Below are positions 1-64,000 of a DNA stretch of 64,000 bases, in pieces. The stretch comes from Geosiphon pyriformis uo1 (Eukaryota; Fungi; Glomeromycota). The notes beneath the pieces are model-generated. The model searched no databases. It had not been told where the DNA came from and saw nothing but the letters and a program-made list of their open reading frames with translations. The number at the start of each line of letters is the position of its first letter. Position 1 is the first letter of the stretch. A program made the position numbers and the translations under genes. The stretch lies in contig JAAOMT010000128.1 in assembly GCA_016748015.1 (NCBI GenBank), positions 441,538 through 505,537 of the forward strand. The letters are read 5' to 3'.

Positions 1-1620
1 CAATGTTAAAGCTGACAAAGAAAAAATTATGGTAAATGACAAGCTGATCTGCTGGCTCTACTATGATATCCTCAGAAGAACCTTTGACAGAAAACCTGAC
101 AAGAAAGCCAAATACAGCTATTGATGACATGATTCTTGTACCAGATGCTGGTGTAATAAATCTTTGTATTCCTCTAGTGATGAATGCAAGTCCTGCCTAA
201 TCTATTACAAAGATTGGAAGCCAATTAGTTTAATACCCAGAAAAAAACTAAAAGAAGTACAGAAATCCTTTGAGAGTGAACTACCTGAAATTCAATCCCT
301 AGTTGTAGAACAAAGAGAACCTTTTCCTGAAGAAAGAAAAGTGGACATTGAAAATCTGTTGGCTAGAAATAGCCCAGTTATTTTAAAAGAAGGTGACACC
401 TTTGAACGAACTCATGTGATACAACACATCATTACCACAAAAGAAACTCGTTCTATCTATTTGAAGCCTTATTAATCCAATTGATACAATGATGAGTTTA
501 TCAAGAAAGAAATAAACAGGATAAAAGATCTTGGATTCATACAGGAAACCAAGAGTAAATAGGCTTTCCCAGTTGTAGTGGTATCCAAGAAAGATGGAAC
601 CCTATGTTTCTGTATTGACTATTACCAATTAAATGCCATTACTATAAGAGACATGTACTCACTCCCCAAAATTGATGCAATACTAGATAAATTCAATAGT
701 GCTGATTTCTTCTCAATTATTAATTTAACTGCTAGATTCTGGCAAGTAGAGATGGATCTAGAAAACAGAAAGAAAACTGCTTTTATCACCAAGTATGGCA
801 CCTATAAATTCACAGTTATGCTTTTTGGTCTCACCAATGCTCCTTCTACCTTTTAATGCCTAATGGATAAAGTGTTTGAATCAGTAAAAAAAAACTTTGT
901 TTTGGTTTACTTGGACGACATAATGGTATATTCAAAAACCTGGAATGAATATCTTGAACATTTACAGAAGATTTATGATCTGCCCAGAAATGCTGGCCTT
1001 AAGATCAACTCAATCAAATCTTTTTTTAGATGCCAATCCACTCAGTTCCTTGGTTATTTTATTATAAAAGATAGAATCTTCTCTGATTCAGCTAAAGTTG
1101 AAAAAGTTCAGAACATTAGACAACTAATAAATGTTTCTGACTATACTTTTTTCTTGGTTTGGCCTCTTACTATTGCAAATTTATTAAAGATTTCTCTAAA
1201 ATTGCCTTTTTTCTCAATTAGCTACTCAGAAAAAATGTCAATTATCACTGGAGAACTCATCAACAAAAAGCTTTTGAAATTCTGAAGGAAAAACTTGTTA
1301 CTAAACCAATTCTCAAGCAACCTAATCTGGACCAATCTTTTATCCTTTACACTGATACATCTGGTTATAAACTTGGTGCTGTCCTTTCACAGAAAGATGA
1401 AAATGGCAGAGAACATGTTATAGCATATGCCAGTAGATCCCTTATACCAGCAGAAAAAAACTATTCAGTTACTAAACAAAAATGTCTAGCAATAGTTTGG
1501 GCTACTAGCTACTGGGATCAATATCTTCTTGGTACAAAATTCTTAGTGGTAACAGATTATCAAGCCTTGGTTTGACTGCACAATAAAAAAAAGCTGAAAC
1601 ATAAATGAATAACTTGCTAG
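1..1620 (+). pseudogene. Element A pol remnant (Cys-rich linker, RT, N-part of RNase H); RNase H resumes at 11745-11847
   Basis: ORF fragments 164-475, 578-856 and 863-1285 broken by TAA/TGA. The E copy reads RITCWIL uninterrupted across the B insertion point. Confidence 0.9.
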
Positions 1621-2468
1621 TGTTACTCATAAAAAAAAACAGATATAGAAAATAGTAGACCAATAAGAAAATAGTATTTAGCACATGAGCACATTGCTCA
1701 GCAATGTAGAGCAATGTGGAGCAATATCAGAAAGCATGATATATTGCTTAATAATATGGAGTGATGTTAAAAAATTAGGGCACATTGTTTAGCAATGTGA
1801 ACATTGCTCAAGAAATCATAGCACATTGTTCGGGAATGTGAGCAATCTCATAGAACATCAATTATGTATATATAGTGGTAGTATTAGAAGTAGAAAGAGC
1901 AGAATTTTTAGTTAGAAATCTTCCATCCACAAATATTAAATAAATAAATTATCTACTATTCAAATCCATTTTCCACTATTAATACTTTATGTTGATAGTA
2001 ATTGATACTTATCTATGCTGGAACAATAGCTCCTGATCATGACTATTGACGAGATACTAACTTGTGCATCATCTTGGCTTATTTTTTTATTTTTTTTTAT
2101 TTATTTCTTTCTTTGATTTTTCTTGTTGAATACTAACTGATTAAGGATTAAAGTGCTAAGTAATTGACATCACAGATAGCTTGGTAAAAGACCCAGAAAT
2201 AAGAGTAAAATTATATATATTAACAGATAGCTTACCAGAAGGACACAAATGCCAGAATAAACCAGCCACCAAGCTGAAGACAGAAATTAGGAACACAACT
2301 CACCAACCAACTACATTGTCATTGAATCTCTGTCCATTATACAAAGAACTCCACTCTAAAACCTTCAGATACAACCAACATGCCAGTAACATCAATATTG
2401 TCAAGATATTAAGTACCAAGTTACAGATTTGTTATTTGATTTGAGATCTCAAATAATCATCTATAACA
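1621..2468 (+). repeat. 5' LTR of element B; U3 has ~40-bp tandem units with palindromic core CATTGCTCAGCAATG; TATA-like TATATATAG near 1867
   Basis: Direct repeat of 10880-11744 with TG...CA termini. Confidence 0.95.
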
Positions 2469-2470
2469 TT

Positions 2471-2487
2471 TGGTGCTCTCTGTGAGG
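2471..2487 (+). promoter_or_regulatory. Primer-binding site TGGTGCTCTCTGTGAGG (probably elongator tRNA-Met)
   Basis: Starts 2 nt after the LTR with TGG. The same PBS occurs at 18083, 59507, 41497-41513 (-) and partially at 30483-30498 (-). Confidence 0.85.
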
Positions 2488-2530
2488 TATAATCCTACAG
2501 AGAACCAGCACCATCAACAATTATCCAAAA

Positions 2531-5500
2531 GTGGCAGAATCAGAAATCATAGGAACAAACCATTTAGGATTTGCCAAATCCTTATTCCAACAGTACAGTC
2601 AACAGTTAGAATTGAACAATAATTATTTCCCAGCAAAATCAGCCTTTAACTTTTATGTCAATGATAAAATTACAGACTGCTTAGGAGGAACAGTTAACAT
2701 TGAATCCACAAGAGAAAATTTCTATACAGAATTATTTCAACATACCAGCTTACTAAGAAACTACAGTTTTGCACCAATTATTAGGGAAATCAATTAAATT
2801 ATTAAAAGATATACACAACAACAATTCCCCATCACCTACACAAATAAAGACAAAAGAAGATTGCAAATCCCAGCAGTAACACCAAAACAAATCCAACCAT
2901 CCAATTGGAAGAAAACCCGAGTTAAATCACCCACCCATCCATCATACCATTATATGCCCAAAAGTGCCATCAACATTTCATCAACAGATGTGTCCACATT
3001 AAACACAACATCAATCTTTGAATGCTTCCCATTTCAAAGTAAACAACAAAAAGCAGAGTTATTAAGATGATATGGTGATTACTTTGAAGGATTTAAATCA
3101 TGATTGCCAACACCATCAGAATTCTAATCACCACCACCTTAACCAGATTTCAGAAACACAAGTCCTTGGGAAATAATAAAATCAGAAAAAGAGGAAAAAG
3201 AAGAATCTGAAGATCAAAAATTTACTTACTAGAACCCGATCACAGAAAACTTGGAATTTGGAACCCCAAAACTTCAAACCCAGCAAAATTCAAATTTAGA
3301 AAACCCAGAAATCGAAACTCCAAATATTCAACCACCACGAAATCAGAACAATCAAAATTCTGATCTAATTAATCAACTGAACATATCTCCTGTTATCGTC
3401 ATTAACCCACCACCAATTGAACTGATTGGCCAGCCACTACAACAACCACACCAGCAGATTCAACAGCCACTAGTACTACTTCAACAACTACCACAACCCA
3501 ACTTAGATCCAATGGTATATGCACCAATAGCCAAACTTGAAAAATTCACCAGTGAAAAGGACAATGCCCAAGTATGGCTAAATAATATGGAGAAAGCCAT
3601 TGTAGCTAATAGATGGAATAATGCCAGAGCCATGCAAGCCATTCCATATTTTCTTCAGAATACTGCCAATTTATGGTACCAAAGTCTGGTCAACAAACCC
3701 CAAAATTTCAATGCATTCAAAATAAAGTTCTTAAGATATTTCAGCAACAATAACAGCATTAACAGATTAGCAAACATCTTTATTACCATTAAACAAGGAG
3801 AAAATAAAGTAGTCACTACTTACTTAGGATGCTTTTACAGGAATCTGCACCAGATCCAAGTCATTGACCCCAATTATTTCACAGTAGTCCAGATTCTAAA
3901 TCAGTTTATTCGCGGATTATGCAGTAGCATCCTGTAATGTGTACGTCCAATGCATCCCATTAATTTGCAAGCAGCTGTCACAAATGCCAGAGATTTTGAA
4001 GCCGCTGAACTCAAAGCTAATCATGTCCAAGCTGTTAATCTAGTAATAAATGGATCATCTAAATTGGATTCCAAATTGAAACAATTTAGTAATTTCATCA
4101 ATCAGAAATTAGAGAAATACTTAGCTGACAATCACGCAATTTATCAACCACCACAACAACGCAATAATTCCAGAAATGCAAATCATTTCCAGAATTAGTC
4201 ATGTTTATCATCATCGATCAATCAACAATGGCAACAGGAAATGTGTGTTTGCCACTATTGTGGTAAACAAGGATATTTACAAATTAATTGCTGCCATCAC
4301 TTAAATAACCAATGATCAGAAAATCAATATTGAAACTTTGATCACTGGTTTCAAATTCCAAATAACCCACCAAACTCAGAACTATATCATCAGAATTACT
4401 TACCTATGATGCAGCAGCCACCATATCAACCACCAGTATATTAAACACCAATTTATCAACTGATAACACCAGCAAATTATTAGCCACAGCCACAATCTAT
4501 TTATTAGCTGCAGCCTCAGGTAATATATCAGCTCCAACAAATTCAAACACCACCACAGAACTTATCTCAAAACAGAACCCAAAGGCCAAAATTGACCCAA
4601 CAAAGCTGAAGATTGTTGATGGTAGTCCACCAACTGATTCCCAGTTCTTCTACACAACCAGCAGGATTTTGACAATAGAATTCGGGCACCGAGTACACCT
4701 AACACCCAAATTCTCAGAACTATTTAAGTCTACTGGTTACCCCAGAAGATGCTCAACCCAATAACCCGGAAACCAACCAACACTCAACACTTACCAGCAA
4801 AATTCTGCCAGCTACTATTACCGAAAACAAATCACTGAATGCCATCTTTCCATTTGAACTTAAAGAACCATCAACCACACTGTTATTTAGTGGAGCCATT
4901 CTGGAAGAAAAACCAATTATCACCATGTACACTAATGTAAAAGTTGATAACCATGTCATCAAACTGATCCTAGATAGTAGATCAGCTAACAGTATTATTA
5001 CATGACAACTCATGAACCAATTAGGTCACCAAGTTGATCATGCTGCTAGTGTACACATAATCACTGCTGATGGAGTAACTAAAACTCCAATTGGCAAAAT
5101 TGACAACTTCCCTTTCGAAGTCAATGACATCATTACTCCCATCAAAGTCCTAATGATAGAAGCAACCCAATATTAAGCATTGGTAGACAATGATTAGTTA
5201 TTCAAAACTAATGCCATACTCGATTGAACCACTTAAAAATTACAATTTAGTCAAAACAGTCGACACATATGTGTACCAGCCACATGTGGCTATTTTAAGA
5301 CCACCAACTTGACAACTCCACTCATCAAATTGGAAGAAAAAAAGGAAAAACCTACCTGAGAAGCTTATCAAATGTCCTGAGCCAATGAAGATTACAACAA
5401 ACTACCACCTATACTCTCCTGGGACGACAATGGCAAAGAAAAACAGAAGGAGACCGAACTTACCTGGAATACCAACCAAACCTGAGAAATCAACAACAAC

Positions 5501-8500
5501 CAGGATGAACTAACTTGAGAGTGAACAGACAATAATAGTAAGGGAAAAAAAAAAGAGAAGGAAAAGAAAACAACACCCACCAACAGTACTTATAGTCCAC
5601 ATGCTTACACTTTACCACTACTGTCTGGCTATTGTTGACCAAAACTGGTATGTATTAATTGCAACAAAAAATTGTCATCAATAGGTGCATGCTGTGGTAA
5701 TAACGAAGAATACTCTACTGCCACCAAATTTTATTGACATCCATGCATCATAAAATGCTTTGGATAATCAAAACGATAAAAAAAGTGGGACAACCAATCA
5801 TGTTTCACATGTGAAACTATCTTACCTGATAAAGGAATGTGGAATGACATTCCTGGGTGCAGAGGAATGTGCGACAAGACATGCCAGTATACCATCTTGA
5901 TAAATGACTGAGTATACAAGGGAACACCAATTGATGATGCATGGAAAAGAGTGCTACAATGATTAGAAAAATATTCCCATAATGAACATAAACTTTGGAG
6001 AATGGCATATGTGAAAGCAGAAGGCACAACAACCAACAAATTACTGAAAATAAAAAACAATCCTCTATCTCTTTCTGAACCCAAATATGTTCAAACTTTT
6101 GATGTCTTTGGTAATATTGAGGATGACCCAGAGGAATTTCATGAACATTACTAGCAATTAGCACCCAGCAGAGAAGAGCAAGAACAATGCTTGGAAGAAA
6201 TAAACACCCAATTATATGACCACTGTTTGATCTTATGTGACTTTTAGTATTGTAATGAGTGTGACCTTATTTACAATCCACCACCATGCATGATCTACAT
6301 GATCCCAAAAGAAGACAAACCAATGAGCAACTGCATATCAGAATTAGAATCAACTTTCAATCCCAATTCAAACTCCAACAATAATGACAAAGAAAACACC
6401 AGTTTAAGCTCTACTCAATATGACAACAAAAATATCAATGATTCAGATTTCGATTCAAATCCCAAAATATACATTGTACTTCCTGATCTATCTAAAAAAC
6501 AGGAACTCAAATGGTATAGTGATAATAATGAAGGTATCATGCCAGAACACATGCATGACACTGATGTAGAGTTTGATCTAAGATATCCAGGAAAAGAAGC
6601 CATCAAATTGAAACCAAATTTGTGCATATGTATTGATTTCAAAATAGCTTTAGAAATTCTAGTAACAACTATAGTTCAATTAGCATTTAGGAGTAGCTTA
6701 GCAAAAAAAGGAATCAACATCAGAGGAGAAATAATTGACACAGGGTATATAGAAAATATCATTGCTATGCTACAAAATGATTCAGAAAAGGCCTATACCA
6801 TAGAGCCAAATGAAAAGATAGCACAGGCAATATTCTTGTCTTTGGTGAAAGTAGCTAAATTAGTATTAATGGGAAACAGAAAAGAATTAGAGATAACAGC
6901 AAGAGAGATACAGAGATTTGGATCCATGAGTAGAATAGATATACCAGTTAATATGGCAGAGGAAAAAATTGTTGACAAAGAAGAAATTATCTCAACCTGT
7001 CAAACAATTTTCATTTTGCTATATGACCAGTATATGTTAGTCATAAAAAGGGAAGTAAGAGATCAAGCTTAATTGTTTGAAGCAGAAGCCACTATTTGTG
7101 AATCAGGGGAGATTAGACTCACCAATCTCTACATATCAGCCAAAAGCCCCAAAAACATCAAAATCTCTATCTATAATACAACTGAAAAAGTCATCAAAAT
7201 ACCAAAGAGAACCATCATTGAATATTTAACCACCAAAGTTGAGGATCAACCACCAAACCACATTCCAGATTTTTCACACCTTTGCGGATATGTGGACATT
7301 ACATCACAAACCATTTATGGAAGAAGTGAATGTTATCTGCTCCAACCAGAACAATTAGAACAGATGAACATGGGAAATCTAGATCCACTTCAACAGATGC
7401 AACTCAAGATGTTACTCAACAATTTTAATGACATTTTTGCTAGTAAAAATGAATTTGGCCAAACCAACATCATCCAGCATCAAATTAAGACTAAAGATGC
7501 AATGTCAATTAAACAAAGAGCATACAGAGTACCACCAACTAGCCATGAAATCATTCATCAAGAAATTAACCAAATGCTTGACAATAGACTAATTCAGCTA
7601 TTAATAAATCCATGGTCATCACCAGTGGTTCTGGTCCATAAAAAAAATGGAAAAATCCGTTTTTGTGTAGACTACCAGAAACTAAATAGAATAACAAAAG
7701 ATGATAGCTATCCAACTCCAAAGATCCAAGAACTATTTGATGCTTTTGGAGAAAATAAATAGTTCTCAACACTAAATTTAGATAGTGGTTATTGGCAAGT
7801 AGTTATGGATCCAGCCAACAAAGAAAAAACAGTGTTCATCACAAAAAAAGGAAATTTTGAGTTTAAAGTCATGCCATTTGGCTTGATAAATGCTCCAGCA
7901 ACATTCCAACAGCTCATGAAAATTGTCTATACTGGATTACTATAGAAATCAGTAGTCATATACTTGGATAACACCAATGTGTTTTCAAAAACATTCAATG
8001 ATCATCTGCATCATCTTTAACAAATGTTCAAAAGATTAAGAAGAACAGAATTAAAACTAAATGCAACCAAATGTTTCTTTGGAAAAACTGAACTCAAGTT
8101 TTTGGGACATGTAGTGAGCAAAGATAGAATCAAAACAGATCCAGACAAGATTAAAGTAGTTAAGAACTTTTCAGTACCAATCAACTTAACAGAACTAAAA
8201 GCATTTTTAGGTTTCGTAAACTATTATCACCATTTTATCAAAGACTTTTCAAAACTGGCTCAGCCATTTTATCATTTACAGACCAAAAATATGAAGTATG
8301 AATAGACCAAAGCTTAACAAGAAGCATTTGACACATTAAGAAGAAAGCTTATTCAAGCTCCAGTATTGATGTATCCAGATCACAGCAAACTATTCATAAT
8401 CACTATTGATGCATCAGGTCAAGCATTGGAAGCAGTACTATCACAGAAAAGATCAGATGGAAGAGAACATCCAGTAGCTTATGCCAGTAGAAGCTTAAGT

Positions 8501-8764
8501 CCAGCTGAAAAAAACTATGGAACTCCAGCACTAAAACACTTAGCTATCTATTGGGCTGTTATCAAATAAAAGAAATACTTAAGTCAAAAGTTTGAAGTGT
8601 ACACTAATCACAAAGGATTGACTTCAATCCAGAAACAAGAATTTGCAGATGATTGCCATGCCAAATAAAAAATAAAACTTTTACTATTTAATTATATAGT
8701 ACATTATAAAAAGGGAAAAAACAATGGAAATACCAACGGACTGTTGTGAATGAGACAAATCTAA
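2531..8764 (+). pseudogene. Element B gag-protease-Cys-rich-dUTPase-RT-RNase H polyprotein (one ancestral frame, many premature stops)
   Basis: Fragments starting at 2531, 2861, 3251, 3950, 6290, 7073, 8024 and 8366 share one frame. Motifs: zinc knuckle ~4245, protease LILDS ~4965, dUTPase FDLRYP/RSSLAKKGI/GEIIDTGY, RT RFCVDY, RNase H TIDAS/AYASR. Confidence 0.92.
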
Positions 8765-8793
8765 AAACATTTTAACCAAAAATATAACAAAAG

Positions 8794-10170
8794 ATGAATA
8801 TACAAAAATACCAATAACTTCAATATTATATAAATATCCAATTGTTCAAGGAAAAATTATCTTAAAAAGAACAAAGAAACATAAAACAACAATTAAAAAA
8901 TTTTATTAACCATCAAAATATACTTTACTGAAAGAACAGAAGAAATCCAGATTAACCAACTAAAGTAATCACAGAACCAAAAAAAGAGACAATATTATTC
9001 AACATGCACTCAGACCCAACAGCAGGACATTTTCATAAAGAAGTGACCATGGAAAGAATCAGAAAGAGATATTATTGGCCATCAATGTATCCAGACATTA
9101 TCCAATATGTTCAGAATTGTGATGCTTGTTAGAGAAGAGGTGGAACAAAACCAAGTGAACCATTAAGACCAATCAAAGTAGGACAACCATTTAATCATAT
9201 TAGAATTAACTTAGTCAGACCATTAACAATCACCAGCAGAGGCAACAAATATATCGCAGTAGCCATAGACTATCTCACAAAATGGCCAGAAGCAAAAGTC
9301 ATTCAAAGAGCAGATACAAAATCTGTTGCTGAATTCGTCCATTAAGATTTAATATGTCAACATGGATGTCCAAAAGAACTACTATCAGATCAAGAAACTC
9401 ATTTTGTGAATAGAACATTAACAAAATTAAGTCAAAGATTTGGGATAAAAAGACCATTATTATCACCATATCATTCACAAACAAATAGACTAGTTAAAAG
9501 ATTTAACAGAACACTGTGTGAAGCAATCACCAAAATCAGTCAAGAAAACCAAGATGAATAAGATTTGTTTATACCATCAGTATTATTTGCTTATTAGACA
9601 ATGAGACAAGATACTATACAAACAACACCATTTGAATTGGTATATGATAAGACAGCAACATTACCAGTTAAAAGAGAAGTCAGCACATATCCAACAGAAC
9701 CAATAACAGAAGCTAATTTCCAAGAAATATTGTTGAGAAAAACATATGACCTAATGGAAACACTAAAAAACAGATGACAAAAAGTAGATAATAACATTCA
9801 AAAGTCTCAAGAAAAGCAAAAAGAATGACATAATAACCAATTATTAGATAAACCAGTTGAATTCAAGATTGGAAACAAAGTACTTCTACATCATACCAAA
9901 GCAGAAAAACAATGGAGTGGAAAATTCAATCCCAAATGGAATGGACCATTTCACATAGAAGAAATTCTGGGAAATAGAGCTTATAAACTAAGATGGGACA
10001 ACAAAATCTTAGCCAAAGCAGCACATGGTGATCGACTGAAACCATATCACCAAATAGCATCATCATCTACCAATAACATTCCACAATTAGGAGTACAACG
10101 AATACTGGTTCAACCAGATGAGATTCCATGAGATCTGAAACCAATCATAATCATTGGACCAAACACGTAA
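8794..10170 (+). pseudogene. Element B integrase, a separate ORF with its own ATG (HHCC, DDE core, GPF motif, no chromodomain)
   Basis: ATG 8794 (MNIQKYQ) lies 29 nt after the RNase H stop, in a different frame. Motifs: HSDPTAGH, YYWP, DYLTKW, WNGPFHI. Confidence 0.88.
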
Positions 10171-10230
10171 AATCAAACAATAAAAAAGTATATAAAGACA
10201 CAGTATACGTGACAAAAGCAACCAAGAAAA

Positions 10231-10866
10231 ATGGAAATGCCAGATCATATTTATGCTATAGCTCAACAATTATTCCAGACCTTAAGTCAACAATCTTTAG
10301 ACATGGAAATTATCATTAACAACCAAACAATTTGCTATTGAAACACCAAAAGAAAGACAAAGAATACACCATATTAGTGGTTACCAAAGAATAATAAAAA
10401 CTGGTCAGATAACATAATAGAAAAAGTAAAGAACACTTTTGGGAAAATACCTATTATGGTACCAACAGAAGAACTTACAAAAGAAAATTGGAAGCAATAA
10501 ACAGAACAACTTCTAATATCATACTGTTACTACCAGTTAGGTCGAAAGTTGAATATTCAAGAGTTGTATACCAACAAATCCAAGAAGATATTTAACCAAA
10601 ACATAATACAGCAAATTAAAAAATTTATTGGGAAAAAAGCGAATTCAACACTACATATAAGAACAATTTACTGACTGCACAACATATTTTAGAACTACCC
10701 AGAAATACTGTTACACTCTAAAATAGAAACCATAACCATTAACCAATAAGGAAAAATAAACAATACACAAGTAGAAGATGTGAAAAACAGAGTTGAACAA
10801 ACAATACTTGAAAAAAAAGTATTAAAATTAATTCAAAACAAAAATTTTGATGAAGCTCAATATTAA
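10231..10866 (+). pseudogene. Element B ORF3, ~211 aa, unknown function
   Basis: MEMPDHIYAIAQQLFQ...NFDEAQY*, one frame with internal stops; conserved in C at about 44307-44940. Confidence 0.7.
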
Positions 10867-10879
10867 AAGAAAGAGATAA

Positions 10880-11744
10880 TGTTACTTATAAAAAAGAAAA
10901 ACAGATATAAAAAATAATAGACCAATAAGAGAATAGTATTTAGCATGTAAGCACATTGCTCAACAATGTGGAGCAATGTCAGAAATCATGGCATATTGCT
11001 CAGCAATGTGGAGCAATATCAGAAAGCATAGTATATTACTCAGCAATGTGGAGCAATGTTAAAAAATTAGGGCATATTGTTTAGCAATGTGAGCATTGCT
11101 CAAGAAATCATAGCACATCGCTCAGAAATGTGAGCAATCTTATAGAACATCAATTATGTATATATAGCAGTAGTGTTAGAAATAGAAAGAACAAAATTTT
11201 TAGTTAGAAATCTTCCATCCACAAATATTAAATAAATAAATCATCTACTATTCAAATTTACTCTCCACTATTAATACTTTATGTTAATAGTAATTGATAC
11301 TTAACTATGCTGGAACAATAACTCTTGATCACAGCTATTGATGAGATACTAACTTGTGCATCACCTTGGCTCATTTCTTTATTTTTTTTTATTTCTTTCT
11401 TTCTTTGATTTTTCTTGTTGAATACTAACTGATTAAGAATTAAAGCGCTGAGTAATTGACGTTATGGATAGCCTGGTAAAAGATCCAGAAATAAGGGTAA
11501 AATTATATATATTAACAAATAGCTTACCAGAAGGGCATAAATGCCAGAATAAACTGGCCACCAAGCTGAAGACAGAAATTGGAAACACAACTCACCAACC
11601 AACTATATCATCATTGAATTTCTGTTCATTATACAAAGGACTCTACAACAAAACCTTCAGATATTACCAACAACATTATATTAATTGAGCATCCAGTTAC
11701 AGATTTGTTATTTGCTTTGAGACCCCAAATAATCACCTGTAACA
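10880..11744 (+). repeat. 3' LTR of element B
   Basis: Preceded by a purine tract; matches 1621-2468. Confidence 0.95.
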
Positions 11745-11908
11745 CTGAATACTCCACTTGAATGAATTTAACTATGATATTCAATACCACAAAAGAGCAA
11801 ATCATCAAAATGCTGATGCTCTTTCTAGACTTACCATCTAGTGATAGTACAACCTCTCAAACCAAACCAACTTAATTATTAGTAACTCCTTCACAAACAA
11901 ACACAATA

Positions 11909-13221
11909 ATGAACTTGAACAATTACTTTGTCTTAATAAAATTTTTGGGTAAAAGACAATACCCACCAAAATACACTCGATAGCAAAGAAAACATTTGCA
12001 CAAACAATCAAATTTCTATTTGATTCACCAAAACCAATTATATAAAAAAAACAGAAAAGATTCTGACTGTCCCCAAAAAGTCATTAGATTTGAAGAAAGA
12101 GAAATTGTAATATACAATGTGTATACTGACCCATTAGCTGGACACTTTGGAAAAACAAAAACAATTCAGAAAACTTTAGCTCACTATTATTAGCCTATTT
12201 TGGGAAAGAACATTGCCGAATACATCAAAATCTGTAACATCTGCCAAAGAAAAGGCAAATCCAATCACAAAGAAGATATCTATCCAATCTCTGTTGGTCA
12301 ACTATTTGACAGAATTGGTATAGATGTTGTTGGATCTTTAACAATAACTTCTAATGGTAACAGATACATTATCACAGCTACTGACTATCTTACAAAGTGA
12401 GTAGAAGCAAGAGCCACTCCAGACTAAATAGCAGTCTCAATAGCAAATTTCATTTATGAAAATATCATCTGTCATCATGACTGTTCAAAGAACTTTTATC
12501 TGATAGAAAAAGAGTTTTTCTTAGTACACTGGTTAAAAAACTTTGTAGAAAAATGAGAATACATCATAAACTTTCTTCTTTTTATTACCTCCAAACAAAT
12601 GGCCTAGTGGAACATTTTAATAGAACATTATGTAAAACCATAGCCAAAACCAGTAAAAAAACAAACTTATGAGACAAAGTGCTGTTTTTAGCTTTGTTTG
12701 CTTATAGAACTGTAAATCATAACATAACAAATTATGAACTTTTTTATTTGCTCTATGAATGCATAGCAACATTACCAATAGAAACTAATATTAAAACAAT
12801 ACCCTTTGAAGAAATTACAATAGAAAATTACAAAAACATTTTGTAAAGAAGACTTGGTATCATTTTTGACTCTTTGGTAGAAGCACAAATAATTGCTTTT
12901 GAAAAAATAAAACAGTTTCAAGAAAAACTTAAGAAAAAAAAAATCTATAAAACACTTTCTTTAAGTATTGGTAACTTGGTATTAGAATATTGTTTTGACA
13001 GAAACAATGTTTATAGTAATAAATTTTCTAGCCAATGGAAAGAACCCTTTATAGTGAACAAAGTTTTGAACAATGGTTTTTATATTCTTCAAGATCAATC
13101 TGGAACAATCTTTAATAATTGTTTTGTTTATAGTACACGACTCAAGAAATATCATAAATAACCTAATTGGTTGCTTGTTATGGTAATATCAACCCAAATA
13201 ATCAGCAAAAATCAAGTATAA
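11909..13221 (+). pseudogene. Element A integrase (separate ORF)
   Basis: ATG 11909 follows tandem stops. Motifs: TDPLAGHFG, CNIC, IGIDVVG, DYLTK. Confidence 0.85.
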
Positions 13222-13262
13222 ATAAATGCATTATTCCCAAAACAGAGGTATCTTCAATTGAC

Positions 13263-13885
13263 ATGAACAATTATTTTCTGAATCAAAATATTTAAAATGC
13301 TTTTTATACTTTCCATGAGTATTGAATCAAAAACTATTCAAATGCTACTTTGACAATTGGAAAACAAACCACCATAACTGATAACAGTAGAACACATACT
13401 GTTATTAGACCAAAGAAAACTACTACCAAAAGAAAAAGAATTGGTAGCAAAATAGATAAATATCTGTTGGAAAGTATAACAGCAGCTATATTTCTACCTT
13501 CTAGCACAATTAGAAAAACACTCCAAGAAATCTTACTTATAGATAAAAACTTGTCATATGAAAGGCAATTAAAATTCTATGGTCGCCTTGGTGAAATTAT
13601 AGAGGATATAAAACTTATAAAGAAAACAACTTCAGAAATACAGGCAAAAATTTTGGGCATTATATAATTAGATGTTCCAAAAGTTTTAACTATTGTCAAA
13701 AAAGCCAAAACTTTAATACAAAGATTTGGTCTCTTAGATACAAAACTCATTTTGCCTTAAGTATTATATACCCTATCCACAAAAGACTTCAACAAACTAG
13801 TTAGCTTTAAGTTAGATAAAACTCTTCAAATAGATTACCCCATGAATAGCTTGATTTTACTGAAGCTCAATCTCTTTGAAGAGGA
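13263..13885 (+). pseudogene. Element A ORF3, unknown function
   Basis: Homologous to 35195-35812 (-); includes ORF 13350-13667. Confidence 0.7.
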
Positions 13886-13888
13886 TAA

Positions 13889-14588
13889 TATTATGGTTAA
13901 AACTTATATTTCTTATTAATTATTACATGTATTAGCCATTAATGTCATATAAATTAGCCACTCTATTTTTAAATAGTAATCATTGACCTAATTAATGACC
14001 TGACTGTTGACTTGATCATTGATTTGATTATTGACCTAGTCATTAACCTGATCATTGATTACTTTTGACAACTATATAAGCAATGAATCTCTTAGCTATA
14101 GAAAAGCATGTTCAAAATAATCAAAAATAAATAAAATAACAACTTTCATCTCAATCATTTTCTTATTGCTAATTTTCTTTTCTCTACCTTTAATTATCCA
14201 AACATTTTTGGATAAAAGATTACTTATTGGTTAATTCTTACTCTTTTCCTAAAATGTATAAGTGTAGTATTTGAAGATTATTGAATAAAATGTGACTGAA
14301 AAGCACATCTGATACTTGATATTGAATTCTAAGAGCACTGATATGAGGCATAGAATTATACCAAATGTGATTATTTGTTAACAGTATGAACTATTCTTCT
14401 ACCTTCAAATTCTCCAGTTACCTTTTGAAAAGAATAGTGACTGAGATATTTTATGAAACTGATCTCACACATTGAATCTATACTTATTTAATTTGCTCTT
14501 TGAAGTTGAATTCTCTTTGATTATTTCCATTACCCTACAATTCTGTTCTCCTTTGCTATCCATTAGCTTATTACTCTAATTCATAACA
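13889..14588 (+). repeat. 3' LTR of element A (12-bp TTGACCTGATCA-type tandem repeats)
   Basis: Reverse-complement homolog of the E LTRs; ends CATAACA. Confidence 0.88.
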
Positions 14589-15453
14589 CTACCATGAGGA
14601 CCAGCATTATTAAGTAATAGCAAAATCTTTTTTTTCTTGTGATGCATTTTTTTATTTAATAAATTAAGCTATTCACTAAAAATATCAGTTTGCATCCATG
14701 CTTTTGTATTGTAATAATAAGTGATTGGAAGTGTATTCATATTAATATTGCAAAAACATTGTGGCTTTGTAGCTTTGCTAATAATTAAAGACTGCAACTT
14801 AATGCTGCCTGTTGCATTAAAAGCAAGAAGTATGGTAATTCAACTCTTATTATGCTTGGTGCCAAAGGTAGATCTTGTTGCCAAAGTTGCATTTAGTGGC
14901 ATTCTAAAGAATAATGCTGTTTTATCAATATTGTAAATATTATTTAGATCATATTTACTAATAATCTTATGCAGTTTCTCTCGTTCTTCTGGTAAAATTT
15001 CCAAGGAAGCACTGTTTGCTTCACCATGCATCTTAATATGATGCAAATTATGACGTTTTTTGAACTTTTCTAACCAACCATCTGATGCTTTAAAGTTATT
15101 TTTTCTGGAAACTTTTTAGCAAACTTGAGGACTTTTATTTGTAAAATTTTTCCAGTAAGAATGCAGTTGGTAGCTAGTGCTCCAAGCATCTATTCTCTCA
15201 GTGCATCATTTATCTTCAGAAACATCTCTTTCCTGTCCTTTGTTAATTAATCAGAGTTGTCAGATACATTCTTTTCAATTTATTGGTCTGATTTTGCAAA
15301 TATCTTTATTACAATAGAACAGTTAATTTTTAGATTAAATATTTTGATAAGTTTATTTGCTGAATAGTCAAGATGCTTTAGTTTGTACTGGCAGAGAGCC
15401 TTTTTAGTTTCCAAAGAGATTGCTGCTCGCTTTTGGTTCACGTTTTTTGGCAT
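14589..15453 (-). mobile_element. pogo/Tigger (CENP-B-like, Tc1/mariner superfamily) transposase remnant, cut in its DDE domain by element A
   Basis: Minus-strand translation reads MPKNVNQKRAAISLETK...FKASDGWLEKFKKRH...HGEANS...IYNIDKTALF...NTKAWM...ILLLLNNAGPH. Confidence 0.9.
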
Positions 15454-16049
15454 GTTAATAAGAACACACTTTTTATTGCATTTTGCTTTTATAATGTGTT
15501 GATGTATTTGTTATGTCTCAAACATCATTTTGCCTTATATCTAATTGGACATATGAAGTATCTTATGTCATATGAGATACCTCAGATTATAAAAAGTGGC
15601 CAAATTGTAAAAATGAAGATTTTAATCCAACTATAGGATTCTAAGTGCAAATAACAGATTTTCAGTAAAAAAAACCTAATTTTTATAATACATCTGTGAC
15701 ACTTTTTGTCTCTTACCCCCAACTAATAATCAATAATAAAGGCTGTTAATTTAATCCTCTACATACTTACATAATTGCATAGAAGATAGCATAATGTTAT
15801 GTTGTTAAGTCTCCTAAACACAGCAATGCTTATATTAATTAGAATATTGATATAAAATACTTTGCACAATGTTAGGGATATCAAAGTAAAAGTCAACTGC
15901 AGTTTTTTAAAAAATGTTCTGATTATTATAAGTCGTAAGATTCAATATGTAATATATATAGACATGCAATGAATTCCGAATTAATGTGGCTATGTTGTTT
16001 CTAAGGAAAATTCATTTATTGAAGGTTACTTAAAATGAGCCCAAAATAA

Positions 16050-16700
16050 AACAGATTCCACATTCAGATTAAAGTATAAACAAGTCTTTTTTTATTTACA
16101 AGCAATTATTAACTTTCACATTGGAGTTTGTTTCAATAGATTTTCATTAAGACTCATGACTAGACAAATATTTGCACCAATTTGGTTTGTTTAGCACCAT
16201 CCTATTTACCAATTAATTGAAATTGCTAATAAAAAACAATGACTATGATTGAAGCCTAAAGTTTGCAAGCTGATTCAAGAAAAAATTGTAATTTCTCAAT
16301 CTAAACTTTTAAATCAACATCAAGGCCATAATGCAATACTTAAAGAAATTAACAAAATGCTCAAATCATTGATTCTTTCTACACCTTCACAATGGCATTG
16401 GGAAATTGCAGCACATAATTGTATCAAATTTGAAAGATTGTGTACTAACTTTTTTAATGTTATCAGATATTCTAAAAATGAAATATACAGGTCCTGTACA
16501 TGTTCTAGTTTTATTGCTGAATCAAATTGATTTCGAGTTCAGATAAGAAAAACACAGTTTGTAAATTCAAATGTCTCTAATTGTGTTTTTTGTAATATTG
16601 GCCATAAATGGATATTAAGCAAAGAAATAAAAAAATTCAGTGAAAAAATTCAGTGAAATTGCACAGATTAAAAAAATAAACTTTCTTAAAGTAAGACAAA
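16050..16700 (+). pseudogene. Decayed coding remnant of unknown, probably transposon-derived, protein
   Basis: ORF 16249-16530 (QGHNAILKEINK...WHWEIAAHNC) extends through stops on both sides; CpG-depleted like the TEs. Confidence 0.35.
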
Positions 16701-19556
16701 TTAAAAAAACATTGTTAAGTACTTGAAAACTAATTCCAATAATAAGTGAAGAAACAGATCATCAAAAAATGTAAATCTGTTAATAAAATCACAACTATTA
16801 TCTATTATTAACTTTCTAATAACTCTTTTAAGTGATCATGTTTTCAAAGCTTATCAAGTTAATCATGTGACAGCCTAATAAATATTCTTTAAGAAGTTAG
16901 AAATATATTGTATTATATACAGTTTTGTTTACATTGAGTTGGATGCATTACCATTTATAATTGGCATTTTTAAAACATGATATATTGAGTCTAAGTCCAA
17001 ATCTCTATTCTACATAATTATGTTTGGATTATGAAAAGCATTCAACACGGATTTATTTGTCCTAAAAAAGTTGATTTTTAATACATCTTTAAAACTATTA
17101 GTCAAACTTTTGCTCGCTAATACTAAATATTGGTCGAATAATAAATATGATTGCTAGTATAGAGCCTTTTTTTAATCACAAATGCCAAAGTTGGTGTGAA
17201 AATGTATTTATTGGGTATATATTAGAATTCTCATGCTCTGAGTTTTATTACTGGTCACATTTTTTTTCTTAAGGAAAAATAAATTCAAATTCTGTTCCCA
17301 GTTAATTTGCTCAAGCAATATCCCATTAATAAACTTGTTCCTAGAAGATCTCATTAGGCCATTATTCTCACTTGTAGGTCTGTTAATTTTTTCTCCCAAT
17401 ATGGAGAAAAAGTAATCTTATTAGCCAAAGTTTAATCCAGATTAACTTCATTGATATCCATAACAACAGCATCTAAAGCACTACCAGTTTCTAAAACACC
17501 AAGAGCAGCAGTACTATACCATATGTTAACTATTATTAAAACTCTCATAATACTCACAAACAACAAGCCAGATATAATAGTTCTGTCATTGTTTTCTGAT
17601 AGTGGTAGCAGCTTATAAAAAAGAAGAATAATTGAATGTTGTAATATTTCAGAAATTTTGTTTAGTGTTCTACAATCATTTTCAGAAACTTTTCTAATTT
17701 TTTTTACTACCATAAAAAGAATAATTTCCATTGACAAATCGGAAAATCTCCTTGACTATACATGTTTAATTAAATATGAGATAACATTTGATGTTCATAT
17801 CTAATATCATATGATTATAGTGTGACTATAAAGAGTGGAAATTATTTATATTCTGCTATCATATTTGTGGGAATAGGGACTATAAGGAGATATATATAGT
17901 AAAAGTGACTATAAGAAAATAATATTATATATAAATAGTTTTGGTTTTTAAAAAAATATGATTATAAGAAGATAGTAATTATAACCAGAAGGATTATAAA
18001 AAAAGTTTACTATATAGCAATTGAGCACCAAGTTATGAGTTTGTTATTTGTCTTGAGACCCCAAATAATTATCTGTAACATTTGGTGCTTTCTGTAAGAT
18101 ATAATCTTACAGAGAACCAGCACCAACACAACAATAATCCAAAAGTGGCAGAATCAGAAAGAATAGGAACAAACCATTTAAGATTTGCCAAATCTTTGTT
18201 TTAATATTATTGCCAATACTTGGGATTAACCAACAACCACCTATCAGCAGAATCAGTTTTCAATTTCTACATCAACAAAAAGATCTTATATTTGTTAAGA
18301 GTACCAGTAGAAACCAACTCAGCTAGAGGGAATTTCTACAATGAATTAATCCAAAATACTAACTTATCAGCAAATTATAATTTTACAGCCATCTTTACTG
18401 AAATCAATAAAGAAATTAAACATCACACTCAACAAAGATACTCAATCACCTACACAAACAAAGGCAAAAGAAAACTACAAACACTTATGTAGAAAAAAAC
18501 AAGAGTAGGATTTCCAACTAATTCATTATATTATTATACCCCCAGAAGCACCATTAACATCTCATCAGCAGGGATGTTTACATCAAATGTGACATTAACA
18601 TTTGGACAACTCCCATTTTAAAGTAAACAAAAGAAAGCAGAATTACTAGGAACCTACAGTAATTATTTTGAAGAATTTAAATTGCAATTGCCAATGCCAT
18701 CAGAATTTTGATTACTGTTATCTTTACCAGATTTTGGAACTAAGAGTCCTTGGGAATTAACAGAATCAGAAGAAGAGGAAGACAATAATCAGGAATTCAA
18801 CTATCAAAACCTGATTATCAAAAACTCTAAAATCAAAACTTCAAATGTTTAAACTCAGCAAAACCCGATTTTGAAAAATTCAGAAATTGAAATTCCACAA
18901 AACCAGACTGATCCCAACTCCAACATTAATAATCAACAACACTTACCACCAGAAATTGTCATTAATTTACCACCAGTTGTTACATTATAACAATTACTAT
19001 TACTATAACAACAACAACAACAACAACCAAACTTGGATCCAATAATCTATGTCCCAATAGCAAAGCTTGAAAAGTTTATAGACAAAGAAGACGATGTCTA
19101 AGTGTGGCTAAACAATGTTGAAAAAGCCATTGCAGCCAATGGATGGAATAATGCCAGAGTCATGCAAGCCATCTTATACTTTCTTTAGAATACTGCCAAC
19201 TCATAGTATCAAAGCTTGGTTAACAAACCTCAAGATTTCAATGCCTTTAAGCTTGCATTCCTACAATATTTTAGCAATAATAATAGCATTAACCAATTGG
19301 TCAACACTTTTACTACCATCAAACAAGGAAAAAATGAAGCAGTCATCACTTACTTAAGATGCTTTCACAAAAATTTGCACCAGATTCAAGCCATACAAGC
19401 CAATTATTTCACAGTGCCACAAATCCTAAACCAATTTATTAGAGGCTTATGCAATAGCATCCTTCAACATATACACCCAATGTATCCAGCAGACTTTCAA
19501 GTTACAGTTACCAACACCAGAAATTTTGAAGCAGCTGAACTCAAAACCAACTATGC

Positions 19557-20500
19557 TGTTATAGATGATTATTTGGGGTCTCAAAGCAAATAACAAACCC
19601 ATAACTTGGTGCTCAATTGATATAATGTTGTTGGTAATATCTAAAGATTTTGTTATTTGAAGGTTTTGGTTGAGTCCTTTGTATAATAAACAGAGATTTA
19701 ATAGTTGTTTATTCATAGCTTCTCAGAATTGCAATTCTGTCAATTTTTTTCTTCAGCTTAATGGTCAATACTCCTCTGGTAAGTAATTTATAATTCTTTT
19801 ACATGCTTTATTCACTCACAAAGGTCTTTTACCAGGCAATCCTTGATGTTAATAACTTAGTACTTTAATTCTTTAATCAATTTAGTGAACAACAAAAGAA
19901 AATAAAATAAAATAAAGAAAATAAAAGAAAATAAAGAAATAAAGAAAATAAAATAAAAAATAAAAAATAAGTATCCTGTTAATAGCCATGATTAAAAGCT
20001 ATTGTGCCAACAAATTAAGTAGTGGATAATAACATGGATTTGAAGATAATAGATAATTTCATTAATATGAAAGTGATTTTACTTCAAGTTATAGTATTTT
20101 ATCTTTTGAAGAAAGAATATTTAATAATTATAACCTGTAAATCTAATTGACTCTGAGAGTCCTACTGACTTTTAGTCTTCTTTACTTTGAGCCTAATTGA
20201 CTAATTTTCTAGCTTCTGATATTACTGCTATATATACATAAATTTTATTGTATGAGATTTCTTGAATTTCTCAATTCTCTAGCCAAGAATTCTGGAATTT
20301 TTGGAATTTCTGGAATCCTGCAATTCTTTTGAGAGGAATTCTGAAATTTTGGAATCCTGCAATTTTTTATACAAGAATCCTGAAATTCTTGGAATCCTGC
20401 AATTCCTTTAAGAGGAATTCTGGAATTCTATTTTTACTATATTTATTTTGAGTGGCTAATTTATGTACTAATATTTAATTCCTATATTCTATAAGTAACA
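19557..20500 (-). mobile_element. Solo LTR (family 2, F-type U3) inserted in gag of C
   Basis: TGTTA...TAACA termini, TSD ATGC/ATGT, reverse-complement homology to the B/C/F LTRs, no internal region. Confidence 0.93.
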
Positions 20501-21641
20501 ATGTCCAAGCCGTAAATTTAGTGATGAATAGATTATTTGACTTGGATTTCAAATTGAAGCAATTCAGTAAATCAATCAATTAGAAATTAGAAGGATACTT
20601 AGCTAACAACAATCAGACAATTTATCAATCTTTTTAATGATACAATAATCAAGGAAACTCTAATTGCACCTAAAATCAATCACATTCAGTATTGGTAACC
20701 AATTACCAGTGGTAGCAGGAAACACATGTATGCCACTATTGTGGTAAACAAAGACATTTGCAATTTGAATGTTGCAAAAAGATAAGTAATCTAAGATTAA
20801 CTAATTAGTATTAAAACTCTGATCATCAACTACAAACTCAGAATTACATCAGTAATCAATTACCAGAACAATACCAATCTTAATTACATTACTTTTCAGT
20901 AATGCAGCCAATTTATCAAACCCCAATAATGCAGCAATTATATTCACCTCCAGTATATTAGTCTTTAGCATTAATCTATCAATTAACAACACCCATAATC
21001 TATTAACCAGTGCAGCCACAAGTAATCTATTAGACACTAGCAATCTTAACTCCAAACTCAGTTCAAATAACATCAGGAAATCCCAGATTTAGAGTCACTT
21101 AAAACTGAAGATTAGTGATGGTTGTTTACTAACCAATTTCTAATTCTTCAAACCAGTTATCAAAATCATGCCAGCAGAATTCAGGAACCGGGTATACCCA
21201 AAACCTGAGTTTTCAGAACTATTTAAGTCTCCTGGTAACTTCAGAAAATGCCACTTTCAACAACATGAAACCCAACCAAAAACAACCACTCACCAGCAAC
21301 ATACTTCCAGCCATTATTACCAATGATAAATTACTTACAGCTATCTTCCCATTTGAACTTAAGAAACCAACATCCACATCTTTGTTCAGTGGAACCACAC
21401 TTGAAAAAAAACCAATCACTGCTATATACACTAATGTTAAAGTTAATGGCCATTCCATCAAACTAATATTAGATAGTGGATTAGCAGGCAGCATTATCAC
21501 ATAACAACTCATGGACCAATTAGGTTGCCAAGTTAATTGTACTGCCAGTACCAAAATTATAATAGCCAATAGAGTAACTAAAACTCCAATTGAAAAAATT
21601 GATAACTTACTCATTGAAATTAATGGCATCATAGTACCCAT

Positions 21642-22588
21642 TATTACCGGAGGTTTTTGGTCTCTTCTTAGCTCTTGTATGTTTGTTGTAATGCTGTTAA
21701 TTCACGACTATGAGAAGTGTTTGAACCTCCGATAACTGAATTTATCCTCAAATTATCTCCTATAATTTAAACTGCTGGACTTATAAGTAGAATGGCCAAT
21801 TCTGTGCCAGTTACTTTGTATAATTACATTGTAGTAAACGTCAATTCTTTCCCAGGAATTGCTTGTCTGAAAGCTTACTAAAAATGTGTAGTTACTTTGC
21901 TGTGAAAGTTAACTCTTCTACAGGAATCTCATCTATAGGCTACCCTAATGATTGTAATAAGAAAAGAAAGGAAAAATAAAAGAAATGTAAAAGAAATAAG
22001 ATTTTATCAAGGGAAACGTTTTCTATCCAGGCCTGGAGTCACTAACAGTTTACTGAAATTGGTAGCTAATCAATTTCAAAATATTAGTTGGGTTTTGAGG
22101 ATTTTCCAAGTGTAATAATTAAAGAATTTGGTTTTTCGAATTATTTGATATTTATTTCTTTTTGTGTGTATAAGAACAGTTCTAAGAAATAAATCTAAAG
22201 TAAGATACCTTTTCTCGAAAAGAGAAGCTCTTCTTTTATACAACTTGTCATAATACTATTTTATGAACTTGAACTTTGCTCTTTTCTACAATTTTACTGA
22301 ACTGAAGATATATTTTGGCAAACTACAAGTTATTTCTGCAAACTATTAGATATTTCAGTGAACTATCAATTATTTCGGCAAATTTCTACATATTTCGGGG
22401 TATTGCATAATTAATCATTGCACTTAGGTTACATTTGTATTATGTACAAATTGGGTTATTAATTAAATAATAATTTCAGACATTTTGCTAATGTAATAAG
22501 TGATAATTTGAAATAATAATATGCTAATTAATGATAGAAATAAAGATAATTTCATGCTAAATAATATCTCTAATTTTATCTGATAACA
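21642..22588 (-). repeat. 3' LTR of element D
   Basis: Direct repeat of 30501-31472; contains ~21-bp ATTTCGGCAAACT-type units. Confidence 0.95.
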
Positions 22589-22591
22589 TAA

Positions 22592-23277
22592 CCTCCTCCT
22601 TAAGACTGAGCTCTGTTGAAGTCCAAGTACTGTCTGTAATTTTCAGATAATAATCCAAAATTATTAAAGAAATTTGGTCTGAAAATTGTTGAAATTTCAG
22701 TTCTGTGAGCTTTCCAATGTATTGAATCTTCAAAGATTGTAAAATTGGGTTTTGTAAGACGTTTTCACAGGTGTGGAATAGGTCATAAAGTCTAAGAGCA
22801 GCTTTGAGCTTGTAGTGACTGTTTGTTGGTCCAGCTGTTGTCTTGAATTTGTTGTGAAATTGTTTCTGAATAGCTTTTTTTGTGAGGTTTGCTGTTGTAA
22901 GTTCCAGTTTTTGTTTGTAGAGTGTTTTTCCAATATGAAAATATCTATAGATTGGAGAGTATTCAGTGCTTTTCTTATTGAGACACAGTTGAAGTTTTTG
23001 TTGAATTGTAGTATTTGGTGGAATACTAATTGGGATGAGTATTAAGTTTTCTCTTAAAGCAAGCTTTAAAAGTTCTGGCAGATGAATTCCAGAATAACTT
23101 CTTGTGTTCTTCTTATACGGATGATATTTTCATGAATTTGGGGCTAAATTTGTAACTACTTCTGTTTGAGTATAATTAATGTGGTTTCCAGTAATAGTAA
23201 TAGACAATTCAGGTATTGTTTTTAAAGCTAACATTAGTTTTTAGAATAATTGTTGAATGTTTTGAGGAATAGTTATT
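22592..23277 (-). pseudogene. Element D ORF3, unknown function
   Basis: TIPQNIQQLF...LSITITGNHINY...KLKAALRLYDLF...IQYIGKLTELKF...; same position as, and weak similarity to, ORF3 of B and E. Confidence 0.6.
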
Positions 23278-23397
23278 ATAAGAGATTTAAAAATAAAGAA
23301 AATTATTTTTGGTATATGGGTTTTTATGTTATTTTTGTTTTGTTTTTGTGAGATTGTTTCTAAATTATAAGGAGATAACTATAATAATAAATTTAAA

Positions 23398-24783
23398 TTA
23401 AGTGTTCAAGTTGGGAGGTTGTTCAATAACAACTATTGGTTCTAAATTTTGGGGAATATCTTCAGGACTGATTAAAAAGGAATGTGTACCAATTTGTGGA
23501 ATTAATGATTCAGAATTGTTTCTAGAATTATAGTGTTTCAAACAATCTCCATGTGCAACTTTTGCTAGGATTTTGTTATCAAGTCTTAGCTTGTATGATC
23601 CGTTGCCTAGGACTTCATGGATAAAAAATGGTCCATCCCATTTATTTTCAAATTTTCCACTTCATTGTTTTTCAGCTTTAGTTCTGTGTAAGAAAACTTT
23701 GTTTCCAATTTTAAATTTATTGGTAACTGGAGACAGTTTGTCGTTATGCCATTCTTTTTGTTGAGCTTGGAAGTGTTTAATATGGGTGGCTGCTATTTGT
23801 CATTTTTCTTCTAACATGCTAAGCAGAGTATAGGCTCTTTGTTATAGTGTTTCCTGAAAGTTGTCTTTATCAATTGGTTATACTGGGTATGTTTCTATTA
23901 TGAAACTAATTGGTAACGTTGCTGTCCTTCCATAAGTTAAATCAAATGGTGTGTGTTTTGTGGTATCTTGTTTTAGTGTTTTATATGCTAGTAACACTGA
24001 TAGAATAAAGAGATCCCATTTTTGCTCAAAATTAGTTGAGACTTTGGCTAATGATTCACACAATGTTCTGTTAAAACGTTCTACAAGTTCATTTGTTTGT
24101 GGATGGTAGGACGAAAATAATGGTCTCTTGACATTAAATTGTTCATAAATTTTCTGGATTAAATTGTTCATGAAATGTGTTCCTTAATCAGATAAAAGTT
24201 TTATTGAGCATCCATGTCTACAAATAATGTCTTTGTAGATGAAGTTTGCTACTAATTTTGCATCTGCTTATTGAATGGCTCTCGCTTTGGGCCATTTGGT
24301 GAGATAGTTTATCACTACTGCAATATAACAGTTTCCTTGGTTTGTGATAAGTAGTGGTTTGACTAAATTAATACCAATTCAGTCAAAAGACTGTTCAACT
24401 TTGATTGGATTTAAAGGTTCTGTAGAGCGAGTTCCTTCTCTTCTTTGACAACTATCACAAGACTTAACGTATTCATGAATGTCTTTTCTTATTCAAGGCC
24501 AGAAGTAATATTCTAGTGTTTTTTGGGTGGTGCTGTCTTTTCTTAGGTGTGCTAATGAAGGGTCTAAGTACATATTATATAAAATGGTTTCTTTTTTATG
24601 TTCTTGTATTAATCTGAGTGGATTGTCTGGGTTTCTGAAGTTTCGATAATAAATTATGTTGTTGTGTAAAAGGTATTGTTTGGCTTGTTGTTGTAACCGA
24701 TGTTTTTTATCTGGGAACCAATCTGTTAGGATTGTTAATGTCTCCAAATATTGTTTAAGATTGTTGTAATTTTCGGGGTTCAT
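23398..24783 (-). pseudogene. Element D integrase (separate ORF)
   Basis: ATG 24783 (MNPENYNNL) lies 46 nt after the RNase H stop. Motifs: YYFWP, YHPQTNELVERFN, WDGPF. Confidence 0.88.
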
Positions 24784-24829
24784 TGTTTATTGTTTTGTGG
24801 TTAATTCAAATGGGTGTTGGTTTTGTATT

Positions 24830-27800
24830 CTAATCTTGTCTCATTTTTGAGAGACAATCAATGTTGGTGTGGAGTTTTCCTGGTTTGTGGTGTACAATGT
24901 ATCAGTAGTTGGCTAAAAATCCTGTCCATCAGGTTTGTTTTGTATTTAGCTGAGTGTTTTTGTTCTGAAGCCATTTAAGTCCAATATTATCAGTAATAAT
25001 ATTGAATTCTTTGGGTCTAAGGTAAAGATTGAAGTGGTGTAGGGCCCAAATTACTGCTGCAGTTTCTAATTCTGTTGCAGGGTAGTTTTTTTCAGCTGGT
25101 TTCAATGTTCTGCTAGCATAAGCAATTACTCATTTATTTCCATTGTCATCTAACTGTAATAGGATGGCACCAAAGGCAGTATAAAAGGCATCTGTTGCTA
25201 ACCGGAATCGGTTGCTGAAATCTGGGTAGGCAAGAATTGAAGCTGTTGTTAGTTTTTCTTTGAGGATTTCAAATGCATTTTGGTGTTTAGCAGTCTATTT
25301 GTATTTGATGTTTTTGGTGGTAAGCTGGTTGAGAGGTTTTGCAATTTCTGAAAATTTTTTGATAAATTTCCAATAGTAGGAGGCTAATCTTATAAATTCT
25401 CTTAGTTCCATAGTGTTTTGAGGAGTTTTGAAATTTTTGACAGTGCTGATTTTTCCAGGGTCCAGTTTGATTCTATCTTTACTAACAATATGACCAAGGA
25501 AGGCCAAGCTTGTTTTTCCAAAGTAGCATTTTTTGATGTTGAGTTTCAGTCCTGTTTTTCGTAATCATTGAAAAACTTCTTGCAGATGTTTTAAGTGTAA
25601 TTTGAATGATGGAGAATAAACATCAGTATCATCAAGATAAATGACTACTGACTTCCAAAAGAGTCCTTTGTACACAATATCCATTAATCTCTGAAATGTT
25701 GCTGGTGCATTGCATAATCCAAAAGGCATTACATTGAATTCATAATTTTCTTCTTGGGTTGTGAAGGCTGTTTTGGGACAATTTTTGAAGTCCATGGCAA
25801 CTTGCCAGTATTCGCTTTCTAGATCTAGTGTTGAAAAGTATTTGGCCTTTCCAAGGACATCCAACATATCATCAATTCGGGGAAGGGGATAGGCATCTTC
25901 AATTGTGACACTGTTGAGTTGTCAATAATCAACACAAAATCATATCTTTCTATTTTTTTTTAACTAAGACCACAGATAAGGCCTATGGACTCATTGATGG
26001 TTGAATAAGCCCATTGTTGAGCATCTGTTGTACTTCTTTGTGAATAAATTGGTGAATTTCTAGAGCAATTCAGTAGACTTGCTGTCGCCTTGGTTTGGCA
26101 TCTCCTGTATAGATTTGGTGTTGAACCAAATCAGTTCTTCCTAAGTCATTGTTGTTTTCAGCAAAGATATCAGCAAATTCTGCAATTAGCTCTTTGAGCT
26201 GGTTCTGTTGTTGTGGTTCAAGTTGTCTCATGTTGATTCGAAATAGTTTTTCTATAACAACATAGTAGTTTTTAGAGCTGGGTTTTGGGTTGATTTTTGG
26301 TAGTGAATGTCCAATAATTTCAGAGAAATCGAGGACTGTTTGGGGTAATTCTTGTTGAAAGATATTACTGTGAATAACTTTAATTTCTAAGTTATTTAAT
26401 AAAACTATGGGGTAATTATTGGGGTTGTAAAAAGTAACTCAGATTTTCTTTGTTCCTTCTGGAATATAAATGTTTGGGATCGAGATATTATGTTTCAAGC
26501 AGATTTGTTTGTTGGACTCAAAAATTTGTTGTATGGTTGTTGGCTTTTCACAAGTATAAATTTCAGGATGTTCTCTAAAGGGTGAAATAGTAATTGGTTG
26601 TGGAAGTCATAGAATCTGGTGAGATTTACTTTGTTTATTAAGAGCTATGTTTACTGGAACTGTGAATCGTCCAGTTGAACCAAAACCATTGGTTTCTTTT
26701 CTACTTTTTCCCAATTGTTCTCTTTGACTGATTAATTGTAAACCTGAAATGTTGATTAAGAGTAAATAAATAGCTTGAGCAATTTTTTCAGCATGTTCAA
26801 TCTGAAAAGATTTATCAGTTTCATTTTGTAACATGATTGTAATGTTTCCTGTATATCTAGCATCTATAATTCCTCCTCTAACATTGATTCTTTTGCTTGC
26901 CAATGATGATCATAAAGCGATTTGGATTATTGTTCTTGGTGGGATTTTAAGGGCAATTTTGAGGTTGATTTTTGTGAGCAATTTGGGTTTGAGAGTAAGA
27001 GTATCTTTTCCTGGATATCTTAGATCATATCCAACATCAATTTCATGGGCTTTTTCCAGTTTTATTCCTTGTTTATTGTTGTTGAAGTATTTGAGTTGTG
27101 AAGCAGGCTGATTTTCGATAAGATAGATAGATGTTGTTTCAATTTTTTCTGTTGCTTCAGGTTCTCCGAATTCAATTTTGTATTCATCATTTTTGCTGGG
27201 CAAGGAAATGCTAAGAGCATAGCATTCAGAACACTATTGTTTATCACAAGACATTGTGCATTCCTCACATAATTTAATGTTCATTTGTTCTAGTCATTGA
27301 GCTTGAGCTTCTTTAGTTGGGTAAGTGTGACTTGCAATTTGATGGTACACTTCTATTTCATCTTTATAATCGAATCCAGCTAATTTCAAGGTATATTCAA
27401 TATATTCAGCTTCTTTTATTTGAAAAACATCTTCTTTGGTTCCTCTGTTAATTAAGATCATGGCAAGTTTGTAGATTATTTTGGCATTATAGGGGTAGTA
27501 ATAAAGTTTGTTGAGAGTGCTGTTGTAAGTGGTATTGAAAGATGTTTCACATTTTACCTTTTCTACAATAGAAAGAGCATATTGACAAGTTTAATCACAG
27601 ATTCCTCCTCTAAAGGTAATGTCAATCTAATCACATTCGTCAGAAAGCTGCTTTCCACAAGTAAAACAGGGTGTTCCATCCTATTTTCCACTTCTTTTAA
27701 TCAAGTGGCCTTATCATTCTTGATGGCAGGCTTTGCAAAAGTAACAAGTATGACTTCTATATTTTTTTTCTGGCAAGATGCAGACTCCCATTGAAGAGAG

Positions 27801-30455
27801 TTTCTTGTAGCAGTCCTTGCATTTGAGTGGAATGTAAGGGTGTTGTTTCTTTGGTTCTGGTTTAGAATATGGAATGTCCCATCTAGGGGTTTTTGGTTCC
27901 TCTGGATATGAGTTTGTTGCAAAATACATTTGTTCAGTTTCTTCAGCCCAGTTAAATGTTGATTCAAGTGCCATAAATGTTTCAACTACAGGCTTTTCTT
28001 CCTCCTCTTCAAATTTGAAGACAGGGGCTTTTTCTGATTGTTTGTTGAATGTACCACAAGTAGCAGGTACTTGGGCATGTTGTCCTTAATAAGAGAGTTG
28101 TAATTCTTGGGTTTCCCAGTCTAATTTTGCATTGGCTTTTTGGAGCCAATCATTTCTAACAAGGGCTTGATACTGGGGCACATCCATTACAAGAACTTTG
28201 ACTGAAATGGTAATTCCATCAAGAGTGAATGGAAAATTGTCAATTTCTCTTACTGGAGTCTTTTTTATGCCATTGGCAGTGATGATTACTGTCTGAGCTG
28301 GTCGGTCAACATTTCTTTTTAACTGTTGCATCAACTGGTAGGTGATGATGATTCTGGTGGATCCACTGTCTAGAATTAAACAAATTGCCTTTCCTTTGAC
28401 TTCTGCTTCAGTGTACATAGCAGTAATTGCTTTTTGTTCATTGGCGGCTGCATTGCTAAGCAGAAATGGTGACTTATTTGCTTTGAACTCAAAAGAGAAT
28501 ATATCTGAAAGGTTGGTGTTTTCAGCAATTCTGGCTGGTGGGATTGTGGTAAGAGTATAGGAAGAGTTTTGTTGTTATGCTGCAGCTCTACCTTTCAAGA
28601 GTGCAGTATGGTGAAAATCCTGTTCTTCAAGTATTATAAGATAGCTAGATTGAGTATGATAATAGGTAGATCTTGGTTGAGCTGGATTTTGGAAAACTAA
28701 TTGGTTATTTGGGTTGATTCTGTTGTTGTTTGTTGCAAATTGGTTTTGTGGTGCAAATTGGTTTTGTTGAACCAATCTTCAAGCAGATACTTGGTAATGT
28801 TGAATGAGTTGTCGATACTGTTGTTGCATTGGCTGTGGAGCAGTTTGATAGTAGTTGGTTTGATATTGCGGTCTTGGTGGATAGTAAGCTGGTGATAGTG
28901 GTGGTTGGTAATAAGATTGTTGTGGCAAAGGGTAACATTGATTACTTCTGTTTTGTTGGTCTCATTGTAGCTTTTTGCAATCTTTTTTCCAGTGGCCTGG
29001 GATTCCACAATAATGGCAATTCTGAGGCTGGTTATTAGAGGATGATGCAAAATTGTTTTGATTTCATCTTTGGGATGGTTGATATCTTTGGGGTTGCTGT
29101 TGTTGTTGGTTGGTGAAATAGTTTTCGACTTTCTTTGTGAGTTGGTCAATTTTCTTCTCAGCTGCTGAGCTGGTTTCTCCAATGGCTAAGTTCACAAGTT
29201 TTGTACAATTGGCTTCTTCCATGGCCATTTCATATCTCTTTGCATGTTGAATGGCAGAGTTTAAATCTTTTGGGGCATGTGGGCGAACTTTTTTAATCAG
29301 TTTATCCTTTAAACCAGCGATAAATTGATCTAAGATTTGAGCATCAGAATAATAATCATTAATTTCAAGTTGGCGAATTCATCTGAGAAGTTTGTTGAAT
29401 TTCCCAATATAAGTCATGACAGATTTGAAGGATTCTTGTTTGATATTGCAAAAATGATTTTGAAGTGTGATTGAGGTGTTGTTATCGGTAAATTGTTCTA
29501 AGAAGACAGTTTTGAAAGCTGTCCAGTTATTAAAAGAGGTGGTCAAGTTTTCAAACCATTTGCCTGCTGTTCCTTTGAGAAAGTAGAGAATTGTTCTTAA
29601 CATTTTGGCAGCATTTCATCCATTTGCATCTCCAGCTTTAGTAACTTGGTCAAGCCATTCTTGGGGACTGGTCTCAATGTCTTCTCCATTAAATTTAGGG
29701 ATTTTTGCGATATATGCTGTCATTTCATCTTCTTTATTTTCATTGTCTATTGATTCTTTTTCAGATATTTTAGAGTCATTTTTTTCGTTCACTGCTGTCT
29801 CAGAATGTTCACTTTGATTTTCAGCTAGAAAGTCAAGAAGATTGGAACTAGTTTGAAGAGGTTCTTGTTGTCTGGTGGGACTTCTGGGTGATATAAAATC
29901 TTCTGGTCTTGTAAATCAATTTAAGGGTGAATTAGGTGTTTGTGCTTGTGCAAGTGAAGCTGGAAAAGGTGTGATAATAAGTGGAAGTTTTGAACTGGTT
30001 CCTTGTTTAGATGTTTGTAAGTGTTTGGCAGTTGTTTTTGGTAGTATTGGTGTATTTGGGGTGGTTTTTGAGTATTGCTTCAATTTTTGTTTGCCTTTGT
30101 TGCTTGTTTTTGTCTCTAATTCAAAATCAATAGAGTATTGAAACTGCACTGGATATGTTTCTTCACAGTACTTGATAATGTTAAAATTAAGTTTTTGAAA
30201 GTAAATGACAAGTGTTTTACTGTTAAAGCCTTCAGTTCTCAACTGTAAATAGTGCACTAAATTATTGTAAAGGTTGCTTTTAACTACTGAGATGTTGTAA
30301 TTTCCAAAAAGATAATTGTTAATACAGTTTTTAATGTATTGGTATACTGATGTCTTGATAACTTCAATTCCGTCTGGAATGTTGAATTTTTGCTTGCAGT
30401 TGGTGTAAATTGACTGGTAATACTTTAGAGTTGTTGTATCTGGTGTGGTCGCCAT
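24830..30455 (-). pseudogene. Element D gag-PR-Cys-rich-dUTPase-RT-RNase H polyprotein
   Basis: Fragments starting at 30455, 29603, 28775, 28418, 27974, 27203 and 26903 are in one frame. Motifs: LILDSG, GYDLRYP/GGIIDA/NGFGSTG, YLDDT. Confidence 0.92.
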
Positions 30456-30500
30456 TTTGAAGTTGTTTTTGCTGTATTGTTTCTGTGGGAGAGCACCAAA

Positions 30501-31472
30501 TGTTACCAGAGATTTTTGGTCTTTTCTTAGCTCTTGTATGTTTGTTGTAATGCTGTTAATTCATGACTATAGAAAGTGTTTGAACCTCCAATAACTGAAT
30601 TTATCCTCAAATTATCTCCTATAATTTGAACTGCTGGACTTATAAGTGGAATGGCCAATTCCATGTCAGTTACTTTGTATAGTTACATTGTAGTAAACAT
30701 TAATTCTTTCCCAGGAATTGCTCGTCTGAAAGCTCACTAAAAATGTGTAGTTACTTTGCTGTGAAAGTCAACTTTTCTACAGGAATCTTGTCTATAGGCT
30801 ACCCTAATGATTGTAATAAGAAAAGAAAGGAAAAATAAAAGAAATGTAAAAGAAATAAGATTTTATTAAGAGAAACGTTTTCTATCCAGGTCTGGAATCA
30901 CTAACAGTTTACTGAAATTGGTAGCTAATTAATTTCAAAATATTAGTTGGGTTTTGAATTTTCCAAGTGTAATAATTAAAGAATTTGGTTTTTCAAATTA
31001 TTTGATATTTATTTCTTTTTGTGTGTATAGAAATGGTTCTAAAAGATAAATCTAAAGTAAGATATCTTTTCTTGAAGAAAGAAGCTCTTTTTTTATACAA
31101 CTTGTTATAACACTATTCTATGAACTTGAACTTTGCTCTTTTCTATAATTTTGCTGAACTGAAGATACATTTCGGCAAACTACAAGTTATTTCTGCAAAC
31201 TATTAGATATTTCAGTGAACTATCAATTATTTCGGCAAATTTCTACAAATTTTGGCAAACTTTTGAATGTTACATATTTCGGAGTATTGCATGATTGATC
31301 ATTGCACTTAGATTACATTTGTGTTATGTACAAATTGGGTTATTAATTAAATAATAATTTCAGACATTTTGCTAATGTAATAAGTGATAATTTGAAACAA
31401 TAATATGCTAATTAATAATAAAAATAAAGATAATTTCATGCTAAATAATATTTCTAATTTTATCTGATAACA
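30501..31472 (-). repeat. 5' LTR of element D
   Basis: Adjacent to the PBS; TG...CA termini. Confidence 0.95.
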
Positions 31473-34448
31473 CCATCAAAGTTCTTGTGATGAAAACCAC
31501 TTAGTATTAGGCACTTATTGGCAATAACTGGCTGTCTAAAACTAATATAATACTTAATTGGAATATACAAGAGCTCCAACTAAGTCAGAACAGTCAACAC
31601 ATATGTGTACCAGTCATGTGTGGCCATTTCAAACCTATTATCACGCCATCAGCACCTCTTATTAAGTTCGACAACAAAAAAAAATCTGTCTACGAAGCTT
31701 ACCAAGTTTTATGGACTGATAAAGACCACAACAAGTTACCACCAATACTTTCTTGAAATGACAATGGAAAAAGAAAGAAAAAAGAACTTACCTGGAATTC
31801 AAACCAAGTCTGGAAAACTGACAATAACCAGAAAAACTTAATAAATTAGGAGGGAAAAAAAAGCAATAAGAAAAAAAGAAAAGAGAAGGAAGAAAAAACA
31901 ACACTTACCAGCACCACCTCTTATAACTTCTACACCTATACTATACCACAACAATCCATCTATTGCTGACCAAAGCTCATATGCATCAATTGTGATAAGA
32001 AATTGTTATCAATGAGTGCATATTATAGTGACAACAAGGAATACTCCATAACAACCAAGTTTTATTGTCACCCATACATCTTAGAACAGTTTGAATAACC
32101 AAAATGACAAGAAAAATAGGACAACAAACCATGTTTGGCTTGTGGTGAAACACTGTTAAATAAGGGAATATGGAATGACATTCTTGGGTGAAGAAGAACA
32201 TATAACAAATTATGTCAATACACAATTCTAATCAGTAACTGGATAAGAAAAGGGACTCTTATAGAAGCCACCTAAAGAAGAGCAGTAAAATATCTGGACA
32301 GTTGTCCACATGATAATGACAAAATATGGTGAATAGCACTTGCCAAAATTGAAGGCATGTTACCAAAGGAAATTAGAATAATAAAAAATAACCCTTCAAA
32401 ACTCATAGAACTTAACTGGAACTCAGAACCAGTTATAAATCTCCTGAATCCAGAACAATTCCATAAACATTATCAAGAATTAGCACCCATTAGAAAAAAA
32501 CAAAAGCAACAGTTGGAAAAAATAAACACAAGACTATGTGATCACTGTTTAATCTTATATGACTTTCAGTATTATAATGAGTGTAATCTTATTTACAATC
32601 TACTACCACACATGATCTACACGATCTCAGAAAAGGAAGAACCAATCAGCAGCTGCGCATCAGAATTGAAATCAATGTTTAATCTTGATTCAAACTCTGA
32701 CAATAATGATAACAAGAACAATGGTTCTAATTTCACTCAATATGGCAATGAAAATAACAATATTTTGGACTCCAATTCAAATCTCAAAACATACATTGCA
32801 CTCCCTGATCTTACCAAGGAGCAGAAACTGAAATAGTTTAGCAATAATGATAAAGGTATTATGCCAGAATACACACATAATACTGATATAAAGTTTAATT
32901 TGAGATATCCAAGAAAAAACACCATTAAATTAGAACTTTATTTGTGTATCTGTATTGATCTTAAAATAGCATTAGAAATCTCAGCAACAACAATGATTCA
33001 ACTAGCATCCAGGAGTAGCTTAGCAAAAAAAAGAATCAACATTAGAGAAGGAATAATTGATGCAAGATATATAGGAAATATCATTGCTATGCTACAAAAT
33101 GATTCAAAAAAGGCCTATATATAGAACCAAACAAAAAGATAGCACAAGCAATATTCCTGCCTTTAATTAAAATAGCTTAACTAGTATCAATGGGAAACAG
33201 GGAAGAATTAAGAATTACAGCTAAAGGGATACTGGAATTTGGATTAACAGATAGAATAGGAGTACTAATTAATATAGCAGAAGAAAAAATTATTAACAAG
33301 AGAGAAATTATCTCCACCTATCAATCAATTTCTATTCCACTATATGACCAGTACATGCTAGTTATAAAAAAGAAAGTAAAAGATCAGGTTCAGATTTTTA
33401 AAACAGAAGCAACACTTTGTGAATCAGAAGAGATTAAATTAGTCAATCTACACATACTAGCCAAAAACCACAATCACATTAAAATTCCCATTTACAACAA
33501 TATGGAAAACATCATCAAGATATTAGAAAGAACTACTATGGAATATTTAACCACTGAAATTGAAAACCAACTGCCAAACACCATTCCAGATTTTCCACAA
33601 CTGTGTAGATATGTAGATATTACATCTCAAACAATATACAAACAAGAAGAATGTTATTTGCTCCAACCAGAACAATTGGAACAGATGAACTTAGAAAATC
33701 TAGACTCACTACAACGTATGTAGCTCAAGTTGTTACTCAACAACTTCAATAATATCTTTGTTAGTGAAAATGAATTTGGCAGAACTGACATAATCCAGCA
33801 TCAAATCAAGACTGAAGATGCAATGCCAATTAAACAAAGAGCATACTAAGTACTACTAGCCAGTCATAAGATTATTCATTAAGAAATCAATCAGATGCTT
33901 GACAATGGGCTAATTCAGCTATCAATGAGCCTATGGTTATCATCAGTGGTATTAGTTCAGAAAAAAAATAAGAAAATTTGCTTTTGTGTGGATTACTAGA
34001 AACTGAATGGAGTAACTAAAAGAGATAACTACTCAACACCAAAGATCCAAGAACTGTTTGATGCTTTTGGAGGAAAGAAATAGTTCTCAACTTTGGATTT
34101 AGATAGTGGTTATTGGCAAGTAGCCATGAGACTAGAAGACAAAAAAAAAACAGCTTTTACAACATGAGAAGGAAATTTTGAATTTGAGATTATGCTATTT
34201 GGCTTAATGAATGCTTCAGTTATATTTTAATGACTTATGAAAATTGTTTATATCAGACTGCTATGGAAATCAGTAGTTGTATACTTGGATAACACTAATG
34301 TATTCTCCAAAATATTCGATAATCATCTGTATCATTTCTAACAAGTATTTGAAAAACTCAGACAAGCAGAATTGAAATTAAATACCAACAAATACTTCTT
34401 TGGCAAAACAGAACTTAAGTTTTTAGGACATGTTGTGAGCAAAGATGG

Positions 34449-35186
34449 TGTTATGGGTTGGAGTAACAAGCTAACAGATAGCAAGGGAGAACAGTATTGT
34501 ATGGTGATGGAAATAAACAAAGAAGGAATTACAATAAGAAAGTGAATTGAATAAGTAGGAATTCAATGTGCATAATCAGTCTCATAAAAATCACAGTCAC
34601 TAATCTTTTCTTAAATCTGAAGGTAGAGGAATAGTCTATGATTGTCAACAAGATAACACCACTGCTATTATTCTATGCCTCAACTCAGCGATTCTTAGAA
34701 TCAATAACAGGTATCGTTGTACTTTTCAATCGTTTCTTTATTCAATGAATTACAAGAGCAAGCCAATTGCTTCTCAGGCTAATTCTAACAAATACAAATC
34801 AAGAAGGGAAAAAAATAAGATATGTGAATGCCAACAAGTAGATACTTGAAGGTAAGGAAAGGGGAATAAGCAATTATGAGAGGAAGTAATTAATATTGTT
34901 TATTTCGTTACTTTGATCATGTCTTTCTACAGCTAAGAGAATCATCACTTATATAGCTATCTAAAGTGGTCAATGACCAGGTCAACAATCAGATCAATGA
35001 TCAGGTCAACAATCAGGTCAATGATTAGGTCATTAATCAGGTCAATGATCAGGTCAATAATCAGGCCAACGGTCAGGTCATTGATCAGGTCAACAATCAC
35101 TATCTAAAAATAGGGTGGCTAATTATATGACATCAGTGGCTAATACATGTGATAATTAATAAAAACTATGTGTTTCAACCATAACA
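34449..35186 (-). repeat. 3' LTR of element E (738 bp)
   Basis: Matches 41520-42197 except for extra 12-bp tandem units. Confidence 0.95.
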
Positions 35187-35194
35187 TCATCCTC

Positions 35195-35812
35195 TCAAAA
35201 GAGATTGAGCTCCAGCAAAATCAAACTATTTATGGAATAGTCTATGTGAAGAGTTTTGTCTAACTCAAAACTAACTAGTTTGTTAAAGTCTTTTGTGGAT
35301 AGAGTATATAGTACTTGAAGTGAAATAAGCTTTGTATCCAAGAGACCAAATCTTTGTATAAGAGTTCTGGCTCTTCTTGCAATGGTCAAAACTCTTGGGA
35401 CATTTAAACGTATAATGCCCAAAATTTCCACTTGTATCTCTGAAGTTGTTTTCTTTATGAGCTTCATGTCTTCTATGATTTCACCAAGACGACCATAGAG
35501 TTCTAGTTGTCTTCCATATGACAAGTTTTTGTCTATGGGCAAGATTTCTTGTATTGTTTTTCCAATTGTGCTGGAAGGTGAAAATATCACTACTGTTATG
35601 CTTTCCAATAGGTATTTATCCATTTCGCTACCAATTCTTTCTCTTCTGGTAGTTGTTTTCTTTGGTCTAATAACAATGTGAGTTCCACTGTTGTCTGTTA
35701 TAGTAGTTTGTTTTCCAATAGTCAGAGTAGCATTTGTATAGTTCTTGATCCAGTACTCATGGAGAGTATAGAAAGCATTTTAAATGTTTTGATCTAGGAA
35801 ATAATTGTTCAT
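35195..35812 (-). pseudogene. Element E ORF3, ~205 aa, unknown function
   Basis: MNNYFLDQNI*NAFYTLHEYW... is in frame with ORF 35195-35623. Confidence 0.72.
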
Positions 35813-35859
35813 GTTGATTGAAGATACCTCTGTTTTGGGAATGGTGCATTTATTTATAT

Positions 35860-37167
35860 CTAATTTTTGCTGATCATTTGGGTCAGTATTACCACAACAG
35901 GTAACCAATCAGGTCATTTGTGATATTTCTTGAGTCGCGTGCCATGAACAGGGCGATCACTGAATATTGTTCCATATTGATCTTGTAAGATATAAGAACT
36001 ATTGTTCAAAACTTTGTTGACTATAAAGGGTTCTTTCTACTGGCTAAAGAATTTATCACCATAGACATTGTCTCTGTCTGAACAGTATTCCAAAACTAAG
36101 TTACCAACACTTAAGGAAAGTGTTTTATAGGTCTTTTTCTTTTTGAGCTTCTCTTGGAACTGTTTTATCTTTTCAAAGGCAATTATCCGTGCTTCTACCA
36201 ATGAGTCAAGAATGGTACCAAGTCTTCTTTGCAAAATGTCCTTGTAATCTCCTATTGTTATTTCTTCAAAAGGTATTGTTTCTATATCCATTTCTATTGG
36301 TAGAGTTGCCATTCGTCCATAGAGCAGATAAAAGAGTTCATAACTTGTTATGTCATGATTCACAGTTCTGTAAGCAAACAAAGCTGAAGGCAATACTTTG
36401 TCCCATAGGTTGGTTTCTTCACTGGTTTTGGCTAGGGTTTCACATAGTGTTCTATTGAAATGTTCTACTAGGCCATTTGTTTAAGGGTGATAAGGAGAAG
36501 AGAGTTTATGACGTATTCCCATTTTTCTGCAAAGTTCTTCAACCAGTGTACTAAGAAAAGCTCTTCTTCTATCAGACAAAAGTTCTTTAGGGCAGCCGTG
36601 GCGACAGATAATATCTTCATAAATAAAATTGGCAATTGAGACTGCTGTTTGATCTGGGGTGGCTCTTGCTTCTACCCACTTTGTAAGATAGTCGGTAGCT
36701 GTGATAATGTATCTGTTGCCATCAGGAGTTACTGTTAAAGGTCCAACAACACCTATATCAATTCTATCAAATGGTTGACCAACAGAGATTGGATGGATAT
36801 CTTCCTTGTGATTGGGTTTTCCTCTTCTTTGACAGGTATCACAGGTTTTGATGTATTCAGCAATGTCTTTTCTCAAGGTAGGCCAATAATAGTGAGCTAA
36901 AGTTTTCTGAATTGTTTTTGTTTTTCCAAAGTGTTTAGCTAATGAATCAGTGTGCATATTGTAGATCACAATTTCTCTTTCTTCAAATCTAATGATTCTC
37001 TGGAGGTGGTCAGGATCTTTTCTATTTCTTTTATATAACTGGTTCTGGTAAATCAAATAGAAATTTGATTGTTTGCGCAAATGTTCTCTTTGCTGTCAAG
37101 TATAGTCCGGCAGATATTGTCCTTTACCCAAAAATTTCATTAAAGCAGAATAGTTGTCCAAGTCCAT
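35860..37167 (-). pseudogene. Element E integrase (separate ORF)
   Basis: ATG 37167 (or 37173) is in frame with ORFs 36481-37080 and 36037-36393. HHCC and DDE motifs present. Confidence 0.9.
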
Positions 37168-37226
37168 TATCATGTTTGTTTGTGGGGGAGTTACAAATAA
37201 TTAAGTTGGTTTGGTTTGAGAGGGTT

Positions 37227-39920
37227 TTACTATCACTGGATAGTAAGTCTAGAAAGAGCGTCGGCGTTTTGATGATTAGCTCCTTTGTGGTGTTGAATGT
37301 TATAGTTGAATTTGTCCAAGTTGAGTATCCAGCAAGTTATCTGTTTATGTTCCAGGTTTCTTTTGTTGCGTAGCCAAACCAAAGCTTAGTGATCTGTTAC
37401 CACCAAAAATTTCACACTCTTAAGATATTTGTCCCAGTAGCTGGTAGCCCAAACTACTGCTAAGTATTCCTGCTCAGTAACTGAGTAGTTCCTTTCTGCT
37501 GGAATGAGAGTTCTACTGACATATGCTATAGTGTGTTCTCTGTTATCTTCATCTTTTTGGGAAAAAACAGCACCAAGTCCATAGCCAGATGCATCAGTAT
37601 GGAAGATAAAAGGTTGATCCAAATTAGGTTGCATGAGGATGAGTTCTGTAACCAGTTTTTCCTTCAGAATTTCAAATGCTTTTTGTTGATGAGTGCTCCA
37701 GTAATAATTGATGTTTTTCCTAAGTAGCTAATTGAGAGGAGCAGTGATTTTGGAGAAATCCTTGACAAACTTGCGATAATAAGAGGTCAAACCAAGAAAA
37801 GAGCATAGTTCATGAACATTTATTGGTTGTTTAATGTTTTGAACTTTTTCAATTTTGGCTGGATCAGGAAAGATTCCATCTTTTGTAATAAGATGGCCAA
37901 GGAACTAGGTGGATTGACGTCCAAAGAATGATTTGATTGGATTGATCTTGAGACCAGTATTTCTAAGGAGGTCAAAAACTTTTTGCAAATGTTCAAGATG
38001 TTCATCCCAGGTTTTTGAGTACACCATTATGTCGTCCAAGTAGACTAGAACAAAGTTTTTTTTTACTGATTCAAATACTTTGTCCATTAAGCATTAAAAT
38101 GTGGGAGGAGCATTTGTGAGACCAAAAGGCATGACTGTGAATTCGTAGGTGCCATACTTGGTGATGAAGGCAGTTTTCTTTCTGCTTTCTGGATCCATCT
38201 CTATTTGCCAGAATTCAGCAGTTAAGTTAATGATTGAGAAGAAAGTGGCACCATGGAATTGGTCTAGCATTGCATCAATTTTGGGAAGTGGGTACATGTC
38301 TCTTTTAGTAATGGCATTTAATTGGTGATAGTCAACACAAAAACGTAGAGTTCCTTCTTTCTTGAATATCACTACAACTGGGAATGCCCATTCACTCTTG
38401 GTTTCCTGTATGAATCCAAGGGTTTTCATTCAGGTTATTTCTTTTTTGATAAACTCATTATTGTGCTGGTTGGATTGATAGGGCTTCAAATGGATGGGGC
38501 AAGTTTCTCTGGTGATGATGGTGTGTTGTATCACATGTATACATCCAGGAGGTTCACCTTCTTTTGAGATAACTGGGCTGTTTCTAGCCAGCAGGTTTTT
38601 AATGTCTACTTTTCTTTCTTCTTGAGAGGGTTCTCTTTGTTCTACAACCAGTGATTGGATTTCAGGTGGTTTGTTTTCAAAGGACTTTTGGACTTCTTTT
38701 ATTTCCTCTTGGGGTATCAAGCTGATTGGTTCCCAATCTTTGTAATAGATCAGGCAGGACATGCATTCATCGCTAGGAGAATACAATGGTTTGTTGCACC
38801 AGCACTGGGCACAAGGACTATGCCACCAATAACTGTATTTGGCTTTCTTGCCTGGCTTTCTGTCAAAGGTTCTTCTGAGCATGTCATAATAAGGCCAGCA
38901 GATCAGCTTGCCATTGACAATAATTCCTTCTTTATCTGCCTTGATATTATCCAGTGGTTTGCCATTGCTAGTGAAGATGGTATAGGCAAGTTCAGCAGTT
39001 TCTTCTTGTTCTTCTTGTTCTTCTTTTTTTTCACTTTCTTCATCATCTGATTCATCTGATTCATTTTTTTCTGGGCTCTGCTTGGGTACTGAGGGAATTG
39101 TCCAATGGCGACACTTAACCACAATGGGTTTCTCACCACATCTGATGGTTAGTTCACAGAGTTCATAATCAAGCAAAGCCTTTGTTTTCTTGAGCCATTC
39201 ATTGCCAACAATGATGGTATATTCTTTTGCTTCAGACACTTCCATGTCAGTTTCAATGCTAATGCCATTGATGTGGACAGGAATAGCTTTGGCTATGCCA
39301 AGCCCTTTCTTCTTATCACCATGCACATTGGTCATTGGTCATGTGGATGGTTCATCAATTTTTCTGCCAATTGCTTCAAAAAAGTGTTTGGCAATAACAC
39401 TAACAGATGATCCACTGTCTAGGATCAAATTGATGAAGTAGCCAGCTACTTGGGCTTTACAAATTAGAGGAGTGACATTGCTATTGTCAGCAAGTCCAGC
39501 TTGGCGAAGGCATTTGTTGGTTTTGGGTGTCTTTTTCTTTGGAATCAGGGATTTGCAAAGATTTTTTCTGAATTGTGGATGGGTCATCAATTGGCCAAAG
39601 GTTATATGTGCTGGAATTTCCATAAAGTCTTTGACAACAGAATAGGGACTGGATTTTTGTACTATTTCTGGGGATTCCAACTTTGGAGGATTCTTGAAAA
39701 CTTTGGCTTTTGGGAGCTCATTGTTGTCAGCAGTTGATGTAGAAGCTTTATTGGGGTCTAGAATGAAATCAACTTTGGCTTTCTTCTTCTTTCTTGTAGA
39801 TTCAGAGGGGTTGATTGCTAATTCATCCATGTCATGATCATCATCAGTTAAGTTAAAAGCATAAAAGAGGTTTTCTTCTGGTTGGCTTGCACTCTTACCT
39901 TTTGGAGGTGCACCTACTAG
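37227..39920 (-). pseudogene. Element E pol (protease, Cys-rich linker, RT, RNase H), in the -1 frame relative to gag
   Basis: Motifs: LILDSGS, LRFCVDY, VYLDD, HTDASG. Ends ALSRLTIQ followed by TGA-TAG-TAA. Confidence 0.92.
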
Positions 39921-39926
39921 TTTAAA
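39885..39926 (-). promoter_or_regulatory. -1 programmed ribosomal frameshift signal (U UUA AAC plus downstream stem-loop)
   Basis: Correctly phased TTTAAAC sits immediately before the gag stops. The -1 frame is open and is the pol frame. A TGCAC...GTGCA stem follows. Confidence 0.8.
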
Positions 39927-41467
39927 GGCTGATAAACAGTGGCTTCAACTAAGAGATCTTCTCCAAAGAAATTGATGTTGGCATGATTGGGTCTTTGGTT
40001 GAGCACATTATTGTTGTTGATTCTGTTGTTCTAAGCATCATTGTTTCTGAGGACTGGTGGAGGCAGTGGAGGATTGTTGCAATCTCTTGAAAAGTGTCCA
40101 GTTAATCCACAGCGATAACATACAGGTGGGCCACGATTTTGTTGTCTTTGATAAGGTGGTTGCTGGGGCTAATTGAAGCGTGGTTCAAATCTGGGTTTTT
40201 GTGGTTGCTGATTTTCTCTGACTGCTTGGGCTAAGAGTTCTAATAACCGAGCAAGATTTGCTGTAAGTCTGTCTATTAACTATTCATTTGAATCTTGAGT
40301 GTGAGTGGCAAAAGAAGTAGCAGCCATTTGAGGGGCAGGAGCCATGACAGGAACAGAAGCAAAAACTGGTAGTGTAGATCCCAAGTGCATCCTTTGGTTA
40401 TCTTCAATTCTTTGTGCTAATTCAATGGCCATATTCATGGTGGGATTATCTTTTAGGGCCAGGAGGGGCCAAAGAACATACGATAGATCAGTTCTCAATT
40501 CTTTTGTGAAGAAGTGAATTTTCTGCTCTTTTGTCCAATTTCTTCCAGTGTCTACTCGTTTGATTAACTTTCTGATTGCTTTGGCATATTTGGTTACAAC
40601 TTCACCAGGACCTTGGGTTCTTTTTTCCAATTTCATACGCCATTTTGATATTAATATTGGGGTTCTGAACTTGTTTTCAAACCGGGTAGTGAAAGAAGTG
40701 TTGATTTCTCCCACATTTGCTGGTGTCCATCTAATGATTTTTTGCTGGGCATTGGCATCTGTTTCTTGTGAGAACCAGGTAGCAGAGGATCCTTGAAGGT
40801 AGCCACCAACAATTTGGAACTTGTACTCATCATTATATTGATTGGCTATAGCAGCTCTTTCAAAGTCATCCAACCATTCAATTGAATCTTGTACATCACC
40901 TCTAAATAATGGTATTGGGGTGTTGTTTTTTTGCCCTAGAGCAGTTTGTATACCTTGGAGGGTGGCCAGAATGTTTGCTTGCATGGGGTCATTAGCCATT
41001 GGTTCAGGGATAACTGTTTGTGTAGACGAGTCTGATTTGCTTAATAAAAGATCAAAAACAGGAGCAGTTTGGTAGCTTTCTTTTTCTGTTTCAAAGGAAG
41101 TTTTAGTTGCTTGATGGGCAGCAATCCAAATGTGGATTTGATGATTCAGATATTCGAAATCAGGGGGCTGTTGTTCAAAGATTGCAGAATATAAGAGCTG
41201 ATTGATACTGTTGTTTCTTTCTTCAAAGTCGTTTTCAAAATAAGCTTGGTCAAAGTAATAGGTTATATAAGCTGTGTAGGTTTCAGCTGAATGCTTGTTC
41301 AGGAACCAGTTCCAAAAGTCTTGGAATTGTCTACTGGATTGTTCTTTAAGGGGGAAGCAGATCAAGCAGGAGGGCAGAGGATTAAGTTCAATGAAACTTT
41401 GGTCGTTTCTGTTGTGTGCTGCAAAGTGTTCTTCTAATTGCTGTGGCAGATATGAGTAATCACTCAT
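39914..41467 (-). pseudogene. Element E gag (capsid, CCHC knuckle CYRCGLTGHFSRDC)
   Basis: ORF 40280-41467 continues in frame to TAG-TAG at 39914-39919. Confidence 0.9.
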
Positions 41468-41519
41468 ACAATAAGGGAATAAGTGAATTTTGACAACCTC
41501 ACAGGGAGCACTATTTTTA

Positions 41520-42197
41520 TGTTACGAGTTGGAGTAACAAGCTAACAGATAGCAAGAGAGAACAGTATTGTATGGTGATGGAAATAAACAAAGAAGGAAT
41601 TACAATAAGGGAGCGAATTGAATAAGTAGAAATTCAATGTGTGTGATCAGTCTCATAAAAATCACAGTCACTAATCTTTTCTTAAATCTGAAGGTAGAGG
41701 AATAGTCTATGATTGTCAACAAGATAACACCACTGCTATTATTCTATGCCTTAACTCGGCGATTCTTAGAATTAATAACAGGTATCATTGTACTTTTCAA
41801 TCGTTTCTTTATTCAATGAATTACAAGAGCAAGCCAATTGCTTCTCAGGCTAATTCTAACAAATACAAATCAAGAAGGGGAAAAGATAAGGTATGTGAAT
41901 GCCAACAAGTAAATACTTGAAGGTAAGGAAAGGGAAATAAGCGATTATGAGAGGAAGTAATTAATATTGTTTATTTCGTTACTTTGATCATGTCTTTCTA
42001 TAGCTAAGGGAATTATCACTTATATAGCTATCTAAAGTGGTCAACGACCAGGTCAATGATCAGGTTAATGATCAGGTCAACAGTCAAGTCATTGATCAGG
42101 TCAACAATCACTATCTAAAAATAGGGTGGCTAATTATATGACATCAGTGGCTAATACATGTGATAATTAATAAAAACTATGTGTTTCAACTGTAACA
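41520..42197 (-). repeat. 5' LTR of element E (678 bp)
   Basis: TG...CA termini, next to the PBS. Confidence 0.95.
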
Positions 42198-44953
42198 ATG
42201 GTATCAAAACAGATTCAGACAAGATTGAGATTGTTAAGAGCTTTCCAGTACCAAATAATCTCACAGAATTAAGAGCATTCTTGAGATTTACTGGATACTA
42301 CTACTGTTTTATTAAAAACTTTTCCAAAATAGCTCAACCACTATACCAACTCCAAACAAAGAACACCAAATATGAATGGACAGAAACTCAGCAAGAAGCT
42401 TTTGATACATTAAGAAAAAAGCTTATTTAAGCTCCAGTACTAATCTATTCAGATCATAACAAGCCATTCATAATTACAACTAATGCATCTAGTCAAGCAT
42501 TAAGAGCAGTATTATCTCAAAAAAGACCAGATGGATAAAAACATTCAGTAGCTTATGCCAGCAGAAGCTTAAATCCAGCTGAAAAAAACTATGAAACTTC
42601 AGCATTAAAACACTTAGCTATCTATTGGGCTGTCACTAAATGAAAAGAATACTTGAGTCAAAAGTTTGATGTATACACTGATCATAAAGAATTGATTTCA
42701 ATTCAGAAACAAAAATTTGGAGACAATCATTATGTCAGATGGAAAATAAAACTGTCACTATTTAATTATACAGTACATTATAAAAAAGAAAAAAAAAACA
42801 AAAATGTTGATGGTTTGTCATGAATAAGACAAATCTAAAAACATTTCAACCCAAAAATATAACAAAAAATGAATATACAAAAATACCAACAACTCTAACA
42901 TTATATAAATACCCAATTGTTCAAAGAAAAATTATCTCAAAAAGAACAAAACAACATAAAACAGCAATCAAAATATTTTATTAACCATCAAAATATACTT
43001 TATTAAAAAACAAAAAAAATTCAGCTCAACCAACCAAAGTAATTACAGAACCAGAAAAAGAGACAATATTATTCAACATGCACTCAGATCCAACAGCAGG
43101 ACATTTTTACAAAGAAGCAATCATAGAAAGAATCAGAAAAAGATATTATTGGCCATCAATGTATTTAAACATTATTTAATATGTTCAAAATTGTGATGCT
43201 TGTTAAAGAAAAGGTGAAACAAAATCCAGTAAACCATTAAGACTAATCAAAATAGAACAACTGTTTGATTACATTGGAATTAATTTAGTCAGACCATTAA
43301 CAATTACCAGTAGAAGCAACAGATATATTGCAGTAGCTATGGATTATTTCACTAAATGGCCAAAAGCAAAAGTCATTCAAAGAACAGATACAGAATCTAT
43401 TGTCAAATTCATTTATCAAGATTTGATCTGTGAACACAGATGTTCAAAAAAACTATTATCAGATCAAGGAACTCACTTTGTAAATAGAACATTGGCAAAA
43501 TTAAGTCAAAGATTTGGAATAAAAAGATCATTATTATCACCATACCATCTACAAACAAATGAGTTAATTGAAAGATTTAACAGAACACTATATGAAACAA
43601 TAGCCAAGATCAGTCAAGAAAACCAGAACAAATAGGATTTGTTCATACCATCAGTATTATTTGCTTACAAAACAATAAAACAAGACACTACACAAGCAAC
43701 ACTATTTGAATTAGTATATAATAGAACAGCAACATTACCAGTTAAAATAAAAGTCAGAATATATCCAACAGAACCAATAACAGAAGAGAATTTTCAAAGA
43801 ACATTGTTAAAAAAAACATATGACTTAATAGAAATACTGAAAAACAAATGGCAAAAAGCAGCTAATAACATTCAAAAGTCACAAGAAAAACAAAAAGAAA
43901 GACACAATAACCAATTACCAAATAAACCAGTTGAATTCAAGATTGAAGACAAAGTACTTTTACATCATACCAAAGTGAAAAAACAATGGAGTAGAAAATT
44001 TGACCCCAAATGGGATAAACCATTTTATATAGAAGAAATTCTATAAAATAGAGCTTATAAATTAAGGTTAAACAACAAAATTTTAACCAAAGCAGCACAT
44101 GAAAATCGACTGAAACTATATCAAAACATAGGATTAGCATTCATCAATAATATTCTACAACTGAAAACACAGAGAATATTAGTTTAACCAGATGAGATTT
44201 CACGAGATTTGGAACCAATTATAGTCATTGAACCAAACACATCAAATTGAACAACCAAAAAAGTATATAAAGACATGGTATACACGACAAAAGCAACAAA
44301 AAAAATTGAAAATACCAAACCATATTCATACTTTAGCTCAACAATTGTTTTAGGCCTTAAGTCAACAGCAAATAAACATGGAAATTATTATTAACAATCA
44401 AACAATCTGTTATCAAAACACCAAACAAAAAAGGAAAAGTACACTATACTAGCGACTACAGAAACAATTAATAAACTAGTCAGATAAAATAGTAGAAAAA
44501 GTAAAAAACATGTTTGAAAAAATAATTATCATCATTCTAACAAAAGAACTAATAAAAAAAATTGAAGCCAATGGATAGACCAACTTCCAATACCATATTG
44601 CTACTATCAATTGGGACAAAAAGTAGATATTCAAAAGTTATATCTTAACAAATTCAAGAGAATCTTTAATCAAGAAATAATCCAGAACATTAAAAACATT
44701 ATTGAAAAGAAAATAAATTTGACATTTCATATCAAGACCATTTATTGATTACACACTATATTTCAAAACTACCCAGAAATATTGTTATATGCTAACATAA
44801 AAACAATAACTATCAACCAATAGGGAAAAATAAACAACTCACAAATTGAAGAAATAAAGAATAGGATGGAACAGATGCTACTTGAAAAAGAAATATTCGA
44901 CATAATTCAAAATGAGAATTTTGACAGAGCTTAATATTAAAAGGAGGAGATAA

Positions 44954-45782
44954 TATTATTTATAAAAAAGAAAAACAGATATAGAAAATAGTAGACCAAT
45001 AAAAGAGTAGTAGTTAGTACATGAGCATATTGCTTAACAATATGGAGTAATATTAAAAAATTAGGGCATATTGCTTAGCAATATGAGCATTGTTTAAGAA
45101 ATCATAGCACATTGCTTGGAAATATAAATGATTTCATAGAACATCAATTATGTATATATAGTGGTAGCATTAGAAGAAGAAAAAACAGATCTTTTAGTTT
45201 AGATTTAATCTAAGCAACCTTCTATATTACAAATATTAATAAATAATTATTCTCTATCTCAAATCTACTCTCTACTATCAACACTTTATGTTGATAGTAA
45301 TTAATACTTAACTACACAGAAACAATAATTCTTGATCATGGCTATTGATGAAATACTAACATTTATTGCCTTGGCTTATTTATTTTATTTTATTTTATTT
45401 TATTTTATTTTTTTCTTTTATTTCTTTGTTATTTCTTGTTGTGTACTAATTGATTAAAAAATTAAGTATTGAATTATTAACATTAAGGATAGCCTGGTAA
45501 AAGACCTTAAAAAAAAGATATAACATTAAGAATTTAAGGATAGCTTACCAGAAGAGCATCTCTGCCAGATTACTGGTCATCATGTTGAGAAAAAAATTGA
45601 ACAGAATTGTAATTCTGAGAAGCTACTGAAACAACCATTAAATTTTTATCCATTATACAAAAGACTCCACAACAAAACCTTTAAATCAACCAAAATTTTC
45701 AGAAACAACACTATTATAGCAATTGAGCACCAAGTTATGGGTTTGTTATTTGTCTTGAGACCCCAAATAATCATCTATAATA
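44954..45782 (+). repeat. 3' LTR of element C
   Basis: Homologous to the B LTRs; termini decayed to TATTA...TAATA. Confidence 0.9.
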
Positions 45783-48700
45783 ACATTATTCTAATTATAT
45801 GGCTTTAGAATCATGAAAACTTATGCTTTTTTTTATAAAATAGGAATTGTTCTAACAACTAGACAAGCATTTAGCAAAACCAAAAAACAGACCATAATTT
45901 CAGAACTATAGTGTTTTCATAGCTTATTTAAAATGTCAAACAAAACAGTAGTTTTGCTATCTGACAACTCTTCTACAACCCAAATTAACTTTTCCATGCT
46001 AATATATTCTATAATTCCAGAAAATATATCATCTTTAATAGTCTAGAGGCTTGTACTGACAAGACCAAAAAATTAGTCCCACTTTAGACACCAATTTTTT
46101 TTTGTCTAGCCTTCTATTATTACATCTATTCTGTTTTTTAACAATTCAAGTTTCAAAACCAATTCATTATCTACCATTAAATAATTTAATATTACTTTAT
46201 GAAAAAGTCTTTTCAAAACACTCTTAATTATTTAACTCTTATTAATACAAAAATTTTCTATTTTCTTATTAATGGCATTTTTGATTACAGTTGTTTTCAA
46301 AGCTTTAAATTCTTAATACTTAAATGCTCTAACAATTTTTGAAACCAAAATTTCTAATCTGTAGAACTTAGAAAACTGTTTATTCTTAATAATATTAGAG
46401 TTTTTAAACCATTTTTTGGAAAAAATTTTGTCTGTAGATTCAACTATTACCTTCCTCAAAAAATTTTATATTGTATCCATCTAAACTATTTGCATTCTAA
46501 AACTCATTCCATATGCAAGACATTTGTTTTGTCAAGTATTTTTTAAATTGAATTCATTTTAAACTATCTGCATTCTTAAATCCAAACTTTTATTGGTCTT
46601 TATTAGTCTGCTTCTAAATAATATTTAGATGTTTATTAAGAAGTCTATTTAAACCAAAAAAAATAACAACAGTTGAATAATTGGTATTGAAAAAATTCAA
46701 AATGTTTTTAACCTTTTATCTAATCACAGTCATTAAAAGATGTTTATTGACAAAAATATAATCAATAGTTTTTTTCATATTTCTTAAATTGCTTCATGTT
46801 AGGAGCTTAGCTGCTGAAAAATTTGATAGAAAATTATACAAACCCAACTCAAAACATTTCTTAAAACTTGTACTTTATCTCATATTATTCTTATTAAAAT
46901 TACTCTTTAATATTATATAAGAATTTAAATTGACTGTTTTAACAATTTAAAAGTTTATTTTAAAAGTCTGGTTAAACTGTATACCAGCTGAAACATCTGC
47001 ATAAAGACTCATAATTATTATTAAAACTTTGTTGCTAAATAGCAGACAAATTAAAAAAAGATGATTCAGGACTTCAAAAATCTTATACATATGTTCAACA
47101 AGCTTATTGTTTATTATTATAGTCACTTTAGAGCCCAAATAACCAGAATTCAAATCAGAAATAAAAATTTTTAAACCCAAAAACTTGTTTTTAATTCAAA
47201 ATTTAGACAGTTTTTTTAGCTTTGTCTTAGTAATTACAGAAACCAAATTGTCCAATTCTTTATATTACTTAATAATATTATCTTGTTTTGCTAAATTATT
47301 CATATTTTTAACATTATATATAGCAATTTTTCAAATAAAATTGGTTATTAAGGAAATATACTTGCTGAAAAATCCAAATTAATGCATATCTAATTCAATT
47401 TAAACAAAATTAATCTGATTGTACTCTTGAGCACAACCAGTTTTGATTTCAAACTACTTACTTTTGCTATCAAAATTTTGAAGCTGTTCTGATTCAAATC
47501 TAAAGTATTGGTTACTATCAACAAAAAAGGTGGGAACAAAATTTGCAAGATATTTATAATCATATCCAAATCTAAACTGGAATTCAAAACCAAAAAAAAA
47601 ACTAAAGCAAAAGATTAAAAGACAGATACCAAAAAAATCAGTTCCATATTATTTATTCTGTACAAAACACCAAAAATCTGGTTAGCCAATAATTCCAATG
47701 AGCATTTCAAAGAAACCAAACAAGCTTCAATTAATAAAACATGTTGTGAAAAGAGAAAAACTTTTATAGTACTTGGTATACCAAAAAAAGAAAAACCAGA
47801 ATTAAAGAGAACATTATTATGAACAGAAACCAAAGACACAACCTGAGCCTATAACTTATTATTAAAAACAGTAGAACAGAAAATAGGAACATCTTTTTTT
47901 ACATACAACTTAATCAATAAAAGTCAATTTTTATCTAAAACAGTCTTTTTAAATATTTTTGAAGACTTAAAAGTAAATGTAATCAATGTATTATATTTTA
48001 AAACAAAATATCCAAAACATTCACACTTTTTACAACAAACCAAATTCATTTTAGTTTAAAAAAGCTTTATACCATCAAAAATTGGCTTTGTATAGAAAGT
48101 AAATTTAAGTTTTTCTTCTAAATTAAAGCCAATTACAGTATAGTAGACCTTATTACTAGTTTTGAATAAATAATTAATAATGCAAGTTTTTTTATCAGTT
48201 TCTTTTAACAAAATAATCAGATTATAAGTTTTTGTTCTTATTGGCAAAGTAAATAAAAGTGCCTTAAAATAATTCTTTAACATTTAGACATTACAATTTC
48301 TTATGGCTTTGGCAATATACATTAAATCTTTCCTAATTAAGAATGACTATTTAGCTGCTAACAAATTTGCCTAAGCCAATTTGGCAAACTTTACTATAGC
48401 TTTCTGTCATAGTTCAATCAGCTATAATTAAATTAACACTATCTAATCATATTTAGTTATTATGACAATGATTATTTTTTTTGGCATGTTTATAAAAATT
48501 TCTTTAATTATCACAGCTCAATCTGACTTAATTTTTTGTTTTTTAAGATTATTATTTACTTTAATGCTCTTTTTTTTGGCCAATAATATGGTCTTTTCTA
48601 TGTTTTTCTCTAATGTAAATGTTGATTTAATAATCTTCTTAAATTTTAAGGAAATAGTAACCCTTCTAAAACCATTAATTAATAAAAAAATCTTCTTAAT

Positions 48701-49200
48701 AACCTAAGTTTTTACTATTGCCAATTTGTCTTCTATTACAAAAAAATTAATATTCAAAGCAAATGATTTCTTAACAACAACTTTTATCTGAGTTTTAATA
48801 ATTTTTGGGTCAATTTACTTCTTGTTCAAAGAAATAGGTAAGCAGAAAAGAAAGAAGACTTCATTTTTATTATCTATATTATAGACCAGAAAGCCAATTA
48901 AAAAACCAATTATAATATCAATGTTGACTTTTTTTGTTTTAAATATATTTATTTTAAAATCTAACTAAGTTTTATTCTTACTATTAGCATTATTATTTGT
49001 ATTCATATTAGCAAATTGACCAGCAGTTTTTTTTGAATTTTTAAAACTTAAATTTGTTTTATTATTAGAATATTTAATATTGTCAAGTAACAATTTTTGC
49101 TTTTAAGCCAAGCTTCTATTAATGAAATCTAAAGTTACAATCTTGACTGATTTTCTTTTAGTATTAAAATCATTTATAGTGATAGTTAGTTTGATAACAA
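45783..49200 (-). mobile_element. Highly decayed non-LTR retrotransposon (LINE): ORF1 about 47390-49170, then ORF2 APE endonuclease and linker, truncated before RT by element C
   Basis: Minus-strand translation gives APE-like motifs (LVSVITKTKL, SGYLGSKVTIII, KKTIDYIFV) and ORF1-like FKALLFTLP. Confidence 0.7.
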
Positions 49201-50430
49201 AAAAGTTTAGTATTTAAAAAATAATGAAATATACAACAGTAAAACAGAAAAAACTTTTTTTAAAATTCTGAACTTTTTTTTAAAAATTGGGACAAAAGAG
49301 AAAAAAAAGTTATTAAATAAATTAAGTTAAAAAAATTAACACAATTAATATTAAAAATATAATAAATTTAATATTAAGTAAAATAAATAATTATTAATGT
49401 TAAAAAATTTTAATGCAGAATTTTTAAAATTAATATTGAATAAAAATATATTATTGTAATATAATATAGTTTTAATTAGCTTAAATAGCTAATTATATAT
49501 AAAAAAATATAGTTTATGTTTAATATATTATATTTATATTATATGTTAATAGATTATAATTAAACTATATTTACATAAACATTTTAAAGAAATACAATAT
49601 TTTTAATTATAAATGGTTTATTATTTATAATAAATATTAAAAAACTTTTTAAATAAAATTTTTTATAATTAAATTACAACAAATATTGTTAACAATATAA
49701 TGTTTACAAAAAAATTAATATTAAATTATTAAAATTAAAGAATCATAATTTTTAAATTGATTAATATCTTTTTTTAATTAGGTTTTAATTTGTTTAATAA
49801 CCAAAAAACTTATAAAGATTTAGTATTTTATTATTATTATTATTATTATTTAAAGAAACATTTTATGGCACCATTTCCTGGTGTGCACATTTTGCACAAA
49901 ATAACTAAATTTGGCGTAGTTGGTAATAATGAACTTCGGGGAATGATAATTCATTCTCATTCTCAAATTAGAAATTTTCGTACTTTTGAAATCGTCGATG
50001 ACGTAGAGGAATTTTTTCAGGCGGAGATATATTGAAACAGTCTCGCATCAATTTCTTTTTCCAAAATCCCTGATAGATCTCTTTCACTCATTAGATATAG
50101 GTTCAACTACTTGAAACTAAACTCACCAAACCATCTATCAGGATTTTTACGTCTTAAATTACTATCACAGATCTCGGTCGAATTTTTAGTTCGCTGCAAT
50201 AACTTTTAGTTTGCCTTTAATTCACATCTATCTGACCTTTAATTTCCTGCTGAGTATTTTAGCTCAACTAAAATACTTCAAAACCATCGGTGAGTAAAAC
50301 CAGTGAAAAAATTCTAAACGATCTCGCTAAACAATTTTTTGTGCCAAAGGCGCGTATTTACTTGGCTTATCAACGCCGAGGATAAATTATCTCACTATGC
50401 TTTTTACTCATGCGCGTCTTTTCAGCAAAG

Positions 50431-53400
50431 ATGGTTGACTACAACACAATCGTTCTTTATGACGACTTGTGCACGGATCTACTCGTAGACAAGGTCGAAT
50501 TGTGGTATGAAAATTTAAAGATGACATGCTTTTTCATTTTTGATAAATTTCCCTCACGCTCATATGCAAAATTGGAAGTTTTATGCTTTGTATTTACTCC
50601 AAATCTCTTTAGGTTTCGAACCCACAAAATGGACAGTCGATATCTGCCTTTGGATCCTGAAGATGTTACAACAAAGGCCGCGATGGTTAATGTCGCACAA
50701 ACTTTGAGATTCTTGATAGCGAATCCAGAAAAGGCAGACATAGCTGTTCAGATGCTCACCAAGTATGAAGATTTATGCGATAGTCTCTTGATTATATGTC
50801 ATCTGCATAAAATAAAAAAAACACTGTCTTTCTCAGGGCGCATGTGTTTCAAGAACGACTTCCTTCACTTGATCTTGCTGCCAAACGCCCAACAAAACAG
50901 GCGAAGGCTTTTTTAGAGTGAGTATTCTTGAAAACTTTGATACATATCAAAAGTCAATATTTACTCTTTAGATTTTATTTTAACTTGCATCTTTAGTCAT
51001 AATTAGGCAAATTCACATATGATAATAGCATATATATATTTTCGTATATCCAATTAATGAGTTTAATTTTATACTTTAGGCATCTTAAAAGATACCTAAA
51101 TATGTATCGGCCTGATGCCGGGATTGAACTCGGCGAGACTTTACGCTACTCTAATTCAAACAAAGCCGAGGCTTGCATAATTGCAACCAAACACTGGACA
51201 AAGGGAGAAATCATTCGCTATTGCAATGGAATCCTTGTGGAATTAACACCAGAAGAAGAATCAAAGCTGGATGATGAGAAAGACTTCTCGATAATTGCCT
51301 CCGAGCGCAAGAAAAGAAATTGTGTTTACGTAGGTCCTGGGCGCTTTGTCAACGTAAACCTAATCTCCAAATTTTGCTAGTTTTCTAACGAATAAAAATT
51401 CAGATATTAATTTACTTATATTTTTGTTATTTTTAAGCATGACTGCGATGCTAATACTGCTGTAAGATTATTTGTACTTTTGAAGAATATTTTGTTAAAC
51501 TTTTGGATAACTTTATAATTTTGATTATTTTTAGTTTTGGATTCAAGGATCACAACATATTGTGTCATTCCAAGTACGGCGAGACATTGCTATCGGCCAA
51601 GAAGTTACGTGTTCCTATGGAACAGACTACTTTGGGGATGGTAATTGTGAGTGTCTTTGCGTCACATGTGAACGGTAAATGTATATTTTTTTACCTCAAG
51701 ACGCGCAATCGATTTTTTTTGCTCAATTATCAAATTTCAAAACTCGAAACATTTTGCATCTTTTACCAGCTTAAAAAAGGGAGTCTTTGCCAATAGGAAT
51801 GTTACAGGTCAGGATGCACCAAACTCCAGCTCATCTGAGGTGAATGCACAAAGTAATAATGAAGAAGAGGTGACGTCCAGTCCTGAAATTGGAGTACGGA
51901 CCAGAGGATATCATCGTGGTCAGTTGTATTTCACGCTAACAAATTGCTGTTAAATATCTATTTCTCGGAATACTGAATTCCCAATTTTTTTGTACATTTT
52001 TAGTTCGATCATCAAGAGTTGCGCAAAAGTCAAAACAACCGAACCAATTTCATCCAACGGTACCAGCGCAGCAGCCTTCACGAGGGAACTTTCCGACTTC
52101 ACCAAAGTTAATGCAGCGCTTGGGTCCAATTCCACCACCCAAATTAGTAATGCTAAAAGCATCAGATCAGGAAGCTCTGAACACTTCCTCAAACAAAGTT
52201 TTAATTTCACAGATTGATCAACAATCTCTAGCTCAAATTTCACAAACATCCCAAAATGTTTCAAAAATGTTTCAAGCTCACCATCAAAAACAAGTTTCTC
52301 AAGACCATTCCCAAGATAATAGTAAACTTCGACCACCTTTAAAAGGGTTCAGCAAACCTGACACGCCACAAGGTCCGATCGCTTCTTCGAGCAAAGTTCC
52401 ATTTTCGCACATTGATCGACATTGGCCTCGAATTTCGCGATCTTTCCAAAGCGCTACAAATAATTATCAAGGAGCTCTTCACCAAAACCGATTCGTCCAA
52501 GAACGTCATCAAGATAACGGCGTATTTAAACCATCTGAATTAGTAAGTTTAAAGACATCGGAACAGCACACTCCGAACATTTCCTCGAGCAAAGTTCCAA
52601 TTTCGCAATCTTATGAAGCATGCCAAAAAGAAGGTGTTCAAGAGCGTGAAGAAAATAATGGCGCTATTAAACCCCCCAACCTTATAATAAAGACTTATAA
52701 ACAACCTGAAGGGCAACAGGCTCCGGTTTCACAAATTGATAAACAACGTGCTCACAATTCCCACTCTTCTCAAATCGATTCAAATATCTCTCATCAAAAA
52801 AAAATTGGTCAAACACATCAACAAAATCACGCTTTGCTTCCGAAAACCTCTCGGTCGATATCTACTCAATCTAATCTAGATCTGGAGAGCCAAATTCCCC
52901 ATTCAATTCTTCCTAATCAAATATCTGCAATAGAGGGACAATCAAATCAATACATGACCCCAAACGAGTACAAACCGAACATTAATACTAGTCGAACACA
53001 TCAATTTATACATTTAGCTAATAATCCCCACTGGGAGCATATTCTTTCGAACGGTAACATAAATGCTAATCAGGCACATCAATTTGCACATTCACATCAG
53101 TCCATGAATTGCGAAAATATACAGAGGAATTTTCAAATGGCTCCCGGAGTGGGTTTTCCATGGGTTGTAAGTCAAACAGTTCGGCCGGGTGAAACTGTTA
53201 CGACTGGATTTTCTATCACGGCTGGTTTTTGTGTCTCAATGACTGCCGGAAAAGGTCCCACACCGATAATCCCTCAGTACCTCATGCAACACGCAACCGC
53301 ATTGCCGAATGCCGGTGCTGTCTCTAGTCCCAGAATGGCGATCAATTATCTTTGCAACGACAACATGGTGATTGACGATTCGACGGCCGCACCACAGGAA

Positions 53401-54600
53401 CCGCAGGAGCCGCAAGTTTGTCGTAATCGTGGCTGTGAAGGAGAAGCTGGACCCAATGATCGTTTATGCCGAAGATGCCGACGACACCAAAAGATATATC
53501 ACTTGAGGTGGCCGATGCGAGTAGCAGAAAATACCCAAGTAACAAACGAGCAGCTTATTCCTCGAAGGGTAATATATATAATTATTGTTTTCTTTTTAAT
53601 GATTCCATTTAAAAAATTTTACAAACCTCCTTAATCTGATTTTCTAATTAAGTTGCCTACCCGACTGCATCCTACGGCCTCTACGCGACAAGTGAGACCA
53701 AGTAAAATGATCAAGAAGGAATTACCACGGGTGATAGTAATGGAAATGGGGGAAAAGCCCACTCGTGATTGGCCTCCTCACGATATCGGGGAAGTTGCGT
53801 TGACTACCAAATCATATACAACGTCAAAAGACTGGGCAGGTCGTAAGGGAATTGAAGGTTAGCCATTGACGATATAGAGCAAAAAAAAACCAAAAATTTC
53901 AGTTTAATAGATTTAGGTCTCTAAATTAAATGAATCGTTGCCCTTTTTTAGTGCACGAATACGATGTCCAGAATAAAAGCCTGAAGTTCCGGTGGGACCA
54001 CCAAACAGGTCACGTACACATCACCCCCATGTGGAAGTCAACGGGGAGACGACCACGTGCGTTGGGTGATGTAATTGGAAGGGATCCTAGGTGGAGCCAA
54101 GCTGCCAAGAAAATTATCGGAGGCTGTCCAGAACTTCAAGGCATCTGGTAGGCAAGATTTTTTACATTGTGATTTTATCTAATCATCTTGAACATTTTAC
54201 TTATAATATTCATTATACTTTCGCATTTCATCCCTATTCTGATTTGACGAAATTACTCAGGCTCCCTTACGACGCCGCTCTTTCTTTCTGCAAGGAGTTT
54301 GAGGTGGAAAAGAAGTCGGTGGAGGTGATTTTCGGGCGTAGTTGGTGGGGAGGGGAGGAACAGATGAATGTAGATGTTGTGGAGAGTTCATCGGTGGGGA
54401 AAAAGAGAAGAGGGGGGGAAGAGCCTGAAGAGAACGAGAAGGGCACTAGAATCAAGCACCGGAAGGTGGACTCGGACAAGGCACTACGTTTTGTAAGAAA
54501 TGCAACAGTTTTGGGGGCTCGTCGCGTTCCTAACGAGATGGAGTTGGGTTTTCTTATTGATCGAATTGGGAGACTTACGTCTTCCAATGTAGGCCATTAA
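50431..54600 (+). CDS. set9: Set9/KMT5-type histone H4K20 methyltransferase with a C-terminal APSES/KilA-N domain, ~1065 aa, 11 coding exons: 50431-50504, 50613-50762, 50837-50917, 51080-51353, 51438-51461, 51535-51674, 51770-51918, 52004-53568, 53653-53857, 53952-54147, 54261-54600
   Basis: Hand-spliced GT-AG introns keep one frame. Motifs: [69 protein letters not shown], then [16 protein letters not shown]...KKIIGG...QGIWLPYDAA. Probable 5'UTR intron at 50290-50425. Confidence 0.88.
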
Positions 54601-55587
54601 AGGATCCAGTAACAATGTTGGTGTCATTCGCTTGGGCAACGAATGGCATCTACTCGTCATGCTGAACTGGGGTTGCCTCAACGTGAGGCAGACGGGAGAG
54701 TAAGAGAGCGCAGGAGAAGCAGATTGAGCTAAGGTGGTCTTGCTTCACTTAAATTAGGTCAAATTTTCAAAACAAGCCAACACACTCGAAAATCGAAAAC
54801 TCGGGACCAACAAACCAACTGCTTAATAGCAATTAAACTCAATCATAACCTTGGCAATTCTCTCTTACTTTCAAGTTTGGTCAGTGACATTGTATATAAA
54901 TTGCCCATTCAATGACAATAATATGTAGATAAACATGATAGTGTTTGAAAAGGTGTTGGACATTTGATGACTTTTAGAAAGAGTTGCAAATAAAATAGAA
55001 TTTGGACATTTCCTAAGTAAAAACTTTAGGAAATTTGGTAATCTTCAACGACATCCAGATAATAATAGTTAGCTTCTTTAACCCCCTTTTTCATCACTTT
55101 CGAAACTTGTATATATGGCATCCAAAGAACATTTTGTACATAGAAAACCCTCATTAGGGACATAGAAGAGGTGAATTAAAGATTACATTAATTTTTGGAA
55201 AATTCCCAACAATCCATTTTCTCTTTTAATTTCCCCTCAATTCTTTTTGTCGTCAAGATACTCAAAGTAATCCTTAATGTAATTCAAAAATAATTGGTAA
55301 TCAATTAATAATTACCTTTTCGTCGCCGGTTTCACCAAAAACAGAATATTTGTATAGTTTTTGTATAATATAATGAGCAATCAATTGAGTTCCCTTTTAG
55401 TGGGTTTATTATTCCTCGATTGAAGCCATTCTCTAATAATTTGATATGAATATGAAATGCGATGCTCACCTATTTGAAAGCTAGCGCAGTTGAATTGTAA
55501 ATCTTTATGTTGGCAAGATTTCATTTAAATTATGGATGATGATGCAGAGTGGCCTCCGAAGAAAAAGTTTTAATCTTTGTAATTAAC

Positions 55588-58008
55588 ATGAATAACGACG
55601 ATTATATGCGCCGTCTTATTATCCTATCCTTTTGGGTGGTGGTTTTGGTCGGTCTTCCTTTCTGGTGGAAAACCACCGAAATTTACCGAGCCCAATTACC
55701 TTTCTCTGAAATCGAAGAATGGGAGGTCTGTAACTTATATACTTGAGCATTTGTGATTTTAATCATTCCAGAACAACCTTTCAGAAGTTTTTCAACATGG
55801 CCTAGGTGTTTGAGCTTGAGTTTCCACTGCTTTTCTCGCTTCACTTAGCCTTTGATCAGGCTCATAAGCCCTTTCATGAAGAGCTAGGTGCCCGGTTAAA
55901 GGAATCTCTAAACCAGGCTTGGAAAGATTTTAATCAAAATATTGGAAAATTTGACGATTTGTCTACGTTATCATCAATGCCCAATAAGACTGTTGTGTTT
56001 AAAGCTGAGGTCATGAGCATTCCTTGGGAGGGCTGGGAAAGTTTGAATCAAAGCGCGAGTGGTAAACTAATGGTATGGGTGTTTGGTGGTGAAGAATTTA
56101 TGAGGATTTACATCTATCTTGATAGAGTTTTCTTCAAAACCAAGGCTTTCCTGCATTATCGCACTCGGATTTGAATTTAATCAAAAATGGACGTTATGAT
56201 TTTTATATCATGCCAAGCGGAGAAATAACTAAATTGAAAGTAGGTAATAAGCGACAAGCTATTTTGCAGGTTGGAACGAAGGATTGGGATGTAGGTGAGT
56301 ATTGGAAGGTCTTGTTACGAAATCATTTAGTTTTTATTAACTTTAGATTTCTGCTCAAATAGGCACAATTGAAAAAATTTTGGTTCGTCTTATAACTAGT
56401 TTTTTTGCTGAAGAACAAGAAACGATCCTACAAGTTTTTCATGAACAAGCTCCTCAGGTGATTGATTTTCTTATAGGCTCTATTTCAGGATTTCCAAACT
56501 TGCTCAAATTAATACAAAGAATTTTATTCTAGGTTAATCCTTCCAGTATGAGGACTTTAAAGTATTCGCCGCTCTATCAAATAACTTTTAGCTTGATGAA
56601 TGGTGACCCATCAACTCAATTAGTAGACTGGGAAATTGAAGAGGCTGTTTCCAGCTACCTCAAACCTTTTCTTGACGAGACGTCCGTTATTTCCGACTTC
56701 ACTATTGACTCTCAAATTCAGCACTATGCTGCTCTCACATTTGACCCACAGCATTATCAGATTCAACCCGATAATGACGATTCTCTTTTTAAACCCTACT
56801 TTTATTTGACCCCACAATCTTTACCTCATTTCATTAACTCGGCTGAATGGAATTTAGGTGATATTCATCTTTGATTTTTTTCTCTTTTGCCATATATCTC
56901 CTTAAGCTAAATTTACATTTTCTCGGGTAGCATCGGCTGTATCATCGTATCCGACCTTGAATTTTATTCTTTATGTTCCTTCTAAAAAAAATAGTCCTCT
57001 TGTTATTCACGATGCCAAAGGTGCTTTTAATAATATCTTTCTATTCTTTGCTCGTTTGCTTTCGTAGCTTAGATAGTTTATCTTTCAATATTTTAGGTCT
57101 TCCTACCCTTAGCAATGCTTTTTTAATACCTCGATGGGGTGGAATCGTAATCAGCAATCCCGAAATCTTGAATGGAACCTACACTTTCAATTTCGTGAGG
57201 CTGAAATTCATAATGGAAATATTTGTCTCGCAATTGAGAGGATTGTTAGGGGTTCGAGAGTTTAAAAGTACCTTATCGCTTGATGAGCTTAAGGTTTGGT
57301 GAAATTCTGAAATATCATATTTCAACATTACTCTTTCCTCTCCTATTAAAACTGTATTGGTATTCCCTATCATAGGAATTATCAATTGAAATAGATTACA
57401 TTTCCCCCCTTAATATGGCCATCACCTCCTGGGAACTTGATAACTTAATCCGCCGTCGTATAGCAGAAAATATCTTAGCAACCGCTTCGACGCTAAAATC
57501 ACTTTCTCAACTAGTCAGCGCCATCCCTAATATGGTCGTACTTGATCATATTCAAACAGAGGTTTCAATCATTTATATTCAAGCACTGATTTTACATCTT
57601 GATTATTCTTAAAGCTAATTTTCATTATTCAACCTTAGGTTCTCGATGCACTAGCAAGTTTGAAAAAGGTAAACTCTAATTTAATATTTCTGTTTGTACA
57701 TTAGATTTTTTCGAATAATATATATCTTGGTTTAATTTTTAATTTAAAAGTCCTGTGAAAGTTTACGAATGATGCAATACGATCTTGCCTTGGAATACGC
57801 AAAGCAGGCTATTGCTAGGGCAGAGTCAGCATTCTTTGATCCAACTATGGTATCGATGTTGTACTTTCCTGATGAACACAAATACGCCATTTATATGCCG
57901 TTATTTGTTCCAATATCGGTTCCCTTATTGGTTACTCTATTGCGAGAATTACGAGAATTTAAGGCGAAGCGCCAAACGAGCAAAGAAATTGGAAAAAAGG
58001 AAGTTTAA
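55588..58008 (+). CDS. GPI17: GPI transamidase subunit PIG-S/Gpi17, multi-exon; internal exon boundaries not all resolved
   Basis: N-terminal TM followed by [14 protein letters not shown]; YQITFSL; [12 protein letters not shown]; [11 protein letters not shown]; QLRGLLG; WELDNL; [28 protein letters not shown] and a C-terminal TM. Confidence 0.93.
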
Positions 58009-58703
58009 GAAGTTCCACATTTAAGCTACTAAAGGTGAAAATTTTATGGATTAATTAATTTCATCTTGAGGATTTTAGCGCGCTGCTGCAAAGTTGCTAA
58101 TTTAATTTTTGTTTTTACATCACACCATTTGAATGAATAACAAAGCCTGCATTAAATTAGGACTTCGAGATGTTGTACTTTTCTGGAATTCTTATAATTT
58201 GCATCGGGTTAAGAATATTCATAGAATAAAATAAAACCTGTTGCAATTATTGGTATAGTTGAGGTTAAAAATCAATGATTAAGTACATCTTTTGTCATAT
58301 AATTTTTTTTAGCAACTGGCAAAGCATAATTTGGTTACTTTAGTTATTCAAATAAAGACTGTTGTGAAAATGAATAAAAAAATTAGTAGTTTACCAGATA
58401 ATTTAAACTATTAAAAAATTATAAAAACATAAGATGATACAAAAAGAACAATCAAATAATTTTAATTATTAAAAAAAAGTTTGGTTCTTAAATAAAAGAA
58501 CAAGTTTCAAAAAATCAGAATATTTACATTAGAAAAGAATAATGGCAATTTGGAAACAAAAGTTATTTTTATAATAAATAATAGTTTGATTATACATTTT
58601 TATAAAATTAAAAAAATCATAAAAATATATAAAAGCTAAATTTTTGTTTAAAAACAAGATGATTAAAATATATATAATGCTTTTTACATGTGATGTGATG
58701 CAT

Positions 58704-61700
58704 TGTTACTCATAGAAATATAGGAAATATATTAGCATGATTATTAGCCAATCAGAAGTAGGCGTAGTAAATGTGGAATTCCAGGATTCCTTTCAAAGAA
58801 ATTGCAGGATTCCAGGAATTTCAGGATTCCTGTCGTAAAGAATCAAGGGATTGAGAAATCTTAATTATGTATATATAGCAGCAGGATTAGAAGCTGAAAA
58901 GACAGATCTCTTGGTTTTAGATTTAATCTAAGCAACTCTCCAAATTACAATCATCTAATAAATAACTATTTGTTATTTCAAACCCATTTTCACTATCAAC
59001 ACTTCATGTTGATAGTAATTAATACTTAACCATACTGGAACAATAGCTCTTGATCATGGCTATTAATGGAATACTAACTTGCAAATTGTTTTGGCTTATT
59101 TCTTTTCTTTCTTTATTTTATTTTATTTTCTTTATTTTTTTGCTTTGATTTTATTGTTGTTTACTGACTCTATTGAAGATTAACGTATGGGGCACTAACA
59201 TTAGGATAAACGTGACTGGTAAAAAACCCAGAAATAAGGGTAGAACACTCGATTGAGGATAGCTTACCAGGAGGAATACTAGCCATCAAGCTAAGAAAGA
59301 AATTAATGAAACTGCAGTTTTGAGAAGCTACAGAAAAAACTATCACCATTGAATCTCTGTCTATTATACAAAAAACTCAACCAAACTCTTCAGATACAAA
59401 ACCTTCAGATACCAAATCTTCAGATCATCGACAATGAGAATAGCTTTGAGCACCAAGTTATGAGTTTATATTTAATTCAACACCAGAAATTGTCATCTGT
59501 AACATTTGGTGCTCTCTGTGAGGTATAATCTTACAAAAAACCAGTACCAACAAACACCATCCAAAAGTGGCAGAATCAGAAAACATAGGAGCAAACCATT
59601 TAGAATTCATAAATCCCTATTTCAACACTATTATCAACACTTGAGATTAAACCACAATTATATATCCGCCAAATCAGCCTTTAATTTCTATGTCAACGAA
59701 AAGATTTCCTTTTTGTTAGGAACACCAGTGAATACTGAATCAGCCAGAGAAACTTTCTACAGAGAATTAATTCAAAATACCAATCTGCCAACAAATCACA
59801 ATTTTGCCTCCATCATTACTGAGATCAACAAAGAAATTGAACATCACATTCAACAAAGATATCCAATTACTTACGCCAGTAAAGACAAAGAAAAACTACA
59901 AACACTAATGGTAACACCCAAAAAGATACAACCACCCACTTGGAAGAAAACAAGAGTTGAATCACCAATTGTTCCATCCTATCACTACACACTGGAAAGT
60001 GCCATCAATATAACATTAGCAAGCGCGTCCACATTAAACGCAATATCAACATTCAGACAATTTCCATTCCAAAGTAAACAAAGAAAAACAGATCTACTAG
60101 GACCATATAGCGAATATTTTGAAGGATTTAAGTTACAATCACCAACATCATTAGGAATTTGATCACTGCCGCCTTAACCAGACTTTCGAACCACTACCTC
60201 ATGGGAACTATCTGAAAAAAAAGAGGAAAAAGAATCGGAAGATTAAGAATTTACTTACCAAAACCCAATCCTTGAAAACCTGGAATTTGGAACCCCGAAC
60301 ATTCAAACTCAGCGAGAAAATCCAGAAATCAAAACTCCAAATATTCAAGCACTGCAAAATCAAAACCCCAAAGTAATTAATCAACACTTACCTCCAATTA
60401 TTGTCATCGATCAACCACCAGTTGAACCAATTGGTCAGCCCATCCAAATACCAAACCAACAAACTCAACAACCATCTCTAGTACTACCTCAACAACAACA
60501 ACAACTTCCACTACAGCAACAACAACAAATGGCATACACACCAATCACGAAGCTTGACAAATTTACCAGTAAAAAGAATGACGCACAAGTTTGGCTAAAC
60601 AATATAGAAAAAGCCATCACAGCCAATAGATGGAATGACGCCAGAGCCATGCAAGCCATACCTTATTTTCTCAAGAATACAGCAGATTCATGGTATCAAA
60701 GCCTGGTTGACAAACCCCAAGATTTCAATGCCTTCAAATTAGAATTTTTGAGATACTTTAGCAATAACAACAGCATCAACAGATTAGCCAATACTTTCAC
60801 TACAATTAAACAAGAAGAAACTGAAGCAGTTACCACATATTTGGGATGCTTCCATAGAAATCTGTGACAAATCCAAGCAATTAATGCTAATTATTTCACA
60901 GCGCCACAAATTCTTAATCAATTCATCTGTGGCCTGCACAGTAACATTCTGCAACACATACACCCATTGCATCCAGCCACTCTCCAGGACACAGTCACAC
61001 ATGCCAGAGATTTCGAATCTGCCAAATTAAAAACCAATCATGCCTATGCTGTAAACCTAGTAATGAATGGATTATCTGAATTGGATTCTAAATTAAAACA
61101 ATTCAGTAATTCAATTAATCAGAAGTTAGAGGGATACTTAGCTGACATTCGTGCAATTTATCAACTACCACAACAATGCAATAATCCAGGAAATGCAAAT
61201 CATTTCCAAAATCAGTCATGTCTATCATCATTATTAGCAGCACCTAATCAGCTGTGGCAGCCAGAAACGCATGTTTGCCACAACTGTGGTAAATAAGGAC
61301 ACATAAAAACAGACTGCAGATTTTATAGCAACAATTCATGATTGGAAAATCAATATCGAAACCTCGATCACAGATTTCAAACTCCAAATCATTACCCAAA
61401 TCAAGATCAAACTACTTACCTGCCAACGACGCAGCCACCAATTTATCAACCACCAGTATATTAATCTCAAATTTATCAACTGCAGTCACCAATAATCTAT
61501 CAGCTGCAACCCCAAATAATTTATCAACCCCAATCAATTCAGACACTGCCCCAAAATTCAGTTCATATAACATTAGGCCACCTCAGACCTAGACTCACAC
61601 AAAACTGGAGATCGGCAATAGTTGTCCACCAACTGATCCCCAGTTTTTCCAACTCACCATTAGAATCGCATTCATAGAATTTGGGTACTGGTGTTATGGT

Positions 61701-64000
61701 TTAAGAATTTAGCAAAAGAATCATAAAAATAATATAAACTATTCAATCATAATATAGCGCAGTAATAATCTTAGAAAGATAATGATTAACATAGTAGCAA
61801 ACACCATCTTGTGATAGTGGCAAGCACCAGTTCACAATAGCAGCCAACACCAACTGGTGATAGCAGCAAACACCAGGTTGAAATATTAAAAAGAAAGTAT
61901 TACAATGTGTTTTCTCATAGAACTACAAACATGTATATATACAGTAGCTTTAATATTGGGAAAAAAACAAGCAAGTAATAAAAATCATAACTTATCAAGC
62001 AATAGATCCAATTTTATCCAACAAACTCCACTTTAAATCATACTTTCAAATTAAATATCCCAAGAAACCTTTAAATCAAAAAGAAATGAAAAAAAATATT
62101 TAAAACTGAATTATCACAACCCAAAGTATTAAAAAACTTACTTGTATTATTTATTAAATGAAACTATTATTCATCAACTGAATCTCTTGGAAGAATAATT
62201 CTTGATCAAGATTATTTATGTTATTACTAATTGATAAAAGCTTTATTGTAAGAATTAAAAAAAGCACTAAAGGCCATTAACATTCTGTGTTTCTAGATTA
62301 GAGAAACACATTAGGCAATTGCAAGAATAGCCTCAGAGAAGACCCCAAACAGTGAGTAGATTTCAGTTCAGCCTCTAAAAAGAAGTACATAAATACACAC
62401 AACAATCAGAAATTGAAGAATAATTTACATTGCAACATTAAAAAAAAAGCCTTCAGTATAACAGTAACATTATCACACAAATAGAATTGAGGAACTCACG
62501 AAAGACTGATTGCAATTAAAACGGGATATCAGCAATTAAATATAACAAGAAAACTATCCCGTAACATTTGGTGAACCCTACAAGAAAAAAAAATCAAAAA
62601 GGAAATAATAATTAGCAATAATTCATTGCTAAAAAAGAAGAGACAAAAGTGGCAACAAAAACCCCTAATCTTACTGTTCTTGAATTCTGCCGTGCTATTT
62701 ACACACAAAATCAAAGTAATCTTGAATTACCAGAAGGGTGTTGTTCAGCAGAATCTATCCACTGTCTGGGGTCTTCTCTGAGGCTATTCTTGCAATTGCC
62801 TGATGTGTTTCTCTAATCTAGAAACACAGAATGTTAATGGCCTTTAGTGCTTTTTCTAATTCTTACAATAAAGCTTTTATCAATTAGTAATAACATAAAT
62901 AATCTTGATCAAGAATTATTCTTCCAAGAGATTCAGTTGATGAATAATAGTTTCATTCAATAAATAATACAAGTAAGTTTTTTAATACTTTGGGTTGTGA
63001 TAATTCAGTTTTAAATATTTTTTTTCATTTCTTTTTGATTTAAAGGTTTCTTGGGATATTTAATTTGAAAGTATGATTTAAAGTGGAGTTTGTTGGATAA
63101 AATTGGATCTATTGCTTGATAAGTTATGATTTTTATTACTTGCTTGTTTTTTTCTCAATATTAAAGCTACTGTATATATACATGTTTGTAGTTCTACAAG
63201 AAAACACATTGTAATACTTTCTTTTTGATATTTCAACCTGGTGTTTGTTGCTATCATCAGTTGGTGTTGGCTGCTATTATGAACTGGTGCTTGCAACTAT
63301 TGCAAGATGGTGTTTGCTACTATATTAATTATTACCTTTCTAAGATTATTACTGCACTATATTATGATTGAATAGTTTATATTATTTTTATGATTCTTTT
63401 GCTAAATTCTTAAACCATAACACCGGTACCACCCAAAACCCGAATTTCCAAAACTATTTAAGTCTCCTGGTTATTCTAGAAAATGCCACACTCAACAACC
63501 AGGAACTCGAACAACCACCTACCAGCAATATTCCACCTGCCATGATTACAGAAAATGAATCTCTGGATGCCATTTTTCTATTTGAACTCAAGAAACTGTC
63601 AACCATGCCATTATTCAGTGGAGCCGTACTGGAAGAAAAGCTAATTACCGCCATGTACACTGATGCAAAAATTGATGGCCATCCCATCAAACTAATTCTT
63701 GACAGTGGTTCAGCAGGCAGTATCATTGCACGACAACTCATGGATCAATTAGGTCACCAAGTTGATTGAGCTGCCAGTGCCAGAATTATCACAGCTGATG
63801 GAGCAACCAAGACTCCAATTGGTGAAATCGATGACTTACCAATTGAAATTAATGGCATCATAGTACCAATCAAAGTACTTGTCATAGAAGCCACCCAATA
63901 CCAAGCTCTAGTTGGTAATGACTGGCTGTCCAAGATGAACACCACTCTAGACTGGAACACACAAGAGCTTCAACTCAGCCAGAACGGACAACACACACAG
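58704..64000 (+). mobile_element. Ty3/Gypsy element F (family 2): 5' LTR 58704-59504, PBS 59507-59523, gag from GTG 59567, protease; interrupted by G; runs off the window
   Basis: gag and protease colinear with B and C; LILDSGSAGS near 63695. Confidence 0.93.
61692..63422. mobile_element. Element G: fold-back LTR derivative (family 4), made of a full LTR 61692-62566, a tRNA-Trp-like PBS, a gag start, then an inverted ~670-bp LTR copy
   Basis: 61692-62363 is the reverse complement of 62752-63422. TG...CA termini, TSD CTGG/CCGG, PBS TGGTGAACCC at 62569. Confidence 0.9.

Follow-up and report, generated by a model that had tools for sequence, protein, structure and literature searches.

Within a clade of Ty3/Gypsy retrotransposons found in symbiotic fungi, integrase is almost certainly encoded by a gene of its own behind gag-pol, in a variant of the Ty3/Gypsy organisation that is apparently undescribed. 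In retroviruses and LTR retrotransposons, integrase enters the particle as the tail of Gag-Pol. This canonical organisation, with integrase within Pol and released by protease, was found neither at the five RNase H-integrase junctions of the window (the whole stretch of 64,000 nucleotides of Geosiphon pyriformis DNA analysed here) nor at the 14 metagenome loci of the clade in which the junction is visible, all of which are split. An organisation of gag-pol, integrase and a third ORF (ORF3) as a lineage trait, as proposed in a first-pass annotation, is thus supported.

Nested LTR retrotransposons in the window

Self-comparison and translated searches of the window revealed that element A is interrupted by element B, and element C by elements D and E. 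A sixth element (F) runs from 58863 to the window end and is truncated before the reverse transcriptase (RT). The complete elements have the following features:

1621..11744, + strand: element B, complete LTR retrotransposon, in the RNase H region of element A
1621-2468 and ~10880-11744, + strand: LTRs of B, 84% identical
1617-1620/11745-11748: 4-bp target duplication of B, CTAG/CTGA, decayed
2471..2487, + strand: primer-binding-site-like sequence of B, 2 nt past the 5' LTR, near-identical in D and E
21642..31472, - strand: element D, complete, in C; LTRs 31472-30501 and 22588-21642 (91%)
21638-21641/31473-31476: 4-bp target duplication of D, CCAT/CCAT
34449..42197, - strand: element E, complete, in C; LTRs 42197-41520 and 35186-34449 (87%)
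34445-34448/42198-42201: 4-bp target duplication of E, ATGG/ATGG

Elements B, D and E thus have TG..CA ends, LTR pairs of 84-91% identity and 4-bp target duplications; the ends and duplications imply that the integrase of these families worked. The primer-binding-site-like sequence starts with TGG and lies 2 nt past the 5' LTR in B and D, and is altered in E; a purine-rich run precedes the 3' LTR. The domain order is gag, protease, RT, RNase H and integrase, with RVT_1, RT_RNaseH, Integrase_H2C2 and rve domains; PF17921 (the HHCC zinc domain) and PF00665 (the rve core) were identified in E and its relatives. By DNA identity B and C (83%) form one family and A and E (84%) another, with D as a third that is sister to B in both the RT and the integrase tree. 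All window copies are dead, and their damage consists mostly of transitions (C-to-T and G-to-A), which make up 85% of the substitutions between B and C.

Several other properties of the window were observed. The three datable insertions have similar 4-bp sites (CCAT, ATGG and a decayed CTGG) and all lie within other elements of the clade, which may reflect a target preference (n=3). A dUTPase is found between protease and RT in B (6248-7072) and D (26607-26909), the same arrangement as reported for PosPlaTy3-5 (PMC2864245). A candidate second protease in D, a match to Spuma_A9PTase, was rejected, as the same weak match lies just before RT in locus L008 and in fused outgroups. Both LTRs of E contain an array of 12-nt tandem repeats (34956-35111 and 42015-42122), with differing copy numbers. 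Element F carries an insertion (61684-63430) with inverted arms of 679 nt, 97% complementary and 389 nt apart, and probably represents a young, non-autonomous DNA transposon or a foldback element. An open frame of 564 codons at 51940-53634 is rich in Q, P and S, has a Cys cluster near its end and is without a Pfam match. Finally, 55609-58009 is an intron-rich host PIG-S gene; its exon at 56533-56871 shares 99% identity with a protein of Geosiphon pyriformis and 73-76% with Ambispora.

The five RNase H-integrase junctions

The junctions and integrase cistrons of elements A to E are as follows:

3233..8764, + strand: gag, protease, dUTPase, RT and RNase H of B in one frame; 38 decay stops in 1843 codons; TAA at 8762-8764
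8765..8793, + strand: spacer of B, 29 nt, 62% A, 3% G, without ATG or YAG
8794..10170, + strand: integrase cistron of B, with its own ATG, N-terminal extension, HHCC, core and SH3-like end; frame differs from RT
11839..11911, + strand: junction of A, TAG-TGA-TAG, 67-nt spacer, ATG 11909, out of frame
11909..13221, + strand: integrase cistron of A, one decay frameshift near 12490
24781..24832, - strand: junction of D, TAG 24832-24830, 46-nt spacer, ATG 24783, out of frame
23398..24783, - strand: integrase cistron of D
37165..37235, - strand: junction of E, TGA-TAG-TAA 37235-37227, ATG 37167, out of frame
35860..37167, - strand: integrase cistron of E, best preserved, 66% identical to the intact stand-alone relative P0003
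42836..42871, + strand: junction of C, TAA, 30-nt spacer with a second in-frame TAA, ATG 42869, in frame
42869..44250, + strand: integrase cistron of C, 1-nt deletion near the N-terminus

In all five cases pol stops 4-5 codons past the RNase H end motif, and the spacers contain 0-5% G. The spacer of E measures 65 nt from the first stop and 59 from the last, with a second in-frame ATG 6 nt upstream. Every stop and ATG reported for A to E in the first-pass annotation was recovered at its position. The layout described there also holds, albeit with spacers of 29-67 rather than 29-60 nt, and integrase is indeed out of frame in B, D and E and behind two stops in C; A, which had been omitted, is out of frame as well. 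The gag-pol frame of B begins further upstream than the segment listed, near 2500, and its proposed continuity from gag to RNase H was confirmed: this single frame has the fewest stops in nine of ten 600-nt bins between 2500 and 8500, and another frame takes over from 9100. In the exceptional bin (4300-4900), two compensating 1-nt gaps distinguish B from C. In line with the three Gypsy families of the first-pass annotation, the five elements represent only three independent junction types (B/C, A/E and D).

The window copies contain 6-11 stops per 376-744 codons; a stop by itself is therefore weak evidence there, and it is the intact relatives that carry the case. When B was aligned with C and A with E (~9.1 kb in total), six frame-breaking indels lay outside the spacers, a rate of ~0.33 per kb per copy, and because they are so rare, the odds that decay produced an out-of-frame junction of at most 100 nt in each of the three families are estimated to be of the order of 1e-4 or lower. 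The B/C and A/E pairs each differ by a 1-nt indel within the spacer, suggesting that spacer length may have been free while the elements were active. Among 9516 contigs aligned to the B junction region (8450-9150) no indel reached 10%, a weak result; 40 of 146 differences were listed, none of them at the stop or ATG positions. One DNA contig skips 8700-8744, with skip ends that are not those of an intron, and sequencing run X3, which is probably DNA, yielded a single contig that is less than 90% alike to this region.

Stand-alone integrases in relatives

With the integrase of E as protein query (X at its two stops), 981 relatives of similar length were found among 2759 candidates, of which the best 120 are 41-68% identical to the query; the named ones are from Rhizophagus and Geosiphon. 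The clade is present in the genome of Rhizophagus irregularis, a species in which Gypsy elements are expressed (bioRxiv 2021.03.30.436303). Gene callers start at Met and the length filter excludes fusions, which biases the count of Met starts, but position and second residue are informative: in 92 of the best 120 the protein starts at a Met that precedes the first HHCC His by 68-72 residues (by exactly 71 in 79 of them), and in all 92 the second residue is D, E or N, compared with 24% after 663 internal Mets. A further 15 of the 120 are called from a Met at 54. Full-length stand-alone integrases also form clusters of constant length, exemplified by one in which 12 of 14 members have 422 aa. 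In a corresponding search for fusions among longer proteins (best 120 of 718), those covering at least 80% of the query are at most 38% identical to it, except gene model P0123 and P0127. In most rows of the fused outgroups the match to the integrase profile begins at positions 2-33, so the integrase start codon sits about where a protease would cut, at the point where the N-terminal extension of integrase begins in fused relatives.

Of 550 relatives found at the DNA level in 5 of the 64 parts of the metagenome collection, 80 loci were retained, and 46 of these show both the RNase H end and integrase. These comprise 22 fused loci, all outside the clade, the 14 split loci within it, one split locus outside (L032) and nine that were set aside. 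The latter nine (L038, L041, L044, L046, L052, L063, L065, L068 and L069), tried as split candidates, were rejected as they group with fused outgroups in the integrase tree and look decayed. In 11 of the 15 split loci 177-1479 open codons precede the stop and integrase is open for 399-542 codons or to the contig end; L008, L009 and L011 are open from gag through the integrase end. A continuous RNase H-integrase frame was looked for, and the intact relatives were found to be split instead. Viral contigs yielded only three weak, unrelated loci.

Family trees place most of the split junctions together. A group of 59 rows in the integrase tree holds the 14 split loci (SH-aLRT 91). The RT trees are quick trees with SH-aLRT support only, from which the long row P0179 was dropped; here 15 of 16 split rows form one group (SH-aLRT 86). 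A clade of all 16, the monophyly raised in the first-pass annotation, is not rejected (p-AU 0.78), which falls short of proof. In the RT tree, built without named reference elements, the split rows fall among fused Pol proteins of Gypsy type, and the split group stands beside five fused rows. Nearest to it are P0127, P0133/P0152 and L048/L064, of which the last pair look like plant Athila-type elements. P0127 represents a real fused family of 12 members, seven of them listed at 935 aa. It nests in the integrase clade (SH-aLRT 96) but adjoins the split group in the RT tree, and lacks the first 50 positions of the integrase profile; by these sequence comparisons it is likely a re-fusion or a recombinant.

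Junction geometry and proposed expression of the separate integrase

Over 20 junctions spacer length varies from -11 to 727 nt. Counted for the frame that ends nearest the integrase ATG, start and stop codons overlap in five relatives, namely as TAATG in L008, ATGA in L010, ATG-2 nt-stop in L017 and L013, and ATG-5 nt-stop in L004. A start that overlaps the stop or lies within ~14 nt of it is confined to these five loci and is seen neither in the window (29-67 nt) nor in the other relatives; that is only five of ~22 family-level junctions, with p = 0.009 against a chosen null of 6%. Two ORFs, of 83 and 85 codons, bridge 521 nt in L013 and overlap with one another as well as with the integrase start. 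L010 contains two successive ATGA joints, and the integrase-ORF3 joint of L007 is ATGA. The ORF at L010:521-1237, which has ATGA joints to both neighbours including integrase, encodes an Mrr_cat_2 restriction-endonuclease domain (E 5e-9). Known forms of coupled termination-reinitiation are AUGnxUGA (x = 2, 5, 8, 14), UAAUG and AUGA (PMC5972666), and the match of the five overlap geometries to these forms makes reinitiation our best guess. As a complete explanation, translation of the separate integrase from full-length RNA by termination-reinitiation is one that we rate just above an even chance; the route of expression by itself, judged from sequence, we put at about evens. Among reinitiation, subgenomic and spliced routes, reinitiation appears to have the best indirect support and splicing the least.

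Gag-Pol ends just after RNase H, and a start codon at the integrase N-terminal extension takes the place of the protease cut. We propose that ribosomes would terminate at the pol stop and restart at the integrase ATG. In some families the restart would occur directly at the overlapping start/stop sites. In the window families it would follow a short scan over an unstructured, G-poor and ATG-free spacer, as proposed for LINE-1 ORF2, and ORF3 could be served by the same coupling. The least certain step is delivery, where integrase made on genomic RNA might be caught in cis as Gag assembles, or meet the cDNA later, possibly assisted by ORF3. Several observations speak against restart: the window spacers are longer than classic coupled sites, and the upstream ORF is very long and is itself frame-shifted or stop-split in L008, L011 and L012. 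The long ATG-containing spacers of L012 (727 nt, 12 ATGs, nine tiny ORFs) and L032 (278 nt, three ATGs) are hard to fit with simple restart.

A rather unlikely alternative is that integrase and ORF3 are made from a subgenomic RNA whose internal promoter lies within RT/RNase H or the spacer, with the spacer as its 5' UTR and recruitment in trans as for foamy-virus Pol. A G-poor leader with a good start context fits such a 5' UTR equally well: 60-nt folding z-scores are between -1.5 and 1.4 at 18 of the 20 junctions, a purine is present at -3 in 20 of 24 integrase starts, and the spacers of L012 and L032 are compatible with it. Foamy viruses, moreover, have an internal promoter and recruit Pol without fusion to Gag (PMC12789967). 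However, a subgenomic RNA leaves the overlaps and ORF chains of the five relatives without a reason, it would require one promoter per ORF in L010 and L013, and in E, L010, L016, L017, L018 and L040 the integrase start is preceded by another ATG at a distance of 5-16 nt.

The proteins upstream of the integrase start vary in other ways. Pol extends ~315 and 590 residues past RNase H before stopping in L009 (3494-4441) and L012 (~5000-6705), and these extensions are acidic and proline-rich, with Cys/His clusters and without a Pfam match. The joint of gag and pol consists of an in-frame stop between protease and RT in L012 (3358-3360) and an overlapping frame change in L008 (3132-3147) and L011 (2898-2919), while L009 and B have a single frame.

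A conserved hairpin before the integrase ATG

Seven loci share a conserved RNA motif shortly before the integrase ATG, consisting of a 5-bp stem and the loop CANNGUGA:

L009:4464-4503, L007:186-225, L014:9-48, L015:178-218, L019:495-534, L003:24-63, L021:21-60: hairpin motif

A model made from six of the loci found the seventh, held-out L021 (E 5e-10). In the stem 35 of 35 cells pair and all five pairs are changed on both sides; the covariation score was reached by none of 500 shuffles, which control kinship among the seven sequences only partly. In four of the loci the distance from the upstream stop to the ATG is 62-77 nt. Nothing credible was found in the window (best E 1.9, within integrase) or in 33 of the 40 loci searched, and the motif had no Rfam match in the six loci scanned. 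The hairpin could be a restart enhancer, an entry site, a packaging site or a protein-binding site. As a separate observation, GACCTGCGTAAGGA occurs shortly before the integrase ATG in L012 (7380-7432) and L066 (30-78), both within the clade, and is possibly a second motif.

The covarying hairpin is what speaks for internal ribosome entry or shunting, in which RNA structure before the ATG would direct initiation with no need for upstream termination. We consider this improbable, given that the hairpin is restricted to seven related sequences and could equally serve packaging, protein binding or reinitiation.

Splice signals, fused products and decay

A spliced, env-like subgenomic mRNA that puts the integrase ATG at its 5' end is still more improbable. 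The foamy-virus pol mRNA is spliced. Spliced env mRNAs are likewise a precedent (PMC12789967), and YAG together with branch-like sites occurs at A, D, L007, L012, L015 and L019. Such sites are not enriched over background, though: no excess of splice acceptors before the integrase ATG was found relative to 1058 other ATGs, a usable YAG being present in 12 of 24 cases versus 55%, and one with a branch-like site in 6 of 24 versus 17%. The other 12 of 24, including B, C and E, lack any YAG within 150 nt that is not separated from the start by another ATG.

It is very improbable that readthrough, frameshift or a small intron still yields a fused RT-integrase. Integrase is in frame in C, L002, L011 and L023, RT/RNase H and integrase are joined in the NCBI gene models P0123 and P0124, and P0127 is fused. 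However, 4 of 20 junctions are in frame and 6 and 10 in the other two frames, with shifts even between close paralogues, and some have tandem stops. A stop-removing intron, the possibility raised in the first-pass annotation, fares no better: at 13 of the 20 junctions no in-frame GT-AG intron could remove the stop and still leave the last RNase H Asp in place, and the candidate fusing introns at the remaining ones share no donor. Because all three offsets occur and there is no shared fusion intron or acceptor, a common frameshift, readthrough or splicing mechanism is disfavoured by the sequences. Each of the fungal gene models P0123-P0125 leaves out the RNase H end together with the beginning of integrase, and each at a different place, as predictions forced over a stop would, and the invariant Met-D/E/N start is unexpected within a polyprotein. 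A scan of 15 loci against Rfam yielded no family except one chance microRNA match, and TGGGA, the TURBS core, is absent within 120 nt upstream of the stop at all 20 junctions.

Decay of a fused pol after insertion, as the source of the stops and frame changes, is a negligible prospect. The window copies are full of C-to-T and G-to-A changes with stops every 40-120 codons, and the two TAA of C are readable as decayed CAA. Random decay, against which the first-pass annotation had already argued, is nevertheless contradicted by intact relatives without any other stop that are split at the same place, and is further opposed by the integrase clusters of constant length and, weakly, by the lack of indels reaching 10% among contigs on the B junction region.

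ORF3 downstream of integrase

Every window element has a frame at the position of ORF3, of which the following could be delimited:

10231..10866, + strand: ORF3 of B, approximate and decayed, extending to the putative polypurine tract; profile match not above shuffles
22671..22958, - strand: part of ORF3 of D matching the family profile (9.6 bits; best of 450 shuffles 4.4)
35195..35812, - strand: ORF3 of E, approximate; profile 5.0 bits, borderline

The profile did not score above shuffles in the copies of A, B and C. Downstream of integrase, ORF3 (~145 aa) is present in 8 of the 14 in-clade loci that extend at least 480 nt further, but in 0 of the 14 fused loci that extend at least 680 nt, and the family comprises 420 clusters at 50% identity. 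Its predicted fold is a confident all-helical domain (pLDDT 95.7), for which no Pfam family, no Foldseek match in viral or PDB libraries and, in a wide search, no Z above 5.1 was found; the lack of a match to the predicted model does not establish a new fold. Atlas matches to a closterovirus coat protein (0.94) and a phage translation repressor (0.92) were rejected for sharing too few features. The Rhizophagus gene models P0471 and P0472 (558 aa) run continuously from integrase into ORF3, which hints, at the level of gene models, at a functional link but may be an artefact of prediction.

A more far-reaching form of the reinitiation proposal is possible, though doubtful: across the clade the genomic RNA would be polycistronic and read by chained stop-restart, with integrase delivered without Gag-Pol fusion by means of the RNA hairpin and an ORF3 helper of no known fold.

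Comparison with known systems

These elements share with Ty3/Gypsy elements (Metaviridae, e.g. yeast Ty3) the LTRs with TG..CA ends, a primer-binding-site-like sequence, a putative polypurine tract and the order gag-protease-(dUTPase)-RT-RNase H-integrase. They differ in that integrase is separate and followed by an unnamed ORF3, whereas in Ty3/Gypsy it lies in Pol and is released by protease, the standard route (PMC5911963, PMC3248453, PMC12789967). Chromoviruses carry a chromodomain at the integrase C-terminus; none was detected in the five full-length stand-alone integrases scanned or among the domains of the best 120 relatives. In Errantivirus-like elements the third ORF is env, in contrast to the short, predicted all-helical ORF3 without Pfam or fold match, which is presumably too short for an env.

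In SART1 (UAAUG) and LINE-1 (63-nt spacer) a transposition enzyme is likewise encoded by a downstream cistron behind a long ORF; the SART1-like overlap is seen in L008 and a LINE-1-like spacer length in the window, L002, L009 and L016. Their ORF2, however, contains RT and endonuclease and involves no particle loading, whereas here integrase alone is split off in an LTR element. Reinitiation has been tested experimentally for SART1 and LINE-1 (PMC5972666); here it is proposed from sequence. The geometries of the five overlapping relatives are also those of caliciviruses, influenza B (TURBS), the hypovirus CHV1 (UAAUG) and the victorivirus HvV190S. The TURBS viruses differ in having UGGGA, which is absent here, and the window has gaps instead of overlaps. 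Pneumoviruses tolerate up to 29 nt, and fungal viruses provide precedents (PMC5972666), being cited as reinitiation cases together with the caulimovirus transactivator (PMC10275272). Coupled termination-reinitiation thus does occur on fungal ribosomes.

To find part of the Gag-Pol fusion abandoned is not unique to this clade. To our knowledge caulimoviruses have no integrase. They do have polycistronic RNA with TAV-driven reinitiation, and foamy viruses too have given up part of the fusion (PMC10275272, PMC12789967), but in foamy viruses integrase stays in Pol and Pol is split from Gag. No similarity of ORF3 to a known transactivator was found, unlike caulimovirus TAV. Loading of integrase via RNA or protein contacts would have a precedent, by analogy, in foamy viruses (PMC12789967). 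A stand-alone Met-started Gypsy-like integrase is presumably present in Ginger-type DNA transposons. These consist of integrase only, without RT and with inverted ends, whereas here it lies within LTRs downstream of RT/RNase H.

In the literature searched, which lacked most subscription papers and Repbase reports, an integrase ORF of its own was nowhere found described for LTR retrotransposons. In the accessible parts of PMC5911963, PMC4427930, PMC6431247, PMC3248453, PMC2864245, PMC11952901, bioRxiv 2021.03.30.436303 and bioRxiv 2024.04.02.587720 integrase is inside Pol or the layout is not addressed.

Biological significance

LTR elements make up 41% of the Geosiphon genome (PMC11952901). 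That this clade colonised symbiotic fungi without a Gag-Pol link for integrase implies that the fusion is dispensable and that another loading route exists. A separate gene lets the element set the dose of integrase apart from that of RT. The layout also explains the stand-alone 'integrase core domain' genes and the forced gene models in the annotations of these fungi. Finally, the natural variants of the clade, i.e. overlaps, short spacers, ORF chains, a covarying hairpin and a probably re-fused family, can serve the study of restart after a very long ORF.

Follow-up and report, generated by a model that had tools for sequence, protein, structure and literature searches.

Can one fungal gene encode both a histone H4K20 methyltransferase and a DNA-binding domain of the kind found in transcription factors? 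This question is raised by a locus of Geosiphon pyriformis for which the original prediction described a Set9 enzyme fused to an APSES/KilA-N domain. The locus lies in a stretch of 64,000 nucleotides, here called the window, whose numbering is used throughout. Described Set9/SUV4-20 enzymes are recruited in trans, by the PWWP protein Pdp1 or by HP1. We know of no H4K20 methyltransferase that carries a transcription factor-type DNA-binding domain, and a literature search found neither a publication that connects Set9 or H4K20 with APSES nor a description of a SET–APSES fusion. From the gene structure, the homology, and the structural comparisons described below, we consider it fairly probable that the locus is one gene, that it encodes the only KMT5/Set9 enzyme of Geosiphon, and that the APSES domain inserted in it targets the SET domain by binding to DNA.

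The gene structure was re-derived from the sequence. Positions 50431–54600 of the forward strand hold a single gene of 11 exons (Table 1) with a total length of 3198 nt, corresponding to 1065 codons and a stop codon. All 10 introns have GT..AG borders, as had been read originally, and six of them (introns 4, 5, 6, 7, 9, and 10) were reproduced exactly by spliced cDNA contigs of run X1; introns 1–3 and 8 are without cover by these contigs. The start codon at 50431 agrees with the conserved Set9 N-terminus. The motif encoded by exon 1 also opens the Set9 proteins of Coemansia and Geranomyces, and the exon shares 87.5% identity with its syntenic counterpart in Ambispora leptoticha. At the other end of the gene, the cDNA is colinear with the C-terminal tail through the stop codon. 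The GenBank model KAG9304212.1 (1157 amino acids) contains an identical join of exons 8 and 9 and differs from the 11-exon model at the N-terminus, the acceptor between exons 3 and 4, and the C-terminus. Homology favors our acceptor and C-terminus, both taken from the original prediction, over those of KAG9304212.1, and the C-terminus is also favored by the cDNA. In the protein and fold searches, KAG9304212.1 was used in place of the joined 1065-residue model, and exons were queried singly.

Table 1. Features of the Set9–APSES gene in window coordinates
Feature	Position	Strand	Content
Exon 1	50431-50504	+	Start codon and Set9 N-terminal helix motif
Exons 2 and 3	50613-50762, 50837-50917	+	KMT5 N-terminal helical domain; aligns to the KMT5B N-domain
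Exons 4, 5, and 6	51080-51353, 51438-51461, 51535-51674	+	SET core, NHDC, and post-SET Cys cluster
Exon 7 and most of exon 8	51770-51918; from 52004 (region to 53418)	+	Long Q/S/P-rich linker
Exon 8	52004-53568	+	Linker, then Cys/WP motif near its end
Fungal Set9 C-terminal Cys/WP motif	53419-53514	+	C..C..CxRCxRHxxIY..WP; end of exon 8
Intron 8	53569-53652	+	84 nt, GT..AG, phase 0; disputed join 53568/53653
Exon 9	53653-53857	+	Basic linker 53653-53799, then start of the APSES domain
Exon 10	53952-54147	+	Inside the APSES domain
Exon 11	54261-54600	+	End of the APSES domain, then Set9 tail
APSES-type winged-helix domain	53800-54348	+	End of exon 9, exon 10, and start of exon 11; introns 9 and 10 lie inside
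Set9 C-terminal tail	54349-54600	+	Acidic stretch, basic NLS-like cluster, LRFxRNATV..RIxRL motif; stop codon 54598-54600
3' UTR	54601-54800	+	cDNA contig continues ~376 nt more, to roughly 55176

The N-terminal part of the protein matched ten solved KMT5B/C chains through the N-domain, SET, and post-SET regions, with E values from 4.5e-32 to 2e-29; matches of other SET families to the Geosiphon protein were 4e-5 or worse. Exon 4 alone retrieved KMT5B/SUV420H1 (E 2e-10), and the Pfam SET model matched the annotated protein KAG9304212.1 with 4e-11. When exons were scanned one by one, Pfam gave only a weak SET match in exon 6 and none for KilA-N; divided among exons, the domains fall short of the length that the models need. 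The NHDC motif crosses the join of exons 4 and 5, and the conserved Tyr is present as well. The post-SET cysteine stretch in exon 6 aligns to KMT5B and has the CxCLCxTCE form shared with other fungal Set9 proteins. The protein thus resembles the known Set9/KMT5B-C enzymes, such as S. pombe Set9 and human KMT5B (E 4.5e-32), in its N-domain, its SET core with NHDC, and its post-SET cluster. Further downstream, the Q/S/P-rich linker (51770–53418) is poorly conserved, and its final portion alone aligns to Ambispora. The CxRCxRHxxI[FY]..WP motif that follows is common to the Set9 proteins of Coemansia, Geranomyces, Coprinopsis, and Ambispora, so that chytrid, kickxellomycete, and basidiomycete members share it with the Geosiphon protein. 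All the motifs named in the original prediction (NHDC, the post-SET cysteines, the CxRCxRHxxIY..WP motif, and the basic NLS-like cluster) were found. A search of the Geosiphon genome for a second canonical set9 returned none, and a single Set9 SET core is present. Judged by sequence, this gene is the sole KMT5/Set9-type enzyme of Geosiphon. The assignment implies a predicted H4K20 methyltransferase, which would be expected to act catalytically on H4K20.

The join of exons 8 and 9 determines whether the SET and APSES parts belong to one protein. In the single run that holds the locus, positions 52263–53827 are spanned by no cDNA or read, and contigs lie on either side. Support for one transcript across the join is thus indirect, and the join is settled by comparison with Ambispora. 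The fused protein of Ambispora gerdemannii (835 amino acids) has a SET domain and the same APSES domain in an open frame, and its gene has a phase-0 intron of 79 nt where Geosiphon intron 8 sits. A. gerdemannii also possesses a Set9 paralogue that lacks the APSES domain. In this paralogue, the homologous phase-0 intron (58 nt) is followed by one exon that encodes a linker and a tail, both with homology to the Geosiphon sequence 3' of the APSES domain, and the tails of the fused and APSES-less Ambispora copies match with an E value of 4e-27. Since the APSES domain is flanked by Set9 coding sequence at either end, it was inserted within Set9 and is not an adjacent gene. The point of insertion lies after the Set9 Cys/WP motif and before the Set9 tail, which are both conserved. 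The basic linker (53653–53799) between the WP motif and the domain is weakly conserved with the two A. gerdemannii Set9 proteins.

These observations bear on the possibility that Set9 and a small APSES factor are separate genes lying side by side, which were wrongly joined by the original reader and by the predictors. The missing RNA cover at the join would fit such an error, as would the tendency of ab initio models to merge neighboring genes and a stop codon that precedes the canonical donor in the A. leptoticha assembly. Against it stand the APSES-less paralogue, with its retained intron and homologous tail, and the peptide NEQ.I.[RK][RK] before the intron 8 donor, which is conserved in Geosiphon and A. 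gerdemannii in frame with Set9. Moreover, the order, orientation, and phase of the parts have been kept despite saturation at synonymous sites. Two wrongly merged genes are thus extremely unlikely, and the fusion of a Set9/KMT5 enzyme with an APSES-type domain in one gene is supported by the Ambispora architecture, the shared intron, and the ancestral tail. The original argument for the join was that intron 8 is phase-compatible and too small for a separate promoter. Its length and phase hold, and the intron shared with the APSES-less paralogue outweighs the argument from promoter size. The statement that the protein ends in the APSES domain needs correction: the domain is indeed encoded in exons 9–11, but the conserved Set9 tail follows it.

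A single fused gene could still yield an additional APSES-only or Set9-only isoform, either from an internal promoter or through alternative processing. Nominal depth is 64.4 for the 3' cDNA contig and 10.8 for the SET contig, a roughly sixfold difference that might reflect 3' bias or an internal transcript, but contig depth cannot rank the parts of a gene. Retention of intron 8 leads to an in-frame stop 21 codons on and would give a Set9-only protein. In the A. leptoticha assembly, a 10-nt deletion creates, immediately ahead of the canonical donor, a stop codon that overlaps an ATG (TAATG), and the frame persists only via an upstream GT donor. On the other hand, exon 9 contains no conserved Met able to start a separate ORF when Geosiphon and A. 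gerdemannii are compared. The contig start at 53828 was considered as a transcription start and rejected, as the adapter-like 11-mer that precedes it also precedes the other contig, which begins midway through SET exon 4. The position moreover lies within the first strands of the APSES fold; both contigs are therefore truncated cDNAs. An additional isoform appears quite improbable on this evidence.

The architecture was found in Geosiphon and Ambispora and, among the proteins searched, nowhere else. A word-based search with the APSES region retrieved Geosiphon and A. gerdemannii only. Being shared by both genera, it is old within Archaeosporales. To distinguish gain from loss of the APSES domain, the SET regions were compared in a tree, in which the paralogue without the domain branches outside the group of Geosiphon and the fused A. 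gerdemannii copy, a placement with support of only 81/79. The APSES domain is 84–86% identical with saturated synonymous sites. Its core has a dN of 0.09 with saturated dS, and SET exon 6 has a similar dN of 0.12; as saturation affects most exon pairs, only dN and one ratio are usable. These values place the APSES domain under strong purifying selection.

The identity of the domain encoded by exons 9–11 was examined by sequence profiles and by predicted structure. A three-sequence profile of the full domain, searched against 177,635 PDB sequences, matched only PCG2 (E 9.6e-4) and Mbp1 (E 0.0066–0.012). The AF2 model of the domain is of modest confidence (pLDDT 62.7, pTM 0.62). In VIA-align, this model superimposed best on Mbp1 (Z 8.0, rmsd 2.6 Å over 90 residues) and PCG2 (Z 7.3), followed by Bqt4 (Z 5.7–5.9); the Swi6 N-domain scored 4.7 and the next unrelated fold 5.3. 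The best four Foldseek matches were all APSES proteins (probability 0.82–0.98), and the language-model neighbors in the Atlas were KilA-N clusters (0.90). The domain keeps the GG..QG.W.P wing signature and its register over ~90 residues. The Pfam KilA-N model (PF04383) gave no match at E values up to 10 to the exons, the whole annotated protein, or the excised domain, and a genome-wide PF04383 scan did not recover the locus. Exon 10 alone gave no usable match in the PDB or the Atlas, for which the full domain from KAG9304212.1 was required. Among 1.84 billion representative proteins, exon 10 found only its own protein and an A. leptoticha fragment, and no canonical APSES factor reached an E value of 0.001, which limits statements on the subfamily and origin of the domain. 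Together, the profile and the modeled fold support an APSES-type winged-helix domain. The original assignment as KilA-N/APSES thus stands with respect to the fold and the PDB profile, which match Mbp1 and PCG2, but not with respect to the Pfam family. Elsewhere in the Geosiphon genome, a paralogue with the signature RGGFLKIQGTW was noticed, which adds to the case for an APSES identity. It is also the sole lead on the Xbp1-like affinity proposed originally, whereas the best matches of the domain are Mbp1 and PCG2.

APSES folds can also act as protein-binding modules, as in Bqt4 and Swi6. Bqt4 is an inner nuclear membrane protein that binds Rap1, Lem2, and Sad1 at the nuclear envelope. It resembles the Geosiphon domain as an APSES-like fold outside the classical transcription factors, but it binds partner peptides, has a transmembrane anchor, and contains no enzyme domain. 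The fusion could accordingly be real and the fold a tethering module that brings Set9 to a nuclear subcompartment or a partner. The presence of Bqt4 and Swi6 among the structural matches and the divergence of the domain from Pfam KilA-N are in line with this reading, and the residues of the wing bear on it directly. In PCG2, Q82 and Q89 of the wing motif QxGxGxxQ read MCB DNA, and Q82 is required for MCB binding (PMC4333399). In the profile alignment, the corresponding wing is IGGC(P/T)ELQ: it keeps the equivalents of Q89 and G84 but has Ile in place of Q82 and Pro or Thr in place of G86. With these two replacements, which also fit a protein-binding role, a specificity like that of Mbp1 is not to be expected. 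The wing is nevertheless of full length, unlike the shortened wing of Swi6 (PMC4333399). All three species share the GG pair, the Q89-equivalent Gln, and the basic residues without change. The turn between helices A and B is basic (RRPR), and Lys and Thr counterparts of contact residues in PCG2 are retained. In addition, the DNA-binding proteins Mbp1 and PCG2 are the best structural matches by a clear margin (Z 8.0 and 7.3 vs 5.9) and the sole profile matches. We regard a purely protein-binding role as unlikely. The domain may bind DNA, with the GG pair, the retained Gln, and RRPR speaking for such a function and the Ile and Pro/Thr replacements against it.

Here, a DNA-directed mechanism is proposed for the fused enzyme. 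The APSES domain, together with the flanking basic stretches, would bind DNA and bring the SET domain to nearby nucleosomes. DNA recognition in cis would then determine the sites of part of the H4K20 methylation, which would not depend on Pdp1/HP1 readers only. A more specific form of this mechanism, in which the sole H4K20 methyltransferase of Geosiphon reads sequence through its own APSES domain and is thereby led to DNA addresses, for example, promoters of repeats or transposable elements in a genome rich in repeats, is conceivable, and we put it forward tentatively. The repeat-directed, PRDM9-like targeting suggested originally is argued purely from analogy. PRDM9 is similar in concept only, as a histone lysine methyltransferase with its own DNA-binding module in cis. 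Its SET subfamily, which acts on H3K4/K36 rather than H4K20, and its zinc-finger fold are both unrelated, and the Geosiphon domain is highly conserved, with no sign of a rapidly evolving specificity.

The protein also differs from each of its two parent families. Set9/SUV4-20 enzymes lack the APSES domain that the Geosiphon enzyme holds in its C-terminal region; after the WP motif, where Geosiphon has APSES, chytrid and Coemansia Set9 proteins show weak PWWP and Tudor-knot matches. Mbp1 and PCG2 share the fold, the register, and the GG..QG.W.P signature, but the wing sequence differs and Pfam does not match. Furthermore, the Geosiphon domain is embedded in an enzyme, whereas theirs is N-terminal in transcription factors that have ankyrin repeats or bHLH-like regions. 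Culturing these organisms is difficult, but both domains are suitable for in vitro or fission yeast tests.

A natural, conserved KMT5–APSES chimera that serves as the sole Set9 of Geosiphon provides a testable case of DNA-directed H4K20 methylation, for which the Ambispora paralogue without the domain is a natural comparison. In this chimera, the virus-derived APSES fold has become part of an enzyme, not of a transcription factor, and the architecture serves as a lineage marker for Archaeosporales. If the proposed targeting is true, the enzyme would be an H4K20-specific fungal counterpart of the PRDM9 principle, stable since before the split of Geosiphon and Ambispora.

The window lies on contig C718 of the 128-Mb Geosiphon pyriformis assembly (Glomeromycotina, Archaeosporales). 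The exons of the gene were re-derived from the DNA sequence and its three-frame translation. All 10 introns have GT..AG borders, and the exons sum to 3198 nt (1065 codons plus stop), in agreement with the original prediction of 11 exons in one frame.

Exons of the Set9-APSES gene (window positions; from sequence and three-frame translation)
Exon	Position	Strand
E1	50431-50504	+
E2	50613-50762	+
E3	50837-50917	+
E4	51080-51353	+
E5	51438-51461	+
E6	51535-51674	+
E7	51770-51918	+
E8	52004-53568	+
E9	53653-53857	+
E10	53952-54147	+
E11	54261-54600	+

The locus is present in one public RNA run (X1), which is cDNA because its contigs are spliced. One contig spans 51148-52262 and lacks introns 4-7, and the other extends from 53828, within the APSES fold, to past 54800 and lacks introns 9 and 10, all removed exactly as in the gene model. 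The two contigs leave 52263-53827 blank, so that the exon 8/exon 9 junction (53568/53653) has no RNA cover in this run. The higher nominal depth of the 3' contig (64.4, versus 10.8 for the SET contig) fits a 3' bias, and as a depth value it would also be compatible with an additional internal transcript. A non-genomic 11-mer, TCTCGGCCGGG, ending in GGG, precedes both contigs (at 51148 and 53828) and looks like a template-switch-type adapter remaining in the Logan contigs. Because of this common 11-mer, and because one of the two starts falls midway through SET exon 4, the contig starts were rejected as transcription starts and regarded as truncated cDNA ends. Directly upstream of the gene, the G+C content is extremely low (15-25% at 46000-50000, versus 34-47% inside the gene); this AT-rich region may be a repeat or RIP-like sequence, and the LTR elements flagged in the window lie away from it.

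Searches used single exons, and database proteins (P0001-P0004) served in place of spliced products, including the 1065-aa model. Exon 10 has an identical match in the database protein KAG9304212.1 (P0001; 1157 aa, "hypothetical protein") of G. pyriformis, which is the automatic model of this same locus. Three features set this model apart from the best-supported structure: 30 extra N-terminal residues are taken from the AT-rich upstream region, the E3/E4 acceptor lies 12 nt downstream with loss of HLKR, which Ambispora conserves, and an extra last intron follows ..NEMELG. The 3' cDNA contig lacks this intron; it is colinear and unspliced across the predicted stop codon and therefore gives the intron no support.

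Residues 25-330 of KAG9304212.1 (N-domain, SET, and post-SET) matched ten solved KMT5B/C chains with E values of 4.5e-32 to 2e-29; other SET families reached 4e-5 at best. Exon 4 alone aligned end to end with KMT5B/SUV420H1 (E = 2e-10), and the Pfam SET model scored 4e-11 on the protein. By every testable feature, the predicted product belongs to KMT5B/C, in line with the proposed Set9-type enzyme. Set9 of Coemansia, Geranomyces, and Coprinopsis also has the Cys/WP motif found at 53419-53514, which is a genuine feature of fungal Set9, as had been proposed. The SET core was matched at one locus only in the Geosiphon genome; therefore, the gene is the sole Set9 of Geosiphon, and the search for a second canonical set9 found none.

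The C-terminal domain had been predicted to be APSES/KilA-N. The Pfam KilA-N model gave no score on the exons, the whole protein, or the excised domain, and a genome-wide scan with it misses the locus. A three-species profile of the domain matched only APSES DNA-binding domains among all PDB sequences, over the whole domain (PCG2, 9.6e-4; Mbp1, 0.0066-0.012). The domain was modelled with AlphaFold at modest confidence (pLDDT 62.7); each of the model's top four Foldseek matches is an APSES domain (probability 0.82-0.98), and VIA-align superimposed the model on Mbp1 over 90 of 98 residues (Z 8.0, rmsd 2.6 Å). Language-model features placed it closest to "HTH APSES-type"/KilA-N clusters (score 0.90, 203 of 256 features in common). 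A paralogue in the same genome shares 32% identity with exon 10 and has RGGFLKIQGTW, the classic signature. These four lines agree that exons 9-11 encode an APSES domain. The likeness extends to profile, predicted fold, and features, but not to the Pfam KilA-N model or the Mbp1 wing motif. The domain begins at about 53800, in exon 9, which therefore belongs with exons 10 and 11, as originally grouped. The paralogue (C791:64197-64376; L002:1100-1690), the sole other exon 10 match in the genome, is an intron-split APSES gene bearing KYSTSLDTRGYIP besides the above signature, and may be a member of the family from which the inserted domain came.

Whether the exon 8/exon 9 join unites one gene or mis-joins two neighbors was decided by comparison with Ambispora, not by RNA. 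A. gerdemannii P0003 (835 aa) combines SET with the same APSES-type domain. In its DNA, no stop interrupts the frame between the WP motif and a GTAAAT donor, which is followed by a 79-nt intron, homologous to window 53569-53652, with a phase-0 acceptor; the peptide directly before the donor is conserved (NEQLIPRR in Geosiphon, NEQQVIKK in A. gerdemannii). A second A. gerdemannii Set9, P0004 (671 aa), is without the APSES domain and retains the same phase-0 intron after ..PPIIKK. One exon then encodes, in one frame, a basic linker followed by an acidic stretch, a cluster of basic residues, and a tail that ends in LRFAKNATV..RFISNRINRLSY. P0003 has a homologous tail after its APSES domain (E = 4e-27), and so does window exon 11; therefore, Set9 coding sequence flanks the APSES domain on both sides. 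The mis-joining of two genes, on which the original prediction had staked its own refutation, is thereby effectively excluded. By this comparison, intron 8 is an ordinary internal Set9 intron, and the APSES domain was inserted into Set9 or, alternatively, was cleanly lost from the paralogue. P0004 lies at L006:4001-6580 (CAJVPL010000262.1); the deposited model reaches its C-terminus through a final intron, and the unspliced frame, ending ..RFISNRINRLSY*, fits the orthologues better.

All 11 exons are found in order on an A. leptoticha contig (CAJVPS010008303.1). There, 10 nt of the A. gerdemannii sequence are deleted directly ahead of the conserved donor (L004:4640-4770), which shifts the frame and places a TAA, overlapping an ATG (TAATG), ahead of the canonical donor; the deposited partial model stays in frame by means of a GT donor farther upstream (R|GTGTCT). 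The deletion may reflect an assembly error of single-nucleus data, a displaced donor, or a genuine splitting of the fusion. Immediately upstream of the fused Set9, both Ambispora species have an Ariadne/IBR (RBR E3 ligase) gene in the same orientation (L004:764-1447, L005:911-2797).

Synonymous sites are saturated in the Geosiphon-Ambispora comparison, yet identity is 84-86% in the APSES core (dN 0.09), against 80% in SET exon 6 (dN 0.12) and 96% in exon 4 (dN 0.03); the linkers reach only 33-46%. In the SET-region tree, P0004 falls outside the Geosiphon and A. gerdemannii fused copies; because the support is weak (81/79), gain by the fused copies and loss from the paralogue are both left standing. 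Among 1.84 billion representative proteins, exon 10 matched only KAG9304212.1 and an Ambispora fragment, and as far as this library shows, the APSES subtype and the fusion are restricted to Archaeosporales. Full-text literature searches yielded no paper connecting Set9 or H4K20 with APSES and no description of KilA-N/APSES fused to a SET domain. Both domains are already known; the architecture is new and conserved, and probably functional.

PCG2 recognizes the CGCG core through its wing motif, QxGxGxxQ; neither Q82 nor Q89 is dispensable, and further contacts come from helices A and B as well as the 20-loop (PMC4333399). In the profile alignment, the Geosiphon/Ambispora wing, IGGC(P/T)ELQ, has the same length; the equivalents of Q89 and G84 are invariant, but Ile stands at the Q82 equivalent. 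The turn between helices A and B is basic in character (RRPR or LRPR), and one Lys and one Thr of helix A are retained. Because of these features, the inserted domain seems capable of binding DNA, but not of reading MCB sites. We propose that it would bind DNA and so guide the SET module to its targets; such DNA-guided recruitment is, in our view, the most likely function of the fusion. The main rival is that the APSES fold acts as a protein-tethering module like that of Bqt4 or Swi6. In VIA-align, Bqt4 aligned with the predicted fold at Z 5.7-5.9, PCG2 at 7.3, and the first unrelated fold at 5.3.

After the WP motif, Set9 of Coemansia (P0005) and Geranomyces (P0006/P0009) gave weak PWWP matches short of the Pfam cut-off (E = 0.012-0.02), and that of Coemansia a Tudor-knot match (3e-6). 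These suggest reader domains in cis in early-diverging fungal Set9, where Schizosaccharomyces pombe has Pdp1 in trans. As a lead, they suggest that targeting modules may generally dock in the C-terminal region of Set9.
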